From a virus: DNA of 64,000 bases. Made by a program: the position numbers and the translations under genes. The notes under the pieces were generated by a model. That model saw nothing but the letters and a program-made list of their open reading frames with translations, did no database searches and was not told the DNA's origin. Shown here piece after piece: positions 1 through 64,000 of this stretch. The stretch's first letter is position 1. The number at the start of each line of letters is the position of its first letter. The stretch lies in IMG/VR virus record IMGVR_UViG_3300007735_000780, positions 3,511 through 67,510 of that record, one strand, 5' to 3'.

Positions 1-429
1 TATAGTTGCTTCTCTTAAAGAACCTCTATTTAAAGATTTAACTGCAGCTGAAATAATACCTGGGGGAGGAACAAATCCATATTCTGGGGTAGAGGTGTAA
101 CCATAACTTGAAATTACGTCATACCCTATTCCTTGACTAAATACATATTGGTCAGTAGCAGTATCATATCCTTGAGCATTAGAAATAACATATGCTTGGG
201 CTAATCCTTCTTTTGAACGAACACCACTAAGTCCTAATTCATTTAAAATTTTATTACTTACATTTACACCTGATGTTAAACGTAAAAATGAAGTTCTAGA
301 ATGTGTATATTTTAAAAAATCATTATCATGAGATGCATCTAATGCTAATTTATTTTGTCGAATTTCAATTTGTTTCTTAACAAAACTATTAAATGTTTCT
401 CCTATTATAGCTTCTCCAGGTGTAGACAT
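1..429 (-). CDS. Partial baseplate/hub-region structural protein (runs off the window edge)
   Basis: ATG at 429 (MSTPGEAIIGETFNSFVKKQIEIRQ...), immediately downstream of the wedge-like gene; not in the ORF track; function inferred from synteny only. Confidence 0.55.
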   Translation of the reverse strand, partial: MSTPGEAIIGETFNSFVKKQIEIRQNKLALDASHDNDFLKYTHSRTSFLRLTSGVNVSNKILNELGLSGVRSKEGLAQAYVISNAQGYDTATDQYVFSQGIGYDVISSYGYTSTPEYGFVPPPGIISAAVKSLNRGSLREATI

Positions 430-432
430 TTA

Positions 433-732
433 TTAACCATTTAAATTGTTATAACTTCTTATAATACTACTTGCATCTAAAGGTATTCTAATTTGAGTTC
501 CTTCATTTATGTATAGTGAATTTTGAGGTAATTCTTCATTAGCAACAGATATTATCCACCACAAAGACGAATCACCATAATATTGGTTTGCTAACAAATC
601 AAATCTATCACCAGCAGTTGTCACCACATAAATATCATTAACAGATAATGGAATACGAGGGTATTTTGAATCCCTATAGTATTTTTTACCTGTAGAATTG
701 GTGATAATTGGGATGTATTGGTATCTGTTCAT
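433..732 (-). CDS. Baseplate wedge / tail protein X-like protein with LysM-like fold (T4 gp53-like)
   Basis: GDRFDLLANQYYGDSSLWWIISVAN...GTQIRIP signature; located downstream of the tape measure gene. Confidence 0.75.
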   Translation of the reverse strand: MNRYQYIPIITNSTGKKYYRDSKYPRIPLSVNDIYVVTTAGDRFDLLANQYYGDSSLWWIISVANEELPQNSLYINEGTQIRIPLDASSIIRSYNNLNG

Positions 733-2264
733 TAATTAACTATTTCTCGTATAAAATTTTCACCATATTGAGGAGCAAAATTATGGAGAGGAGTAAAGCC
801 TAAACTAACTTCTATCATTTTTGGTATTTGACCTACATTTTCTTCTAAATCTCCTGTTTTAATAGTACCATCATCATTTCTATTAATTTCCCATCCTGCT
901 TCAAATGAAGGTGTTAAGTTTATACTATTAATTATAGAAGGCATATTATTAAAATAATCACCTATTGTTATTCTAACAAAATTTCCTAGCATAAGTCCTA
1001 CTCCAGAATACCTTGGAGCAGTTGTTCCTAATAATCGATTCAGTTTATCATATAAAGGAATCATTTCTTGTTCAGTATGAGAATATATAACAAAAGATAA
1101 TTGAACATCTCTACCAAATCCACCGTATTTGTAAAAATTTTCTGCTCTACCAACATACTTGTATGGTGTCCATTCTGCTTTAAAATTATCAGTTATACTA
1201 TTAACATATGCTCTGAAGAATAAAAATTCATTTTGTGTATTATTTGTAACTGTAGGATCAATAATTTCAAAATAAAATTTAACTAAATCTGAATTTTTAT
1301 CTTCATCTGTTGGTGAAGAACCAGTATATGGTTCAAGTTTATTTAGTCTATCAGTTTTTTCATCATTACTTACACTTCCATAACTTGTAACAGAAGTACC
1401 ATATGTTGATTCTCTATTAAATTCATTTATACCTTTATTATAAAAATAATTTAATGCCGATAATACAGTAGATTTTCCTTCTTTTAATTGAGGTACAGAA
1501 ATAGCCGAATCTGGAAGGCCTTGTTTTGGGGTTCTGTTTCTTTGTCCTGAACCTGCAAATCGTATGTTGGTTTTTCCCAAACCAGGAACAGGGCTATTTG
1601 GACCGCCATTATATGAAAATAGGTTAGTATCAAGACTATCTTCATTAGTATTTATATTATAAAGAAGTCTTGCTTGGATTTGATCACCTACATTTGCATA
1701 ATATATACTATCAGGAGATATAATATGGGTTTTATATAATAATGTAAGTCTACCACTATCATCATCTTTATTATCATAAGATAATGTAGTCTTAAAATAA
1801 CCTTCAGCACTTTCACCTTCAACAGCATATCCAGATGCAAATGGATTTAAACCTTTTTTATTTAAATGGTACCCTAATGATAAAACACCGGCTTGTGCTA
1901 TTGTAGAAGTAGGAAGATAAAGTCGTTGTAACACTCCTCCTCCATTAGCAGGCATAGGTACGTTTTGCCTTTCTAATAAGTTTTGTTTAGCAATAAAAGC
2001 TAAGCCAATAGGTGTAGCAAACCATTTAGTTATTCTTTTAACATCCTGAAGTGAATCTTGAACGTTTAAAATTCCATTTCTTAAAATAAAATCAGGAGAA
2101 TTTCCTTCATACTCAGAATTATCCTTAACAGCACTATATGGAATTGCCCTGTCAGGTCCAGGTATGTCTTTAGTAACAAAAGGTTGTTTACTTGAACCAC
2201 CTCCAGGTCTGTCATTCCCGTATTTAAGAGACCTTAAATTTGTTTGAAGGTCAACTAAAGGCAT
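732..2264 (-). CDS. Baseplate / tail-tube initiator-like protein
   Basis: C-terminal FRAYVNSITDNFKAEW...YVGRAENFYKYGGFGRDVQLSF...VRITIGDYF tube-like domain; synteny. Confidence 0.55.
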   Translation of the reverse strand: MPLVDLQTNLRSLKYGNDRPGGGSSKQPFVTKDIPGPDRAIPYSAVKDNSEYEGNSPDFILRNGILNVQDSLQDVKRITKWFATPIGLAFIAKQNLLERQNVPMPANGGGVLQRLYLPTSTIAQAGVLSLGYHLNKKGLNPFASGYAVEGESAEGYFKTTLSYDNKDDDSGRLTLLYKTHIISPDSIYYANVGDQIQARLLYNINTNEDSLDTNLFSYNGGPNSPVPGLGKTNIRFAGSGQRNRTPKQGLPDSAISVPQLKEGKSTVLSALNYFYNKGINEFNRESTYGTSVTSYGSVSNDEKTDRLNKLEPYTGSSPTDEDKNSDLVKFYFEIIDPTVTNNTQNEFLFFRAYVNSITDNFKAEWTPYKYVGRAENFYKYGGFGRDVQLSFVIYSHTEQEMIPLYDKLNRLLGTTAPRYSGVGLMLGNFVRITIGDYFNNMPSIINSINLTPSFEAGWEINRNDDGTIKTGDLEENVGQIPKMIEVSLGFTPLHNFAPQYGENFIREIVN

Positions 2265-2539
2265 TATTCAGGTAAATTTTGAATGTATTGAGAAGGAGTA
2301 GCACCATTCAAATCAAGTTGAGATGGTTGTGGTAAAATGTTATTAGTACCATCTAAATACGTTTGATATGCACTATTTACACTACTAAAAAATCTTCCAT
2401 TTACAGAGTAACCAGGTGCTCCTGCTCCATCAGCATGAAGTTGTGATTGCTTTGTTGCTAAAGGGTTTGTTTCTGGGGTTGTTCCGTTGTATGGTGTATA
2501 AGTTGATCCTCCGTTTAATAATTTGTCTAATAGTCCCAT
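2264..2539 (-). CDS. Hypothetical virion protein
   Basis: 91-aa ORF with TATTTATA motif upstream, stop/start coupled to the next gene. Confidence 0.6.
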   Translation of the reverse strand: MGLLDKLLNGGSTYTPYNGTTPETNPLATKQSQLHADGAGAPGYSVNGRFFSSVNSAYQTYLDGTNNILPQPSQLDLNGATPSQYIQNLPE

Positions 2540-2588
2540 GTTTTATAGTTTTAAGGTTTTGTTATAAATATTTTAAGGAAAAAAGTGA

Positions 2589-5219
2589 TTAACCAATAGC
2601 TGACTCTCGTTTTGTACTAGCTACACTTGCTTTTTGAGAATCATAATTTACATTGGTTTCTTTCTTTGCAATTATTTCTAAAAGTTCAAGATGTCTTTTA
2701 GCATATTCTGCATTCTTTGAAGCATATTCATTTGCTTCTTTTTGTTTTTGTTGTAAAATATATGCTTCAGCTAATGTTTCAGCCATTTTTGCGGCTTCAG
2801 TATTTCCTCCAGAAGCATACAAACCACCTAAATAAGCCATATTACCTTTAATATAATCATCATAAAAACTCAATGAAGCTTTTCCTCCTTTTTCTGCTAC
2901 AGTATTTTCAGATGTAGACACTATTTTTTCTAATTGTTTTTTTATTTTTGAATCTATTCCCTCTAATTCTGCTTTTTCCTGGTCTGATATTATACCTGCA
3001 TATTCTTTCTGGAATAGTGTTTGTTTTCTATTTTGAAGTTTATCTAATTTTATTTGTTCTACTTCATCCATACTCATTATTCCCCCTGTTAATGTATCCC
3101 ATAATCCTTTTTGTTGAACAGAAACAACAAATTGAGTAATAAAGTTAGCTAAAGCATCTAATGCTCCTCCATCAACAAAACTAGTAAATATTTCTTTAGC
3201 TGATTCTAATGCTTTATTAAATTTTGCTTGGGCATCAGATGATTCTAAAGAATGAGATGAAAGTTTTCCTAAAACTTCTGTTAAATTTTCTCCTTCTAAT
3301 CCAATTCTTTTTAATTCTTTTTCAAATGCTGAACCTGTAATTTCTCCATTTTTTAATTGAGAGATTGTAGCTTCAGAAAGTTTACCTTTTACACCATATG
3401 CTTTTAAATTTTCTTGTAATATTTCTAATTCTCTATTACTTAATTTAACCATATTGTTTTGAAATTTTTCAAATTTTTCTTGTTCAGTTACCATATCTGC
3501 TAATTCTTCTCTACTTATTCCTAAAGCAGAAGCTAAAGCTTGTTGTGCTATAACATTTTTCTTAAAATCAGGTCCTGATTCTTTTACAAGTCTGTTAACT
3601 TCTTCTTGGAAAGATTTCATGTCTCCAGAAAAATATGCACCTCGAGCTCTTTCAAGGTTTAAATCTCTACCAAGCAGTAATTCTGCTTCTAATTCTGAAG
3701 ATATAGATTGTTCAAAATTTAATAGACTTTCACCTATTCTGCTTAGTTCATTTAAACTTTTTCCTAGTTTTTGGGATTCAGCAACAGATTTTATTAAAGC
3801 GTCCATTCCTCCTTTCATACTTAATCGTATAGCATTGCTAGTAGTTAAAACATCTTTTAATACTTTTCTTTCATCAATTTGTAATCCAGTAAGCATTTTT
3901 TGCTGCCTAGCAGTCCCTAATATTTGAAATTTTATATTGTCTATTTGCTTTCCAGTATTAGCATATAAATTAGTAATACCTTTTAATTCATCATCACTTA
4001 ATTGTAAATATGAAACCATATTAGCTAATTGAGCAACAACTTGTTGACCTTCTAATCCAAACCCACTAATTAAATTAACAGACATTCCTAACACATTGTT
4101 AAATTTAATTTGAGTATCAACTATTTCTGTTTGAAGAAGTAAATTTCCTTTTTGTACTTCAACTAAAGCACTAAAATTTTCTTTTATTTTAAATGCAGCA
4201 TCCCTAACACCTCTAGCAGATTCTTTAGATATGTTTAAGTTTTTAGCTAAATCTGTTACTTGTTTATCCGCACCAAACATGGCATCTATAAAAAACTTAG
4301 CAATTTTAACAAGTAATCCCCCAATTAATAAATAAGGATTTGATCCACTCATCATTCCACTCATCATGTTTCCTCCAGCTGCTTTTAAACCAGCACCCAT
4401 TACTTTTAATCCACCACCTATTCCTTTAGCATCTTTAGCAGCTTCTTTCATTTTTGAAACCACATCATCTAAACCCATGTATTCTGCTAATGGAGCTGGA
4501 AGGTTTTTAGCTAGGGATTTAGCTAAAGCACCTCCAATACCCATTTTTTTATTGATTTCGGTATTTTCTTTTTTAATTTTTTCTAATGTATTTAAAGTAG
4601 CATTGTAGTTAGCATCAGTACCATCTACTATACCTTTAATTTCATCTTGTGCTTTAATGTTTTTATTTAATTCAGCAGTTATATTTTGTTGTATTTGTTC
4701 TAATTTAATTTCTCTTTTTAAATCATCTTCAGTATAATTAGCTTTATTTTTTAAAGTAGTTATTAAAGCCTGAGTTCTGGCTAGATCTGTTTCTAGAGCA
4801 GTTTTTTCTTTTTCTAATTGTTTACCTGTTTCTTCAAATCTTTGCTTTTCAATTTTTAATTTTTTTTCAAGACTTTCTATATCTTTATTAGATAATTCAC
4901 TTATATCTTTTTGATGATATTGAATTTTTTCAGCTATAGAACGTAAACTTTTAAATCCTTTAACTGTTTCTTTAATTCCATCTCTTTGTCCACTTATTTC
5001 TTTAGCTATGTCTCTAAATGCTTGAACTTGTTCAGTGATATCTTTTGTCATATCTTCAAGTTCTTTTCTCATCAATTCTAATTGTTGACGAGCAGTACCT
5101 ATAGATTGGGCTCTATTAGCTTCGGATGTTGCTATTGCATCTGTATAACCAAGTACTTTTTTATAAAGTTCTGCTAATTCTTGTACTTCTCTTGGTGAAA
5201 GTTGATTAGGTGTAGCCAT
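2589..5219 (-). CDS. Tail tape measure protein
   Basis: 876 aa, helical/coiled-coil, Ala/Gly-rich hydrophobic segment; follows tube and chaperone genes. Confidence 0.8.
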   Translation of the reverse strand: MATPNQLSPREVQELAELYKKVLGYTDAIATSEANRAQSIGTARQQLELMRKELEDMTKDITEQVQAFRDIAKEISGQRDGIKETVKGFKSLRSIAEKIQYHQKDISELSNKDIESLEKKLKIEKQRFEETGKQLEKEKTALETDLARTQALITTLKNKANYTEDDLKREIKLEQIQQNITAELNKNIKAQDEIKGIVDGTDANYNATLNTLEKIKKENTEINKKMGIGGALAKSLAKNLPAPLAEYMGLDDVVSKMKEAAKDAKGIGGGLKVMGAGLKAAGGNMMSGMMSGSNPYLLIGGLLVKIAKFFIDAMFGADKQVTDLAKNLNISKESARGVRDAAFKIKENFSALVEVQKGNLLLQTEIVDTQIKFNNVLGMSVNLISGFGLEGQQVVAQLANMVSYLQLSDDELKGITNLYANTGKQIDNIKFQILGTARQQKMLTGLQIDERKVLKDVLTTSNAIRLSMKGGMDALIKSVAESQKLGKSLNELSRIGESLLNFEQSISSELEAELLLGRDLNLERARGAYFSGDMKSFQEEVNRLVKESGPDFKKNVIAQQALASALGISREELADMVTEQEKFEKFQNNMVKLSNRELEILQENLKAYGVKGKLSEATISQLKNGEITGSAFEKELKRIGLEGENLTEVLGKLSSHSLESSDAQAKFNKALESAKEIFTSFVDGGALDALANFITQFVVSVQQKGLWDTLTGGIMSMDEVEQIKLDKLQNRKQTLFQKEYAGIISDQEKAELEGIDSKIKKQLEKIVSTSENTVAEKGGKASLSFYDDYIKGNMAYLGGLYASGGNTEAAKMAETLAEAYILQQKQKEANEYASKNAEYAKRHLELLEIIAKKETNVNYDSQKASVASTKRESAIG

Positions 5220-5257
5220 AATTGTTTATATGATATAAATATAAAGAAACACAACTT

Positions 5258-5557
5258 TTAATATTTAGGTATCTTTTTACCAGACTTACCCTTAAAATGA
5301 TCAGGAATTTGAATTTTGCCTTCTTTAATCTTTTGAGACTGAGTGGCTAAGTCATCATTATTTTGATTAGTTTGATTAGCATAGTGTTCTTTCATTTTAT
5401 TAAAAGTAAACTTACGAAGCCAAATAGGCATATTGTAGACTGTTTCCCAATCATAGCCTCCTTGACCATAAAAAACAATTTCATGAATTTGAGTAAATAA
5501 ACCTATTCTAACTTGAGAGGCTATTTCAGATGTCAGGCCAAAAAAACTTAAGTCCAA
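5258..5557 (-). CDS. Tail assembly chaperone, second ORF (gpT/gp51-like); probably expressed by frameshift
   Basis: GGYDWETVYNMPIWLRKF motif; only a TTG start, overlapping the end of the upstream gene in the +1 frame. Confidence 0.6.
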   Translation of the reverse strand: MDLSFFGLTSEIASQVRIGLFTQIHEIVFYGQGGYDWETVYNMPIWLRKFTFNKMKEHYANQTNQNNDDLATQSQKIKEGKIQIPDHFKGKSGKKIPKY

Positions 5558-6257
5558 CTGGAATGTCAGCTTTCGTGTCGCTCCCGTCGGGAAAAAAGGT
5601 CAGATCAACGTCTGGCTGCACCTCCCTTATGTACTCTCTTAATGCTCTAGAGTCACGAGCTAACAAATAGTTATCAACAAATTGACGAATGTCTTTTGAT
5701 TCTCTGTTTCCTTCAACTGAGGTTATCATGTATTTTAACCTGGTTGACATTTCAGGAGAATTAAATTTGTTTATTTTTTTTAAGCCTTCTAATTCAGCAT
5801 TTATTTTTTTCTCATCGTGTCCTGTTAATAACTTAAAAGTTATATTAGTGCCTGTTGATGGAAGTGTAAAGGAAAATTCATTTTGTCCTTTAGTAAATAA
5901 AGACTCGTTTATTAGTTTATTATCAACTTTAGACAAATCAATTGTTTGTTCTTCACCATCATAAGTAAAAGTATAGTCTTTACCGTATCCTAAAATACGA
6001 GCTGCTACTAATATTGCGTTTTTATCACCTACAATTAAATCCTCATACTTTACATCAGAAACAATAAGTGATTTAAGTAATTCATCTAATACTGTTCCTT
6101 TTTGAATGTAGTTTTGATTTGATAAAATGTCTTCTTCTTTTGCGGTCATGTATTTCATTTCAATTTTTCCGCTTGAAAGAGGATTTGATTCTGAGTAGAC
6201 TAAACCTTTTGAGGGTAGTTCAATAGTTTCTGTTGGGGTATTTAACCTGTTTTCCAT
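5526..6257 (-). CDS. Tail assembly chaperone / baseplate hub assembly protein (T4 gp26-like)
   Basis: IELPSKG..Y, MTAKEEDIL, DKNAILVAARILGYG, C-terminal FFWP; lies between tube and tape measure genes. Confidence 0.7.
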   Translation of the reverse strand: MENRLNTPTETIELPSKGLVYSESNPLSSGKIEMKYMTAKEEDILSNQNYIQKGTVLDELLKSLIVSDVKYEDLIVGDKNAILVAARILGYGKDYTFTYDGEEQTIDLSKVDNKLINESLFTKGQNEFSFTLPSTGTNITFKLLTGHDEKKINAELEGLKKINKFNSPEMSTRLKYMITSVEGNRESKDIRQFVDNYLLARDSRALREYIREVQPDVDLTFFPDGSDTKADIPVGLKFFWPDI

Positions 6258-6322
6258 AAATAATTTTGTTATAACGTTTTGTTATAAATATATTAAAATA
6301 TAGTTTTTATTACAGATATGAA

Positions 6323-6352
6323 GAAAAACAAAGCTCACAACACGTGTGAGCC
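6323..6352 (-). terminator. Rho-independent terminator after tail tube gene
   Basis: GCTCAC-ACGTGTT-GTGAGC hairpin followed by TTTGTTTTT on the minus strand. Confidence 0.75.
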
Positions 6353-6378
6353 TTGGTATTAATAATTAATCCTATAAA

Positions 6379-6867
6379 TTAGAAATTCAATACGCAATAG
6401 TCTACAGCTACAGTCATTGTAATGTTAACAGCTTGATTTTCAGTATCCCAAGCATAATCACCAAAATTAGCTTCTGTTATAAATGCGCCTTTAAGAACCC
6501 ATTCACTAACAATGTCTCCTACAGGTCCTAAAATGTCAATTACTAAGTCTTTTTTATAAAAGTCAGAGTAACCATCTCTACCTGTTACAGATTCGTGATG
6601 CAAACGAACCCATTCCATTACTGCTTGAGCACCTGAAGGTGTGATTGGATCAAATAGTGTCATCTGAATGTTACCCCAAGTAGTTTTACCTTTTACTTTA
6701 CGATAAACGTTAATGTGGTTTAAGGTTACTTCTCCTTGTGATACAGTTACAGCATTTACTCCTTTTATCAAATAACTTGGAACACCATCCATATACAGGA
6801 TAAACCTATTAGCCTGTTTTGGTTCAAATGCTGTAAAAAATATTTCGTTTGCGTCTAGTACTGCCAT
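6379..6867 (-). CDS. Tail tube protein (T4 gp19-like)
   Basis: EPKQANRF, KGKTTWGNIQMTLFD, YKKDLVIDILGPVGDIVSEWVLKGAF; directly follows the sheath gene. Confidence 0.9.
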   Translation of the reverse strand: MAVLDANEIFFTAFEPKQANRFILYMDGVPSYLIKGVNAVTVSQGEVTLNHINVYRKVKGKTTWGNIQMTLFDPITPSGAQAVMEWVRLHHESVTGRDGYSDFYKKDLVIDILGPVGDIVSEWVLKGAFITEANFGDYAWDTENQAVNITMTVAVDYCVLNF

Positions 6868-6886
6868 TGTGTTTTATTTATTTAGT

Positions 6887-6894
6887 TATAAATA
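6887..6894 (-). promoter_or_regulatory. Putative late-promoter motif TATTTATA (representative copy; see findings for all)
   Basis: Exact intergenic copy 19 nt upstream of the tube start; at least 19 perfect copies in the same position relative to genes. Confidence 0.65.
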
Positions 6895-6911
6895 TTCGTT
6901 TATTAAATTCT

Positions 6912-8624
6912 TTATACTGGGAAAGTAGCTCCAGTTGGTGTAATGTTAAAGTCTAAGTAAATGAATTCAGCTGTTTTAGTTGGTTGTAAATATATTTGAC
7001 CTACTAATTGGTTTCTGTCAATTACATCTGGAGTATTGTTAGTATCATCCATTATTACTTTGAAAGCATACAAACCTTGTCTTTGTTGTACTGATTCAAG
7101 ATATGGGTTAACTTGGCTTAAGAATTGGTTTCTTGTAGCAATTGTGTTTTGTTCAAATACTAATGTATTTGCTACTTGAGAAATATAAGACTTAAGTGCA
7201 ATTAATAATCTTCTAACATTTACACGGTCTAAAGCAGATGCTCTAGTTTGTAATGTTTTCTGACCATATACTACAACACCTGTACCTGGGAAGGTTGCAA
7301 TTGGGTTTACTTTTCCTTGATACAAAGTATCACGTGATGCTTGTGGTAATTTTTGTTCTACTCTAATTACTCTTCCTAATCCGCCTCTGTTAATACCTGC
7401 AGGTGCAAACCATGGTTCAGATACTCTGTCGTTGTATGCATAAACACCAGCAATCATTGTTGAAGCAGGTACCCATACTCTTTTACCAGTTGCAGGGTCT
7501 AGGATTTGACACCATGGCCAATAAGTAGCAACATATGAAGAATCAACACTTGCAGCTTGACCAGTAACAGTAGAAACTGAACTACCATATGCTACTAAGT
7601 CAGGTACGTAAACATTGTCTCCTCTGTTTTGAGTATTAGTTATAATGTTATTTACTTTAGAAGTATGAGTTCCAAATTCTTTTACTAATCCAGGAGTGTA
7701 CAAAGCATTAAACTGATAGTCATCTTGATTTGAAAGCAAATCAATCATGTTATCATAGTTGTCTGCTACTAATCCTTGAGTATTACTGTTATTTATAGTA
7801 TTATAAAAATTAGCTCCTCCTTTTACATCACCTGTAGCACCAGTAAATGAACCACTAGCATTTACAGGAATAGAAGAAGTATATTGAGGTTTAGCTATTC
7901 CAGCATTATCAAAATAATTAGGTGTTAATAAATTTACTTGTTTTACTCTAATAAATTTTGAAGCATTAGGATAACTACCTGTTACTTCAATTTGGTTTGT
8001 TGATGGATTATAATTATAAACATAATCACCAATTACATTAGAAATAAAATTAGATGATAAAGGATCTAATGATAAATTAGTCCATGTTTCTAAAACAGTA
8101 GGACTGTTAGTATTATCATTTCCTCTTCTTACTAATAAATTAAATGTACCAGATGAAGTATTAGCATTAACAATCTGCCAACGAATATTATTTGCTGAAC
8201 CACTTGCTAAAGCACCTTGTGCGTCAAGTGAACTTGAACTGTTCATAATAACACCTTCAGAAATTGTTTCTAAAACAAAAGCAGGTTGAATTAAAGCTTG
8301 AGTACTTGCGCTTATAGCTGTACTAGTAGCAGGAGAATATGAACCACTAACAACTCTAGATACCAATAATGTGTTTCCACCATTACTAAAGTAATTATAA
8401 GCGGCAATAGAAGTAAAGTATGAGTAAGTGTCACTACCACTTGTTAAAACATCTCCAAAAGTGTTTACAAAGTCACCATAAGAAGTAACAACAGTTGGTA
8501 ATTCAATAGGACCTTTTACTGTTGGGCCTACAATTGCTGCTCCTACTTGTACTGGTTGCTGTGAAATAAAGGATGTATCATTCTCTCTTGCTAATACACC
8601 AGGTGAAATTAAAGTTTCTGCCAT
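6912..8624 (-). CDS. Contractile tail sheath protein (gp18-like)
   Basis: SPGVLARE N-terminus; PWFAPAGINRG, VYGQKTLQ, RVNVRRLL, QPTKTAEFI motifs. Confidence 0.95.
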   Translation of the reverse strand: MAETLISPGVLARENDTSFISQQPVQVGAAIVGPTVKGPIELPTVVTSYGDFVNTFGDVLTSGSDTYSYFTSIAAYNYFSNGGNTLLVSRVVSGSYSPATSTAISASTQALIQPAFVLETISEGVIMNSSSSLDAQGALASGSANNIRWQIVNANTSSGTFNLLVRRGNDNTNSPTVLETWTNLSLDPLSSNFISNVIGDYVYNYNPSTNQIEVTGSYPNASKFIRVKQVNLLTPNYFDNAGIAKPQYTSSIPVNASGSFTGATGDVKGGANFYNTINNSNTQGLVADNYDNMIDLLSNQDDYQFNALYTPGLVKEFGTHTSKVNNIITNTQNRGDNVYVPDLVAYGSSVSTVTGQAASVDSSYVATYWPWCQILDPATGKRVWVPASTMIAGVYAYNDRVSEPWFAPAGINRGGLGRVIRVEQKLPQASRDTLYQGKVNPIATFPGTGVVVYGQKTLQTRASALDRVNVRRLLIALKSYISQVANTLVFEQNTIATRNQFLSQVNPYLESVQQRQGLYAFKVIMDDTNNTPDVIDRNQLVGQIYLQPTKTAEFIYLDFNITPTGATFPV

Positions 8625-8675
8625 TTTATTAAAGTGTTTTTATTTTTATTATAAATATCTTGGAGAATGTACAAA

Positions 8676-8924
8676 TCAACTACTTATAAACTCTCCCTTT
8701 TCTAAATCTATAGTTCCGTCTCCATATTTGTCTTGGAGTTGTTTTCCTAATTGTTCTTCGTATTGTTTTAATTGTTGGTAACCTAAAGATAATTGCTGTT
8801 CTTGCAATTTAAGTTCTTGTTTATGCATTTCTAAAACACCAAATTTTTCAATTAAATCAACTCTATCTTGTCGAACTTTTTTTAATTGTGTAATTTCTTC
8901 TTGGGTTAAAACTTTTGTTGTCAT
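8676..8924 (-). CDS. Small coiled-coil protein
   Basis: 82 aa heptad pattern ending KYGDGTIDLEKGEF; own upstream motif. Confidence 0.6.
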   Translation of the reverse strand: MTTKVLTQEEITQLKKVRQDRVDLIEKFGVLEMHKQELKLQEQQLSLGYQQLKQYEEQLGKQLQDKYGDGTIDLEKGEFISS

Positions 8925-8946
8925 AATTTATTTTATTATAAATATG

Positions 8947-10077
8947 TTATTTTTGTAATAAAGATTTATAAACATTATAATACGATTCAGCAATATTATC
9001 CCAGTCATATTTAACACAAGTTTCTAAACCATTATTTATTAAACTTTGTTTTTGTTCTTCAGTTAAAGACAAAAAATAATTTAAAGCATTAGTAATACTA
9101 TCTACAGTATACCCACAATTTATACTATTTTGGTTAGTTAAAAAATCTCCTAAACCATCTACTCTTGAAGCTAATAAAATTGATTTAGACGCTAGTGCTT
9201 CTAAAGCTACAATTCCAAATGGTTCATGTTTACTAGGCATAATTACTGCATCTGCAGAAAACAGTAAATTTATCTTTTCTTGATTATATGCAGGTCCGTA
9301 ATAATAAAGACCAGACTTTTGGTTATTTATTTGTTCTTCTAGTTTTTTAATACATTCATAGTCTCCTCCATTTTGTGCACCTACAAATATTAAATCAATG
9401 TTATCTGGGATGTCAATGTTTAATAATGCATCTACAGATTTCATAAAAGAAAATCTTCCAATATATATTATTTTATATCTTCTATCTCCAGGTAACTTTA
9501 TTTTTTCTGTTGGTGTCCATTCTTTAAGAGATATACCATTAGGTATAACTATAGTTTTATCATTAAATTGAGGAAAATACCTTGTATATCCATTTGATAC
9601 ATTTATAATTTTATCAGCTTTGTTTAGACCATAATATTCAGATTCAACATGTGTTTTATGTAACCAATACCCATCATGAGTATTAATATTAGTACAATTA
9701 TATATTCCTGAATTTGCTAAGGCATTAGATGACAATTGCATAGAAAGTAATAGAGGAACATTATATATTTCTGCTAAATATGTTCCTGCAAAGTATGTAG
9801 ACCAATCATAAGCATGAATTATATCTGGTTTTGGTAGTTGAAGAGCTTTAGCTAAATAAACAGTATGGCTTAACAATGTATTAATAGTACCATGTGTTAT
9901 ATTTGGTATAGGATGAGAAACACTTATGTATTCTTTTATACCGTTGTCTTCATCTGGGTGGTCTACAATGTTGTAGTTTATTTTATCTTTAAGACGATAA
10001 TATAAATTTTTAAATTGAACTCCTAATCCTCCTACTGGTTTAGAAATACTGTCAGGAAATATAACTGTAACTTTCAT
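8947..10077 (-). CDS. Glycosyltransferase family 4 (GT-B)
   Basis: PVGGLG, DIIHAYDW, VIPNGI, YIGR...KS, PSKHEPFGIVALEALA (EX7E), YDWDNIA. Confidence 0.9.
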   Translation of the reverse strand: MKVTVIFPDSISKPVGGLGVQFKNLYYRLKDKINYNIVDHPDEDNGIKEYISVSHPIPNITHGTINTLLSHTVYLAKALQLPKPDIIHAYDWSTYFAGTYLAEIYNVPLLLSMQLSSNALANSGIYNCTNINTHDGYWLHKTHVESEYYGLNKADKIINVSNGYTRYFPQFNDKTIVIPNGISLKEWTPTEKIKLPGDRRYKIIYIGRFSFMKSVDALLNIDIPDNIDLIFVGAQNGGDYECIKKLEEQINNQKSGLYYYGPAYNQEKINLLFSADAVIMPSKHEPFGIVALEALASKSILLASRVDGLGDFLTNQNSINCGYTVDSITNALNYFLSLTEEQKQSLINNGLETCVKYDWDNIAESYYNVYKSLLQK

Positions 10078-10113
10078 ATTATAACTTTTTTATTATAAAT
10101 ATTATAAATTTTA

Positions 10114-11190
10114 TTAATAATAGGCTATTAAAAGAACATATCCATCACCTCCTCTTCCACCATTTCCAGCACGTGCTACTCCTCCAGATGTTACTGCACC
10201 ACCACCTCCTCCTCCACATCCTATACTTCCTGATCCTCCGTTTCCTCCATTAGTACTAATACTATCACTTGCTGCTCCTCCGTGTCCTGGTGTTCCTACA
10301 CCAAATGAAGAAGAGTATAAACTACTAGAAAAACCAGCTAAAATTAGTCCATTTATAAAATTATTAACACCATTTTGCCCATTACCACCATTTGCTGTTC
10401 CTGCTGAACCTGTAAAGACTAATTGTCCGTTTTTAAAAACAGCAGAACCTGTTGCTCCGTTTTGAGCAGCATTAATAGAAGTTATATTTCCACCACCACC
10501 TCCTCCTCCAGTTCCTATACTACCATTAAATGAATATAAAGGAGTAGCATTATTAAAAATAGGAGAAGTATTTCCATTTCCTCCTCTTGATCCTACTAAT
10601 TGATAGAATAAATTAGGAATAAATGATGATTGAAACTCACCACCAATATTATAAGGAGCACCAGCTAATCCTCCACTTCCTTGAACTAGAATTGTAGAAG
10701 AACCAGATCTAAAAAAACTATTATCACCTGCAGTTCCTTCACTTCCGATACTACTATTACCTCCTGCTCCTCCAGCTCCTCCACCACCAACTTGAATAGT
10801 ATAAGAACTAGTAGTTAAAGAAGAAGATTCAAACCAAGCAATAGCAATGGATCCTCCACCACCACCTCCACCTCCATTTCTAAGAGTATTAATAGCACTT
10901 GATTGTCCTCCTCCACCACCTGCTCCTGCTCCTACACAAACTACTTGTAAATATTTAATGTTATAATTAATACTAGGGTTTTTAGTCCATGTATAAGTTG
11001 TAGTTACTCCTCCTGAAGCTGTGTATTCATATACTAATGTAGAGCCTCTATTAGCTGTTAAATCAAATACTGCTCCACTTTTATCTGTTAAAAACACAGA
11101 ACTTCCACTAGAGTAAATTACTCCAGATTTTGGTGCTAAAGGTTCTGTTGATGAAGTTTTTATTAATGATATGTTATGTAAAATTTTCAT
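10114..11190 (-). CDS. Glycine-rich-domain adhesin-like protein (cassette A, member 2)
   Basis: TYTWTK...VVCVGAGAGGGGG...GGDGYVLLIAYY glycine-rich architecture. Confidence 0.7.
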   Translation of the reverse strand: MKILHNISLIKTSSTEPLAPKSGVIYSSGSSVFLTDKSGAVFDLTANRGSTLVYEYTASGGVTTTYTWTKNPSINYNIKYLQVVCVGAGAGGGGGQSSAINTLRNGGGGGGGGSIAIAWFESSSLTTSSYTIQVGGGGAGGAGGNSSIGSEGTAGDNSFFRSGSSTILVQGSGGLAGAPYNIGGEFQSSFIPNLFYQLVGSRGGNGNTSPIFNNATPLYSFNGSIGTGGGGGGGNITSINAAQNGATGSAVFKNGQLVFTGSAGTANGGNGQNGVNNFINGLILAGFSSSLYSSSFGVGTPGHGGAASDSISTNGGNGGSGSIGCGGGGGGAVTSGGVARAGNGGRGGDGYVLLIAYY

Positions 11191-11196
11191 TTTTTA

Positions 11197-12615
11197 TTAA
11201 TAGTATTCTACTAGTATACATAAACCTGAAGAACCACTTCCTCCTACACCACTCCAAGGATAACCTTCTCCTGTTCCTTGAGATGGGATTGATGAACCAA
11301 CAAATGCACTACATCCTCCACCACCACCACCTCCAGCTCCGTATAATCCTCCATGTCCTCCATTTCCTGCTACTTTACCTGTTCTATTATTAGAACCGGA
11401 AAAATAAGTACATCCTCCACCTCCACCCCCTGTTCCTAAACCATAAGAAGCAGTGAATCCTTTTAAAGGGAAACTTTGTATAAGTTGAGTAATAATATCT
11501 TTACCAACATTATCATTACCATTAGAACCATTACTGGCTGTAAATGTATTAAAAATAGCAGGATCTGTACTTGCTGATGCTCTTCTTCCTCCAGCACTTC
11601 CACTTGTTAAAGTACCATTAAAAGTAAACACTCCTGATCCTGATCCTCCATTACCAACTCCAAACTCTCCACCAAAATTAGTAAAAGTATCACTTCTTCC
11701 TCCTCCAGCACCTCCTCCTGCTCCTGCTATAGGTATAGCTCCAGTGTATTGTAAATTTGTTTCATTAAGTACTTGTCCGCTATTAAAATATATTTGAGAT
11801 GTTTGAGGTGGTGATAAAGAACTATAAGGTGAAGATGCAAAAGGATTACCAGCTAATCCAGCATGTGCTCCAGATCCTGTTGTCGAGGTGAATCCACTAG
11901 CATATCCTCCACCTGGAATCCCAAAGAAAGAGTATGGTCCTCTACTTGGTATACTATTTCTTCCTCCTCCTGGAACAGCTACTTCTGCTGAAAATTCACT
12001 TCCTGAAAAGATACTAAGTAGTGAACCTCCATATCCTCCATAACCTCCTTCTGCTATAACATATGAACCAAAAGAAGTATCATCTCCTTTAGAACCAGAT
12101 TGAGCCCAGGTTGCGTTTACTATTTGAGCAGAACTATCAAGTGATGAAGTTACACGACGTAAAGATCCTGCTCCTCCTGCTCCTACAGTTATAGAAACTG
12201 AGTTAGGAAGTTCTTCTGCAAAAAATTGAGCATATGTGATTCCTCCTCCTCCTCCTCCCATTCCTCCTGTAGCAACATGACTACTATTATACAAAGCAAA
12301 ACCACTTCCTCCTCCTCCTCCAGCACCTAAACATATTACTTTTAATAGTCTTAGATTAGTAGGTTTAGTCCAAGTGTATGTTTTAGGTGTTCCATCTCCT
12401 ATATTTGAACCAGTATAATAAAGAATATTTATACTACCTGTAAATAAATTAGTTAAATCAAACGTATCACCATCTGAATTAGTAAAATATAATGTATTAT
12501 ATGCTCCTAAAGAACTTGCACTTGAAAATAAAAGACCAAAATTGCTAGGTTGAGCGCCTGGTAGAGGTGAAGATTCTGTTATTCTAAATTTTATAGTGTC
12601 TAAAACTTTTATCAT
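11197..12615 (-). CDS. Glycine-rich-domain adhesin-like protein (cassette A, member 1)
   Basis: TYTWTKP...VICLGAGGGGGSG...GSSGLCILVEYY. Confidence 0.7.
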   Translation of the reverse strand: MIKVLDTIKFRITESSPLPGAQPSNFGLLFSSASSLGAYNTLYFTNSDGDTFDLTNLFTGSINILYYTGSNIGDGTPKTYTWTKPTNLRLLKVICLGAGGGGGSGFALYNSSHVATGGMGGGGGGITYAQFFAEELPNSVSITVGAGGAGSLRRVTSSLDSSAQIVNATWAQSGSKGDDTSFGSYVIAEGGYGGYGGSLLSIFSGSEFSAEVAVPGGGRNSIPSRGPYSFFGIPGGGYASGFTSTTGSGAHAGLAGNPFASSPYSSLSPPQTSQIYFNSGQVLNETNLQYTGAIPIAGAGGGAGGGRSDTFTNFGGEFGVGNGGSGSGVFTFNGTLTSGSAGGRRASASTDPAIFNTFTASNGSNGNDNVGKDIITQLIQSFPLKGFTASYGLGTGGGGGGCTYFSGSNNRTGKVAGNGGHGGLYGAGGGGGGGCSAFVGSSIPSQGTGEGYPWSGVGGSGSSGLCILVEYY

Positions 12616-12627
12616 AAAATTAACTTT

Positions 12628-12792
12628 TTATTGGAACGTAAAATTAGGCCCATTTAATTGTTTTCTAGTACCATTAGAGTCTATAATGTATAAAATTTTA
12701 TCTGTACCCATATAAAGAGTTAAATAACCTGTTGAAGCCGCAGGAGGAATTGATCCTGTTTCTACTAATTGTATTGAGGTTACTATATTCAT
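12628..12792 (-). CDS. Unannotated 54-aa adaptor-like protein (cassette A)
   Basis: Hand-translated MNIVTSIQLVETGSIPPAASTGYLTLYMGTDKILYIIDSNGTRKQLNGPNFTFQ; TAATG coupling to the upstream fibre gene; paralog at 21035-21181. Confidence 0.8.
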   Translation of the reverse strand: MNIVTSIQLVETGSIPPAASTGYLTLYMGTDKILYIIDSNGTRKQLNGPNFTFQ

Positions 12793-15700
12793 TATCTTGA
12801 AATATATACTATGTATTCATTAGTTGCTGGAGGTAAAGAAAATATTACTGTTACTTGATTGTCAGATGTTCTTTGAACTGTAGGATAAACTGTATCATAT
12901 GGAGCACTTCCTGACATAACTGTAACGTGTACTAAACGTGTTCCTAAATTATGATTTACAGGAATACTAGTAGCACTATCATTACCAATTGATTGAGAAT
13001 ACCAGAAATTAATATATGAAAGTTTACCTGTACTTTCATCAATCATTACAGAACTTGTAGGTATAAGGTTTTCTTGTAAATTTGCAAATCTTACTTCAGT
13101 AGTATTTGAACCAGAAACAACTAAACTACCTGTTAAAGTAACAATATTTGTACTTTTTACAAATGTAAAGTTTCCACTGCCACTAAAAGTATTACTATCA
13201 TTAAACTGAATAGTAGTATTTGCACCACCAGGTGTTCCACTTCCTCCTCCAATTGCACTTGAGGCAGTAGTAAATAACTGTCCATTATTGTCTAATAATA
13301 CTACCTTAGTAGCAGTGTTTGAATCTGTTAGATTTGGAAATCCAACTGAACCTGATACTTGAAAATTATAAGTTGGATTTATAACATTAATACCAACTTT
13401 ACCACCAGATGAACCTGTAAATGCTGAGGTGAGATTTGGATTATTAGGATCATACAATCCTGAACCGAATATAAGGCCACCAATATTTAAACGATTATTA
13501 CTACCTGAAGGGGTTGAAACAGTATTGCCTATAACAATGCTACCTGAGCCTAATGTGCCTCCATCAGCTGTTGTAAAACCGGCTTTATATCCTATAGCTG
13601 TAGAATAACTAGCATTTGAAGAATCTTTCGCTGTATTGAATCCTATAGCTATAGTGTTTAAAGATTGAGTTATATTCAATCCAGCTTGATTACCTAAAAA
13701 TATATTATAACTCCCAGAAGTATTTTTACCAGAGGCTTTACCTATATTAATTGAGAAATCATTATTATATCCTCCAAATCCAGCTTCACTTCCTAAAAAT
13801 ATTGCTTCTTTAGTATTAGTGTTATTTTGTCCTGAACCTGTACCAAACCAAATATCAAATGTATTTTCTCCTTGAGAATCAGGTGTTCCAGCTAATGGTT
13901 GAACAGAAATTAAATCTTGCTGAGATGTTACTCTTATTGGATATGAAGAAGTTACTGATGTAGTAGCAAAAGAAGCACTTGTAGAACCAGATGCATAAGA
14001 TGCACTTAACACTGGGTTAGTGTTTGTAAATATTGAACCAGTAACATATGAAGCTGTTAATGCTAAAGATGATGTTAGTGAGTTTGAACTTGATAAAGCA
14101 TATGATGCACTAGTAGAGCCTGAAGCATATGATGCACTTAATATACTATTAGAACCAAATGGTCCCCACACATTAGAAGCTGTTACAAAAGATGATGTTA
14201 ATGCTAGTGATGATGTTGTTGCTCTAGAAGAACTTAAAGCAAAAGATGCACTTAAAGCAAGATTTGTACCTGTAAATATAGAACCAGTTACATACGATGC
14301 CGTTCCTGCAAATTGGGATGCAGATGAACCTGTCCAAGCACTTGGAACAAAATCACCTCCACCACCTCCTCCAATTGCACTTGAAGCAGTGTAATATACT
14401 TGTCCTGTTGATGTGTTATATGTTAAAACATTTGATTGGGCAGTATCACTTAAACCTTGTAAAAATGTGTTTGAAGCACTTACTTCAAAATGTGATCTTG
14501 ATACAAATAAAACATTTCGTCTATTAGAATTATCAGTTCCATCTCCAATTATAAAGGCGCTTTGAGAAGTAGAAGATACATTAAACTGACCAACTACAGT
14601 TTGATATGAACCTGAGGCGATACTATTCCATCCTTCTGCATGTGATGCAACTCCTACAGCTTGTGAAGCTGAACCTTCAGCATGAGAATAGTTACCTGAA
14701 GCTGTTGTGTTTCGTCCTTCAACATGTGAAGCAAAACCGAATGCTATAGATCCACTTCCTTCAGCATGAGAATAAGAACCGGAAGCTATAGAACCTAAAC
14801 CTTCAGCATGTGAATAGTCACCTATAGATGTGGTATTTTGTCCTTCAGCATGTGAGTATAAACCTATAGCTATTGTATCTCTTCCTTCAACGTGTGAGTA
14901 AGAACCTGCAGCTAATGTTGATCTGCCTTCAGCGTGTGATGCTCCACCTATTGCTACTGTATTAAGTCCTTCAGCATGTGCTCCATTAACTAATACAGTT
15001 TGATCACCAGCCCAAGTTGTAGGAGAAGTATTTAAAATATAAGCAGAAGTAATAGTACTTGTTGGAGTAAAAAACAATTGAGTTGTAGTTGTAGCAACAT
15101 TATACGACCTACTTGTGATTAAAGGTAAGGTATAAGCAATACTTGATGTATTATATATAATAGCATAATTTCCTACAGTAAATAAACTTGTTATGTTTCC
15201 ATAAGAAGGCATAAATGAAGCAGTACCGTTAGAAATAGAAGCAGAATATGCTCTATTTGTTCCTGCTTGAGTTGTAAGACCTTCAACGTGAGAATATAAT
15301 GTTAAATTAAAAGTTCTAGTTCCATTTCCTTCAGCATGAGAACCAGTACCTGAAGCTGTTGTATTAAAACCTTCAGCATGGGAAGCAAAACCTGATGCTA
15401 ATGAACTTGTTCCTTCAGCATGTGAATAAAGACCTGAAGCAGTAACACTGATTCCTTGTTCTAAACTTTGGGACAAATAATTATATACAAAATTAGAACT
15501 TCCACTAAAAGAACTTCCACTATTAAATTGAATAGATTTGTCAGAAGGAGCTGGTAAAGAATTTAAAGCATAAGAAGCTGTTAAGGCATATGATGCACTA
15601 GTAGAGCCTGAGGCATATGATGCACTTAATATACTATTAGAACCAAATGGTCCCCACACATTAGAAGCTGTTACAAATGAAGCAGTTGAAGCAAAACTTG

Positions 15701-16565
15701 ATGTTAAGTTTTGAATAGTAGCTATATCAATACGAGCATATCTAGCATCACCAGCTGCTGTGTCAAAACCATAAATCTGCTGCCATTGGCCTGTTTGTGT
15801 ACTGCTTGTTATAAAAATAAAAGCATCACCGTTTTTATCAGCATTTCCTCCTGTTTCACCTGAAATTACAAACAGTGTTCCTGAAACTGGAGGATTAGGA
15901 TAAGAAGGATCTATGTATGGGGAACTAGATGATAATGAAGATGATAATCCTGTAAATACACCTCCTAAATTTACTGTTACATTACCGTTTATAGGAGTAA
16001 TCCCGTTTACAGTGCGTAAACTGGCTGTTAAAAGTATTCCATTGTTGACTGTAATTCCTAAACCTTGAGGTATGTTTACAAAAGATGCTGTTAATGCTTG
16101 AGAAGCACTGTGAGCCCAACTTGCTGTTCCAAATAAACTACCAGTTAATGAACCTGTAAACGAACCTGTAATACCACTAAATCCACCACTGCTTCCTGAC
16201 ACTAATAAAGAACCAGTTATAACAGCATTACCATTAAATGGAAAAGCAGTTCCACCTCCGCTTCCAGTATCAACTGTTATCGGAAATGCAGAACCATCAC
16301 CTTTTGTAAATGTTATAGTGTTTGAAGAGACAGATGCTGTTTTTAATAAAGAACCAGTATTTACACTTCCACCTCCACCTCCTCCTCCAATTGCACTTGA
16401 AGCTGTATAGTATAGTTGACCAGATTCTGAGTTGTAGGTTAAAACATTTGCTTGAGAAGCAGTAGTTAAATTATTAAAATAAATTGAACTTGATATTACA
16501 GTTAAGTTACTACCTGTAACTTGTAATGATTTAAAACTACCAGATGAAGCGCGAAATGTAGGCAT
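12792..16565 (-). CDS. Long mosaic fibre protein with SHAEG (YadA-head-like) beta-roll repeats
   Basis: 1257 aa; 14-aa xxASGxYSHAEG repeats, N-I-F-L-G repeats, TASYA linkers, C-terminal NHNLGTR...YIVYISR domain. Confidence 0.75.
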   Translation of the reverse strand: MPTFRASSGSFKSLQVTGSNLTVISSSIYFNNLTTASQANVLTYNSESGQLYYTASSAIGGGGGGGSVNTGSLLKTASVSSNTITFTKGDGSAFPITVDTGSGGGTAFPFNGNAVITGSLLVSGSSGGFSGITGSFTGSLTGSLFGTASWAHSASQALTASFVNIPQGLGITVNNGILLTASLRTVNGITPINGNVTVNLGGVFTGLSSSLSSSSPYIDPSYPNPPVSGTLFVISGETGGNADKNGDAFIFITSSTQTGQWQQIYGFDTAAGDARYARIDIATIQNLTSSFASTASFVTASNVWGPFGSNSILSASYASGSTSASYALTASYALNSLPAPSDKSIQFNSGSSFSGSSNFVYNYLSQSLEQGISVTASGLYSHAEGTSSLASGFASHAEGFNTTASGTGSHAEGNGTRTFNLTLYSHVEGLTTQAGTNRAYSASISNGTASFMPSYGNITSLFTVGNYAIIYNTSSIAYTLPLITSRSYNVATTTTQLFFTPTSTITSAYILNTSPTTWAGDQTVLVNGAHAEGLNTVAIGGASHAEGRSTLAAGSYSHVEGRDTIAIGLYSHAEGQNTTSIGDYSHAEGLGSIASGSYSHAEGSGSIAFGFASHVEGRNTTASGNYSHAEGSASQAVGVASHAEGWNSIASGSYQTVVGQFNVSSTSQSAFIIGDGTDNSNRRNVLFVSRSHFEVSASNTFLQGLSDTAQSNVLTYNTSTGQVYYTASSAIGGGGGGDFVPSAWTGSSASQFAGTASYVTGSIFTGTNLALSASFALSSSRATTSSLALTSSFVTASNVWGPFGSNSILSASYASGSTSASYALSSSNSLTSSLALTASYVTGSIFTNTNPVLSASYASGSTSASFATTSVTSSYPIRVTSQQDLISVQPLAGTPDSQGENTFDIWFGTGSGQNNTNTKEAIFLGSEAGFGGYNNDFSINIGKASGKNTSGSYNIFLGNQAGLNITQSLNTIAIGFNTAKDSSNASYSTAIGYKAGFTTADGGTLGSGSIVIGNTVSTPSGSNNRLNIGGLIFGSGLYDPNNPNLTSAFTGSSGGKVGINVINPTYNFQVSGSVGFPNLTDSNTATKVVLLDNNGQLFTTASSAIGGGSGTPGGANTTIQFNDSNTFSGSGNFTFVKSTNIVTLTGSLVVSGSNTTEVRFANLQENLIPTSSVMIDESTGKLSYINFWYSQSIGNDSATSIPVNHNLGTRLVHVTVMSGSAPYDTVYPTVQRTSDNQVTVIFSLPPATNEYIVYISR
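14926..15480. repeat. Dispersed ~555-bp near-identical repeat, copy 1 (copy 2 at 26898-27452)
   Basis: Direct comparison: long identical runs flanking a central diverged patch. Confidence 0.9.
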
Positions 16566-16570
16566 GTATT

Positions 16571-18484
16571 TTAACTATTAAATTGCATTGCTATCCAATA
16601 AACAGGGCCTGATAATGCTACAGAACTATTTGTATTAATTACAAAAGAAGCACTTTCTTTACTTTGAATAGTCCAACTTCTAGCATCTTCTCCTGTTACT
16701 GTTATAGCATAATTGTTATTAGGAAATTGAGGTGAAAAAAATATTTGATTAGATATATAATCTCCTCCTCCAGCAGGAACAAAGTTAGCTACTGAAGCTG
16801 AACTTGCTCTCATATTTGTAGTAAATGAAGCTGTAGCAGCATATGAAGCTGAAGTTACAGTACCAACTACATTAGATGCTGTTACATATGATGCTGTTAA
16901 TGCATTTGTAACTATTAAAGAACTTGATACTGCATAAGATAATTTTCCTGTTGAAGAATTATATGCTAAAATATTAGGTTGATTATCGTTGCTTAAACTT
17001 TTAAAGTAAGTATTTGGAGCATCTGCTTCAAAATGTGATTGAGAAACAAATAAGACGTTGTGACGAGCATTATTATTAGTACCATCTCCAATTATAAAGG
17101 CGCTTTGAGAAGTAGAAGATACATTAAACTGACCAACTACTGATTGGAATGAACCTGAAGCAATAGTGTATCCTCCTAAAGCTATAGAATAATCACCTGA
17201 AGCAGTTGTTTTAATACCTTTAGCATGTGAAGCATAACCTGAAGCAACTGTTTCTCTTCCTTCAGCATGTGAATAATCACCTGAAGCTGTAGTTCTATAA
17301 CCTTCAGCATGAGAAGCAGTACCTGATGCTAATGATGATGAACCTTCAGCATGAGAATAAAATCCAAAAGCAGTTACACCATTTCCTTGTTGTAAACTTT
17401 GAGAAGTGTATATGAATTTAAATGAAGAATCTGCTCCAAAACTACTTCCAGAATTGTATTGAATGTATGTGTCTGAAGGAGCTGGAGGAGTTGCTCCACC
17501 AACATTGTCTGAAGCAGTGTAATATACTTGTCCTGTTGTAGGATTATAAGTTAAAACATTTGATTGGGCAGTATCACTTAAACCCTGTAAAAATGTGTTT
17601 GAAGCACTTACTTCAAAATGGGATTTTGATACGAATAAGACATTATGACGATTACTACTGTTAGTACCATCACCAATTATAAAAGCACTTTGAGACGTGT
17701 TAGCAACATTCCATTGACCAATTACTGATTGGAATGAACCTGAAGCAATAGTGTATCCTCCTAAAGCTATAGAATAATCACCTGAAGCAGTTGTTTTAAT
17801 ACCTTTAGCATGAGAATATTCACCTGAAGCAAGAGTTTGTCGTCCTTCAGCATGTGAATAATCACCTGAAGCAACTGTTTCTCTTCCTTCAGCATGAGAA
17901 GCAGTACCGGATGCTAATGTTTGGTATCCTTCAGCATGTGAATAATCACCTGAAGCTGTTGTTAAGTATCCTTCTGCATGAGAAAAAGAACCTGATGCTA
18001 ATGAACTTGTTCCTTCAGCATGTGAATAATCACCTAAAGCGGTTGTTAATCTTCCTTCAGCGTGTGAATAACCACCTAAAGCAATTACACCAAATCCTTG
18101 TTGTAAACTTTGAGAAGTGTATATGAATCTAAATGAAGAATCTGCTCCAAAATCACTTCCAGAATTGTATTGAATAAATGTATTTGAAGGGGCAGGTAAT
18201 CTTCCTATTGAACCCGTATTAACATAATAAACTTGTCCTGTTGTAGAATTATATGATAAAACATTGGTTTGAGCAACATTTGTTATAGTAAGTAATGATA
18301 ATCCTGAACCTGTAAGATTTGTATTACTAGCATCAAATGATGATCCTGTAACTTGTATTACTCCTGTACCGTCTGAACTTGATAATGTTTGGGCTAAGTA
18401 TAAAAGGTCACCATCCATTTCTGCAATGGTAAGCTTAGATCCTTTAACTTCTCTTAGTATTAATGAAGAATTAGGTGAGGGCAT
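16571..18484 (-). CDS. Fibre protein with two SHAEG repeat blocks
   Basis: N-terminal LREVKGSKLTIAEMDGDL fibre-attachment-like motif; internally duplicated PAPS..IQYNSGS + SHAEG + AFIIGDG modules. Confidence 0.75.
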   Translation of the reverse strand: MPSPNSSLILREVKGSKLTIAEMDGDLLYLAQTLSSSDGTGVIQVTGSSFDASNTNLTGSGLSLLTITNVAQTNVLSYNSTTGQVYYVNTGSIGRLPAPSNTFIQYNSGSDFGADSSFRFIYTSQSLQQGFGVIALGGYSHAEGRLTTALGDYSHAEGTSSLASGSFSHAEGYLTTASGDYSHAEGYQTLASGTASHAEGRETVASGDYSHAEGRQTLASGEYSHAKGIKTTASGDYSIALGGYTIASGSFQSVIGQWNVANTSQSAFIIGDGTNSSNRHNVLFVSKSHFEVSASNTFLQGLSDTAQSNVLTYNPTTGQVYYTASDNVGGATPPAPSDTYIQYNSGSSFGADSSFKFIYTSQSLQQGNGVTAFGFYSHAEGSSSLASGTASHAEGYRTTASGDYSHAEGRETVASGYASHAKGIKTTASGDYSIALGGYTIASGSFQSVVGQFNVSSTSQSAFIIGDGTNNNARHNVLFVSQSHFEADAPNTYFKSLSNDNQPNILAYNSSTGKLSYAVSSSLIVTNALTASYVTASNVVGTVTSASYAATASFTTNMRASSASVANFVPAGGGDYISNQIFFSPQFPNNNYAITVTGEDARSWTIQSKESASFVINTNSSVALSGPVYWIAMQFNS

Positions 18485-18543
18485 GTGTTGATTTTTATTA
18501 TAAATATGTTATAGAATCAGAGTGATCCTATTAATGTTTATAA

Positions 18544-18747
18544 CTATACAGAAGGAAAGTCTGGTGGGATTTTTCCTAAAGGACGATAAAAAATATCTTC
18601 AGTAGACTCATACCAATCACCAATTCCTGCTACAAATTCAGTGTCTTGTTTTAAGTAGTCGTGTGGGAAAGGATATGTGTATGGAGTTGTTCCATCCCAT
18701 TCTATGTTATCAATTACATAATTATCTTTTATTACAAACCATTTCAT
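18544..18747 (-). CDS. Small fibre-assembly/adhesin accessory protein
   Basis: WFVIKDNYVIDNIEWDG...AGIGDWY pattern; follows glycine-rich genes. Confidence 0.55.
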   Translation of the reverse strand: MKWFVIKDNYVIDNIEWDGTTPYTYPFPHDYLKQDTEFVAGIGDWYESTEDIFYRPLGKIPPDFPSV

Positions 18748-18758
18748 ATATTTTTATT

Positions 18759-19868
18759 TTAATAGTATTCTAATATTGCTAAATAACCTGCTCCTCCGTT
18801 TCCTCCATTGCCTCCATTTGAACCTGATCTGGCACCTCCTCCACCACCTCCACCTGCTCCAAAAAATCCTCCATCACCTCCTCTTCCTCCTCCTACTGTT
18901 CCAGCAGCATTGCCTCCTCCAGCTCCATGTCCTCCCATTCCAAAACCATAACTAGAAGTAATTGTAGCACTTCCTGAAAATGAAAGTAATGATACTGCAG
19001 TAACAATATTACTACCACCATTACTGCCTGAATTAGCAGGGGCACTACCTCCTGTACCTGGAGAGCCTGAAGTGAATAAAGTTCCATCAATTAAGTATAT
19101 TCCTGATCCTGATGCTCCGTTAATTAATCCTCCAGCAGCAGTTATTCCACCACCAGCACCTCCTCCTCCAGTTCCTCTAAATCCTGTTCTAGCATGGTAT
19201 ATGGTATAAGTAGTACCAGGATTGGGAGTTGCAACTTGAGGACTATTAGTAGCATATCTTCCTCCTCCATTTCCTATTAAACGAAATGGTAAAGTATTTA
19301 AAAGAGTAGCAGAAACAGAATTACTTCCTCCAGCAGCAGTTCCTCCACCTAATGCTCCACCACCTCCACCGCCTCCTCCTCCAGCAGTAATCAATGTTAC
19401 TGAAGCACTAACAAGAGAAGTTGCACCACCATTAGAACCACCTGTTCCTGAATTAATAGTTGTGGTTCTACCTGCTCCTCCGTTAGTAGAAGTTGCTACA
19501 GTAACAGTATATGTACCTGCCGAAATAGAAGTTGCATCATAAAACACAACAGAAATTTGCCCACCAGCACCACCTGCTCCTCCTCCTACAGCATTAGTTA
19601 CAGCATCTCTTGCACCACCACCACCTCCTCCTCCTGCACCTACAGCTGCTATTTTAACATATTTAACATTTGCAGGTTTAGTCCAAGTACCACTACTAGT
19701 GTATTCTTGTAGTATAAAATATCCTTTTGATTCAGTTAAATTATATTCAGTACCGGTAGTGTTTTTAAAAAAAATACTGCTTCCACTAGCATATAATAAT
19801 CCTCCTGTACTAGGAGTAGCAGGAGCAGATTGTGTAACTTGATAAATTGTATTTAAAAACTTAGGCAT
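18759..19868 (-). CDS. Glycine-rich-domain adhesin-like protein (cassette B, member 2)
   Basis: EYTSSGTWTKPANVKYVKIAAVGAGGGGGGG...GGAGYLAILEYY. Confidence 0.7.
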   Translation of the reverse strand: MPKFLNTIYQVTQSAPATPSTGGLLYASGSSIFFKNTTGTEYNLTESKGYFILQEYTSSGTWTKPANVKYVKIAAVGAGGGGGGGARDAVTNAVGGGAGGAGGQISVVFYDATSISAGTYTVTVATSTNGGAGRTTTINSGTGGSNGGATSLVSASVTLITAGGGGGGGGGALGGGTAAGGSNSVSATLLNTLPFRLIGNGGGRYATNSPQVATPNPGTTYTIYHARTGFRGTGGGGAGGGITAAGGLINGASGSGIYLIDGTLFTSGSPGTGGSAPANSGSNGGSNIVTAVSLLSFSGSATITSSYGFGMGGHGAGGGNAAGTVGGGRGGDGGFFGAGGGGGGGARSGSNGGNGGNGGAGYLAILEYY

Positions 19869-19873
19869 ATTGT

Positions 19874-21025
19874 TTAATAAAATTCAGTAATAATACATAA
19901 ACCTGAAGAACCAGATCCTCCGTTTCCTCCTCGATGGGCAGCATTTCCTGAAAGCATTTGACCACCTCCACCACCACCCGCTCCATAAAGTCCACCATTA
20001 CTGCCACTTCCTGCATTAGTATTAAGACTACCAGTAGTAAAACCACCACCGTGTCCCCCTCCTCCTAATCCATAAGTTGTTGTACTTCCAGAAAATTGTA
20101 GAAGAGTGGTTATCATGTTATTTGTTGGTGTTGTTGCATTTTGACCACTAGAACCACTACCTGGGAATCCTCCATTTGTTATTAATGTAGTAAATTGATA
20201 CCCATTTGATCCACGAGACCCAGAATGGATACCACCTGTATTTCCTCCTCCGTACCCTCCGCCTCCTCCTCCTCTTCCTTTTGGAATATTAGTTAAAACA
20301 CCTCCAGCTGCTCTACCTTCATCTATAGTAAGAGCAGCATTATCAAAAATAACAAAAGCAGGAGATGAATAAGCTGGGCCTATAGCAGTAGCATCTAATG
20401 TTCCTGCATTACATCCGTTTATAGAATATGGATACCCTGCAGGAGTACACAACAGTGCTTGTCCTCCAGAAGTTTGACTACTTATTGAAAATCCTCCAGC
20501 AACTCCTCCCGCTCCTCCTCTTGCTATTACTAAAGTATCAAAAGAAGAAGTCCCTCCAGTTATTCCAACGTTTCCAGTACTAGTTGTACTACCTGCTCCT
20601 CCTGCACCTCCAGCTCCTACTACAATTGTGTAACTGCTGCTTACTAATGTACCAGCATCAAATGTTACCCAAACTATTGCTCCTCCTCCACCTCCAGCTC
20701 CCCCAGTAGATACAGCACCACCAGATCTCATTCCTCCTCCTCCACCTCCACCTGCACCAACACAACACACTTCAATAAATTTTAAACCAACTGGTTTATT
20801 CCAAGTATATGTTTGTGTTGTTCCATCTCCTATAGCTGAGCCAGTGTAATAAAGAATGTTTATACGACCACGACCTGGGGTTGAAATATCAACTTCTGTA
20901 CCTGATGAATTCTTAAAAAAGAATTTATTACTTCCACTAGCATATACAACTCCAAAACCTGAATTGGGGGTTCCTGGAGCAGATCCTGTAGTTGATAACT
21001 GTAAACTTTTTAATATTTGACTCAT
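19874..21025 (-). CDS. Glycine-rich-domain adhesin-like protein (cassette B, member 1)
   Basis: INILYYTGSAIGDGTTQTYTWNKP matches INILYYTGSNIGDGTPKTYTWTKP of 11197-12615; ends GSSGLCIITEFY. Confidence 0.7.
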   Translation of the reverse strand: MSQILKSLQLSTTGSAPGTPNSGFGVVYASGSNKFFFKNSSGTEVDISTPGRGRINILYYTGSAIGDGTTQTYTWNKPVGLKFIEVCCVGAGGGGGGGMRSGGAVSTGGAGGGGGAIVWVTFDAGTLVSSSYTIVVGAGGAGGAGSTTSTGNVGITGGTSSFDTLVIARGGAGGVAGGFSISSQTSGGQALLCTPAGYPYSINGCNAGTLDATAIGPAYSSPAFVIFDNAALTIDEGRAAGGVLTNIPKGRGGGGGGYGGGNTGGIHSGSRGSNGYQFTTLITNGGFPGSGSSGQNATTPTNNMITTLLQFSGSTTTYGLGGGGHGGGFTTGSLNTNAGSGSNGGLYGAGGGGGGQMLSGNAAHRGGNGGSGSSGLCIITEFY

Positions 21026-21034
21026 AACAGTTTT

Positions 21035-21181
21035 TTATGGTGTTAGTTTTGCTTGTGTTCCATCAGAAAATTTTACATATATAAATCCATCTGTATTCAT
21101 ATATAAAGTAACAAATCCACTGTCAGGTGTTTCTATTGACCCAGTAGCAACAAATTGTATTTCTGTTAAAAACTGTGACAT
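21035..21181 (-). CDS. Unannotated 48-aa adaptor-like protein (cassette B)
   Basis: Hand-translated MSQFLTEIQFVATGSIETPDSGFVTLYMNTDGFIYVKFSDGTQAKLTP; TAATG coupling; paralog of 12628-12792. Confidence 0.8.
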   Translation of the reverse strand: MSQFLTEIQFVATGSIETPDSGFVTLYMNTDGFIYVKFSDGTQAKLTP

Positions 21182-22332
21182 TATTGTGAAATGTAAACTA
21201 TATATTGATTTGAAGTGGGTGGATTAGCAAATATAATACTTGCTGTATTAGCATTTATTCTTCTAATATCTGGGTAAACTGTTTCACCATTTGAACTACT
21301 TTCATAAACTGTAATATGAAGATTTCTTGTATTAAAACCATGATTGATGTTAAATGATGATGATACACCGTTTCCTATAATAGAGGAAGTTGAAGTATAA
21401 GGATATGTTGAAGCAAATGATGCTGTTGTTGCAAATGATGCTGTAGGAACAGTAGAACCTGAAGGAACAGTTAAATTAGCATTATTAAAAGTTATATTAC
21501 CATTATCAAAACTGATACTAGCAGATACTGAACCACTTACAATATGAATTGAGTTGTTTCCTACATATAATTTACTCCATGCTTTAGTTGGTGATCCTAA
21601 ATTATAAGAAGAAGTATTACTGGTGTATGGTCCTCCAGGAGTAACATCTCCCATAATTTCTGTAGAACCCGTTACAACTAAAGAACCAGTAATTACAGCA
21701 CTTCCTGTATATGGGAAAGTTAGTTTAGCAATTTCGTTTGAAGCAGTAGTATATAAAAACCCGTTTCCATCTATACCAAGAACACTTACTATTGGGTTTT
21801 CACCTATACTAGGAAGAGACATATATGAAGGATTACTCCAGTCTAGGTGAGCTGTTGTTCCATCATTAGCATAAAGTATTCTATTTTCCCAATCAATAGA
21901 AAATTCATCTGCATTTGAAGACTGTAGTAATCTATTACCCCAGTCTAATGGAGTTTGACTTCCATTTTTTAAAAAAAAACTACCCCATTCTACAGTAGAA
22001 TTACCTGCACTTTTTAATTGTTCAGCATTCCAATCAACAGTTATATCACCATTAGTATTATACAAAGCACGATTAGTATCATCAACTATGATAGCAGGAG
22101 TAGAAATTATACTAGGACCTTGTCCATGTATAGAAAAAACACCAGAAACAATTAATGATCCTGATATTTCTGCACTTCCGGTGTATGGAAAAGGAAATGT
22201 TTTTACAGCATTTCCTGATCCGCTACCATAAAACATTTTACCTGTTACGGTGTTAATAGCCAATTCTCCTTGTAATAAGGAGGCAGGGGTTGAATTTGAA
22301 CCTGTACTATTTTTTATTATTATTGTAGCCAT
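21181..22332 (-). CDS. Fibre protein with N-terminal GELAIN (Mtd-N-like) domain
   Basis: TPASLLQGELAINTVTGKMFYG; DW-repeat region; C-terminal NHGFNTR...YIVYISQ domain shared with 12792-16565. Confidence 0.7.
   Translation of the reverse strand: MATIIIKNSTGSNSTPASLLQGELAINTVTGKMFYGSGSGNAVKTFPFPYTGSAEISGSLIVSGVFSIHGQGPSIISTPAIIVDDTNRALYNTNGDITVDWNAEQLKSAGNSTVEWGSFFLKNGSQTPLDWGNRLLQSSNADEFSIDWENRILYANDGTTAHLDWSNPSYMSLPSIGENPIVSVLGIDGNGFLYTTASNEIAKLTFPYTGSAVITGSLVVTGSTEIMGDVTPGGPYTSNTSSYNLGSPTKAWSKLYVGNNSIHIVSGSVSASISFDNGNITFNNANLTVPSGSTVPTASFATTASFASTYPYTSTSSIIGNGVSSSFNINHGFNTRNLHITVYESSSNGETVYPDIRRINANTASIIFANPPTSNQYIVYISQ
21661..21929. repeat. Dispersed repeat, copy 1 (copy 2 at ~32249-32523)
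   Basis: 21767-21929 matches 32361-32523 with only about 2 mismatches; second shared block FPYTGSAVITGSLVVTGST. Confidence 0.9.
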
Positions 22333-22347
22333 TATCTTTTATAAATA

Positions 22348-24840
22348 TTAAAAAGTACCTCCATTTATTACACCGTCAAAGTATGAAGCTGTAGATGCTG
22401 TTCCTAATAAAGAACCTGTAAATTCACCATGAAATGATCCACTAAATGATCCTGTGTTACTTAAAAATTGATCTACTCTATTTACTGTAACTATTACTGA
22501 GGGGATTGCAGGTGAAGCATCAATAGCACCTGAGCCTGTAGCGTATAATCTTATATTATTGTTATCAGCAGCCCATACTATTTGGAAGTAGTCGTTTGCA
22601 GAAGCATTTACAAACCAATTCCAAGCAGCTATTGCTTTATCATTCGCACCACCAGCTAAAGTAACAGCTGTATTTGTTTCAGCTAAATCAACTCCATTTT
22701 TTCTTAACCAAATATAAGCAATACCTGTTTGACCACTAGTTTTATCTAATTGGGCTGAGAATTGGATATCATATACTCCAGCATTAGCTGTTTTAATATA
22801 TGTGTTATATGGGCTAACTGATCCAGATATTGATACTCCATTTGAAATGTCTGTTGTATTAAGAGACATTGAGTATACAGCACCTACAGTACCTATAGAT
22901 TGAATGGTTGTATCATAAAAACTACCATATGAGCCTGTAGCTGTATTACCATATACTCCTCCACCTCCTGTTGAGGTAATAGTGACTTGACCTAACCCAT
23001 TTGTAGGGGATAAGGAAATATTTTGACCAGCTAATATTTGAGTTACTCCACCATTTAAAGCGTAAGTAGCATATGATGCTGTACCTAATAAAGAACTAGT
23101 TATACTACCAGAAACATTTAGACTACCTGTTAATCCATAACTACCTGTTAGTTGTTTTGTATTATTCCAAACTGTAGTATCATACATTAATAAATCACCA
23201 TATGTAGGTGATGTTAAAGATACATCAGTTAATCCGGCTAAAGTGGTTGATCCTCCACCTCCACCTCCACCTCCACCACCACCAACACCTCTAAACAATC
23301 CTCCTGCTCTAAATTCATAAGAAGCAGCTGTTGTAAAATCAGCATTATTTCTTAAGATTAAGTGTCCTACAAAAATAGCATTAGCAAATGTGTTAGGTGC
23401 TTCATTAAAAGGTTCAGTTAGTAAACCAGCAATAGCATTATCTTTACTTGAATAAGCAGCATTTCCATAATAAACATAAAACGCTTTAGTAGCACTATTA
23501 GGAAAATAAAATACTCTTTGAATTGACCAATGATTTGAAGGTACAGGAGTTAGTGATCCTGTGTTTGAATATTGAGTTGGGTCTATTGTTGTGTATCCAA
23601 CACCTGCGTTTGTATCGTAAACCCATCCTGATCCTGATTGGCGATATCTAAAAATTTTAGAGGTTGTTATGCCTGTTGCTTCAACAATATAGCTTGGATT
23701 ATTAGGATCTACTGTATAATTTCTTCCATCTACCCAAGCTGTTCCTCCACCTAATAATAAACCTCTTGAGCTACTGGGTGTTAGGTTATAATTTGCTATT
23801 TTTAAAGGTCCAAATGCTTTGATAAAATCGTATGATCTTTGTTTCCATCCATATCCTACACTAGGGAAAGTTTGAAATGCATTTATTGTAGATCTATTTT
23901 GATGAATAATAATACCAATAGGAATTAAAGTATTATAATCTCCATCATTATATGGAATCCCAGAAGCAGTTATTTGTGTATTAGAATTTATAGCTACAAA
24001 TGATTGATCAAAAGAAGCACTTAAAGGTGCTATACTAGCAGATAAATTAGACCAATTTAAAAATTTTATTGTTGGATATGGATCATCATTATATGAAGCA
24101 TTTAGATTCACAATAACACCACTACCACTTGATATTTGATATGTAGTACTATTAATTTGAGAAATTATTCCTCCATGTAATAATCCAGTATATAAATTAC
24201 CTTCTAACCATCTTAAACGAGTTGTATTAGCGTATCCATTACCATTTTGAGTAAAGTATAAGTCATTTGTAGAACCAGAAACATAAATGTAAGAAGCAGA
24301 TAATGCTTGGTTTATATTAGAAGTAACAGGATCAAATCTTAAATACCCATTTAAATCTACATTTCCAACAATAGAAACTGATTCTGATCCTGCTGATGGA
24401 GGATATTCTCCTTGGATTTGAAGAGTTCCGGATAATATAGTGTTTCCTACAAGTGTATTAGAACCGGTTGTAAATAAACTACCTGTTACAGTTTGATTAC
24501 CAATAAAAATATTTGAACCAGTAGTAGCTAAACTCGCAGATTTTGCTACAAAAACAGGATCTGTTTCTTGATAATAAGAAGCAGTAGCCGCAGTACCATT
24601 AAGACTACCGGTAAAACTTCCACTAAACGATCCTGTATTATAGGATGCTGTAAAGTTGTTTATACTTGAAGTAAACGCGTTAAAACTTGAAGTAGTTACT
24701 AGACTACCAGTATCTATTACAGCTGTAAAGGTAAATGCAGAACCAGTACCATCATAGACATTTACACCATCTGGTGTTTGTAAAACTCGTTGATATGTAT
24801 TTTCTATGTTTTGACCGGTTAAGTCAAATGGTCCTGCCAT
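22348..24840 (-). CDS. Virion fibre/structural protein
   Basis: 830 aa, TGS-rich, C-terminal C1q/TNF-like beta-sandwich pattern (GVYDIQFSAQL...IWLRKNG), ends NGGTF. Confidence 0.6.
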   Translation of the reverse strand: MAGPFDLTGQNIENTYQRVLQTPDGVNVYDGTGSAFTFTAVIDTGSLVTTSSFNAFTSSINNFTASYNTGSFSGSFTGSLNGTAATASYYQETDPVFVAKSASLATTGSNIFIGNQTVTGSLFTTGSNTLVGNTILSGTLQIQGEYPPSAGSESVSIVGNVDLNGYLRFDPVTSNINQALSASYIYVSGSTNDLYFTQNGNGYANTTRLRWLEGNLYTGLLHGGIISQINSTTYQISSGSGVIVNLNASYNDDPYPTIKFLNWSNLSASIAPLSASFDQSFVAINSNTQITASGIPYNDGDYNTLIPIGIIIHQNRSTINAFQTFPSVGYGWKQRSYDFIKAFGPLKIANYNLTPSSSRGLLLGGGTAWVDGRNYTVDPNNPSYIVEATGITTSKIFRYRQSGSGWVYDTNAGVGYTTIDPTQYSNTGSLTPVPSNHWSIQRVFYFPNSATKAFYVYYGNAAYSSKDNAIAGLLTEPFNEAPNTFANAIFVGHLILRNNADFTTAASYEFRAGGLFRGVGGGGGGGGGGGSTTLAGLTDVSLTSPTYGDLLMYDTTVWNNTKQLTGSYGLTGSLNVSGSITSSLLGTASYATYALNGGVTQILAGQNISLSPTNGLGQVTITSTGGGGVYGNTATGSYGSFYDTTIQSIGTVGAVYSMSLNTTDISNGVSISGSVSPYNTYIKTANAGVYDIQFSAQLDKTSGQTGIAYIWLRKNGVDLAETNTAVTLAGGANDKAIAAWNWFVNASANDYFQIVWAADNNNIRLYATGSGAIDASPAIPSVIVTVNRVDQFLSNTGSFSGSFHGEFTGSLLGTASTASYFDGVINGGTF

Positions 24841-24855
24841 AACTTTTTATTTATT

Positions 24856-25419
24856 TTATTTAGGGAGTTTTGATAAAATCCCATCTATGATTTCTTGAAC
24901 TTGATTTTGTTCAATTTTATTTTCTTGCAAATATGTAGCAACAATATTATTCACTTTGTCTTTTTTAATAGTTAAATTTTTAACATTAATGTCTTCTTTA
25001 ACTAACATTCTAACTAATTTTATAACGTGTTCTGTTATAGGATCAATTGTGTCTTCTTTAATACCCGTAACTTGAACTTTAGGAGCACTTTCAGTTATAA
25101 TTTCTGCGTCTTGGGACTTAACTTCTACTGTTATTTTTCTTGACGCCTCAACCTGAAATTTCGACTTCCAAGGAGTAAAATACGTATCCTCTGCTATAAC
25201 CTCAAGTTTAATTTGACCTTCTGTGTTATCTTCTAGTAAGCCTTTTAGTTTTTTAACGGGGATAGTACATTTGCCATCTTTATTTATAGTACCATTAAAC
25301 AAAAGACTAAGGTCTTCTGTTTCAATTATTAATCTGGCTTGGCTATTTTTTAGTGAGGCACCTTCAATTTTTATGTTGCACTCAAATAATTCAGGTTTGT
25401 CTGTAAATAATTTATACAT
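24856..25419 (-). CDS. Hypothetical protein
   Basis: 187-aa ORF, coupled within the structural operon. Confidence 0.6.
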   Translation of the reverse strand: MYKLFTDKPELFECNIKIEGASLKNSQARLIIETEDLSLLFNGTINKDGKCTIPVKKLKGLLEDNTEGQIKLEVIAEDTYFTPWKSKFQVEASRKITVEVKSQDAEIITESAPKVQVTGIKEDTIDPITEHVIKLVRMLVKEDINVKNLTIKKDKVNNIVATYLQENKIEQNQVQEIIDGILSKLPK

Positions 25420-25748
25420 TATAAGTCTACTTTAATGTTTATGCCTAGAACTTCTTTAGCTACTAAGGCTATGTCCGATATACGTATTTTACGATCTATT
25501 ACTTCTTTAGTTTCTTTAAAATCTATATTTTTTCCTTCACATTTCATTATTAAAGTAATAAAACGTTTTTTCTTTTGTTTATCCTTCCATAAATCTTCAG
25601 GTGCTTTACCTGCTGCTAAACCTTCTAAAACTTCAATTATTAAAGCACAGTCATCCCAAGTAAATGGATTTTTACTTTGATTTGGAAAAGGATTTGTTTC
25701 CCAAGCAAAATTTGCATTACCCCATTGAAACGGTATTCTAGTTGCCAT
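25419..25748 (-). CDS. Hypothetical protein
   Basis: 109-aa ORF with TAATG coupling on both sides. Confidence 0.6.
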   Translation of the reverse strand: MATRIPFQWGNANFAWETNPFPNQSKNPFTWDDCALIIEVLEGLAAGKAPEDLWKDKQKKKRFITLIMKCEGKNIDFKETKEVIDRKIRISDIALVAKEVLGINIKVDL

Positions 25749-26062
25749 TAAAATGTTCCTCCATCAATGTAACTAGCAGTTGAAGCATTAGTTGGTGTTA
25801 AAGTTATCAAACTAATTGAAAATGTTGAACCATTTCCTTTAGTAAGTGTTAAGTTAGGGTCTGAAAATGAAGCTGTTGTTAAAAGAGAACCAGTATTTGT
25901 ACTTCCACCTCCACCTCCTCCATTCATTGCAAATGAAGCTGTTAAAGCATAACTTGCTGAGGTAGCAGTTCTAGCAAAAGTAGCATTAGTAGCATTAGTT
26001 GCGTTTGTTGCGTTTGTTGCATTTGTTGCAAAAGCACTAGATATGGATCTTTTAGACGACAT
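25748..26062 (-). CDS. Small structural protein with (ATN)n repeat and C-terminal DGGTF
   Basis: ATNATNATNATNATNAT; shares a NTGSLL.TAS...T.TKG.GS.F module with 12792-16565. Confidence 0.6.
   Translation of the reverse strand: MSSKRSISSAFATNATNATNATNATNATFARTATSASYALTASFAMNGGGGGGSTNTGSLLTTASFSDPNLTLTKGNGSTFSISLITLTPTNASTASYIDGGTF
25980..26030. repeat. 9-bp coding tandem repeat (Ala-Thr-Asn)x5-6
   Basis: gtagcatta/gttgcgttt units visible in the sequence. Confidence 0.8.
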
Positions 26063-26074
26063 TAAAACTCATTT

Positions 26075-27544
26075 TTAAAATAAAGAACATGATCTTAAAG
26101 TTCCTCCAATATAAGCATACAAACGTGGATTTCCACTAACCAAAGTAAGAACCATTTCTCCTTCAATGTTTAATGATGGAGCAGCACTTTGAGTAGGAAT
26201 AACTATTGAAGGTTTATTTGTTACTTTAAAATAATCTCTTCTAACACTATTAGATGTTCCTCCTCCAACTATAAAATAACTAGTTGTATCACCTTGAGCG
26301 TTCCATTGACCTACTACAGTTTGAAATGAACCTGAAGCAACTGTACCTTGACCTTCAGTGTGGGAATAATTACCTGAAGCAATTGTTTGATTTCCTTCAG
26401 CGTGTGAATAAAGACCTGAAGCTGTATTGTTTAGTCCTTCAGCATGTGAATAAGAACCTAAAGCAAGAGTAATATTTCCTTCAGCATGTGAATAATCACC
26501 TATTGCTCTTGTTGATTGTCCTTCAGCATGTGAATAAGAACCTGAAGCAAAAGTTTGGTTACCTTCAGCATGAGAATATTGGTTTGAAGCTGTAGTTCGT
26601 AAACCTTCAGCATGTGAATAAGAACCTAAAGCAATTGTTTGATAACCTTCAGCATGTGAATAAGAACCTGAAGCAACTGTTTCTCTACCTTCAGCGTGTG
26701 AATAAAGACCTGAAGCTGTACTGTTTAGTCCTTCAACATGTGAGTATTGACCTAAAGCAATTGTTTGATAACCTTCAGCATGTGAATAATCACCTGAAGC
26801 AACTGTTAATCTTCCTTCAGCGTGTGAATATAAACCTATAGTTACTGTGTCTAAACCTTCAGTATGTGAGTAAGAACCTGCAGATAAAGTTCTTCTACCT
26901 TCAGCGTGTGATGCTCCACCTATTGCTACTGTATTAAGTCCTTCAGCATGTGCTCCATTAACTAATACAGTTTGATCACCAGCCCAAGTTGTAGGAGAAG
27001 TATTTAAAATATAAGCAGAAGTAATAGTACTTATTGGAGTAAAAAACAATTGAGTTGTAGTTGTAGCACTATCATATGACCTACTTGTAATTAATGGAGT
27101 AGTATAAGTATTGTTTGAAGGATTAAATATAATAGAATAATTTCCTACAGTAAATAAACTTGTTATATCTGTATAAGAAGGCATAAATGAAGCAGTACCG
27201 TTAGAAATAGAAGCAGAATATGCTCTATTTGTTCCTGCTTGAGTTGTAAGACCTTCAACGTGAGAATATAATGTTAAATTAAAAGTTCTAGTTCCATTTC
27301 CTTCAGCATGAGAACCAGTACCTGAAGCTGTTGTATTAAAACCTTCAGCATGGGAAATAATTCCTGATGCTAATGAAGCAGAACCTTCAGCATGAGAAAA
27401 TAAACCGGAAGCAGTAACACTGATTCCTTGTTCTAAACTTTGAGACAAATAAGTAACATATGAAGCTGTTTGAGAAAATGACGCACTTAAAGCATATGAT
27501 GCACTTAAAGGATTAGTTAATTGTTCTTTTCTTATTATACTCAT
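26075..27544 (-). CDS. SHAEG-repeat fibre protein
   Basis: About 18 tandem 14-aa SHAEG repeats; C-terminal cap shared with 30563-31573. Confidence 0.75.
   Translation of the reverse strand: MSIIRKEQLTNPLSASYALSASFSQTASYVTYLSQSLEQGISVTASGLFSHAEGSASLASGIISHAEGFNTTASGTGSHAEGNGTRTFNLTLYSHVEGLTTQAGTNRAYSASISNGTASFMPSYTDITSLFTVGNYSIIFNPSNNTYTTPLITSRSYDSATTTTQLFFTPISTITSAYILNTSPTTWAGDQTVLVNGAHAEGLNTVAIGGASHAEGRRTLSAGSYSHTEGLDTVTIGLYSHAEGRLTVASGDYSHAEGYQTIALGQYSHVEGLNSTASGLYSHAEGRETVASGSYSHAEGYQTIALGSYSHAEGLRTTASNQYSHAEGNQTFASGSYSHAEGQSTRAIGDYSHAEGNITLALGSYSHAEGLNNTASGLYSHAEGNQTIASGNYSHTEGQGTVASGSFQTVVGQWNAQGDTTSYFIVGGGTSNSVRRDYFKVTNKPSIVIPTQSAAPSLNIEGEMVLTLVSGNPRLYAYIGGTLRSCSLF
26898..27452. repeat. 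Dispersed ~555-bp repeat, copy 2
   Basis: Matches 14926-15480. Confidence 0.9.
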
Positions 27545-27546
27545 AT

Positions 27547-28809
27547 TTATGCAAATTTACCTATTACTACTATTTCGTCTGTTGATTGTAAAGTAAAACC
27601 TAAATTGGTTGTATTAACTGTTAAAGTACAAGTACCTCCTCCATTATCAACAAATGTTGTTATAGCATTTGGTTCCATTAATTGTCCATTTACATAATAA
27701 GAAAATGAAGTAGTACTTGTAGCTGGCAGTCCTGTTGGAGCGGTTAAAAATGTTCCTGTAAATACTGCTGTATTGGGGACAGTAACAGTTGTTGCTTGTA
27801 ATGCTTTACTTGTATTAATATAAATTAAAGTATTAATATCTACTGTTTGTGTTATATTATTTACTACTATATTAGGTGAATCTATAACTTTTGCTAAACC
27901 TCCTTTTTGCATATTTGTTTGATTAACATTAGAATTAAAATTACTTGTTTCTCCACTTATTATTTCTGTAGTAAAAGTTAATATACTTTTTTCAGAAAAT
28001 TTCTTTATAGAGTTTAAATCTTTTTGAGGAATGTCTGGGATGATGTATCCGTAAAGTGTTATTGATAGTGTGCATTTTACCACACGATCAGCACTATCAG
28101 ACAATTCTACAGTTGGGGTGAATGTGCTTATAGTTGCTTTAAATTTAAAACGTTCAGGATCACCCCAATATGAATCAGAAGCATATTCTAATGCTTCCAT
28201 AATCTTGTTTAATTGGTCATTATAATAGGTGAAAACAGCACAATCATAGGTGATATTTACGTAGTCAGGTACTACTGTGGCATAGTATGTTTTTCCACGT
28301 TTAACATTGTTTAAAATGTTAAATTTGCTGTATTCATTCTGTTTACTATACCTTTTACCATAAACAACAACATTGTTAGGGTTGTTAGCATCTAATTTGT
28401 TTGTTAAATTTCTAACTTTCTCTATACTGTTCTTTTTAAATATGATTAGAGGAGCCATTATACGACCATTTAAGTCTCTATAATAACCATCCTTTTGAAA
28501 TGATTTCCATTTTTCAGGTGAACCATAAATTATAGGTACAGGTATTCTTTCCCCGTTTTGTATTACAAATGGTTTTATAACGTTTTGAAAATAATACATT
28601 ACTGCCTCGTCTATATCCTGGATACCAATGGATAAAGGTTTAACAGTATCGTCTCTAAATGATGTTTGTTCTGCTCTGTTAAGAGAATTATCTTTATTAG
28701 GATTACCAGTAGACTGAAAACCAGGTGCCCCAGGTGGTGGTACAAATGGGGTTTGTTGAGAAATACTAATTTCTCTTTGTGTTTTAGGTATTGGTTTTCT
28801 TCCTGCCAT
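27547..28809 (-). CDS. Tail terminator / sheath stabiliser (T4 gp15-like) with C-terminal extension
   Basis: VPIIYGSPEKW, PDYVNITYD; follows the two neck genes. Confidence 0.65.
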   Translation of the reverse strand: MAGRKPIPKTQREISISQQTPFVPPPGAPGFQSTGNPNKDNSLNRAEQTSFRDDTVKPLSIGIQDIDEAVMYYFQNVIKPFVIQNGERIPVPIIYGSPEKWKSFQKDGYYRDLNGRIMAPLIIFKKNSIEKVRNLTNKLDANNPNNVVVYGKRYSKQNEYSKFNILNNVKRGKTYYATVVPDYVNITYDCAVFTYYNDQLNKIMEALEYASDSYWGDPERFKFKATISTFTPTVELSDSADRVVKCTLSITLYGYIIPDIPQKDLNSIKKFSEKSILTFTTEIISGETSNFNSNVNQTNMQKGGLAKVIDSPNIVVNNITQTVDINTLIYINTSKALQATTVTVPNTAVFTGTFLTAPTGLPATSTTSFSYYVNGQLMEPNAITTFVDNGGGTCTLTVNTTNLGFTLQSTDEIVVIGKFA

Positions 28810-29318
28810 TATAATCTTTGTTTAATTATGTTTACTCTATCTGCAGAAACATAATGTGTTTCACAAATTACACTCACATTATAACCAAAGTTTTCTAGTC
28901 CTGGATTTAATGGATTAGTAGCATAAGGATAGTCTGGGTCTTTACCTGCAAAGAATTGGGTTATGTTAGTGTTATCAACTTCAAAGTAACTTTCTTGATA
29001 CAGTATAATGTCTCCTACTTCAGGATGCACATTTGATTCTACTAAATCATCTCGTAAAAATGCTACTGTTACACCCCAATTAAAATCAACACCAAATTCA
29101 TTTGTGGGAGAAGTATTACCAGCTACTGTTATTAAAGCATTTAATAATACAGGTCCATCATAAAATTTACCACCTGATGCTTCACCATACATATTAACAG
29201 TAGTTTTGTCTAAAACAAATTTATAAATAGCACACTGTTGAGTAATGATGTCTCCTAATAACTCTCGGTTAATGTGTCTAAAAAGTGATATGTCTCTTTT
29301 ACCGCCAAAAAGTGCCAT
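28809..29318 (-). CDS. Neck / head-closure protein (gp14-like)
   Basis: NMYGEA, FGVD, PEVGDII motifs; synteny. Confidence 0.7.
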   Translation of the reverse strand: MALFGGKRDISLFRHINRELLGDIITQQCAIYKFVLDKTTVNMYGEASGGKFYDGPVLLNALITVAGNTSPTNEFGVDFNWGVTVAFLRDDLVESNVHPEVGDIILYQESYFEVDNTNITQFFAGKDPDYPYATNPLNPGLENFGYNVSVICETHYVSADRVNIIKQRL

Positions 29319-30481
29319 TATCCTATGTATATTACCATTGGTACGTTATTAATTTCTTGTTTTCTAAATTCACTTTCATCTTTTCTTCTTTCAAGTAAAG
29401 CTTTATTAGAAGTTTCATCAAGGTATATTCTTAATCTTTCAATTAATGCTTGTTTTTCGGCTGTTGCTGCTGATAATAAATCAGCTTGATTAAGAGTAAT
29501 ATTTTGGTCTGGTATAGGAACTGTACTGTATTTACCACGAACATATCCTAACATTTCTTTACATAATGCTAAAGCGTATTCAAAAATCCAAGACCTACCA
29601 ACAGCATTTATTTGTGTATAAGTAGGATAACCATAAGGAGCATTTGATACATTTGTTACTTTATCTCCACCTGTTTGTGTTATACTATTAGTATATCTGT
29701 CTTCTGTTTTAATATATTCAAACCATAAAAATCCCTGTCTAACATCATTACCTGTTGGTATTGGGAATATTTTTATATTATTGTTTATAATTTCAAATGT
29801 ATAATTTGATAGACGAATTGTATTGCTTAATTCTAATCCTTGTATTACAGCAGCATCATATGCTACAGGCATCATTAAGTATCCTCCTCCGTATCCTCCA
29901 CCATACATTCCACCGTAAATACCAGCAGCAGGTAATCCTCCTAAACCAGCAAATCCACCAAAAGGTGCATACATTTGATTTATAGCAGGTAAGTCTTGGT
30001 AAAATACTTTTTTAATTTCAATTCCACCTGAAATACTTTGACTAATAGCCCAGTCTTTTAAATCATATGTTTGTTGGCCTGGTGTTAATGCTAAAGCACC
30101 ACTGTAATAAGTTATATTTCCTCCTGCTCCAGCTTCAGCAGCATACTGTTGTGATAGTCTTATTATTTCTCCCATATTAGGAGTAATAATAGCATCATTA
30201 ACTTCTGTATCTGTAGGAGCACCATTTAATGATAAAAGATTATCTCTTATTTGAAATGAATAAATTTCATTACCATAAGTAGTTACTGCATCTTCAAATG
30301 CAGCATAAAAATTTAAATCTTGTAATTCAATGTCTACTAAAGGATAACCTAATCTTCTAGCACAATATGTAACAAATTTATCAATATCTTCTTGAAATTG
30401 AGAATCATAATCATAAAATCCAAACGGGGTTTGACCCGGAAAAAATGAAGATGAACCAGGATAAATAGGAATATTAGCCAT
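29318..30481 (-). CDS. Neck / head-tail adaptor (gp13-like)
   Basis: RRLGYPLVDIEL, WIFEYALALCKEMLGYVRGKY, ITLNQADL, ends IYIG. Confidence 0.8.
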   Translation of the reverse strand: MANIPIYPGSSSFFPGQTPFGFYDYDSQFQEDIDKFVTYCARRLGYPLVDIELQDLNFYAAFEDAVTTYGNEIYSFQIRDNLLSLNGAPTDTEVNDAIITPNMGEIIRLSQQYAAEAGAGGNITYYSGALALTPGQQTYDLKDWAISQSISGGIEIKKVFYQDLPAINQMYAPFGGFAGLGGLPAAGIYGGMYGGGYGGGYLMMPVAYDAAVIQGLELSNTIRLSNYTFEIINNNIKIFPIPTGNDVRQGFLWFEYIKTEDRYTNSITQTGGDKVTNVSNAPYGYPTYTQINAVGRSWIFEYALALCKEMLGYVRGKYSTVPIPDQNITLNQADLLSAATAEKQALIERLRIYLDETSNKALLERRKDESEFRKQEINNVPMVIYIG

Positions 30482-30510
30482 GAATAGAGTTTGTTTATAA
30501 ATATTAAGAG

Positions 30511-30540
30511 AAAACAGAAGACCCGAAATTGGGTCTTCTT
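30511..30540 (-). terminator. Rho-independent terminator
   Basis: AGAAGACCC-N6-GGGTCTTCT hairpin followed by GTTTT on the minus strand. Confidence 0.75.
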
Positions 30541-30562
30541 GTTATGATATTTATTTTTATTT

Positions 30563-31573
30563 TTATACGAATGAAGATGATCTCCAAGCACCTCCTAAGT
30601 AAGCATATAAACGATATACACCACCACTAACATAAGGAACCATTTCACCTTCAACACCAGTCCATGATGGAGCAGTACTTTGAGTAGCTACTACTATTGA
30701 TGAACTATTAGTTACTTTAAATGCATCTTTGCGAGTTCCACTTGTTCCTCCTCCAACAATAAAGTAACTTGTTGTATCACCAAGAGCATTATATTCACCT
30801 ACTACAGTTTGATATGAACCTGAGGCTACTGTAAATAATCCTTCTGTATGAGAGGCAAAACCTAAAGCTATTGTTCCTTCACCTTCAGCATGAGAAGAAT
30901 TACCTATAGATATAGTTGAACGACCTTCGGCATGAGAAAGAGCTCCTTGTGCAATTGTTAAATATCCTTCAGCATGGGCACCATTACCGTTTGCTAATGT
31001 ACTTTCTCCTTCAGTATGAGAATATGTACCTGAAGCTGTGGTAAAATAACCTTCAGCATGAGAACCATTATTTAAAGCTAAAGTATATGCACCTTCAGCA
31101 TGACTACCTATACCTAATGCTGATGAACCTGAGCCTTCAGCATGAGCAGAAGTGTTTGTTGCTTGAGTATTACTTCCTTCAGCATGAGAATAAAGACCTG
31201 AAGCTAAATTAGTGGTACCTTGAGCATATGAATAATTACCTGAAGCTGTATTTGATAAACCAACTGTTAAAGAAGCTGTTCCTGAAGCTCTATTGTTTCT
31301 TCCTACACTAAAAGAACCTCTTAAACTATTTTGATCCCATGTAAACATCATTCCTGTAGGATTTCCTGCAATTCCAGTTTCACCTATAGCAGCTAAACGA
31401 GCTATAGTTATAGAATTGTTTACAAAGGAAACGGAGGATGTACCTACGTATAGATCATCCCAAGGATATATTTCTGTACCTAATGTTTTAGACCCAGAAG
31501 GAATTACATTACCTCCAAGAGTTACAGTAGTTCCTGTAAATGGGTTTATAGTATTTACTTTTATTCTACTCAT
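30563..31573 (-). CDS. SHAEG-repeat fibre protein (possibly head/neck fibre)
   Basis: MSRIKVNTINP N-terminus; about 10 SHAEG-type repeats; C-terminal YRLYAYLGGAWRS. Confidence 0.7.
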   Translation of the reverse strand: MSRIKVNTINPFTGTTVTLGGNVIPSGSKTLGTEIYPWDDLYVGTSSVSFVNNSITIARLAAIGETGIAGNPTGMMFTWDQNSLRGSFSVGRNNRASGTASLTVGLSNTASGNYSYAQGTTNLASGLYSHAEGSNTQATNTSAHAEGSGSSALGIGSHAEGAYTLALNNGSHAEGYFTTASGTYSHTEGESTLANGNGAHAEGYLTIAQGALSHAEGRSTISIGNSSHAEGEGTIALGFASHTEGLFTVASGSYQTVVGEYNALGDTTSYFIVGGGTSGTRKDAFKVTNSSSIVVATQSTAPSWTGVEGEMVPYVSGGVYRLYAYLGGAWRSSSFV

Positions 31574-31618
31574 TGTGTTTTATTTAGTTATAAATATATA
31601 TATATTTTATTTTAGTTA

Positions 31619-33496
31619 TTAAAAAAGAGAAGCAGATCTCCATCTTCCACCTATATAAACATATAACAAGTAATTATCACCAGACCCACTTTTAGCAAAT
31701 TGTACTGCTGCTCTATTTAAACTATTTCCACCAGGTCCATCATTTAAATTAGCAGGAACACCAGTTGGAACTACACTACCAGTTACAAATAAAACTGAGC
31801 CTGAAGGATGTGTTCCATCTAAAAGTATTTGAGAGCTAGAAATATGTATAGTACTAGTTGTACCGGTTTGAAGGATTTGACTGCGATTAGTAAAACCATC
31901 AGTATTTGTTCCTAAATTGAAATTATTACCAACCATGCTTACTTGGCTAGATGTTATTGTAACACTCACTCCACCATATAATGTTATATTTCCATTAGTA
32001 GGAGTTGCTAAAAATATATTTCTTCCTAATTGTAAACTTCCAGTAGATGTTGAAGGTATAGATAAAGTACTATTTACACCTGTTCCATATAGGTAATTAT
32101 TACCAGTTATAGTAGGAGAATTAGTAATTGTTTCAATATTTACACTTGAGGCAGTACCTATAAGTAAAGAAGATGTTAATGCTTGTAAAGCACTTTGGGC
32201 CCAACTAGCTGTTCCAAATAAACTACCTGTAAATCCTAGAGTTGAAGTTGTAGAACCTGTTACAACTAAAGAACCAGTAATTACAGCACTTCCTGTATAT
32301 GGAAAAGAAGCACCTCCTCCTCCAATTGCACTTGAAGCAGTAGAATATATTCTTCCACCTCCATCTATACCAAGAACACTTACTATTGGGTTTTCAGTTA
32401 TACTAGGAAGAGACATATATGAAGGATTACTCCAGTCTAGGTGAGCTGTTGTTCCATCATTAGCATAAAGTATTCTATTTTCCCAATCAATAGAAAATTC
32501 ATCTGCATTTGAAGACTGTAGTAGTCTAGCATCCCAATCTAATGGGGTTCCATTTCCATTTTGTAAAAATCTACTATTCCAATTTATACTAGCACCTCCA
32601 GTAGAATCATTTAGTTGGAGATTAGATGTATTTATAATATCATATGTACCATCATTTACAAGTAATGATCCTGTTATAATAGCACTGCCTGAATATGGGA
32701 ATGTAGGGTTTGAATCCAAAGCATAGCTAGCTGTAGTAGCAAAAGAAGCACTATCTACTGTAGTTGGAGTTTCAATATCTCCAAATATGGTTAATTCACT
32801 ATCATCTTCTATAGAAATTTCTTTATCTTCTTCTATATTAGTTTCACCTATTATTAAAGCATCTTCATTACTATTAACAGTTATATTAGAGTTTATAGTT
32901 TTATTATTAGTAAAAAAAGATGAATTAACTTTACCTGAAGTGCTAATATTGTTAGTAGCTGTTAAAGTACTAATACTAAGATTATCTGGGGTTGTAGTGT
33001 CTATGTCTCCAAAAATAGTTAAATCAGATCCATCTTCTACAGAAATTTCTTTATTAGTCTCTACTTCAATTGGACCCATTAATAAACTATTGTTACTGTC
33101 TTTAACAGTAACATTATCACTTAAACTTTTAGAAGTAGAAAATTGACCACTAACACCATCAGCAGATATTACAGAGCCACTGTTAATTTGAATACCACCG
33201 TCTTTAGCCGATAAAACTACAGGTGATGATCCTGATTTGATAAATCGAATTGATCCTTCGGATACAAAAATTTCTTTCCAAGCTGCATTTTCGGATCCTA
33301 AATTAAAAGATGAAGTTAATTCTCCAGCTCCTACTGCAGGTATAATACTACCAGAAATAAAAATAGAACCAGTTATTGTTTGATTACCAACAAATGTATT
33401 AGAACCAGTAGTAGCATCTCCAGGAGGACCTTGAGGACCTTGAGGACCAGGAGTAGTAATAGTTAATATAGTAGGTGTTTGGTTTGCAGATATCAT
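31619..33496 (-). CDS. Mosaic structural/fibre protein with short collagen-like motif
   Basis: PGPQGPQGPPG; duplicated NVTV..LLMGP..KEISVEDGSDLTIFGD domain; ends LYVYIGGRWRS. Confidence 0.65.
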   Translation of the reverse strand: MISANQTPTILTITTPGPQGPQGPPGDATTGSNTFVGNQTITGSIFISGSIIPAVGAGELTSSFNLGSENAAWKEIFVSEGSIRFIKSGSSPVVLSAKDGGIQINSGSVISADGVSGQFSTSKSLSDNVTVKDSNNSLLMGPIEVETNKEISVEDGSDLTIFGDIDTTTPDNLSISTLTATNNISTSGKVNSSFFTNNKTINSNITVNSNEDALIIGETNIEEDKEISIEDDSELTIFGDIETPTTVDSASFATTASYALDSNPTFPYSGSAIITGSLLVNDGTYDIINTSNLQLNDSTGGASINWNSRFLQNGNGTPLDWDARLLQSSNADEFSIDWENRILYANDGTTAHLDWSNPSYMSLPSITENPIVSVLGIDGGGRIYSTASSAIGGGGASFPYTGSAVITGSLVVTGSTTSTLGFTGSLFGTASWAQSALQALTSSLLIGTASSVNIETITNSPTITGNNYLYGTGVNSTLSIPSTSTGSLQLGRNIFLATPTNGNITLYGGVSVTITSSQVSMVGNNFNLGTNTDGFTNRSQILQTGTTSTIHISSSQILLDGTHPSGSVLFVTGSVVPTGVPANLNDGPGGNSLNRAAVQFAKSGSGDNYLLYVYIGGRWRSASLF

Positions 33497-33499
33497 ATT

Positions 33500-33868
33500 T
33501 TATCGAGTTACTTCTTTACTTAATTTAATATTTCCTTCTAATAATCTAACTACGTAAGGACAAGCTCCACTTCCTGAATATATTTCTAAATCATATACTG
33601 CTTGATCAAAAGTAAGCATAGAACTGGTGCAAGAAGAAATATAAATACTAATTGAACCGCTAGGGTCAATTGTTATTCCAGTACCATCATTATTTAAAGA
33701 ACTAGAAAGTTGCAAATACACAGTTGATGAATTTATATTAGGTCGAAGTTGCATTCTACCTTCAAATCCTGTTAAATCAATATATTCTTTATTAGAATCT
33801 TGATATAATATACCGAAATTAGTAGTAGCACCTTGTTCTATAATAAATGAATATTTACCAGCGGCCAT
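33500..33868 (-). CDS. Ig-like virion structural/attachment protein
   Basis: IEQGAT, IDLTGFEGRMQLR, VYDLEI, RLLEGNI..SKEVTR pattern. Confidence 0.6.
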   Translation of the reverse strand: MAAGKYSFIIEQGATTNFGILYQDSNKEYIDLTGFEGRMQLRPNINSSTVYLQLSSSLNNDGTGITIDPSGSISIYISSCTSSMLTFDQAVYDLEIYSGSGACPYVVRLLEGNIKLSKEVTR

Positions 33869-33890
33869 GAATAGGGTTTATTTATAAATA

Positions 33891-34586
33891 TCAATCCCTA
33901 TACTCTGAGTATAGGTGAAGGATTGGTTCTACAATTTCGTGTCTATGGTTGGTTTTTAAGGTAACAATTTTAACACCTTTAATGTTTTCTTCTAAACGAG
34001 TAAAGAAACCTATACCACTATCTTTTTTATTTTTTAAGTCTGTTTGAGTGATGTCTCCACAAAAAATCATTTTACCACCTTTACCTAAACGACCTAAAAT
34101 CATTTCAGTTTGACCATGAGTAATGTTTTGACATTCATCTACAATTACAACTGCATCTGGAAATGTTCTGCCTCGCATAAAGGCAAATGGTACAATTTCA
34201 ATTGTTTGGTCTTGAATCATTTTATCAATTTTTGCTTTATCATACAGCATGTATAAATTAGCATAAATTGGGGCCAACCAAGGATCCATTTTTTCTTTTA
34301 AGTCACCAGGTAAAAAACCTATTTCTTCTTTAGCAACTGTAGGACGAGTAATAATAATTCGTTCAACGTCTTTTTTAAATACTAAGTCCAATGCTACTTG
34401 ACAAGCAACTAATGTTTTACCAGAACCTGCCATTCCTTTTAGTAATGTTACTGGATTGTCTAAAATTAATTGTTTAGCTAATTTTTGTTCTTCATTTAAT
34501 TGAATTTTAAATGAAATTGGATTTTTAGGCTTACGTTTTTCTTTAAAAATCTGTTGAGCCTGTTCGGTTCTGTTAAAATCAGACAT
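33891..34586 (-). CDS. phoH: PhoH-family ATPase
   Basis: GMAGSGKT, ITRP, IGFLPGDLKEKMDPW, FMRGRTF, DECQN, GDITQTD, HRH. Confidence 0.95.
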   Translation of the reverse strand: MSDFNRTEQAQQIFKEKRKPKNPISFKIQLNEEQKLAKQLILDNPVTLLKGMAGSGKTLVACQVALDLVFKKDVERIIITRPTVAKEEIGFLPGDLKEKMDPWLAPIYANLYMLYDKAKIDKMIQDQTIEIVPFAFMRGRTFPDAVVIVDECQNITHGQTEMILGRLGKGGKMIFCGDITQTDLKNKKDSGIGFFTRLEENIKGVKIVTLKTNHRHEIVEPILHLYSEYRD

Positions 34587-34617
34587 GATCGTGTTTGTGT
34601 ATAAATATTAAAAGAAA

Positions 34618-34646
34618 ATAAAAAAGCCCAGATTTCTCTGGGCTTT
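34618..34646 (-). terminator. Rho-independent terminator after major capsid gene
   Basis: AAAGCCCAGA-N4-TCTGGGCTTT hairpin followed by a T-run on the minus strand. Confidence 0.85.
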
Positions 34647-34666
34647 AATTATTATATTGGTTTATA

Positions 34667-36379
34667 TTAGAGGGTGTTCAAACCATTTACTAATACTTTA
34701 CCATAGAATTCAGGACGTAACATCTTCTTAGCGTAGCGAGTCAACAGACCTTTACGTGGAGTGAAGGTGTTTGGATCGTAGATAAGAGGTGTCATGATCA
34801 ACGGAATGTAAGGAGCAAACACAGCACCTGCTTCCAAGAATTGCTTACCACGGAAACCAACTAAGATAGTGTTTTCAGTCATGTAAGGGTTCTTATAAAC
34901 AGTGTAACGGCTGTTGAATTGACCTGCTTTCTGTACACCAAATGCATAGTCCATGTCAGCTGCATCACCATTGCTATTAGAAGCGAATCCTGGGATAGAC
35001 TCGATAATAGTTGCAATAGTTGGGCTGATTACCATGAAGTTAGCACCACCACGAAGGGTTAATTGGTGAATTCTGTTGCTAATCTTTTGGATCTTAGTAC
35101 CAAGAGTTTGGAACCATTGGCCTTGAGTGTTGTAGAAACCTAAGCTAGCAGTTGGAAGAGTAGCTGCATCCAAAGTTACGTTGTTAATAGCTGACCAGTA
35201 TTCAGTATTAGCAGTTGGAACATCAGTGATCAACATATCAAGGATTTCGAGGTCGATTTCTAATGAAATGTACTCACTCATGATGTTAGTTAATTCAGCT
35301 TCAGCATCCAAGTTTTGGTATGCGTTCAAATCCTGAGCAAATTCAGGTGTCCATACAGCCTTTAACTTTTTAGTCTTAGCAGTGATGGCTTGAGATTGCA
35401 TAGAAATGTTAATTTCTGGGATAGCAATTGTAGAAGCTGATTGAGCGTTCGGAGTAGAGTAAGTAGGTAATGTAGCACCTGTTGGATCTTCAAAATCACC
35501 ACGGTTTTGATCAGTAGTTTTCTTGTTAAAGAATAAAACTGGGCTGATGGTACCACCAATATCTGTAGCACTACCAGTAATATAGAATGTTAAAGTAGTA
35601 CCAGTACTATTAATAGTAGTGTAAGCTGGAAGTACATTAGCTGGAATTATGTTAGTAGTGCCAGAAGCTGATACTAAAAATCCACGAACTGCATCTGCAT
35701 CAAAAGAAGAAGATATAGAACCAAATCCAGTTAAAGTTAAAGTCCAAATTTTACCAGCAGCTACAGAAGCTGAAAGTTCAGAAGCATAGCCTAAAGCAGC
35801 CCACTGAGCTTGCTTTTCATTAGCTGTTGAAGCTGAAACATAGTTAGAAGCTGTAGTTACAGTAGCAGCTGAAGCTGAGAATTGGTTTGTAGAGTAAGTA
35901 AAACGACCAGCACCATATAAACCACCTACTGGGTTAGGAGTAGAAAATGGAGTATTTGGGTCAGAAGCATTACGAGTACCATACATAGAACCACCTGAAG
36001 TGAATGGGTTCTTTGTAGTACCATACTGGAAATCAAGGAAGAACACAAGACCAGAAGGTAAGTTCATTGGTTGAACGCTAACGAATTCTTTCGCTGCAAT
36101 TTGACCAAATACCTTACGTACTAATGGTAATGCAATACCAGCCCAGTTTTCACCGTTTGTACCTGAAGTGAAGAAAGAGTTAGTACCTGTTTGAGAGGTT
36201 TCTACTACTAACTGCTTTGCTTGATTTTCCAACATCAAAGCCATGTTGTTTCTGTTTACGTCCTCACCAAGACCTTCTAAAAGGCCGGTTTTTTCCCACT
36301 TCTTTGCTAATTTAGCAGCATCACTCTGAAGTGATCTCCATGGGTTTGCGGACTCTACTAATTGTTGAATAGTTTCCAT
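34667..36379 (-). CDS. Major capsid protein (T4 gp23-like)
   Basis: KWEKTGLLEG, LENQ, VSVQPMNLPSGLVF, AKTKKLKAVWTPEFAQDL, APYIPL, PRKGLLTRYA. Confidence 0.95.
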   Translation of the reverse strand: METIQQLVESANPWRSLQSDAAKLAKKWEKTGLLEGLGEDVNRNNMALMLENQAKQLVVETSQTGTNSFFTSGTNGENWAGIALPLVRKVFGQIAAKEFVSVQPMNLPSGLVFFLDFQYGTTKNPFTSGGSMYGTRNASDPNTPFSTPNPVGGLYGAGRFTYSTNQFSASAATVTTASNYVSASTANEKQAQWAALGYASELSASVAAGKIWTLTLTGFGSISSSFDADAVRGFLVSASGTTNIIPANVLPAYTTINSTGTTLTFYITGSATDIGGTISPVLFFNKKTTDQNRGDFEDPTGATLPTYSTPNAQSASTIAIPEINISMQSQAITAKTKKLKAVWTPEFAQDLNAYQNLDAEAELTNIMSEYISLEIDLEILDMLITDVPTANTEYWSAINNVTLDAATLPTASLGFYNTQGQWFQTLGTKIQKISNRIHQLTLRGGANFMVISPTIATIIESIPGFASNSNGDAADMDYAFGVQKAGQFNSRYTVYKNPYMTENTILVGFRGKQFLEAGAVFAPYIPLIMTPLIYDPNTFTPRKGLLTRYAKKMLRPEFYGKVLVNGLNTL

Positions 36380-36419
36380 AATTTTTAAATAATTGTTTTT
36401 TAATTGTTAATGTTTAAGT

Positions 36420-37499
36420 TTACTTTTTGAGACCAGCAAGTTGTTGCATACGAGCAAACGCATTGTTGACCTCGATTATTGGTTGTTTAGGGGTAGCAGG
36501 GGCAATTGTTCTAGAAGCTGATCCTAATGATTCTTTAATTGGGTTCTTTTTAGCTGTAGTAGCTTTAAAAGATTCAGTTAAAGTTTCAAATACGAGTTTC
36601 ACTTCTTTAACAGTTTCTGCTTTGTCAAACGTGTTTAAAACCTTGATTTTTTCTGATTCGGTAAGATTCTTAGCTTTGAAGATTTTGTTGGTGTAAAGAA
36701 GCTTAGCGTTTAATAGATTAACTTCGTTGAGTTCGTTGCGGAGTTCAGCGATAGTTTCTTCCATTTCTGAAGTTGGGTTATTATTAGATTTTTCAGCTTC
36801 TAAGTCTTTTTTAAGACCTTTAAGGGCTTGAATAACAGCTGCTACTGAAATTCCACCTCCTATAGTAGCGGCTATTTTACCTGCTGTAGCAGTAGCCATA
36901 GCGGCATCTATTATGTTAGTAAGAGTTTCAGCACTCATTCCTTCTTTTACTTCTTTTTCAGAATCAATTTCAGCAAGAAGTTCTTCAAGATTGATGTCTT
37001 CATCAATTTCTTCCATTTCTTCTTCACCACCCATGTCTTCCATGTCTTCCATGTCTTCCATGTCCTCGTCTTCGGCTTCTTCACCAGCCATAAGCTTACC
37101 AGATGCGATCATGTCGTCGATTACTGATTTTACAAGCTCTTCAATTTCATCATCAGACATTTCTTCAAGCATTAGGTCTTCTTCTAAATTTTCTTGACCT
37201 TCTTTTTCCATGTCTTTTGCTTCATTTGCTTTAGCTTCTTTGTCAGCTTCGTCCAACTCGGCAAGAAGTTCTTCAAGACTAAAAGTTTCTTCTAATCCTT
37301 CTTCGTTCGTGCCGTACATTTCATTTGTATCGCCCATTTCTTCTTTTTCCTCTAATTCTAGCTCGTTTAGCCTTTCAGCAAACATAGCTGTTAATTGGGG
37401 AGTAAAAGCTTCTTCAAGGGCGATTTTTGCGCTTTCAATTGCTGTTTCTCTAATAGTTTTAGCCTCAGCAATTGCTTCTTCAAGCATTTTTCTGTTCAT
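36420..37499 (-). CDS. Prohead core scaffolding protein
   Basis: Highly acidic coiled coil, LNEVNLLNAKLLY, C-terminal RMQQLAGL; between protease and capsid genes. Confidence 0.85.
   Translation of the reverse strand: MNRKMLEEAIAEAKTIRETAIESAKIALEEAFTPQLTAMFAERLNELELEEKEEMGDTNEMYGTNEEGLEETFSLEELLAELDEADKEAKANEAKDMEKEGQENLEEDLMLEEMSDDEIEELVKSVIDDMIASGKLMAGEEAEDEDMEDMEDMEDMGGEEEMEEIDEDINLEELLAEIDSEKEVKEGMSAETLTNIIDAAMATATAGKIAATIGGGISVAAVIQALKGLKKDLEAEKSNNNPTSEMEETIAELRNELNEVNLLNAKLLYTNKIFKAKNLTESEKIKVLNTFDKAETVKEVKLVFETLTESFKATTAKKNPIKESLGSASRTIAPATPKQPIIEVNNAFARMQQLAGLKK
37031..37066. repeat. 9-bp tandem repeat GACATGGAA (Asp-Met-Glu) x~4 in scaffold gene
   Basis: ccatgtctt units in tandem. 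Confidence 0.85.
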
Positions 37500-37638
37500 T
37501 TGTCCTCAAATAATTTTGTTTCGGAAATACGTTTAATAAGAAACGTAATAGATTGTTTATTAATAAATGCTACATAAGGGGAAAGGGTAGCATATTTGAA
37601 TATACATATATATGTATCTATCAAAAACGCACCCTGTT

Positions 37639-37669
37639 GAAAAAGAAATGCCTCACTTTTGTGAGGCAT
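37639..37669 (-). terminator. Rho-independent terminator after prohead protease gene
   Basis: ATGCCTCAC-AAAA-GTGAGGCAT followed by TTCTTTTT. Confidence 0.8.
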
Positions 37670-37697
37670 CAGTCTTAAAATTCTATTTTAAGAGGGG

Positions 37698-38303
37698 TTA
37701 ATATATTGGGCAAGTTCCATTAGCACAAAGTATGTCTGTGATTATGGAATTTACTTTAGTATACTTGTTAATATTAGTAGTTTTACCTTCATTTAAAGCA
37801 ACTTCTTTCATGTATGAGCCTGGGTTAGAAGGTGTTGATACAAAGTCCCAACACAACAATTCAAAATCATCTTGTACTTCCATTATTTCACCCATTTGTT
37901 TTAATGAACCCATTCCACGAGAAGAAACACCTACAGGAATATTGTTTTGGAACAATGCTGCTAAAATGTTACCTGATGGGGTAGGTAATATTTCTATTAC
38001 TCCCATTACATGGTCTCCATCCCACCATATTTTTTTAATATTATGGGATACATTTTTTAGGTTAATGATTTGAGAATCAGGATGGTCTAATTCACCTAAT
38101 GCTCTATTTTGTTTAACACTTTCCATGTACTTATTAATTTCCCTTTGCCATAAGTCTTTTGAGTAATAACGACCATTACCGTTTTTTACTTCAGCAGTCG
38201 CCAATATACCTTGAACAAGTATGTTTCCATTTCCACTTTTACCTTCAATTAATTTGACAGGTTTAGCCGCAAATGTTTGGGTTTCAATAAGTATCTGTTT
38301 CAT
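37698..38303 (-). CDS. Prohead maturation protease (T4 gp21-like)
   Basis: NGNGRYY, ALGELDHP, VSH, GVSSRGMGS, DFVSTPS. Confidence 0.95.
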   Translation of the reverse strand: MKQILIETQTFAAKPVKLIEGKSGNGNILVQGILATAEVKNGNGRYYSKDLWQREINKYMESVKQNRALGELDHPDSQIINLKNVSHNIKKIWWDGDHVMGVIEILPTPSGNILAALFQNNIPVGVSSRGMGSLKQMGEIMEVQDDFELLCWDFVSTPSNPGSYMKEVALNEGKTTNINKYTKVNSIITDILCANGTCPIY

Positions 38304-38305
38304 GG

Positions 38306-39298
38306 TTATCCTTCATATTTGCTTTTTAAAGCATTTTCTACTTCATTTTTATACTTACCTTTATATGTTTTTAAAAAATCATCTACATTATCATATTTAT
38401 TTTCATCATATGCTTCATCAGCAGCATCTAAAGCAGCTTTAAGTTCAGGTTGTTTAACTTCATCTAATACTTCTTTTTCTAGAGCTTCAATTTCTCTTTT
38501 TTTAGCTGCAATTGTTTTTTCCCAGTCTTTAAAAGCTTTACTATCTTTATCTAATAAAGGTTTACCATCTTTATCTACTTTTTTTATTTCTTTTTCAGCG
38601 TCAGCTAAAGCTGCTTTTAAAACACCCAAACGATGTTTTGAAAGATCTTTATTTTCTTCAGCTAATACTTCTTTTACTAACAAATGAATTTGAGAACGCA
38701 ATACTGATTCTTTTAAATCACCATAACCTGAAGATTTATGTGGGCCTTTAGCAGGTTTTGATTCGCCTAATCCAGGTGCTTCTACTGTGTATCCTCCTTC
38801 AACACCAAATGGGCTGTTTTTAACGTAGTGTAAACAATCTTTAGCCATGTTTTTAGCTACAATTTGTTTTAATTCTTCTACTGTTTTGCCTTCGTTTTTA
38901 GGGTCTTGCATTTCACTGTAGAATCCTTTTAAAAATGCAGTACCAAAAATATTGTCAATGTTTTTAGTATCCTTATAATCGTAACCACGAGTAGCCATAT
39001 CGGTTACTTCTTTAGTGGTTTCTTTCTCTTCAGCTTTAGCTTCTTTAGCTTCAGCAAGTTTATCCATATTTTCATTAAAAATAGAAAACCAATCAGGTGT
39101 TCTACCTTTAGTTACTACTCCACCACCCACAAACATTTCACTGATAACACCTCTGTTTTTAAGAATGTTAACAGCGTCATTAAATGAATTAACTGGGGTG
39201 ATTAAATCAGGAAACAGATGACGTGCTGATTTGAAAAATTGTTGTTTATTACCTTTACCTTCTTTAATAAGGTTATATTGATCTTGAAGTGTTTTCAT
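38306..39298 (-). CDS. Putative prohead core / internal head protein
   Basis: MKTLQDQYNLIKE start; internal LKESVLRSQIHLLVKEVLAE helix; adjacent to the protease gene. Confidence 0.55.
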   Translation of the reverse strand: MKTLQDQYNLIKEGKGNKQQFFKSARHLFPDLITPVNSFNDAVNILKNRGVISEMFVGGGVVTKGRTPDWFSIFNENMDKLAEAKEAKAEEKETTKEVTDMATRGYDYKDTKNIDNIFGTAFLKGFYSEMQDPKNEGKTVEELKQIVAKNMAKDCLHYVKNSPFGVEGGYTVEAPGLGESKPAKGPHKSSGYGDLKESVLRSQIHLLVKEVLAEENKDLSKHRLGVLKAALADAEKEIKKVDKDGKPLLDKDSKAFKDWEKTIAAKKREIEALEKEVLDEVKQPELKAALDAADEAYDENKYDNVDDFLKTYKGKYKNEVENALKSKYEG

Positions 39299-39802
39299 TT
39301 ATTTAAAAAGTTTTATAGTGTCGTCTATTAATGAAATGGCTAAATCTGTACCGTAAACAGCTTTAAATTCAGGATTTTCTCTATAACTGTTTATAGTTTC
39401 TTTTTTAGCGTTTTGTATTAATTCAATAAGTTCTTTTAATTTACTTGCTAATAAGTCAAAGTCTCCTAAACGTCCTGCTATATATTTTTTTAATTCTTCA
39501 TTGTCAGTTTGTAGTGCACCTACAAAACCTTCAATGTCAAATTTAGGTGTTTCTTCTTCCCACAATTGTTTAACTTCTATTCCCTTAGCTTGTTTATTTA
39601 AAGCTTTTTGATTTACAGGTTTGAAACCAAGTTTGTAGTAGTAAATGTTTTTAGCACCTTTAGCTTTTTTATTTGGGTTAAAAGCATAAGGAGTAGCATA
39701 ATTTGCACCTGTACCCGGAGTAAAAGACGCACCGGTACCAGTAGCGCTCATTTCTTTTAAACGCTTTTGAATCAGTTCACGTATTTGATCTTTTTTACTC
39801 AT
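39299..39802 (-). CDS. Putative prohead core protein
   Basis: QIRELIQKRLKE leader then MSATG...YATPYAF. Confidence 0.55.
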   Translation of the reverse strand: MSKKDQIRELIQKRLKEMSATGTGASFTPGTGANYATPYAFNPNKKAKGAKNIYYYKLGFKPVNQKALNKQAKGIEVKQLWEEETPKFDIEGFVGALQTDNEELKKYIAGRLGDFDLLASKLKELIELIQNAKKETINSYRENPEFKAVYGTDLAISLIDDTIKLFK

Positions 39803-40653
39803 TTTGCAGTTTTTAATTCATCTATCAATTCACAGTATTGTAAAAGATTAACTAGTTGATCATCGTTGATCTTATCATTTTTACCTAAAGTAGGTAAAAT
39901 GTTTATCACTTCATTAACTTTTATTTTAATAGCTGGGGCAGTAACAGATTTATTAAGAGATGTTAGCTGAGTTTTTATTTCAGATACTTTAGTGTTATAA
40001 AATTCTTTTAATTTAGGAGCATTGTCAACACTATTTATAAATTCTTTGAGTATAATCTTTTGATTTGAATTTAAATCAGCATATTTGTTATTAAACTTTT
40101 CTAATAATACTCTATATGCTAAAACACGAATGTCTTTATCCTGATGTTTAAATTCTTCTAAAATATTGTTTTTAACTTCTTTTTTATTAATTGGACCTTT
40201 AGTTAAAAATTCTAAAAGTACAGTTTTGTTTTCTATAATCTGGTTAGGATTAGATAAATTTTCACTGTTGTATACTTCTAAAAGAGTAAATAAAGCGGCT
40301 TGTGCTTTGTAATTAGGAAGTTTTGTTTTAAAAAACTCTTCTAAATTATAATGTGCTTTAATTTCTTTAATTAAATTGTATTTTTGTCTTTTTAATATAG
40401 AACGGTTCAGATACTTTGAACTCTCAATAAGAGTTGTTACAACCATGTCTGCTTTAGCTTCACTAATATTAGTGTGCTTAAAAAAGCTTTCATATAGTTT
40501 GTATTCTCTTCCCAGTTCTGTTTTAGTAAAGTACTTTTTTAAAATTGTAGTAGCTGGGGAATCAGCTCCTGATAAGGTATCGGCTGTGATTTGCCTAACA
40601 AGCAGTTCAAAGAGAATACCAGTATTTTTGTACTTTGAATGTTTAATTACCAT
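39799..40653 (-). CDS. Hypothetical head-module protein
   Basis: IKHSKYKNTGILFELLVRQIT; directly downstream of portal. Confidence 0.6.
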   Translation of the reverse strand: MVIKHSKYKNTGILFELLVRQITADTLSGADSPATTILKKYFTKTELGREYKLYESFFKHTNISEAKADMVVTTLIESSKYLNRSILKRQKYNLIKEIKAHYNLEEFFKTKLPNYKAQAALFTLLEVYNSENLSNPNQIIENKTVLLEFLTKGPINKKEVKNNILEEFKHQDKDIRVLAYRVLLEKFNNKYADLNSNQKIILKEFINSVDNAPKLKEFYNTKVSEIKTQLTSLNKSVTAPAIKIKVNEVINILPTLGKNDKINDDQLVNLLQYCELIDELKTAK

Positions 40654-40692
40654 TCTATAGTAATATTTTTAGTTATAAATATATATATTCTG

Positions 40693-42582
40693 TTATTCTC
40701 GTATTTGAGATTCATCTAATAATGAAGATTCCTCTTTTTTAATAGACAACTTTTTGTCTAAAGACTCTAATAATGATTTATTTTTTAATTTAGTCTCTAA
40801 TGCTAATGGAGAATTACCTTTAAAATTATTTTTTATAGACGCATCCTCACCTGTAGCATCACCTTTCTTCATACCCATGCTTCCTAATCTGTCTTTACCT
40901 AAAGTACTTTGTTGAGTACCCATAGTTGATGCTCTTTCAGTTGGTCTTCCTAATATTTCATCTTTATCATACCCATCAGGAACACCCATGTTGTTTCTTC
41001 CAGCACCGTATAAAGCAGCTAAATCGTGAGGAGTACCATATGACTTACCTGATTCAAGTGGGTCGTTACCTTCGTTCTCAATTTGTTTAAACCTAAAGAT
41101 TCGTTTTTGGTCTTCAATAATTAAACTTCTATACTCGTCATATTGGTCTTCACTTAAGTGGAAAATGTTATCATAAATCCAGTCTGTGGGTAACAATTTA
41201 CCATCAATAATGTCTTTGGCTAATGATACTTTTTCTTTCATCAACGCAATTCTTTCTTGGTCGTAAATGATAGAAGGAGTAGTTAATGATAATTCAAAGT
41301 TAGTTAATTGTTCGTTTCTATACCCTTGAGTATACAAGTGTACTAAAGCAATTTTGTATAATTCTGAAAGTACAATGCGTTGTAATCTGTCAATTGTACG
41401 AGCAAAACGAATATCTTCAGCTGCTAATGTTGCTTTACCAGTTAAGTCTTTTTCATAACCCATAAATGCTTTAGGTACTTTTAAAGCAGCAAATAATTTG
41501 TCTCTTAAGTAAGTTACGTCTTCAATTGCAGTATAATCTAAACCTTTTGTTGGTTCTATTTTAGTTGTTTGATCATTTCCTCTTACTGGAATGAAGAAGT
41601 CTTCTAGTGAGTTTTGTAAATTGTATTTTAAATTGTATTCACCAGTTTGTGGATCCATAAATGGAGTTCTCTTCATCTGTGAAATAGTCTTTTGCATAAA
41701 GTTTTCTACTTCATTTGGTGGAATAGAACCTACATTAATATAAAAAATACGTTTTTCTGGGGCACGAACAATACGATGGATTAACATAGCATCTTCCATC
41801 AAAATGTATTGTTTGAATAATTTACGTGCTGGTTCCAAATAAGAACGACCATAAGGAAGATAATTAGTATCAGCTACTAGTCTAAAGTGAGCCATTTCAT
41901 AATTATCAAAATATAATGATTTGTCATTCTTATTAGCACTGTAAGTACCTGTACCTGTTACACCGTAAAAACCTGTAGCACCACCTGAAAAACCATCTGG
42001 GCTGAATCTAAATCTTACTTCTGCTGGGTTTTTAGGGTCATAATTTTCTTCTCTCATTATATGGTAAGCCATATGAGGAATAACATTGTACACTCCAAAT
42101 TTTTCAGCAATTTCTAATTTTAAGAAAAAGTCTCCATACTTACACATTTGGCGAATCCAAGACCACAAATTAAATTCAATGTTTAATACATCATAGAACA
42201 AATTGTATAGGATTTTTTGTGTGTCTTCGTCACTGCTTCTAATTTGAAGCACTTCACCCATATCATTTTTAAGAGTACATTCATCAGCTATAATGTCAAG
42301 AGCAGAAGCTACAATAGCATCTGTATCCATTGCATCATAGTCTGAGTATACTTGGGTACGAAGATATCTCCAGTTAAGATTAAGTTGGGCTCCAAAAAGA
42401 GAGGTACTATTACTTGAATAGATTCTATTGTACCTATCAGCTAAGGCGTTAGTTTGAAATTCTCCGCTTTTTTGAATGCTATTAACATCCATTACTTTTA
42501 ACTGGTTACCACCAGCATTGCGAATTATAACATCAGTTGAGAATAATTTTCTTAACCTTGTAAAGACACTTGTATCAGCCAT
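40693..42582 (-). CDS. Portal protein (T4 gp20-like)
   Basis: YGRSYLE, LMEDAMLIHRIVRAPEKRIFYINVG, EDFFIPVRG, LFAALKVP, EDIRFARTI. Confidence 0.95.
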   Translation of the reverse strand: MADTSVFTRLRKLFSTDVIIRNAGGNQLKVMDVNSIQKSGEFQTNALADRYNRIYSSNSTSLFGAQLNLNWRYLRTQVYSDYDAMDTDAIVASALDIIADECTLKNDMGEVLQIRSSDEDTQKILYNLFYDVLNIEFNLWSWIRQMCKYGDFFLKLEIAEKFGVYNVIPHMAYHIMREENYDPKNPAEVRFRFSPDGFSGGATGFYGVTGTGTYSANKNDKSLYFDNYEMAHFRLVADTNYLPYGRSYLEPARKLFKQYILMEDAMLIHRIVRAPEKRIFYINVGSIPPNEVENFMQKTISQMKRTPFMDPQTGEYNLKYNLQNSLEDFFIPVRGNDQTTKIEPTKGLDYTAIEDVTYLRDKLFAALKVPKAFMGYEKDLTGKATLAAEDIRFARTIDRLQRIVLSELYKIALVHLYTQGYRNEQLTNFELSLTTPSIIYDQERIALMKEKVSLAKDIIDGKLLPTDWIYDNIFHLSEDQYDEYRSLIIEDQKRIFRFKQIENEGNDPLESGKSYGTPHDLAALYGAGRNNMGVPDGYDKDEILGRPTERASTMGTQQSTLGKDRLGSMGMKKGDATGEDASIKNNFKGNSPLALETKLKNKSLLESLDKKLSIKKEESSLLDESQIRE

Positions 42583-42608
42583 TTAAATTAAATTATATGT
42601 AATAAATA

Positions 42609-44183
42609 TCATAGTAACCAACTAATATCCTCATTTTGTCCACCAATATTCATTTGGTAAGGATTTACTTTACCATTGGTAGTATAATTACCTTGAGGAT
42701 TTTGCCTAATTGTAGCAATATTACTTAAAGCAGCACGAGTTAAATCTAAATTTTGTGTTTTAAATTTTAAAGCTGTATCACGTATGTACATTCCAATTGC
42801 AAAACTCATAACTAAATCATCATTATAACCAGATTGTGCTTCGGGTCTACCGTTTTTCCAAATAAACACTTTCATTTCTTCAAAAAGACGTTTAGACTGT
42901 ATAACAACACTTTTGTCTCCAATATATTCTCTAAACTTGTTTACAACTAATGGACGAGTTCTCATAGACATTGTAAAACCAGGTACCATTCTTGATGGAT
43001 CATCTGTTTTTTCTAAATAACTTTCAGCATTTAGTGTTTCACTTTTTGGAGAATAATATAAATTTCTATATCCTCTTTCAATAATTGCATCAAGAGTTGA
43101 CCATCCTATATTAGCATTTTCAACAACTAATAAAGCATCATTATACTCTGTAGCAATGCTTACTAATAAGTAACCAAATTCTTTTGGTGAAAGTTGACTT
43201 TTATATTCAGCTACTTGTGTATTCAATTCAGTGTCTATTACATGGAATGTTGAAAAGTCCTTTCCATCTCCACGAGCAACGTCAGCAACCACCATATAAT
43301 TTCTTGTATAATCGGGTAATTCCCATATCCATAAGTTATGATCAATACCGCGTTTTTCCAAGGGATCCTTAATAGAAGTTGCTAAAATAAAGTCAAGTTG
43401 TTCACTGTAAAATACAGTATCACCTGAAGTGTTAAAGTCACAGTCACATTCTTGTGCTGCTAGTCTTGGGTCTCCTAATAATTCATCTTGTTTTTTCCTC
43501 CAACTTTCATCACGTTCAGGATGAACATACCATGGAAGTTTAATAGGTAAAAAATCGTTTTCTTGTGCTTCTGCTCTTACCCATGTTTGATGAAACCAAT
43601 TACCAGTACCATATGGAGTAGACAATACAATTGCTCCACCACCCGTTGCTAAGGTTTGTTGAGCAGAAGCCCATATCTCACCAATTCCTTCAATAAATGC
43701 AGCCTCGTCAATTAATAAAAGTGATACTGCTTCTGATCGACCTGCATCACCTGCTGCTGAAACTGCTTTAATTTGAGAACCATTATTTAATCGTAACGTT
43801 AATTTGTTATTTTCTTCTGCAGGTACTTTTAACCAAGAAGGTAAGTTTTCAAACATGAATTTTACTTTCGTAACCATGTTTTTAGCTGTTTCTTGTTTAG
43901 TAGCTATACAAAGAACGTTTTTATCCTTTTGAAACAACATTAACCACAATGAATAACCAGCAGTTAAAGTTGAAATACCTAATTGTCGAGACTTAAGTAC
44001 TATACTATATGGGTTATCTCTCCATAAGCGTAAGACTTTTTCCTGGAATGGGTAAAGATTAAATATTATTCTACCACGTGTTGGGTGTTGTATGTGACAG
44101 TATTTTTTCATAAAGTGGGCAGGATCTTTTGAACAAAGAACATACTCATCTCTAATAATTTGTTTTATATCTACATTACTCAT
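42609..44183 (-). CDS. Terminase large subunit (gp17-like)
   Basis: KSRQLGIST, LLLIDEAAF, STPYG, QECDCDF, DVARGDGKDFS, VVENANIG, DDLVMS. Confidence 0.95.
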   Translation of the reverse strand: MSNVDIKQIIRDEYVLCSKDPAHFMKKYCHIQHPTRGRIIFNLYPFQEKVLRLWRDNPYSIVLKSRQLGISTLTAGYSLWLMLFQKDKNVLCIATKQETAKNMVTKVKFMFENLPSWLKVPAEENNKLTLRLNNGSQIKAVSAAGDAGRSEAVSLLLIDEAAFIEGIGEIWASAQQTLATGGGAIVLSTPYGTGNWFHQTWVRAEAQENDFLPIKLPWYVHPERDESWRKKQDELLGDPRLAAQECDCDFNTSGDTVFYSEQLDFILATSIKDPLEKRGIDHNLWIWELPDYTRNYMVVADVARGDGKDFSTFHVIDTELNTQVAEYKSQLSPKEFGYLLVSIATEYNDALLVVENANIGWSTLDAIIERGYRNLYYSPKSETLNAESYLEKTDDPSRMVPGFTMSMRTRPLVVNKFREYIGDKSVVIQSKRLFEEMKVFIWKNGRPEAQSGYNDDLVMSFAIGMYIRDTALKFKTQNLDLTRAALSNIATIRQNPQGNYTTNGKVNPYQMNIGGQNEDISWLL

Positions 44184-44817
44184 AATAACTAAAGTTCCAT
44201 TTTGATTTTTTATATATCTTTTTTAAAGAATTACTAATTAAAGACATAGATATATCCAATTTTAAACTAGCCTCAGTGCAACTATTATATATAATTCCAG
44301 TGTTATTATCTATAATTTTTTTAAACATCTGGTTTATATGTTGTTTAGAGTGTTTGTTTTTTCCTTTTTGTTTTTGACCAACATTTTTTCTCCAAAGTTG
44401 AGATTTTGCTATTTCAGATTGTTTTTGTTTAGTTTCTTTAGATCTTTTTTTACCTAAATTATGTTTATTTCCTTTTTGAGCTAAACTTATTTTTTGTTTA
44501 GTGATTTCAGATCTAGGTCCTATTCCTTTATCATATAACTCACAATTAAGTCCTTCATTTATAGAGTTATAATACTGTTTCCAATAAATTTCTCTTTTAT
44601 TAAGTTGTTCAATTGAACATTCTTCTATAATTTCGAAAACATGAGTTTCAGATCCATATTTTTTTAATGAGTTATAAATTTTAGGTTGTTGTTTACATTT
44701 TAAATTTTGATATTCTTTAAAACGTCTGTCAATATTAATACTTTGACCAATATAGATTTTATTTTTAGGATTTATTATTTTGTAAATTCCTATGGTATTT
44801 TTGTTTAAGTTTTTCAT
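44176..44817 (-). CDS. GIY-YIG homing endonuclease with NUMOD-type DNA-binding repeats (start revised to 44817)
   Basis: IGIYKIINPKNKIYIGQS..RRFKEY...LNKREIYW; SEITKQKIS / SKETKQKQS repeats. Confidence 0.85.
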   Translation of the reverse strand: MKNLNKNTIGIYKIINPKNKIYIGQSINIDRRFKEYQNLKCKQQPKIYNSLKKYGSETHVFEIIEECSIEQLNKREIYWKQYYNSINEGLNCELYDKGIGPRSEITKQKISLAQKGNKHNLGKKRSKETKQKQSEIAKSQLWRKNVGQKQKGKNKHSKQHINQMFKKIIDNNTGIIYNSCTEASLKLDISMSLISNSLKKIYKKSKWNFSYYE

Positions 44818-44914
44818 CAATTTTTTCTTTATTAGACCAGTAATATTTCTTACTATATTCTCGTTGTTTGAGAATACGTTCATCTTCTGTTTGGTATTTT
44901 TTGATACGCCCCAT
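44765..44914 (-). CDS. Unannotated 49-aa basic protein overlapping the endonuclease start
   Basis: Hand-translated MGRIKKYQTEDERILKQREYSKKYYWSNKKKIDEKLKQKYHRNLQNNKS; TATTTATA 4 nt upstream. Confidence 0.6.
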   Translation of the reverse strand: MGRIKKYQTEDERILKQREYSKKYYWSNKEKIDEKLKQKYHRNLQNNKS

Positions 44915-44956
44915 CGATTATAAATATTATAGATCTAAGAAAAAGTCTAAGAAAAA

Positions 44957-45496
44957 TCAATTTAAGTCAGGATTTATTTCATCTGGCCAATTTTCGTAAT
45001 AAGAATCTATTATAGCATTAGCCTCTTTTTTTGTTATAGGAACATATCCTCCTGGTACTTTAAAGTTTTCTGATGGTTTTGTTGGGTCTTTATAGAAGTT
45101 TATTATATCTTTTATAGGAATTTCTATATTAAAATCATCATCATCCCATTCAAACTTACTTTGAGCTCTTCTATTGGAAACCCCTTTATCTAAAGTCCAT
45201 GTTACCATAAATGTATCACCATCACTAAAATCCCAATCAGAATTTTCATCATATAAAGAATATATAATATTTCCTTGTTTATCTATTTTAGTATCTGATT
45301 GGTTTAGGGTATTTTTTTGATTTTTTTGATTCTGGTAGAATTCTAATGATTTTTTAAGCCAATCCCCAATGCCATCATCTTCAATGCCATCATCTTCAAT
45401 ATTATCGTTTTCAGTTAGTACTTTACGTATTTCTTCCTTAATAATTTGTTTTAATTCAGATTTTTTCATTTTGATTTGTTTTAAGTCTTGACCCAT
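44957..45496 (-). CDS. Leader-tagged hypothetical protein (alternative start at 45469)
   Basis: MKKSELKQIIKEEIRKVLTE from Met10, followed by an acidic domain. Confidence 0.7.
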   Translation of the reverse strand: MGQDLKQIKMKKSELKQIIKEEIRKVLTENDNIEDDGIEDDGIGDWLKKSLEFYQNQKNQKNTLNQSDTKIDKQGNIIYSLYDENSDWDFSDGDTFMVTWTLDKGVSNRRAQSKFEWDDDDFNIEIPIKDIINFYKDPTKPSENFKVPGGYVPITKKEANAIIDSYYENWPDEINPDLN

Positions 45497-45516
45497 AACT
45501 TTTTAAATTAACTAAC

Positions 45517-45960
45517 TTAATTTTTAAGTTTATTGTAGGCTTTTATAGTATCTTGGTGTTTAAGTATCCAAGCTTTAGCTTCTTTATCACCACTATTAGC
45601 CGCTTTAGCTTTTGCTTTTATATCACCAGCTATTTTTTTATAAGCGGATATTATTTCGTCTCTTTTTTTATTAATTTTTTTATTTTTCTTTTCTTCTTCT
45701 TTAGCAGATTTATTAGATTCTTTATCAGAAGCTGTATCATCTAAAGTGTCAAATTCATCATCTTCGTCTTCAGTTTCTTCTAATTTTTCTATTTTTTTAA
45801 TGTTAGGATTTGCAGCTTTAAAAGCATTTGCTGCTGCAGCATTGGCAAATGATTCTAAATCATCTTTTCCACTAGCTCCTGTTACTTTATAAGCTTCACT
45901 TTCTCCTAATATTTCAGTAATAGCATCTTCTATTTGTTTTTTTAATTCTGATAGTTTCAT
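45517..45960 (-). CDS. Leader-tagged hypothetical protein
   Basis: MKLSELKKQIEDAITEILGE. Confidence 0.7.
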   Translation of the reverse strand: MKLSELKKQIEDAITEILGESEAYKVTGASGKDDLESFANAAAANAFKAANPNIKKIEKLEETEDEDDEFDTLDDTASDKESNKSAKEEEKKNKKINKKRDEIISAYKKIAGDIKAKAKAANSGDKEAKAWILKHQDTIKAYNKLKN

Positions 45961-45984
45961 TATGTTTAGGTTTTGTAATAAATA

Positions 45985-46515
45985 TCAAAACCCTAAGCAA
46001 CCTTTAATCTGTTTAATCCTTTCCTCAGTAGTACCAGAAATTATACCTAAATTTTTAATATTATTAAGATTACTAGTAATAGTATTTTTAATAGTTAAAT
46101 CAATTATATCCCTATAATCTGCATTAGTTTCTCTAACACCATTGTCTTCAATTTTTACACCAATAGGTGAAACATAAAACACATAATCATAGTCCCAAAT
46201 AAATGGAGCAGCATACTTAATAAATGCTTCTTTATCTTCTTGATAAATTGATGTAGCACATTGAGTAAAAGCCATAACATCAATTACTGTTCTATCAGTA
46301 ATAACATTTTCTCGTAATAATTCAGAACAACGTTCAGCTAAGAATATTGTTTGACCTTTTAATGTACTATCAGTGTTTAATGGAATACCCAAATCACGTA
46401 AGTATTTACTACGTTCAGTAGCAAAGAAATAATCTTTAAATTCAGGTAATTCTTTTAAAGCATGTACTAGTGTAGATTTGCCTACACTCATTGTTCCACA
46501 AAAACCTATTTTCAT
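45985..46515 (-). CDS. P-loop kinase/ATPase (NadR/Ttd14 AAA_28-like)
   Basis: GTMSVGKST, ITDRTVID, EDNGVRE. Confidence 0.8.
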   Translation of the reverse strand: MKIGFCGTMSVGKSTLVHALKELPEFKDYFFATERSKYLRDLGIPLNTDSTLKGQTIFLAERCSELLRENVITDRTVIDVMAFTQCATSIYQEDKEAFIKYAAPFIWDYDYVFYVSPIGVKIEDNGVRETNADYRDIIDLTIKNTITSNLNNIKNLGIISGTTEERIKQIKGCLGF

Positions 46516-46536
46516 ACTTATAATATAATTAAAACA

Positions 46537-46776
46537 TTATGATCTAGCACCTTTACCAACACTGCTCTTAAACCAAGGTAACCCAACTCCATCACGTTTT
46601 GCTTTATGATGACTGTCCTTAGTATGTTGAGTACCATTAATAAAATACTCTTCTTTTCCGTCTGGGTGTATTATGGCTGGTCCTTCCCAATTGTGAAGTT
46701 TTCCATCTTTAAGGTAACGAATTGTACCATCTGTTGATTTGTACATTTTAGTTTGAAACGTAGGATCGATTTTCAT
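46537..46776 (-). CDS. Small hypothetical protein with LH..GPA repeat-like unit
   Basis: GKLHNWEGPAIIHPDGKEEYFING. Confidence 0.6.
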   Translation of the reverse strand: MKIDPTFQTKMYKSTDGTIRYLKDGKLHNWEGPAIIHPDGKEEYFINGTQHTKDSHHKAKRDGVGLPWFKSSVGKGARS

Positions 46777-46782
46777 ATGTTT

Positions 46783-48090
46783 TTATTTTATTAAATTTTC
46801 AGCTACATAAATACCTTGAGCACCACTAACAGTAATACCACGAGCAGATAAAGCATCACCTACAAAGTGTACATTTGGATAGTCTACTAATGCTAAGTTT
46901 TTATAGTCTACTAATGGTTCAGGAGACAAATATTTTACTTCAGGAATATACATTCCCCAATCATCACCAAATTCAAATACTTTATTCATTTGATCAATGA
47001 AATCTTCGATATATTTAAAGTAACCACCCATAGCATGTCTAACATATTTTAGTGAGTATTCTGGTATTTCTGAAGCTGCTACAGTAGTACCTTCAGATGT
47101 TAGGCTTGGTTTACGGGTTTTATTTGGTGAGTAATATAATCCTGTTTTGTTTGTTTGGCATAACTCTACTACTTTTCTTGACCATTCAAATGGATTTTCG
47201 ATGCCTTTGATTTCCATTAGAATACCAAAATTAGTCATGTCATTACGATACTGTTCACCTTTTTTAGCATGGCCATTATATGAAATGTCTCCATATGTTT
47301 CCTCTACTGCTACGTAAGCTGCGTTATTATTAGTACAGAATGAGCGTAATGAAACATTATCAAACTTTTGATATAGTTTAAAATCATAACTAATATCAAT
47401 TAATTTTTGGAAGTATTTTTGTGGTGCTTCAAAACGTACTCCAATTTGAACTGATTTTGGTTCTGTTGGTAATTTATAGTCATATGATAGTTGTTGAGCA
47501 AAATCAATACCTGATTTACCTACAGCGAATATCAATTCATCGTATGGTAATAAACCTTTATTACCATTATCAGCGGTAGATAATACCATATTTTCTTTAA
47601 AGTCAATCCAATCTACAGTTACATTCCAGGCAAATCTAACACCTTTATCAACTAAATATTGATACCATGCTTTAGCAATTTCATGTAGATAATTTGAACC
47701 AATATGCCATACAGGAAACAAACGTAACCCAAAATATGGCTTAATAAAATCAGGTTCTGCTTGTGGGTCAGAGCAAAATATTTCTTCTGGTTTAGGATGG
47801 AAACGTCTAAAGTTATTAATAACTTGATCCATCAATTCCATTGCTTTTTCTTCACCACAGTATTTTGATAATACACCTCCAATTGCAGTATGGTAAGTCA
47901 ATTTACCATCACTCCATCCTCCACTGCCTAACATGCCTGTCATTACTTCCTCTGGTTGGCGTTTGAAAGGATCATTACCCTTATCAATTATTGTAATTAA
48001 ATGTCCTGGGTACCCATTGTCTACAAGTTTAGTAGCAAAATTAATACCTGCTACTCCTGCTCCGATCACTACTATTTTTTGTTCTTTCAT
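46783..48090 (-). CDS. FAD-dependent oxidoreductase (start revised to 48090)
   Basis: VIGAGVAG Rossmann motif, GSGGWSDGKL, IGVRFE, RSFCTN, VGD..ARGI. Confidence 0.85.
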   Translation of the reverse strand: MKEQKIVVIGAGVAGINFATKLVDNGYPGHLITIIDKGNDPFKRQPEEVMTGMLGSGGWSDGKLTYHTAIGGVLSKYCGEEKAMELMDQVINNFRRFHPKPEEIFCSDPQAEPDFIKPYFGLRLFPVWHIGSNYLHEIAKAWYQYLVDKGVRFAWNVTVDWIDFKENMVLSTADNGNKGLLPYDELIFAVGKSGIDFAQQLSYDYKLPTEPKSVQIGVRFEAPQKYFQKLIDISYDFKLYQKFDNVSLRSFCTNNNAAYVAVEETYGDISYNGHAKKGEQYRNDMTNFGILMEIKGIENPFEWSRKVVELCQTNKTGLYYSPNKTRKPSLTSEGTTVAASEIPEYSLKYVRHAMGGYFKYIEDFIDQMNKVFEFGDDWGMYIPEVKYLSPEPLVDYKNLALVDYPNVHFVGDALSARGITVSGAQGIYVAENLIK

Positions 48091-48135
48091 ATTATTTATA
48101 TTTCCATTTATATCCAAAAGCTGTTTTCTGCCTAC

Positions 48136-48167
48136 CAAATATAGCATCCTTTATTTAAAAAACCAAA
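48136..48167 (-). promoter_or_regulatory. Bacteroidota-type primary-sigma promoter
   Basis: Minus strand TTTG (48167-48164), 20-nt spacer, TATATTTG (48143-48136) matches the -33/-7 consensus TTTG-N19-21-TAnnTTTG. Confidence 0.55.
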
Positions 48168-48659
48168 TTATTTTGCTTTTGAAGGACGAATTTTCCAATT
48201 GTCAATATATTTTAATTCTTGTTCTTTTTTACATTTTAAAGTCACAGTATTCACATTAATTTGCAACTTATTAGCCGCTTCAATACATGAATTATAAATT
48301 TCTCCAGTTTGGATATTTAAAATTTTTTTACCTAAATTTCTTTTAAATCTATTATCTTTCCAAACTTTTTTTAAAGATTCACTTTTTTTATTTTTAGATT
48401 CTTCTGAGTATGAAATAGGGCCTCCGCCTCCGTTGTTTTTATTAGTTAATCTAAACCCCCAAGATTTAAATAATGATATATAATATTTTTCCCAAAATTT
48501 CCATTCCTCAGTAGGAATTTCATCTATAACTTCTAATAATGTATCTTTTCCATAAAGACGTTTATGTTGATAACTCCTATGTAATTTTTTATTTTTGGTT
48601 TTTCCAATATAAAAAGGAACATTATCTCCTTTATGTAAGTAATATATTATTGTTTCCAT
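48168..48659 (-). CDS. GIY-YIG-like homing endonuclease with NUMOD1-like C-terminus
   Basis: IYYL...FYIGKT...R...WEKYYI...LTNKNNGGGG; TGEIYNSCIEAANKL. Confidence 0.75.
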   Translation of the reverse strand: METIIYYLHKGDNVPFYIGKTKNKKLHRSYQHKRLYGKDTLLEVIDEIPTEEWKFWEKYYISLFKSWGFRLTNKNNGGGGPISYSEESKNKKSESLKKVWKDNRFKRNLGKKILNIQTGEIYNSCIEAANKLQINVNTVTLKCKKEQELKYIDNWKIRPSKAK

Positions 48660-48689
48660 ACATACATAAATATATGGAGTCGCAGTAAA

Positions 48690-48711
48690 GGAGCTGCCCT
48701 AAGACAGCTCC
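48690..48711. terminator. GC-rich hairpin, possible terminator
   Basis: GGAGCTG-N8-CAGCTCC between 48765-49595 and the endonuclease; short T tracts on both strands. Confidence 0.55.
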
Positions 48712-48764
48712 ATTTTTAGTTTTTAGTTAAAGCGACCGGCTATGAATCGGTCTATATGTTTATT

Positions 48765-49595
48765 TTATCGTTCTACATAATTGTGTCCACCTTGATCCCA
48801 TTCAATACTAGGATAAGATTTATTTAATTTAGAATTAGGTGCTATTTTTTTAATAAAATCTTTCATAGCTAAGTATATATCATCACCGGCTGCAGAATTT
48901 TTCTCATCTGGAGGATAAGTTGTAAAAAAATTTGGGATATGAGTGTTTTTTTCATATTGTTTAACCCATTCTGTCATTTTGCTAAGGAGTTTTTTGCCTT
49001 CATCAGGAGTTAATTGTTTATCATTAACCCATCCATCTATCCATTTTTTGGCGTAAATAACGCCTGGGTCTTTGCTATAGTCTTTGCCAAAACCAAATAT
49101 TTCATTTGTTTGGTTTTCAACTAAGGCTTTCTTTTTTGAATTATATTGGGCCTCAGTAATTACACCTGCTAATTTTTGCATTTTAAGGAATGATTCATTT
49201 AATGCTTCTTCTTTCATTCCATCATCACTCATTTCCATTTGAGCAGTTACATCTGCTTCATCAACAGGAGCATCTTCTGTTTTTGCATCAGTTACTACTT
49301 TTTCTTTTTTATCCTTTTTAGCCCTCATTTTTTCAAGTATTTTATTAGCTTTTTTACTATAGTTTTCAAGGGCTTTAATTTCATTTTGAATTTCTTTTAC
49401 TTTGGTTTCATCAACCATTTCTTTAAGATCTTCATTTTCACTAATTCTATTTAGTCTTTCTTTGCGTACTTTAATTGCTTCTTCACAAGCATTAACTTTA
49501 GCTTGTTGAGATGCTTCATTAGCTGTTTGATCAATTTCACGAATATATTCATTAATAGATTCTCTTATAAGGGAACGTAATTTTTCTACTTGCAT
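48765..49595 (-). CDS. Leader-tagged multi-segment protein
   Basis: EKLRSLIRESINE start; internal LNESFLKMQKLAGVITE resembling the scaffold C-terminus. Confidence 0.7.
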   Translation of the reverse strand: MQVEKLRSLIRESINEYIREIDQTANEASQQAKVNACEEAIKVRKERLNRISENEDLKEMVDETKVKEIQNEIKALENYSKKANKILEKMRAKKDKKEKVVTDAKTEDAPVDEADVTAQMEMSDDGMKEEALNESFLKMQKLAGVITEAQYNSKKKALVENQTNEIFGFGKDYSKDPGVIYAKKWIDGWVNDKQLTPDEGKKLLSKMTEWVKQYEKNTHIPNFFTTYPPDEKNSAAGDDIYLAMKDFIKKIAPNSKLNKSYPSIEWDQGGHNYVER

Positions 49596-49629
49596 TTTAT
49601 TTAAGTTTTATTTTGTTTATAAATATTAA

Positions 49630-51213
49630 TTAAACTGTTTTCTTTTCAACTTTTTGATTTAATTTAAAATTTCTTACACCTTTAATAACCCTAATATCTT
49701 GTAATAATTGTTGTAAATCTTCATCTTTAAATCCAGAAGGATAAGGATGCGGATCAACTTTTATTTTAATAATAGTACCATAATTTTCATTATTAGTAGC
49801 ATATTCGTTTGGGTTTATGTCTTCAGAAGACACAATTGTAATACCTGGTAAAGAACGAATGTCAGACATTATGTCCTTTTGAGGGCGTTCTCTAGTATCT
49901 GTGTAAAGGATACCTTCAAGATTGTATTGGGTTGATTCTTCTTTTAAAATTTTAACTTTTAAAGTACCATCACCTTTAACAACTCTATGCCATTCACCAG
50001 CAGGTATTCTAATTGGTTTATTTATAGAAACAGGTAATTGGTTTTCGAGTTGGATTTTCCAATTTGTATCACCAATAATTTCTATAATGCGGTTTTCTTT
50101 ATCACGATGCCATTTTAATTCAATAGGATCGATGTTTTCGTTAAATTCACGAAGGATGTATTTATCTGTTGTTTTGAGATCTTTGTAGGGACGTTTTTCT
50201 TCTGTTAAACCCAAATCAGACAAATCTATATCATCTACATTATCTTCATCATCATTAGAAAGAGAACTCATAGTTTTTTCAGCATCTTTTTTCTGTAAGT
50301 ATACTTGCATTCTTTCTAATTTATCTTCAATCCAAGCAATTTGATCTTCACTTAAAGGTCTATCACCTACAACATTACTTATAAATGAAAAGAATTCATT
50401 TGGTTCTAATTTAAAAACCGATACATAAAATATAACGAATGTTCTTGGGTCAATATCTGGAGGAGTAAATGCTTTGTATATAACTTTTAGTTTTTCAAAT
50501 ATAATTGGGCCGTAACGAATATCTTCAGGTTCATATTCTAATCTATCAACTTTATCAACTGTGGCTTGTCTTTCTTCACCACTACCTTTTAATCCGGTTT
50601 GAGCTAAAATACTCCAATAACCTTTTAAAATTTCATGGACCAACATTGGAAAACAAATTGCTTCAGCAATAATTTTAGGACCTTCATTTTCAGTTACAAT
50701 TTGAGATTTACCACCAGCTAAATTTCGACCTGAAGCAATAGCGGCAAGCATCATGTTTATGGCTTGATCATCATTGTATATACCAAAAACTTGTTTCATT
50801 AATTCATTATACTTGTCATATAATGATGAATTAATAGAACGTATTTGTTGTATTACACTTTCTTTTTCAAATAAAGAATATAATTCTTCAACAGATGCTC
50901 CTTGAGCTAAAGCATTAGAAACTCGTCGTTGTTTCTCATATGGATTATATTCTTCAAGAGTAACATTACTAACTATTCTAGCTTCTACATCAATATTATC
51001 TGATACTAAAGTAGGATAATGATCCTTAACTATATCAATAGCTAACTGTGATAATTGAGACTTATATGGTGCTTCAATTGAAATTACAAGACTTAATAAT
51101 TCTTGAGAAGATCTCATCATTTGCATAAGACTTTTTCCTCTAATTTTTTCAGAGGATTTAGCCTTTAGCTTAGCTATGATTTCAGGATCAAATATGTCTT
51201 GATACTTAGGCAT
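49630..51213 (-). CDS. Three-domain hypothetical protein with a central cupin-like domain
   Basis: N-terminal helical domain (LVHEILKG); LKWHRDKENR...IPAGEWHRVVKG cupin motifs; C-terminal alpha/beta domain. Confidence 0.65.
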   Translation of the reverse strand: MPKYQDIFDPEIIAKLKAKSSEKIRGKSLMQMMRSSQELLSLVISIEAPYKSQLSQLAIDIVKDHYPTLVSDNIDVEARIVSNVTLEEYNPYEKQRRVSNALAQGASVEELYSLFEKESVIQQIRSINSSLYDKYNELMKQVFGIYNDDQAINMMLAAIASGRNLAGGKSQIVTENEGPKIIAEAICFPMLVHEILKGYWSILAQTGLKGSGEERQATVDKVDRLEYEPEDIRYGPIIFEKLKVIYKAFTPPDIDPRTFVIFYVSVFKLEPNEFFSFISNVVGDRPLSEDQIAWIEDKLERMQVYLQKKDAEKTMSSLSNDDEDNVDDIDLSDLGLTEEKRPYKDLKTTDKYILREFNENIDPIELKWHRDKENRIIEIIGDTNWKIQLENQLPVSINKPIRIPAGEWHRVVKGDGTLKVKILKEESTQYNLEGILYTDTRERPQKDIMSDIRSLPGITIVSSEDINPNEYATNNENYGTIIKIKVDPHPYPSGFKDEDLQQLLQDIRVIKGVRNFKLNQKVEKKTV

Positions 51214-51470
51214 TACTTTTTATTTTTAAGCATTTTAGCGTATCTATTTCTTATTTTTTCAGCTACCTTTTCAGCTGCTTTTTCTGCTTTTTCTTTTTCT
51301 CTTGTACCAGGTTCTGGGGTTGTTCCAAATTCATCATCCTCTGGAGAGGTTTTACGCTTTGGTTTGGTTTCAGTATCAGTTTCAGGTTTAGCAGGAGCAG
51401 TTTGAGGTGCTTCAGCTAATACTCTTTCAATTTCTTCCTTAATAATTTTTTTAAGTTCTGTAAGTTTCAT
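51213..51470 (-). CDS. Leader-tagged small protein
   Basis: MKLTELKKIIKEEIERVLAE plus Pro/Thr/Glu-rich tail. Confidence 0.7.
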   Translation of the reverse strand: MKLTELKKIIKEEIERVLAEAPQTAPAKPETDTETKPKRKTSPEDDEFGTTPEPGTREKEKAEKAAEKVAEKIRNRYAKMLKNKK

Positions 51471-51491
51471 ATTTTTGTTTATTTATAAATA

Positions 51492-52127
51492 TTATTTAGT
51501 TTTTCCCCATTTTTTTCCTTTACCAGGTGTTTTACACTGTGATGGTGTAGGACGACATGAAGGATATTTGGCTCGTTTTTCACCTTCTTTTCTACCACAA
51601 GGTTTACATTTGCCGTTTCTACAAGTATTGCAATCTACCCATCCACCTTCTTTACCTGGAGCACCTTTGCGTTTGAACCAGGTACGGAGTGTTTCTTTTT
51701 GTTTTTCGGTTAATTGTTCTTCTTCCTTTAAATCTTTCCAAATTTCACCCTTACGACACCTAACAATTGCTCCTGATTTGTAAGCAGAAGGTTTATCGTA
51801 TTTGCGATCAGCAATACGTTTGCAACGGTCTGCTTTCTTTTCTAAAAGAAGCTGTTTTAGTATGTCTGTAAGTTTTACTTCAGATATATTTTTTTTCTTT
51901 TTAATAAATTCTAATATTTTTATAATATCACTTAATTTTTTTAAAAAAATCTTAAATTCTTGTGGGTTATTTTTTATATATTCTGCTCCTAAATCAATAA
52001 AACCATTTATAGCATTATCAACAATTAATGTGTATTCTTTATAAAGATTAGGTTTAATTTCTTTTATATCTAGTAAAAGAGTATCTATCTTATTAGAAAG
52101 TGGTTTTATTTGATCAAAATTACTCAT
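51492..52127 (-). CDS. Cys/Lys-rich phage protein (DUF5872-like) with internal leader copy
   Basis: VKLTDILKQLLLE internal; PSAYKSGAIVRCRK; LRTWF...GGWVDC...KPCGR...YPSCRP. Confidence 0.65.
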   Translation of the reverse strand: MSNFDQIKPLSNKIDTLLLDIKEIKPNLYKEYTLIVDNAINGFIDLGAEYIKNNPQEFKIFLKKLSDIIKILEFIKKKKNISEVKLTDILKQLLLEKKADRCKRIADRKYDKPSAYKSGAIVRCRKGEIWKDLKEEEQLTEKQKETLRTWFKRKGAPGKEGGWVDCNTCRNGKCKPCGRKEGEKRAKYPSCRPTPSQCKTPGKGKKWGKTK

Positions 52128-52260
52128 TTTCTATGTTAAAATCTTTTTTTATTTTTTCTATTAAATCTGAAAGATTTTGATTGATTTTAGAAGCTTTTTG
52201 ATTTTTTTCTTCTAAAATTATTTCTTCTTTAATGATTTGTTTTAATTCTGATTTTTTCAT
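52120..52260 (-). CDS. Unannotated 46-aa leader-tagged peptide
   Basis: Hand-translated MKKSELKQIIKEEIILEEKNQKASKINQNLSDLIEKIKKDFNIENE. Confidence 0.65.
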   Translation of the reverse strand: MKKSELKQIIKEEIILEEKNQKASKINQNLSDLIEKIKKDFNIENE

Positions 52261-52289
52261 AGTAAAGTATTTTTAATATGTCTGTAAGT

Positions 52290-54884
52290 TTAGGCACGGT
52301 TTTTTAATCTATGTTTTAATTCATTCATTGATTCCGGATCTGCTTCAGCATGTAATGCTAACATTACTTTTGCATTTTCAGTTAAATCTCTTTGTCTTAA
52401 CTGAGTTGCAAGATCGTCTGGACTTGGTATTCTAAAAGAAGTATTTGGGGTAATTATGTAGTGTTGATTACCAGGTTGAAAAACAGCTGATCCTACATAG
52501 TTTCCGTTTCTTAAACGAATAATATAAAATTTAGAATTACCTGCAGAAATTGTTTCTTCAACTCTTCCTCCATATGGTCTTAAGATGTTATTCCTACGAG
52601 ATGCACCTCTGTCAACTGCATATCTTCCAAGAATTGTTCCAGATGATAATGTATTTCGTACATTTTGAGGTAGGCTATTAAATCCACCTGTTAGTCCAAA
52701 TTGTTCAATTCTAGTTGCAACTTCAGGGTTTGCAGCAGCAGCAGCTGGGGCTTGTATAGGTGCTTCACCACGTGCTGGTCTTCCTCTTCTTCTAATAGGA
52801 GCAAGAACTCGTTCTTGACCTGGTTCTTGACCGGGGGCATTAACTGTTGTTGCTTGTGTTCCAATAAACTGAGCAGCAGCTCGAGGAGGGAAATTATAAT
52901 TTATTAATCGGCCTGTATTATTAGATATTATTTTACTATTTCTAGAATTAATTCTGTTTAATAGTATATATTTGTCTTCTACAACTACAGCTATCCATCT
53001 TTCACCTAGTGGAGGATTAGCAGCAATTATATTCTTTTTATTTTGTGTTTGCCATCCAGAATTATTTAGTACTCTAATAATTTCATCATCATTATATACC
53101 CATCCTTTTCCTCTTGCATATTCAAAATATTCTCTAGTAGCTTGTGCATCATCAGCAAAATTGTAACTTCCTCTATTACGTCTCCAATCATTACTATCTA
53201 AATCAAAATATGCACTTGCACGTAAACCACCTTCTATTTTTTCGTTTTTAATTAAATACATTCCATCATCTGTAATGATTACAACATGAGGTACTCTACT
53301 AAATTCAACTATCCTATTATTAATAGGAATATTTTTTATTAAACGAATAAATGTTTCTTTATCAACTGAATCAGGAATACCTGTACTTACTAGTTGTAAA
53401 ACATTATTTTGAAAACCATCATTTTCTGATTCTTCATTAAACAATCTTTGAACTTCTTCACTGTCAAAAGGAATAGGTGTAATTTTATTGTCTACAATTT
53501 TATAAGAAGTAAAACTGTTAGAGTCAATTAAAATTTGTCCATTTTCTGTGTTTTTTAATACTATGGCTGAGTCAGGATCATTTTTAGCTTTTTCTAAAAC
53601 TCGATTTATAACTGATTTATCAATTGCTTCTTGGGATGCTAATTTAAGAATAGTTTTAAAAGGAATAGTATCAATGTCTGGATAATCGATTAAGAATTTA
53701 GAGGTACGTTTATTTAGTTTAATATTAGGGTAATCAGCATCGGCTGTATATACTCCTACTTGTAAATCATCTCCAAATGTTAATAAAACTATAGCTTCAC
53801 CATTTGCAGTGACATACATTCTTTCATTATCTTTAAGTTTCCATTTGTCTAATTTAACTAATAACTTTTTAACATCAAATGAAAATGTTTCTTTTTTTAA
53901 AAAGTCTAAATCTATTTTATCTCTCATATTAGCCATAATAGATTTTCTATCTTGGTTTGAGAATTTATCTAGATTTTTTAATAAAACTTCCTTTTCAATA
54001 ATATCAGAATTTATAGCTATGAATTCAGCTAATTGAGGGTATTCTGGAAGGTATTTGGCTACAAATTCATCATTTTCAATGTCATCAAAAAGATCCCTAT
54101 CGTTTTTTCTAGCAACCAAATACTGCTTTTTCATCTCAAACGGGAATTGAGACCATTCTCTATAAGTAGCAGCTTTATTTTTATAAGCTTGAGTTATTTT
54201 TTCAGAACTTGATAATGGAATATATTTTAAAATATTATTAAGGTTAGGCACTTCAGAAAGCCAAGGAACTTGTCTTACTAAACTGTTAAAATCCATAGGA
54301 TCTGACTCATATGGAGAATTTTTTCTATTAGTAAAAACATATCTTTTACTTTCACTAGGTACATCTCTAACCTGTATTGCTACAAAACTTAATGCATCAT
54401 CTGATGATAAATTAGTATTTTTAGCTAAATAAAATGTAGGATACCCTCTATCTGCACTGTATCTATAATTACCATATGATCCTCTGGTTATACACCATTT
54501 TTCACCTTGTCCAAAATTAATACAATTTCCCTCTTTACTACCATTGTAAATAACAATAGTATTGTTGTCATTATTATAAACAACGTCTGGGGTAATGTCT
54601 GCTTCTTCAGGTGCATCTGCACCTGCTGATTTAGAAACTAATTTTATTAATTGTGATAAAGAATACTTACGTAAATCTTTTTCAGTAATTTTAGGTGAAT
54701 TTTTTAATTGATCAAAACGATTAATGTATGACTTTAATTGATCATCTGTTATCTGAATGTTTAAATCATCGGCTTCTTCTTTGAATTTAGCCATTAAATT
54801 TCGTAATTCACCCTCAGAATACTCGTTAAGAGGAAACAAGTTATGAACAACGTGTATTATAAATTTTTTAGTATTGCTATTCAC
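52290..54884 (-). CDS. Large hypothetical protein (PcfJ-like WCI segment)
   Basis: 864 aa; NCINFGQGEKWCIT..Y..Y; RRRGRP AT-hook-like motif. Confidence 0.6.
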   Translation of the reverse strand: MNSNTKKFIIHVVHNLFPLNEYSEGELRNLMAKFKEEADDLNIQITDDQLKSYINRFDQLKNSPKITEKDLRKYSLSQLIKLVSKSAGADAPEEADITPDVVYNNDNNTIVIYNGSKEGNCINFGQGEKWCITRGSYGNYRYSADRGYPTFYLAKNTNLSSDDALSFVAIQVRDVPSESKRYVFTNRKNSPYESDPMDFNSLVRQVPWLSEVPNLNNILKYIPLSSSEKITQAYKNKAATYREWSQFPFEMKKQYLVARKNDRDLFDDIENDEFVAKYLPEYPQLAEFIAINSDIIEKEVLLKNLDKFSNQDRKSIMANMRDKIDLDFLKKETFSFDVKKLLVKLDKWKLKDNERMYVTANGEAIVLLTFGDDLQVGVYTADADYPNIKLNKRTSKFLIDYPDIDTIPFKTILKLASQEAIDKSVINRVLEKAKNDPDSAIVLKNTENGQILIDSNSFTSYKIVDNKITPIPFDSEEVQRLFNEESENDGFQNNVLQLVSTGIPDSVDKETFIRLIKNIPINNRIVEFSRVPHVVIITDDGMYLIKNEKIEGGLRASAYFDLDSNDWRRNRGSYNFADDAQATREYFEYARGKGWVYNDDEIIRVLNNSGWQTQNKKNIIAANPPLGERWIAVVVEDKYILLNRINSRNSKIISNNTGRLINYNFPPRAAAQFIGTQATTVNAPGQEPGQERVLAPIRRRGRPARGEAPIQAPAAAAANPEVATRIEQFGLTGGFNSLPQNVRNTLSSGTILGRYAVDRGASRRNNILRPYGGRVEETISAGNSKFYIIRLRNGNYVGSAVFQPGNQHYIITPNTSFRIPSPDDLATQLRQRDLTENAKVMLALHAEADPESMNELKHRLKNRA

Positions 54885-54923
54885 CTTATAAAATTTTTAA
54901 TGTCTTTTATAAATATGTAACAT

Positions 54924-55172
54924 TCATTCTTCATTTTTAGGATGAAACCAATTAGAACACCATTTAGATGGGTCTTTAATTTGGTTTCCTTCATCATCTA
55001 CTAATTCATTAGTACCCTTATATTTTTGGTATTCTTTATTATTACAATAATGTTTATCATCTTCCATGTAATAATATTCACAAACGTGACAACCAAATCC
55101 TACAGGTGAGTACATGTAAGGAGGATATTTTTCCTCCTTTCCTTCTTTTAATATGTCTATTAGTTTAATCAT
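54924..55172 (-). CDS. Leader-tagged small Cys4 protein (HiPIP-like or Zn-binding)
   Basis: MIKLIDILKE plus CHVCEYY...HYC...KWCSNWF. Confidence 0.6.
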   Translation of the reverse strand: MIKLIDILKEGKEEKYPPYMYSPVGFGCHVCEYYYMEDDKHYCNNKEYQKYKGTNELVDDEGNQIKDPSKWCSNWFHPKNEE

Positions 55173-55173
55173 A

Positions 55174-55803
55174 TCACCAAAATCCTGAAAATGTTGTTTT
55201 AAAGCCTAATAATTTTGCATAACGAGGTAATCTGCAACTCCAATATGAAGCTTTAGTTCTATCTTTCTTTTGAGCACATTTGTGACGAGCAGCAAATGCT
55301 TTACGTGCTTTAGGGTTATTCAGTTTAGCAGACATACCTGCTTGACCAAATGATACTTTTTTAATTCCTCCACCTGGTTTTCTTACGTATACATAAAACT
55401 TTTTAGAACCACCACGTTTTGGTTTACCAATTGGGGGTTGTTTCTTTTCTTCCTCTAATTCAGCTTCAGTTAATAATTCCATCATTGGATAATCAAGTGG
55501 AACAACTTCACCTTCATACATTCCAAAACGTCCAATATCTGTGGTTTCAAATAGCTTTTTATCAATATCTTGTAATTCAATTACACCTTTTTTCCACAAT
55601 AAACGTGTTTCATGAATCAATTCAATATGTGCCTTAGAACCAGGTCTAAAAACATTATCATGAATTTGAATTTTATTGTCTAAATGATATCTAAGGTTTT
55701 CTGAAATGGGCATTTCATATTGCTTAGACTCGTTTAGTGTAGGAGCAGCTGTAGGCTGTTCGGTTAGTGTTTTTTTAATTATTTCTATAAGGCGTTGTTT
55801 CAT
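55174..55803 (-). CDS. Leader-tagged protein with basic C-terminal domain (DUF6321-like)
   Basis: RLIEIIKKTLTE; KKFYVYV...KKVSFG...ARKAFAARHKC...ASYWSC. Confidence 0.65.
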   Translation of the reverse strand: MKQRLIEIIKKTLTEQPTAAPTLNESKQYEMPISENLRYHLDNKIQIHDNVFRPGSKAHIELIHETRLLWKKGVIELQDIDKKLFETTDIGRFGMYEGEVVPLDYPMMELLTEAELEEEKKQPPIGKPKRGGSKKFYVYVRKPGGGIKKVSFGQAGMSAKLNNPKARKAFAARHKCAQKKDRTKASYWSCRLPRYAKLLGFKTTFSGFW

Positions 55804-56993
55804 GCTGTTTTCATTTTTAAATCTAATGGTAATATATTACCTTGAGTGTTTCTTATTTCAATTAAATAATTAACTTGTCCAAGTATTGGACTTTCCGCTG
55901 TTAACTTTAATGTTAATGATTTAGTTTCAGCATTAGGATACTTAATTGAAATATCCTTTATATTTCCTACTAAATTATAAGCATCTTTAGCAGTGTTTAT
56001 ATTATAAATGAATATATCATTTTTCTTTTCTCTTACATACCAATAACCATATCCATATCCTGAGGCTATTAGGTTACGTAAAGCATCAGTATCTCCAGAA
56101 ACTGATATAAATGAATTAGGTATTTTACCTGAACCAACTATGTATTCATTAACACCTTGAGCTACTTTTTTAGGATCAATTTGAAATGCTTTAAAAATAG
56201 CCGCCATCATAGGTTTAGAATTAAATTTAGAAGGTTCATATACTGCTTTACCTTCTTTTTCAACTATAAAAGGTATTATCCCTCCATTGTAAAATGTCCC
56301 ACCTGATATATTTTTTAATGAAATATAATAATCTGGTTTGATTATTATGTCTGCTATTTTAAATCCAATGTCTTGAGGTCCTTCAAAACTTAAAGAACGT
56401 TTAGTATCTTTATTACCTGCAAAAGATATATCCTCAGGGGATAACTGTGATGGATTAATTTTTAAAGTAGTAAAAAGTTTTTTAACATCTTGATCTTCAA
56501 TATCATTAATATTAGAACCGGTATTTGCTTTTAATCTACTTACAAAATCTTGTTCATATTTTTCTCCAACATTTGCCCCTCCAGATAATATAATCTTAAC
56601 AGGACCTTCAAATGTATCAAATAAATACATATTAAACTTAGAACTTGGGTTTTCTCCTTCTTTAGGTTTAAGTACAGTTACTTGTGGATTATCAAATGTG
56701 TCTTTAATAATTTTTAAAAATTGATCTGAAGAAATCTTATTTAAATTTCCAAGTCTAAACCATTCTGATTGGGTTTTAAATTTATATTGTTTACCTAATT
56801 TTGAATTAATAATAGTCTGAATGGCGTTTATTGTGTTTTGTTTTAAAGTACCTTCATTTAATTTTATATCTTCACCTAACACCTCGCTTACTAATGATTC
56901 GAGTAAAAAAACATCCTGTTCATTATTCATGTCAGGATATCCTTTAGGGAACTTATAAGAAATACTATTTAAAAATTGTTCAAATACATTCAT
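55800..56993 (-). CDS. Putative PD-(D/E)XK-like nuclease with N-terminal leader (start revised to 56993)
   Basis: SYKFPKGYPDM...LNE leader; GEKYE...IADIII...ISLK restriction-fold-like motif. Confidence 0.5.
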   Translation of the reverse strand: MNVFEQFLNSISYKFPKGYPDMNNEQDVFLLESLVSEVLGEDIKLNEGTLKQNTINAIQTIINSKLGKQYKFKTQSEWFRLGNLNKISSDQFLKIIKDTFDNPQVTVLKPKEGENPSSKFNMYLFDTFEGPVKIILSGGANVGEKYEQDFVSRLKANTGSNINDIEDQDVKKLFTTLKINPSQLSPEDISFAGNKDTKRSLSFEGPQDIGFKIADIIIKPDYYISLKNISGGTFYNGGIIPFIVEKEGKAVYEPSKFNSKPMMAAIFKAFQIDPKKVAQGVNEYIVGSGKIPNSFISVSGDTDALRNLIASGYGYGYWYVREKKNDIFIYNINTAKDAYNLVGNIKDISIKYPNAETKSLTLKLTAESPILGQVNYLIEIRNTQGNILPLDLKMKTA

Positions 56994-56994
56994 A

Positions 56995-57519
56995 TTATGT
57001 AGGTAATTCTTCTGGTACTTCCTCTGTTGGAGGTGTTTCTTCAGTTGGAGGTGCTTCTGGTACTGTTTCGTCTGCAGGTATTTCTCCACCTGTTGGTACT
57101 TCAGCTGTTTCTTCTTCTTTAGCCTTACTACCATACATTAGTATTCTAGCTATAGATTCTGCTGCTCTTTCTTCCTCGTCTATATTCAGCATATAATATT
57201 TTTTACCTTCAACTTGAGCAATCCATGAACGTTCAGTGTAAATCAAATAGAAATACTGTCCATTTGCTAAAAGAATTTTAAAAGTAGTAGGACGAGGAGC
57301 AACCCAATGAATATCAGAAATAAAATCTTCGTATTGTTTTGTTAAAAGATTTATTATAACTTGTTTTAAAGTAGGGAATTTAGATAAAATAGGAAATGTT
57401 TCTTTATCAAAGTTTACATCACTAGGTTCAACACCTAACGTGTTATCTTTAATTTTAGCAGAATAAACACGTTTTGCTATTGTTTGAATTTTATCTATAA
57501 GTTCCTGTTTGCTTGCCAT
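56995..57519 (-). CDS. Hypothetical protein
   Basis: 174 aa, WVAPRPTTFKILLANGQ, acidic Pro-rich tail. Confidence 0.65.
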   Translation of the reverse strand: MASKQELIDKIQTIAKRVYSAKIKDNTLGVEPSDVNFDKETFPILSKFPTLKQVIINLLTKQYEDFISDIHWVAPRPTTFKILLANGQYFYLIYTERSWIAQVEGKKYYMLNIDEEERAAESIARILMYGSKAKEEETAEVPTGGEIPADETVPEAPPTEETPPTEEVPEELPT

Positions 57520-57520
57520 T

Positions 57521-58216
57521 TTATTTGTCTAAAGTATATAAGGCTTCTTTTTCATCAAGAGGACCTTGTTTTGTGTTCTGGTATGCTAAATATTGGGTAA
57601 CTGAGTTTAAGTAATCAGCTGCTTTAGTAATTTTGCTTTGTACCCATGCTTCTAATTGTGTATCGTCGTCAAGTGAAGACATTAACATTTGAGCGTTTTG
57701 CATTAAACAATACAATTCTGATTTGGCCATTTCACCTTCATAATCCATTTCCATTTCTTGGTCTCCATCACAGCCACAATCTTCTTTAAGTTTTACCCCA
57801 CGTCCTTTTAACACATCAGCGTAGGTTACTTTACCATCACCTGTTAAATCCGGGAATTTTTTATCTTTTTTCTCGCTTAAAGCATTTTTAATAATTTCTT
57901 TTAGTCTGTCTGTGTTTTTCATTTTGACTTGTTTTTTAGCTATATTCATTGCTCTACCACGTAATACGTCTTCAGCATCTGCTCCGTATTTCTTTACAGC
58001 TTTTCTACCAGAAGAGGCTTTCATAGCCTGGTAAATGTCTTCTGCTCTGTCTAGAATAGCTTGAGTAATTTTACTTGTTTCTTCTTTAATATTACCCTTT
58101 TCAGCAGCATATAAAGCCCTCATGTAAGATTTAGCTTTTCCTACAGAGGATGAACAGCCTTTTTTTTCGCCTGTTTCTTTATTATATATGCATTTTCCTT
58201 TTCTTTCGTAGGGCAT
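57521..58216 (-). CDS. Multi-segment putative internal head protein
   Basis: Segments separated by IKE/LSE/LKE; DRLKEIIKNALSE; EF-hand-like DLTGDGKVTYAD; EGEMAK...LEAWVQSKITKAADYL. Confidence 0.65.
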   Translation of the reverse strand: MPYERKGKCIYNKETGEKKGCSSSVGKAKSYMRALYAAEKGNIKEETSKITQAILDRAEDIYQAMKASSGRKAVKKYGADAEDVLRGRAMNIAKKQVKMKNTDRLKEIIKNALSEKKDKKFPDLTGDGKVTYADVLKGRGVKLKEDCGCDGDQEMEMDYEGEMAKSELYCLMQNAQMLMSSLDDDTQLEAWVQSKITKAADYLNSVTQYLAYQNTKQGPLDEKEALYTLDK

Positions 58217-58237
58217 ATTACTGTTTTTTAATAAGAA

Positions 58238-58257
58238 TAAGGGGTTTTACCCCCCTA
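58238..58257 (-). terminator. Terminator-like hairpin after Hc1-like gene
   Basis: AGGGG-GGTAAAA-CCCCT then TATTCTTATT on the minus strand. Confidence 0.55.
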
Positions 58258-58279
58258 TAACTTATTGCGGTTTTGTTGA

Positions 58280-58453
58280 TTACTTTGCTTTGTCTTCAGC
58301 AACCGATGCTTTACGGTACTCAGTTACCAACTTTTTCAAATCACCAGCTGCCTTGCGAGCTCTACCATGAGCTGCTTTGGAAGTTTTGGCGTGTTCAGTT
58401 GTAAACTCTTCCCATAAACCTTGCATTTGTTCAAATAACTCTTGACTGTTCAT
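58280..58453 (-). CDS. Unannotated 57-aa histone H1-like Hc1-family protein
   Basis: Hand-translated MNSQELFEQMQGLWEEFTTEHAKTSKAAHGRARKAAGDLKKLVTEYRKASVAEDKAK; KAA..RARKA...L.KL..E.RK.S is the Hc1 core. Confidence 0.75.
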   Translation of the reverse strand: MNSQELFEQMQGLWEEFTTEHAKTSKAAHGRARKAAGDLKKLVTEYRKASVAEDKAK

Positions 58454-58478
58454 AGATTTTATTTATTTAGGGTTAATA

Positions 58479-58835
58479 TTAAGCTTGTCCTCCATCAACC
58501 GGAATTTGGGTTTTTAGGAAGAATAAAGCTGTGTTTCCAATTTGTCTTATTAGTTTATTTTTATTTTCACTTTCAGGCATTTCACGAGCTGCATCTAATG
58601 CTTGTTGTAAGTGTTGTCCAATACGTTTTTCAACTGATTCTCCACCTTCCATATCCATACTTGGTTCTGCGGGGGGCATATCAGCAGGCGCATCAGCAGG
58701 TGTTTCTTCAGAAGCACTAAGGTCTAATTCAACGTCGTCAACAGGAGGTTCTTCATCTTTTTTAAGTTTTTTTTCAAAAAGTGATAACTCTTCTTTAACT
58801 AATTGATTTATTAAGATGCGTAATTTGTTTTCCAT
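58479..58835 (-). CDS. Leader-tagged hypothetical protein
   Basis: NKLRILINQLVKEEL. Confidence 0.65.
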   Translation of the reverse strand: MENKLRILINQLVKEELSLFEKKLKKDEEPPVDDVELDLSASEETPADAPADMPPAEPSMDMEGGESVEKRIGQHLQQALDAAREMPESENKNKLIRQIGNTALFFLKTQIPVDGGQA

Positions 58836-58857
58836 TATTAATAATTTATGATAAATA

Positions 58858-59280
58858 TTAACGGTTTTTAAGTCTACGTAGAACTTCTTTGGTTAAATTT
58901 TCTTTACCTTGTTCTTCAGGTGTTTTAAAAGTATTTTTAACATTCGGATCAGGTTCACCAAACATAGATTTCATTTTTTTATTGAATGCTGTTTGTAAAG
59001 AACCCTTTTTAATTTCTCCGGTTTTAGGGTCCTTATAATAACCTTCTTCTTTTTCATTTACATTAGCATATTCAGAACGTTGAGACCATAAATCAAGAAT
59101 TTGTTCAATTTTACTTTGTTCAACACCGGCTTGTCCTAGAATTTTTTCTAATTCATCATAGTCTTGATAGTTTAATTGCCCTTTAGACACTGCATCCATT
59201 GTATCTGGGCCAACAGTTTTAGCTGCTTTTTCAAAGTCTTGTGGTCCTAGTTCTTTTACTAATTTATATTTGTATGCCAT
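58858..59280 (-). CDS. Hypothetical protein
   Basis: MAYKYKLVKE start; ends LTKEVLRRLKNR. Confidence 0.6.
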   Translation of the reverse strand: MAYKYKLVKELGPQDFEKAAKTVGPDTMDAVSKGQLNYQDYDELEKILGQAGVEQSKIEQILDLWSQRSEYANVNEKEEGYYKDPKTGEIKKGSLQTAFNKKMKSMFGEPDPNVKNTFKTPEEQGKENLTKEVLRRLKNR

Positions 59281-59281
59281 G

Positions 59282-59644
59282 TTATTGTAAGTATGTTAGT
59301 TTGTAAATAGTTGATTTAATCAATTCAGTTATAGTATCAATTTGATTCTGTAAGTAACTGTCTTCAATTGTTTCTCTTACTTGATTTGCTGCTTTACACA
59401 CCACATCCAAATATGCTATTACTTGGTCTTTATTTTGGTATTGTTTTAAATTAAAATTAGTATAATCATCAATTATACCATTTTTACCTTGGTACGATTC
59501 AACTAAAGCATCAATCAAAGGAACAATACCTTCATAATATGCTTGTAAAGCAATGTGTTCAGCATATGAAGGTGTTTGTAAATGAAAAATGTGGGTTTGT
59601 GTTCTTGAGTGGAATAAATAAGATATAAAATTAGAAAAGTCCAT
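59282..59644 (-). CDS. Ferritin/Dps-like four-helix protein (DUF5856-like)
   Basis: HIFHLQT.SYAEHIALQAYYE.....D.LVESYQG...LQNQID...TIYKL. Confidence 0.75.
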   Translation of the reverse strand: MDFSNFISYLFHSRTQTHIFHLQTPSYAEHIALQAYYEGIVPLIDALVESYQGKNGIIDDYTNFNLKQYQNKDQVIAYLDVVCKAANQVRETIEDSYLQNQIDTITELIKSTIYKLTYLQ

Positions 59645-59667
59645 GTTTTTTATTATAAATATATGGG

Positions 59668-60237
59668 TTACTTTTTTAGACCCTGTAAATATTTAATTGT
59701 TTCTTCTTTGTTTTCTAATAACTTTTGTTTTGAAGAACCAACCCAACGTTCTACATCACCCGCTTCTGTAACATATGATGTATTAGACTCGTTTATTTCT
59801 TCATCCATCCAAATGTTAAAATCATTTATAATACCATCAATGTCAGCATTGATAACAAATTTTTCAAATTCTTCTAATAAACCTTTTTTTCTTAATTCAG
59901 ATTCAAAGTCAACCTGGCAGTTAAAGCATCTTTTGTATTGTAAATAAAAACGTTTATCAAGATGGGGTTTCATCATTTTACTACAACAAGGACAAAAAAG
60001 AGGCAAGTGAATTGACTCCTTTGCTTTGTCTAGTTTAGTAACATTTTGTTTAACACCATTTTTGATAGTCCATTGTCTTCCATCTTCTTCCCAGATGTCT
60101 CCTTCTTCATGAAACTCTTGTTGTTTAGTGTAACCTGTTCCGACAATGGTTTTCTCCCCGTATTTACCTGTCATTAGGTTACGGAGTCGTTGTACGTCCT
60201 TTTGTTGAAACTCTTTTTTTAAAACGTTGTCTGACAT
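59668..60237 (-). CDS. Hypothetical Zn-ribbon protein
   Basis: EGDIWEEDGRQWTIKNG; CPCC...CFNC. Confidence 0.65.
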   Translation of the reverse strand: MSDNVLKKEFQQKDVQRLRNLMTGKYGEKTIVGTGYTKQQEFHEEGDIWEEDGRQWTIKNGVKQNVTKLDKAKESIHLPLFCPCCSKMMKPHLDKRFYLQYKRCFNCQVDFESELRKKGLLEEFEKFVINADIDGIINDFNIWMDEEINESNTSYVTEAGDVERWVGSSKQKLLENKEETIKYLQGLKK

Positions 60238-60812
60238 TAGATTGCTTCTTTTTCTATGAATTTGTAATCTACTCCTTCTTTTTTCTCAGCATTTGTAAGA
60301 ATTTTTGTTAAATCTTTTCTAATATTACTAATAGTATTTGCATCATTAGGAATATAGACAATACTTTTTTCTTTTATTTGAGGTTCTGGGAGTAAATTTT
60401 TAGGTTTTTTATTTGGTTCTTTTTCTATAGCATCAATAGCATCTTTTGTAATAATATGGAATTTACCATTATTGTTAGATAAGGTATCATATATGCCTTC
60501 TAAATCTTTATTTTTATATATTTTAAATTTAGCTATCCATTCTTTTTTACTTAAAGTAGAAAATGATTGTTCCATTGATTTTTTAACTGTTGGTATGATT
60601 TTAGTTCCAAAGTAATTTTCTTTAGCTTGAGCTACAGACTTATCATCTTGAACAAACACTCCTTTTTGAAATTTAGAATCTTTAATAATATCAATTAATT
60701 TTTTAACTGAAAATGTAATAGGTTCTAGTATTAAGTTATTTTTACGGGTAAATCTAGATGATTGGAAGTCATCTTCATTCTCCATCAGTTTTACTAAACT
60801 ATATTTACTCAT
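60237..60812 (-). CDS. Hypothetical protein
   Basis: MSKYSLVKLME short-leader-like start. Confidence 0.6.
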   Translation of the reverse strand: MSKYSLVKLMENEDDFQSSRFTRKNNLILEPITFSVKKLIDIIKDSKFQKGVFVQDDKSVAQAKENYFGTKIIPTVKKSMEQSFSTLSKKEWIAKFKIYKNKDLEGIYDTLSNNNGKFHIITKDAIDAIEKEPNKKPKNLLPEPQIKEKSIVYIPNDANTISNIRKDLTKILTNAEKKEGVDYKFIEKEAI

Positions 60813-60828
60813 TATTTTAGTATATTAT

Positions 60829-61047
60829 TTACATTATATCAAGTATTACATTACCACGTCTACCTGTAGATGCATTTATATTCATTGTTTCTCCATCTTC
60901 AAATATAATCTCTATTGATTCTTCATCTTGATTAATTTGTGCAATGGTTTTACCTATGTATTGTGCTCCGTCTTCTGATGGTTTTGCTTCTTTTAAAGTT
61001 TTACGAATTTCTTCTTTAATGATTTGTTGTAATTGTGATTTTTTCAT
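60829..61047 (-). CDS. Leader-tagged small protein
   Basis: MKKSQLQQIIKEEIRKTLKE. Confidence 0.7.
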   Translation of the reverse strand: MKKSQLQQIIKEEIRKTLKEAKPSEDGAQYIGKTIAQINQDEESIEIIFEDGETMNINASTGRRGNVILDIM

Positions 61048-61550
61048 AAGTTTAAATTTTTTAATTGTTTAATTGTACTAGCAGCAGAAGTATGAAGGAT
61101 ACCTATGCCCCCTTTATTTTTCCATTGTTTAATATTTGATTTTCTATCGTCAATAAGTATTTTATTTTTGCCTGAAAATTGCTGTTTTTGGTTAGCTGCT
61201 TTTAAAATAAGCTCTACCCCAGGTAAATGTTCATCTACCCATATTTGTTTGCCTGTTTTAGATGATTCTTCTTTTGATGGGGCTGAGAGTAATTTTGGGT
61301 TGTATTGTTTAATATAATCCCATAGTTGTTGCCCATCATACATCCATTTTAATTTAACCCAAAAATCTTCTCCTGCTTGTTTAATAGGGTCCCAAAAGAA
61401 TTTACTACCTTGAGCATTTGCTTCTTCAGTAGACATTCCTGTTAAGTCTTTATAACCTTGATCAAAATCAACTAATACACCATCCATATCACAATAGATA
61501 GTATACTTTTGTCCTTCAATTTCTTTTAGTAAATCTGTTAGTTTAATCAT
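61044..61550 (-). CDS. Leader-tagged HAD 5'(3')-deoxyribonucleotidase (NT5C-like)
   Basis: MIKLTDLLKE plus IYCDMDGVLVDF, LLSAP, GKQIW, ILIDDR..NI..W...GGIGILH. Confidence 0.85.
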   Translation of the reverse strand: MIKLTDLLKEIEGQKYTIYCDMDGVLVDFDQGYKDLTGMSTEEANAQGSKFFWDPIKQAGEDFWVKLKWMYDGQQLWDYIKQYNPKLLSAPSKEESSKTGKQIWVDEHLPGVELILKAANQKQQFSGKNKILIDDRKSNIKQWKNKGGIGILHTSAASTIKQLKNLNL

Positions 61551-63354
61551 TTTTTCTTTTTAATACTACCATTTTTCCTTTTCCTCTAGGACCATCAAAA
61601 CGTAAAGATACATCTTTTCTAAAATATCCAGGTATCCTATTAAATTTATTATCAGTTAAATTAGCGTACACGGTATGGTAATTTTTACTTCCTTCATTGT
61701 CTAAAGAAGCAATTCCTATATATTCAGGTTTTTCTTGTTCAACAAAGTCTAGTATAACTTTATACATGGTAGACAATATTTTTATATAATTTTCTTTTCC
61801 TCCTTGAGGTTCTGAACTTAAGTTTCCTTCAGGATGAAATTCTATATTATAAAATAAACCTGGGTCGTAATACGGAGGTGTAGGAAATTCTTTAATTTTA
61901 TAAACATATGTTTGGTCTCCTACTGTAAACTGTCCGTCTGTTAAACTTCCATTTATTTCAACAGCATTGTCTTTGGATAAAACAATTTCATGTAAAGTAT
62001 ACCATAAATTTTCTGTTAATGTTTTTGGATAATTATATTTTGGAATATCAATAACCCATTCATTAATGGATGGTTTAATTGAGTTTTCCCATCCTCTAAA
62101 ACACATATTGCCTTTACTATATGCTTCTTCTTCTAATTCCTTTAGATACTCGTCTTCATTTATGTTTTGGGTTGTGATGCCTGTTATTCTACCTTCAAGA
62201 TTTTGCATATGATGAATCATTTCATGAGCATATGAACGTAATATGTCTTTTGGGTGTCTATTGTAAGTATACAAAGTAATACATTTATTATTAGGGTCAT
62301 AATGGGCTGTACGTCCTAATATGTTACTAGCATTCTGTTTGTCGTCTTCTATAAAAGTTAAATTAGGTAATGGTTCAATATTTAATCCATTGTCTATCAT
62401 AAACAGTGTTAATGATACTAATTTGTCTTTAAATTCAGGATTGTGTTCTAGTCCTGGTTTAGAAATGTTAGAAACAACAATTTTATCTTTTTGTTTTTCA
62501 ACTTTAAAATCAGATGGTACTACATTTTTAATATAGTCTTTGTAGTAATCAACTCGAGTTGGTTCTGAAGACATTTTAATGTCTATGTCTTGGTTTTGTA
62601 ATGGTTCAAAGAAATTAGTATTTTCTTTTTTAGGAGTATTATCATGTTCACATTTGTGACATATAAACAAATCATCTCCTCCATCTTTTATTTTCCAAGT
62701 CCAACTACAATTATCACAAACTATACTATCACCTTCAATTTTTTCTTCAAGAAAATTTGTTATTTCTTCTCCTTCTTCTACTGATGGGTTTAATATGTTG
62801 TATATTTCTTCTTTATCTGCTTCGTCAATATTAGGTAAATATTTAAAGAATTCTTCTTTATTATTTAATACTGCTCTAGCAGCAGTTCCACTAATACCAT
62901 CTGAGGTTATAATATTAATAGGTTCAATATTTGTTTTACCTAAAGCAGATTTAGTACGTTTTTCAAAATCAGCAAAATCAGCTTCTTTACCTTCACGTGA
63001 ACCTAAAAACCATTTAATTTGAGCATCAGGTTCATCTTTAGCTAAAGAATAAATAGAAGTAATTGGGTTAGAAGATGGAATAATGTTTACTATACTAGGT
63101 AAGTAGTTTTTATAAATGTTCCAAATTGCTACTGATTGGTCTTGAGTAATCACATCTGATCTGCCACCACCTGTACCAACATAAATGTTAAATTCATCTA
63201 AATTAGGATACGACAATGCTTGTTTTACCACTTCAAAATGACCTTTTGTTGGAGGTTGAAATCCACCTCCAAATACCCCAATTGTTTTAGTTGAAACAGG
63301 AATATCAACTTCAGCTAAAAACGGTGTTATGAGTGATTTTACTAATGATTTCAT
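61543..63354 (-). CDS. Multidomain protein: HIGH-type nucleotidyltransferase-like, Zn ribbon, HEXXH zincin-like and C-terminal domains
   Basis: GGGFQPPTKGH and ISGTAAR; CDNC...CHKC; LRSYAHEMIHHMQ...LEEEAY. Confidence 0.75.
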   Translation of the reverse strand: MKSLVKSLITPFLAEVDIPVSTKTIGVFGGGFQPPTKGHFEVVKQALSYPNLDEFNIYVGTGGGRSDVITQDQSVAIWNIYKNYLPSIVNIIPSSNPITSIYSLAKDEPDAQIKWFLGSREGKEADFADFEKRTKSALGKTNIEPINIITSDGISGTAARAVLNNKEEFFKYLPNIDEADKEEIYNILNPSVEEGEEITNFLEEKIEGDSIVCDNCSWTWKIKDGGDDLFICHKCEHDNTPKKENTNFFEPLQNQDIDIKMSSEPTRVDYYKDYIKNVVPSDFKVEKQKDKIVVSNISKPGLEHNPEFKDKLVSLTLFMIDNGLNIEPLPNLTFIEDDKQNASNILGRTAHYDPNNKCITLYTYNRHPKDILRSYAHEMIHHMQNLEGRITGITTQNINEDEYLKELEEEAYSKGNMCFRGWENSIKPSINEWVIDIPKYNYPKTLTENLWYTLHEIVLSKDNAVEINGSLTDGQFTVGDQTYVYKIKEFPTPPYYDPGLFYNIEFHPEGNLSSEPQGGKENYIKILSTMYKVILDFVEQEKPEYIGIASLDNEGSKNYHTVYANLTDNKFNRIPGYFRKDVSLRFDGPRGKGKMVVLKRKND

Positions 63355-64000
63355 CTAACAAATTTTTTAACTATGTTAGGTAACTCTTTGCTGTCAACAG
63401 GATTTAAATTAGCTTGAATACTATCGTAAGTATCAGCTATTTTATCTATACTTTTATCTAAAGTAATTTTAGTTTTAGCCCTATCTTTTTCTCTTTTTTC
63501 TAATTCTTCAGGTGATAATGTTGAATCATCTTTTCTAAAAGTTGATTGAAATTGGCCTGATGATAATAAGTCTGAAAAGTATTCTTTTAATTTTCCTTGT
63601 TGGTAAGCTGTTTCAAAATTATTTATTTCAGCTTGTTCTTCTTCAGAGGCAGGTGTATTAATTAAAATAAAATTATCACCAAATATTCTTTTATAATCTG
63701 CTAATAAGTTATAAACATTAACCCATGTCCCTAAAACACCAACTGCAGGTACTTTACGTTCACGTTTATAGTTTCTTAAAAATGATACTATAGGGTGAGC
63801 ATAAACCATTATCATCATAGTTTCATACCCTTTATCATTTAACATGTCTAATGTGGGTTGAAGAGTTGATAAATTAGAAGCAGTAGTATCATAAATAAGA
63901 TTTTGTTGATTGTTAACAGCGTTAGGTAAATCTGTTTTTCTTATTTGTGATGATGCTGCTGATAAATTCCCATACATTGGAGAATTTTTATCTTCAACAT
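63351..64000 (-). CDS. Partial P-loop kinase (zeta-toxin/AAA_33-like); N-terminus outside the window
   Basis: NLIYDTTA, GYETMMIMVY...SFLRNYKRERKVP; Walker A not visible in the window. Confidence 0.6.
   Translation of the reverse strand, partial: VEDKNSPMYGNLSAASSQIRKTDLPNAVNNQQNLIYDTTASNLSTLQPTLDMLNDKGYETMMIMVYAHPIVSFLRNYKRERKVPAVGVLGTWVNVYNLLADYKRIFGDNFILINTPASEEEQAEINNFETAYQQGKLKEYFSDLLSSGQFQSTFRKDDSTLSPEELEKREKDRAKTKITLDKSIDKIADTYDSIQANLNPVDSKELPNIVKKFVR

What the first reader, a model, noticed from the sequence alone, without database searches (positions are those of the whole stretch)
10114..22332. Duplicated four-gene fibre-tip cassette with hidden ~50-aa genes sharing a docking domain with Gly-rich adhesins
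Seen: the same order occurs twice. A fibre ending in an NH(N/G)(L/F).TR...TVYP...IF..PP..N.YIVYIS domain (12792-16565; 21181-22332) is TAATG-coupled to a mini-gene (12628-12792; 21035-21181), followed by Gly-rich member 1 (11197-12615; 19874-21025) and Gly-rich member 2 (10114-11190; 18759-19868). The mini-proteins (IQLVETGSIPP..TGYLTLYM.TD..LY) resemble the ~45-aa N-termini of all four Gly-rich proteins (e.g. LQLSTTGSAPGTPNSGFGVVYASGSNKFFFKNSSG). The two carrier fibres are otherwise largely different. Established: T-even gp38 adhesins use polyglycine-II sandwiches. Inference: three chains with a common docking domain form a heterotrimer (one stub plus two different adhesins) that plugs onto the conserved fibre C-terminus, giving a swappable dual-receptor tip.
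Basis: partly seen in the sequence, partly recalled or inferred. Interest (0 to 1): 0.72.

Follow-up and report, generated by a model that had tools for sequence, protein, structure and literature searches.

The report
Conserved phage fibre-tip adhesin cassette
An uncultured freshwater phage carries two copies of a conserved gene set in which a tail fibre, a tiny 50-residue protein and two glycine-rich receptor-binding proteins appear built to snap together at the fibre tip, a modular way of choosing hosts that has not been described.

Summary
Both cassettes sit at the stated coordinates with TAATG coupling. The mini-ORFs are real genes. The same order (fibre C-terminal domain, mini, two Gly-rich proteins) recurs in 23 of 24 related viral contigs. 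Mini dN/dS is about 0.24.

The shared N-terminal domain falls into three position-specific classes. It is a free-standing copy of a widespread fibre module of about 40 residues that has no Pfam family.

Three results support docking on the fibre C-terminus:
- Linkage holds in both search directions.
- In the window's second cassette only the four putative interface parts have co-diverged.
- A controlled co-fold of the C-terminal domain trimer with the mini scored 0.81 against a best control of 0.38.

The 1:1:1 heterotrimer itself was not tested and stays an inference. I rate this a new variant of a known kind.

The parts
21181..22332 (-). Carrier fibre B (383 aa). Its last ~72 residues (about 21184-21399) are the conserved C-terminal beta-sandwich (CT) domain, the proposed acceptor.
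   Evidence: ORF. CT shared with fibre A. CT conserved in 20 aligned fibres while the upstream sequence is unrelated. AF2 pLDDT ~90 for residues 49-120 of the 120-aa piece. Co-fold interface at CT residues 87-93 and 104-107 of that piece.
21035..21181 (-). Mini-protein B (48 aa), a free-standing single copy of the N-terminal module. Its start overlaps the fibre stop (TAATG).
   Evidence: Orthologues in 23 of 24 CT-seeded loci. dN/dS about 0.24. Co-fold with the CT trimer 0.81 versus best control 0.38.
19874..21025 (-). Gly-rich protein, position 1, cassette B (383 aa). N-terminal module (1-~50) plus TNF-like and polyglycine head (53-383).
18759..19868 (-). Gly-rich protein, position 2, cassette B (369 aa).
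   Evidence: PF21722 at 27.7 bits. Paralogue alignment. Position-2 clade.
18544..18747 (-). Fifth conserved gene (67 aa), directly after position 2. Candidate assembly factor; function not shown.
   Evidence: Follows position 2 in 15 of 17 cassettes, and also in L011, L091, L092, L098 and L099. 22 invariant columns in 16 sequences. No Pfam family. Unknown-function PHROGs 14370 and 18617.
12792..16565 (-). Carrier fibre A (1257 aa, with YadA-head-like repeats). Its last ~72 residues (about 12795-13010) are a divergent A-type CT domain.
   Evidence: A-type CT is 42% identical to the others, against 77% among the others. The same A-type CT sits on a 333-aa carrier in L099.
12628..12792 (-). Mini-protein A (54 aa), TAATG-coupled, divergent A type.
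   Evidence: An A-type relative (84% identical) lies in L099. Cluster P0265.
11197..12615 (-). Gly-rich protein, position 1, cassette A (472 aa).
   Evidence: PF21722 at 40.9 bits.. N-domain 37% identical to the others, against 60% among the others, while the head is 47% against 52%.
10114..11190 (-). Gly-rich protein, position 2, cassette A (358 aa).
   Evidence: PF21722 at 40 bits.. N-domain 38% against 57%, head 44% against 46%.

Best explanation
This is a modular tail-fibre tip system of an uncultured myovirus. Its nearest cultured relative is Flavobacterium phage immuto, which lacks the cassette.

A trimeric carrier fibre ends in a small conserved Ig-like beta-sandwich (CT). Three separately encoded proteins follow it: a stub of about 50 residues and two adhesins. 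All three begin with homologous four-strand modules of about 45 residues. These modules attach non-covalently to the distal face of the CT trimer, and each module's N-terminal strand lies against the invariant VYPD and F.NPP elements of CT.

The two adhesins carry TNF-like plus polyglycine heads of the Pam3 gp24 / Bxb1 gp33 kind, and these heads bind the host surface. The most likely stoichiometry is one stub plus one of each adhesin per fibre trimer. That pseudo-threefold heterotrimer would put two different receptor-binding heads on one tip.

CT, mini and the two adhesins move together between carrier fibres by recombination at the start of CT. A second cassette in the same genome has a co-diverged (A-type) interface, so the two sets should not cross-assemble. 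Tight coupling (TAATG or ATGA overlaps, gaps of 3-23 nt) suggests coordinated synthesis. The 67-aa fifth gene is probably an assembly factor.

Shown: the genes, their conservation, purifying selection, the fold of the heads, linkage, and co-divergence.
Supported by a model only: the mini-CT contact.
Inferred: the heterotrimer, dual-receptor use, orthogonality of the two cassettes, and the role of gene 5.
For: - Conserved order: 23 of 24 CT-seeded loci have it. In 21 of those 23 the fibre stop overlaps the mini start as TAATG, and 2 have a 2-nt spacer.
- Reverse search seeded with the mini: 26 loci. That is the same 23 contigs plus 3 new ones, and every locus with upstream sequence has a CT-bearing fibre.
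- The mini is protein-coding. Median dN/dS is 0.24 over 78 pairs. Variable columns fall 25/12/36 of 46 at codon positions 1/2/3.
- Three position-specific classes. All 17 minis sit on one side of a branch, and position 1 (16) and position 2 (16) form separate clades. The tree needs 3 label changes, against a shuffled mean of 24.5, and 0 of 200 shuffles were as low.
- Pam3 gp24 domains are described as receptor-recognising (PMC9608196, abstract and passages read).
- The N-module has low confidence in the monomer model (pLDDT 41-62), while the head is confident.
- Co-fold of CT x3 plus mini: scores 0.77, 0.81, 0.81 against a best control of 0.38. Runs share at least 96% of contacts and the partner's pLDDT is at least 90. 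The mark was reached by 116 of 157 solved complexes and 2 of 215 mismatched pairs, and these counts hold only roughly because my own alignments were used.
- The predicted interface includes the invariant V89, Y90, P91 and F105 of CT.
- Co-divergence. Cassette A against 16 others has median identity CT 42, mini 41, p1N 37 and p2N 38. Among the 16 these are 77, 67, 60 and 57. Heads are 47 and 44 against 52 and 46.
- A second genome (L099) holds both types. Each is 79-98% identical to its window counterpart and 33-51% to the other type. Its A-type sits on a 333-aa carrier instead of 1257 aa.
Against: - No experiment, no virion proteomics and no cultured phage with the cassette. tblastn of the mini against 50,697 phage records gave only two E 0.1 hits, and immuto has 0 modules.
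- The heterotrimer was not folded or tested.
- In the co-fold, one mini touches all three CT copies. This could mean there is room for only one module per trimer.
- Pam3 gp24, the solved relative of the heads, is a homotrimer. A two-headed assembly would therefore be unusual for a TNF-like domain.
- CT is a generic domain. It also ends head-decoration and virion proteins of cultured phages that have no mini.
- Some CT-bearing fibres have no cassette of their own (L006 424-1752, L007 995-2209, L015).
- Head identities may be floored by glycine content, which weakens the co-divergence contrast.
- The alignments used for the co-fold are shallow (19-20 rows).
Confidence: 0.55

Rival explanations
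1. Alternative caps. Each fibre trimer accepts only one N-terminal module on its axis, as one gp38 monomer caps the gp37 trimer in T-even phages. The stub, adhesin 1 and adhesin 2 then compete for the same site. A virion would carry a mixture of fibres tipped with adhesin 1, adhesin 2 or a blank.
For: - In the co-fold a single mini contacts all three CT copies.
- Gp38 is described as monomeric on a trimeric fibre (PMC12032242, abstract seen in the search listing).
- All three proteins carry the same kind of module.
Against: - The content is strictly 1 mini plus 2 adhesins, in a fixed order, in every complete cassette seen.
- The three classes are ancient and position-specific. Interchangeable caps would not be expected to behave this way.
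- A conserved, selected 'blank' has no obvious use.
Confidence: 0.2
2. Separate homotrimeric short fibres. Each Gly-rich protein trimerises through its own N-module and TNF-like domain, as Pam3 gp24 does. It attaches to CT or elsewhere as a homotrimer. The mini forms its own homotrimer that caps or regulates free CT ends, for example on the extra CT-bearing fibres.
For: - Pam3 gp24 is a homotrimer with a 3:3 chaperone.
- The module occurs in long, presumably homotrimeric fibres in 2-22 copies.
- Some genomes have more CT-bearing fibres than cassettes.
Against: - It does not explain why three distinct classes are kept at 1:1:1.
- It does not explain why all four interface parts co-diverge together in the A type.
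- The mini is translationally coupled to the very fibre that precedes the adhesins.
Confidence: 0.15
3. The mini is a non-structural assembly factor. It transiently occupies or templates the fibre C-terminal domain during folding and is absent from the virion. The adhesins attach by another route.
For: - Small proteins encoded next to fibres are often chaperones, for example Pam3 gp25 after gp24.
- The N-module is poorly ordered alone.
Against: - The mini is homologous to the adhesins' own N-termini. This points to shared binding rather than chaperoning.
- A different conserved small gene (18544-18747) is a better chaperone candidate.
Confidence: 0.1

Closest known systems
Mycobacteriophage Bxb1 gp33 'tail wing brush' (PDB 9D93 chains Q)
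   Different: gp33 attaches to the wing base/arm of a siphophage tail tip, not to a long fibre (passages of PMC12646305). No stub protein or paired paralogue is known to me; the primary paper is not held. Our proteins add an N-terminal module of about 50 residues that lies outside the aligned range (model 55-382).
Cyanophage Pam3 tail fibre gp24 with chaperone gp25 (PDB 7YPX, 7YFW)
   Different: gp24 is a single homotrimeric fibre with an alpha-helical N-domain that docks to the baseplate. Here the N-domain is a beta module. There are two different heads plus a headless stub, and the acceptor is the C-terminus of another fibre. Gene 5 shows no detectable similarity to known chaperone families.
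T-even gp37-gp38 tip (Salmonella phage S16 gp38, PDB 6F45)
   Same: It works alike. A separately encoded polyglycine adhesin is attached by its N-terminal domain to the C-terminal tip of a trimeric long fibre, and it is exchangeable between phages. Pam3 gp24 was reported to resemble gp38.
   Different: gp38 is one monomer per fibre, with no stub and no paralogue pair. No sequence match to gp38 came up in the PDB profile search, and 6F45 is not among the rows printed. I do not file this as a gp38 family member.
Heterotrimers of paralogous phage tail proteins (mycobacteriophage Mysterious gp35/36/37; baseplate wedge heterotrimers)
   Same: They are a precedent for three related chains forming one pseudo-threefold unit in a phage tail (passages of PMC13252515, and PMC13250141).
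   Different: Those sit in the baseplate, not at a fibre tip. None is reported as one stub plus two adhesins.

Membership tests
Pfam PF21722 Gly_rich_2 / TNF-like + glycine-rich receptor-binding head (Pam3 gp24, Bxb1 gp33 type) | Sequence reaches the family's curated Pfam score | tested here: met
   All four proteins score 27.7-48 bits against a cut-off of 24.3.
Pfam PF21722 Gly_rich_2 / TNF-like + glycine-rich receptor-binding head (Pam3 gp24, Bxb1 gp33 type) | Fold: beta-sandwich (TNF-like) from which glycine-rich extended segments stack into a lattice | tested here: met
Pfam PF21722 Gly_rich_2 / TNF-like + glycine-rich receptor-binding head (Pam3 gp24, Bxb1 gp33 type) | Runs of consecutive glycines (GGGGxGG-type motifs) conserved among members | tested here: met
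   There are many invariant G columns in the 4-way and 34-way alignments. Glycine makes up 23-28% of residues.
Pfam PF21722 Gly_rich_2 / TNF-like + glycine-rich receptor-binding head (Pam3 gp24, Bxb1 gp33 type) | Binds a host surface receptor | not testable with these tools
   No host and no assay. Inferred from what is written of Pam3 gp24.
T-even gp38 adhesin family | Detectable sequence or close fold relationship to gp38 (for example S16 gp38, PDB 6F45) | tested here: inconclusive
   The profile search of the PDB returned only 9d93 gp33. 6F45 is not among the rows printed. Absence from a list does not exclude a distant relationship.
T-even gp38 adhesin family | A single monomer capping the gp37 trimer | not tested
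   Stoichiometry is unknown here. The gene content (stub plus two paralogues) differs from a single gp38 gene.
Widespread ~40-residue phage fibre module (no curated family) | Match to a profile of the module, including its N-terminal half and not only the central hairpin | tested here: met
   1402 representatives at E <= 1e-3 and 118 at <= 1e-10. Of the 150 listed, 132 were re-detected locally. 125 of those have a long match starting at profile position <= 16, and 7 have only the central part. No Pfam family covers it. The central 20 positions also match PQQ-like propeller blades, so the total of 1402 is inflated.
Caudovirales tail fibre assembly proteins (PF02413 Caudo_TAP), considered for gene 5 | Match to the Pfam model | tested here: not met
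   0 of 16 members match at E <= 10. The only link is an Atlas feature score of 0.80, which the tool says is often chance.

The most novel reading that the evidence does not exclude
A pseudo-threefold heterotrimer of one headless stub and two different polyglycine adhesins, each from its own ancient module class, caps a homotrimeric fibre. This would break the fibre's threefold symmetry and mount two receptor specificities on one tip. Two cassettes with co-diverged, mutually orthogonal docking interfaces (A and B types) would let one virion carry four distinct adhesins without cross-assembly. The whole tip (acceptor domain plus three genes) would be a recombination unit that can be grafted onto any carrier fibre.
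Probability: 0.4. Interest if true: 0.8.

Novelty: new variant of a known kind. Interest (0 to 1): 0.64.

Why it matters
Host range in tailed phages is set at fibre tips. The known solutions are a homotrimeric tip, or a single monomeric adhesin (gp38) on a trimeric tip.

A tip built from three paralogous chains, one of them a deliberate blank, would be a third solution. It would show how a threefold fibre can display two different receptor-binding heads.

The acceptor domain is only about 72 residues and the docking module about 45. That is small enough to be attractive for engineering swappable receptor-binding tips. The A and B types would give two ready-made orthogonal pairs.

The work also assigns a role to a very common, uncurated module of about 40 residues in metagenomic phage fibres. 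And it shows that 50-residue ORFs between fibre genes can be functional structural genes.

Tried and rejected
- **Cultured phages.** Megablast of the whole region found no match. tblastn of a Gly-rich protein and of fibre B also found none, probably because the low-complexity filter removed the queries.
- **Poly-G seed.** The search for related loci with the Gly-protein alignment failed, because the poly-G patterns matched 606 stretches and none was a relative.
- **A-type CT search.** The scan seeded with the last 150 residues of fibre A mostly recovered a generic fibre motif upstream of CT. The 41 new loci held no docking module, CT or gene 5.
- **Bacterial and archaeal genomes.** No mini in 185,579 species genomes.
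- **Gene 5.** tblastn in cultured phages gave one E 0.04 hit. The Atlas gave only unnamed viral clusters.
- **Programmed frameshift fusing fibre and mini.** Rejected. There is no slippery site at the junction, and L017/L018 have a 2-nt spacer instead of an overlap.
- **Fused CT-module chains.** 0 of the 268 proteins held match the CT profile.
- **Expression.** One freshwater RNA-library run holds short contigs over parts of gene 5, position 2, the start of position 1, and the CT region, but none over the mini. The tool warns that DNA can be present in such libraries and that a gap proves nothing. Transcription and translation therefore remain unshown.
- **Papers.** The primary Bxb1 structure paper is not held, so how gp33 is mounted comes second-hand.
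- **Earlier findings.** The search of earlier findings returned nothing in three tries.
- **Not in print.** Searches found no description of this cassette. Subscription journals are largely outside that library.


Full report
**Setting**

The window is part of a 67.5-kb viral contig that CheckV rates 44% complete. All genes of the region lie on the minus strand. The tail sheath at 6912-8624 is 55.6% identical to that of Flavobacterium phage vB_FspM_immuto, the nearest cultured phage. So this is an uncultured myovirus of that general kind. Near-identical DNA occurs in lake and other freshwater metagenome runs, three of which hold half or more of the sampled words.

**Observation**

Both fibre stop codons overlap the mini start as TAATG. 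The two fibres share only the last ~65 residues (45% identity, E 5e-15). The minis are 47% identical (E 7e-12). The four Gly-rich proteins are 39-42% identical paralogues.

The likeness of the minis to the Gly-protein N-termini is statistically sound. A profile made from 30 N-termini of other contigs, with no minis and no window sequence, finds six and only six of the window's 735 stop-to-stop frames. These are the four Gly proteins and both minis (E 2.8e-8 and 6.5e-4). The next frame scores E 1.2.

**Are the minis genes?**

A scan of IMG/VR with the fibre C-terminal (CT) profile gave 24 loci. Of these, 23 show CT, then a 47-51-aa mini, then two Gly-rich proteins of 355-390 aa. L015, with a CT only 31% identical, has none. 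L011's second Gly gene starts with GTG. In 21 of the 23 the junction is the TAATG overlap, and L017/L018 have a 2-nt spacer. Several loci are near-duplicates, so I analysed 15 distinct loci plus the window's two cassettes.

Among 13 minis in the same register, median pN/pS is 0.35 and Jukes-Cantor dN/dS is 0.24 over 78 pairs. Variable columns number 25, 12 and 36 of 46 at codon positions 1, 2 and 3.

A protein search found 123 clusters of 38-65 aa, all labelled hypothetical where a source names them. The minis are therefore conserved coding genes, although translation has not been observed directly.

**What the parts are**

*Heads.* All four Gly-rich proteins pass the Pfam cut-off of PF21722 Gly_rich_2. 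They also match PHROG 863, labelled 'tail fiber assembly'. An AF2 model of 19874-21025, built on 34 sequences, has mean pLDDT 71.7 and pTM 0.74. Its core is confident and residues 1-24 fall below 50.

[quoted passage not shown] The N-terminal helical domain docks and trimerises the fibre, and a chaperone gene follows (PMC9608196, abstract and passages). The closest relatives, however, are gp33 and gp24 rather than gp38.

*CT.* The last ~72 residues are highly conserved (up to 94% identity) while the sequence before them is unrelated from fibre to fibre. The model is a six-to-seven-strand beta-sandwich with pLDDT about 90. It has only generic Ig-like matches. In cultured phages, similar C-terminal domains end AR9/PBS1 virion proteins, head-decoration proteins and tail fibres. 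CT is thus a common domain, not a dedicated platform by itself.

*N-terminal module.* A profile of 34 modules finds 1402 representatives at E <= 1e-3 in 1.84 billion proteins. Many are proteins of 500-3000 aa with 2-22 copies. Others carry one copy at the N-terminus of quite different heads.

Of the 150 listed, 132 were re-detected locally. 125 of those have a long match that includes the N-terminal half of the profile.

One caution applies. The central 20 positions also match PQQ-like propeller blades, so part of the 1402 are propellers. No Pfam family covers the module, and no solved phage protein matches it by sequence. The mini is therefore a free-standing single copy of a widespread fibre module.

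*A fifth gene.* A protein of 66-71 aa follows position 2 in 15 of 17 cassettes; the exceptions are L016 and cassette A. It also follows position 2 in L011, L091, L092, L098 and L099. In the window it is 18544-18747. It has 22 invariant columns in 16 sequences, no Pfam match, and only unknown-function PHROGs. By position it is the best candidate for an assembly factor, but nothing tested here shows that.

**Do the parts work together?**

1. *Linkage in both directions.* CT-seeded loci have the mini (23 of 24). Mini-seeded loci number 26: the same 23 contigs plus L091, L092 and L098. Wherever upstream sequence exists they have a CT-bearing fibre (L091). In L092 the CT lies in a shifted frame after a repetitive stretch. 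L098 is cut off.

2. *Three classes.* In a tree of 51 modules, the 17 minis lie on one side of a branch (support 89/100). Position 1 (16 rows, 93/93) and position 2 (16 rows, 80/20) form separate groups. The two Gly modules of cassette A sit unresolved on long branches. Three label changes are needed against a shuffled mean of 24.5, and 0 of 200 shuffles were as low. Each class has its own conserved N-terminal strand. Every complete cassette has exactly one of each class.

3. *Co-divergence.* Median identities:

| Part | Cassette A vs the 16 others | Among the 16 others |
|---|---|---|
| CT | 42% | 77% |
| Mini | 41% | 67% |
| Position-1 N-domain | 37% | 60% |
| Position-2 N-domain | 38% | 57% |
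| Position-1 head | 47% | 52% |
| Position-2 head | 44% | 46% |

Only the four putative interface parts are outliers. A caveat is that glycine content may floor head identity.

A 146-kb metagenome contig (L099) holds both types again. Each is 79-98% identical to its window counterpart and 33-51% to the other type. Its A-type CT sits on a 333-aa carrier instead of 1257 aa. The A and B types are thus stable lineages that co-reside, as expected if two sets in one virion must not cross-assemble.

4. *A controlled co-fold.* Three copies of CT plus the mini scored 0.77, 0.81 and 0.81, against a best control of 0.38. The other controls scored 0.03 and 0.00. Runs agreed in at least 96% of contacts, and the partner's pLDDT was at least 90. 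The tool's mark was reached by 116 of 157 solved complexes and 2 of 215 mismatched pairs. Those counts hold only roughly here, because my own alignments and three copies were used. The tool says this supports binding and does not show it.

The interface is mini residues 1-7, 11, 13, 15-16 and 27, against CT residues 87-93 and 104-107. The CT side includes the invariant V89, Y90, P91 and F105. The mini touches all three CT copies.

**What remains inferred**

I did not test whether mini, adhesin 1 and adhesin 2 sit together on one CT trimer. The arguments for it are the fixed 1+1+1 content, the three ancient classes with class-specific N-terminal strands, the match of three modules to a threefold acceptor, and the module's normal home in presumably trimeric fibres.

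There are two arguments against it. The single mini already touches all three CT copies. And Pam3 gp24, the solved relative, is a homotrimer.

My odds are about 45% for the heterotrimer, 20% for alternative single caps, 15% for separate homotrimers with a capping mini, and 10% for the mini as a non-structural assembly factor. The broader claim is that these adhesins are mounted on the fibre C-terminus through the shared module. I put that at about 70%.

**Comparison with what is known**

It works like the gp37-gp38 tip of T-even phages: a separate polyglycine adhesin attached by its N-domain to a trimeric fibre end. The heads belong with Pam3 gp24 and Bxb1 gp33. It differs from all three in having a headless stub, two paralogous adhesins, a beta-type attachment module and an Ig-like acceptor.

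Heterotrimers of paralogous tail proteins are known in baseplates (passages of PMC13252515; PMC13250141), but not at fibre tips in what I could search. I found no description of this cassette. That library lacks most subscription journals, and the Bxb1 structure paper could not be read.

No cultured phage holds the mini. Immuto has no module. No bacterial or archaeal species genome has it.

**Verdict**

I rate it a new variant of a known kind, with interest 0.64.

Noticed in passing
window 8947-10077 (-): A GT4-family glycosyltransferase (PF00534, E 1.5e-17) sits directly after cassette A, between it and the conserved 82-aa gene and the sheath. The related contig L099 and all other loci go straight from the fibre module to the 82-aa gene. 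It therefore looks like an inserted accessory gene in the tail module.
   Followed up: partly
window 16571-18484 (-) and inside 12792-16565 (-): These fibres carry many YadA-head-like repeats (PF05658, E 2.9e-17 and 2.1e-5). The N-terminus of the 637-aa fibre resembles the N-terminus of L099's 333-aa A-type carrier, which points to domain shuffling among carriers.
   Followed up: partly
L006 424-1752; L007 995-2209; L015 2558-3877: These fibres end in the CT domain but have no mini or adhesin genes after them. In L006 and L007 a full cassette lies further downstream, so one adhesin set might serve two fibres.
   Followed up: no
proteins P0001, P0008, P0011, P0115, P0143 and others: The module of about 40 residues occurs up to 22 times in very long metagenomic proteins, and singly at the N-terminus of non-glycine heads. 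It has no Pfam family. Its central hairpin resembles PQQ-type propeller blades.
   Followed up: partly
L092 3600-4500: The carrier fibre's reading frame breaks inside a long serine/tyrosine-rich repeat, and the CT domain continues in another frame. This could be an assembly error or a real frameshift.
   Followed up: no
window 8676-8924 (-): An 82-aa, apparently coiled-coil protein directly upstream of the sheath is conserved in nearly all related loci. It has no family match.
   Followed up: no
window 21181-22332 (-), N-terminus: The 383-aa carrier begins with a hairpin-like motif similar in style to the docking module. The gene before it (22348-24840, 830 aa) has the N-terminus that in L006 belongs to a CT-ending fibre. 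The fibres may therefore be chained end to end.
   Followed up: no
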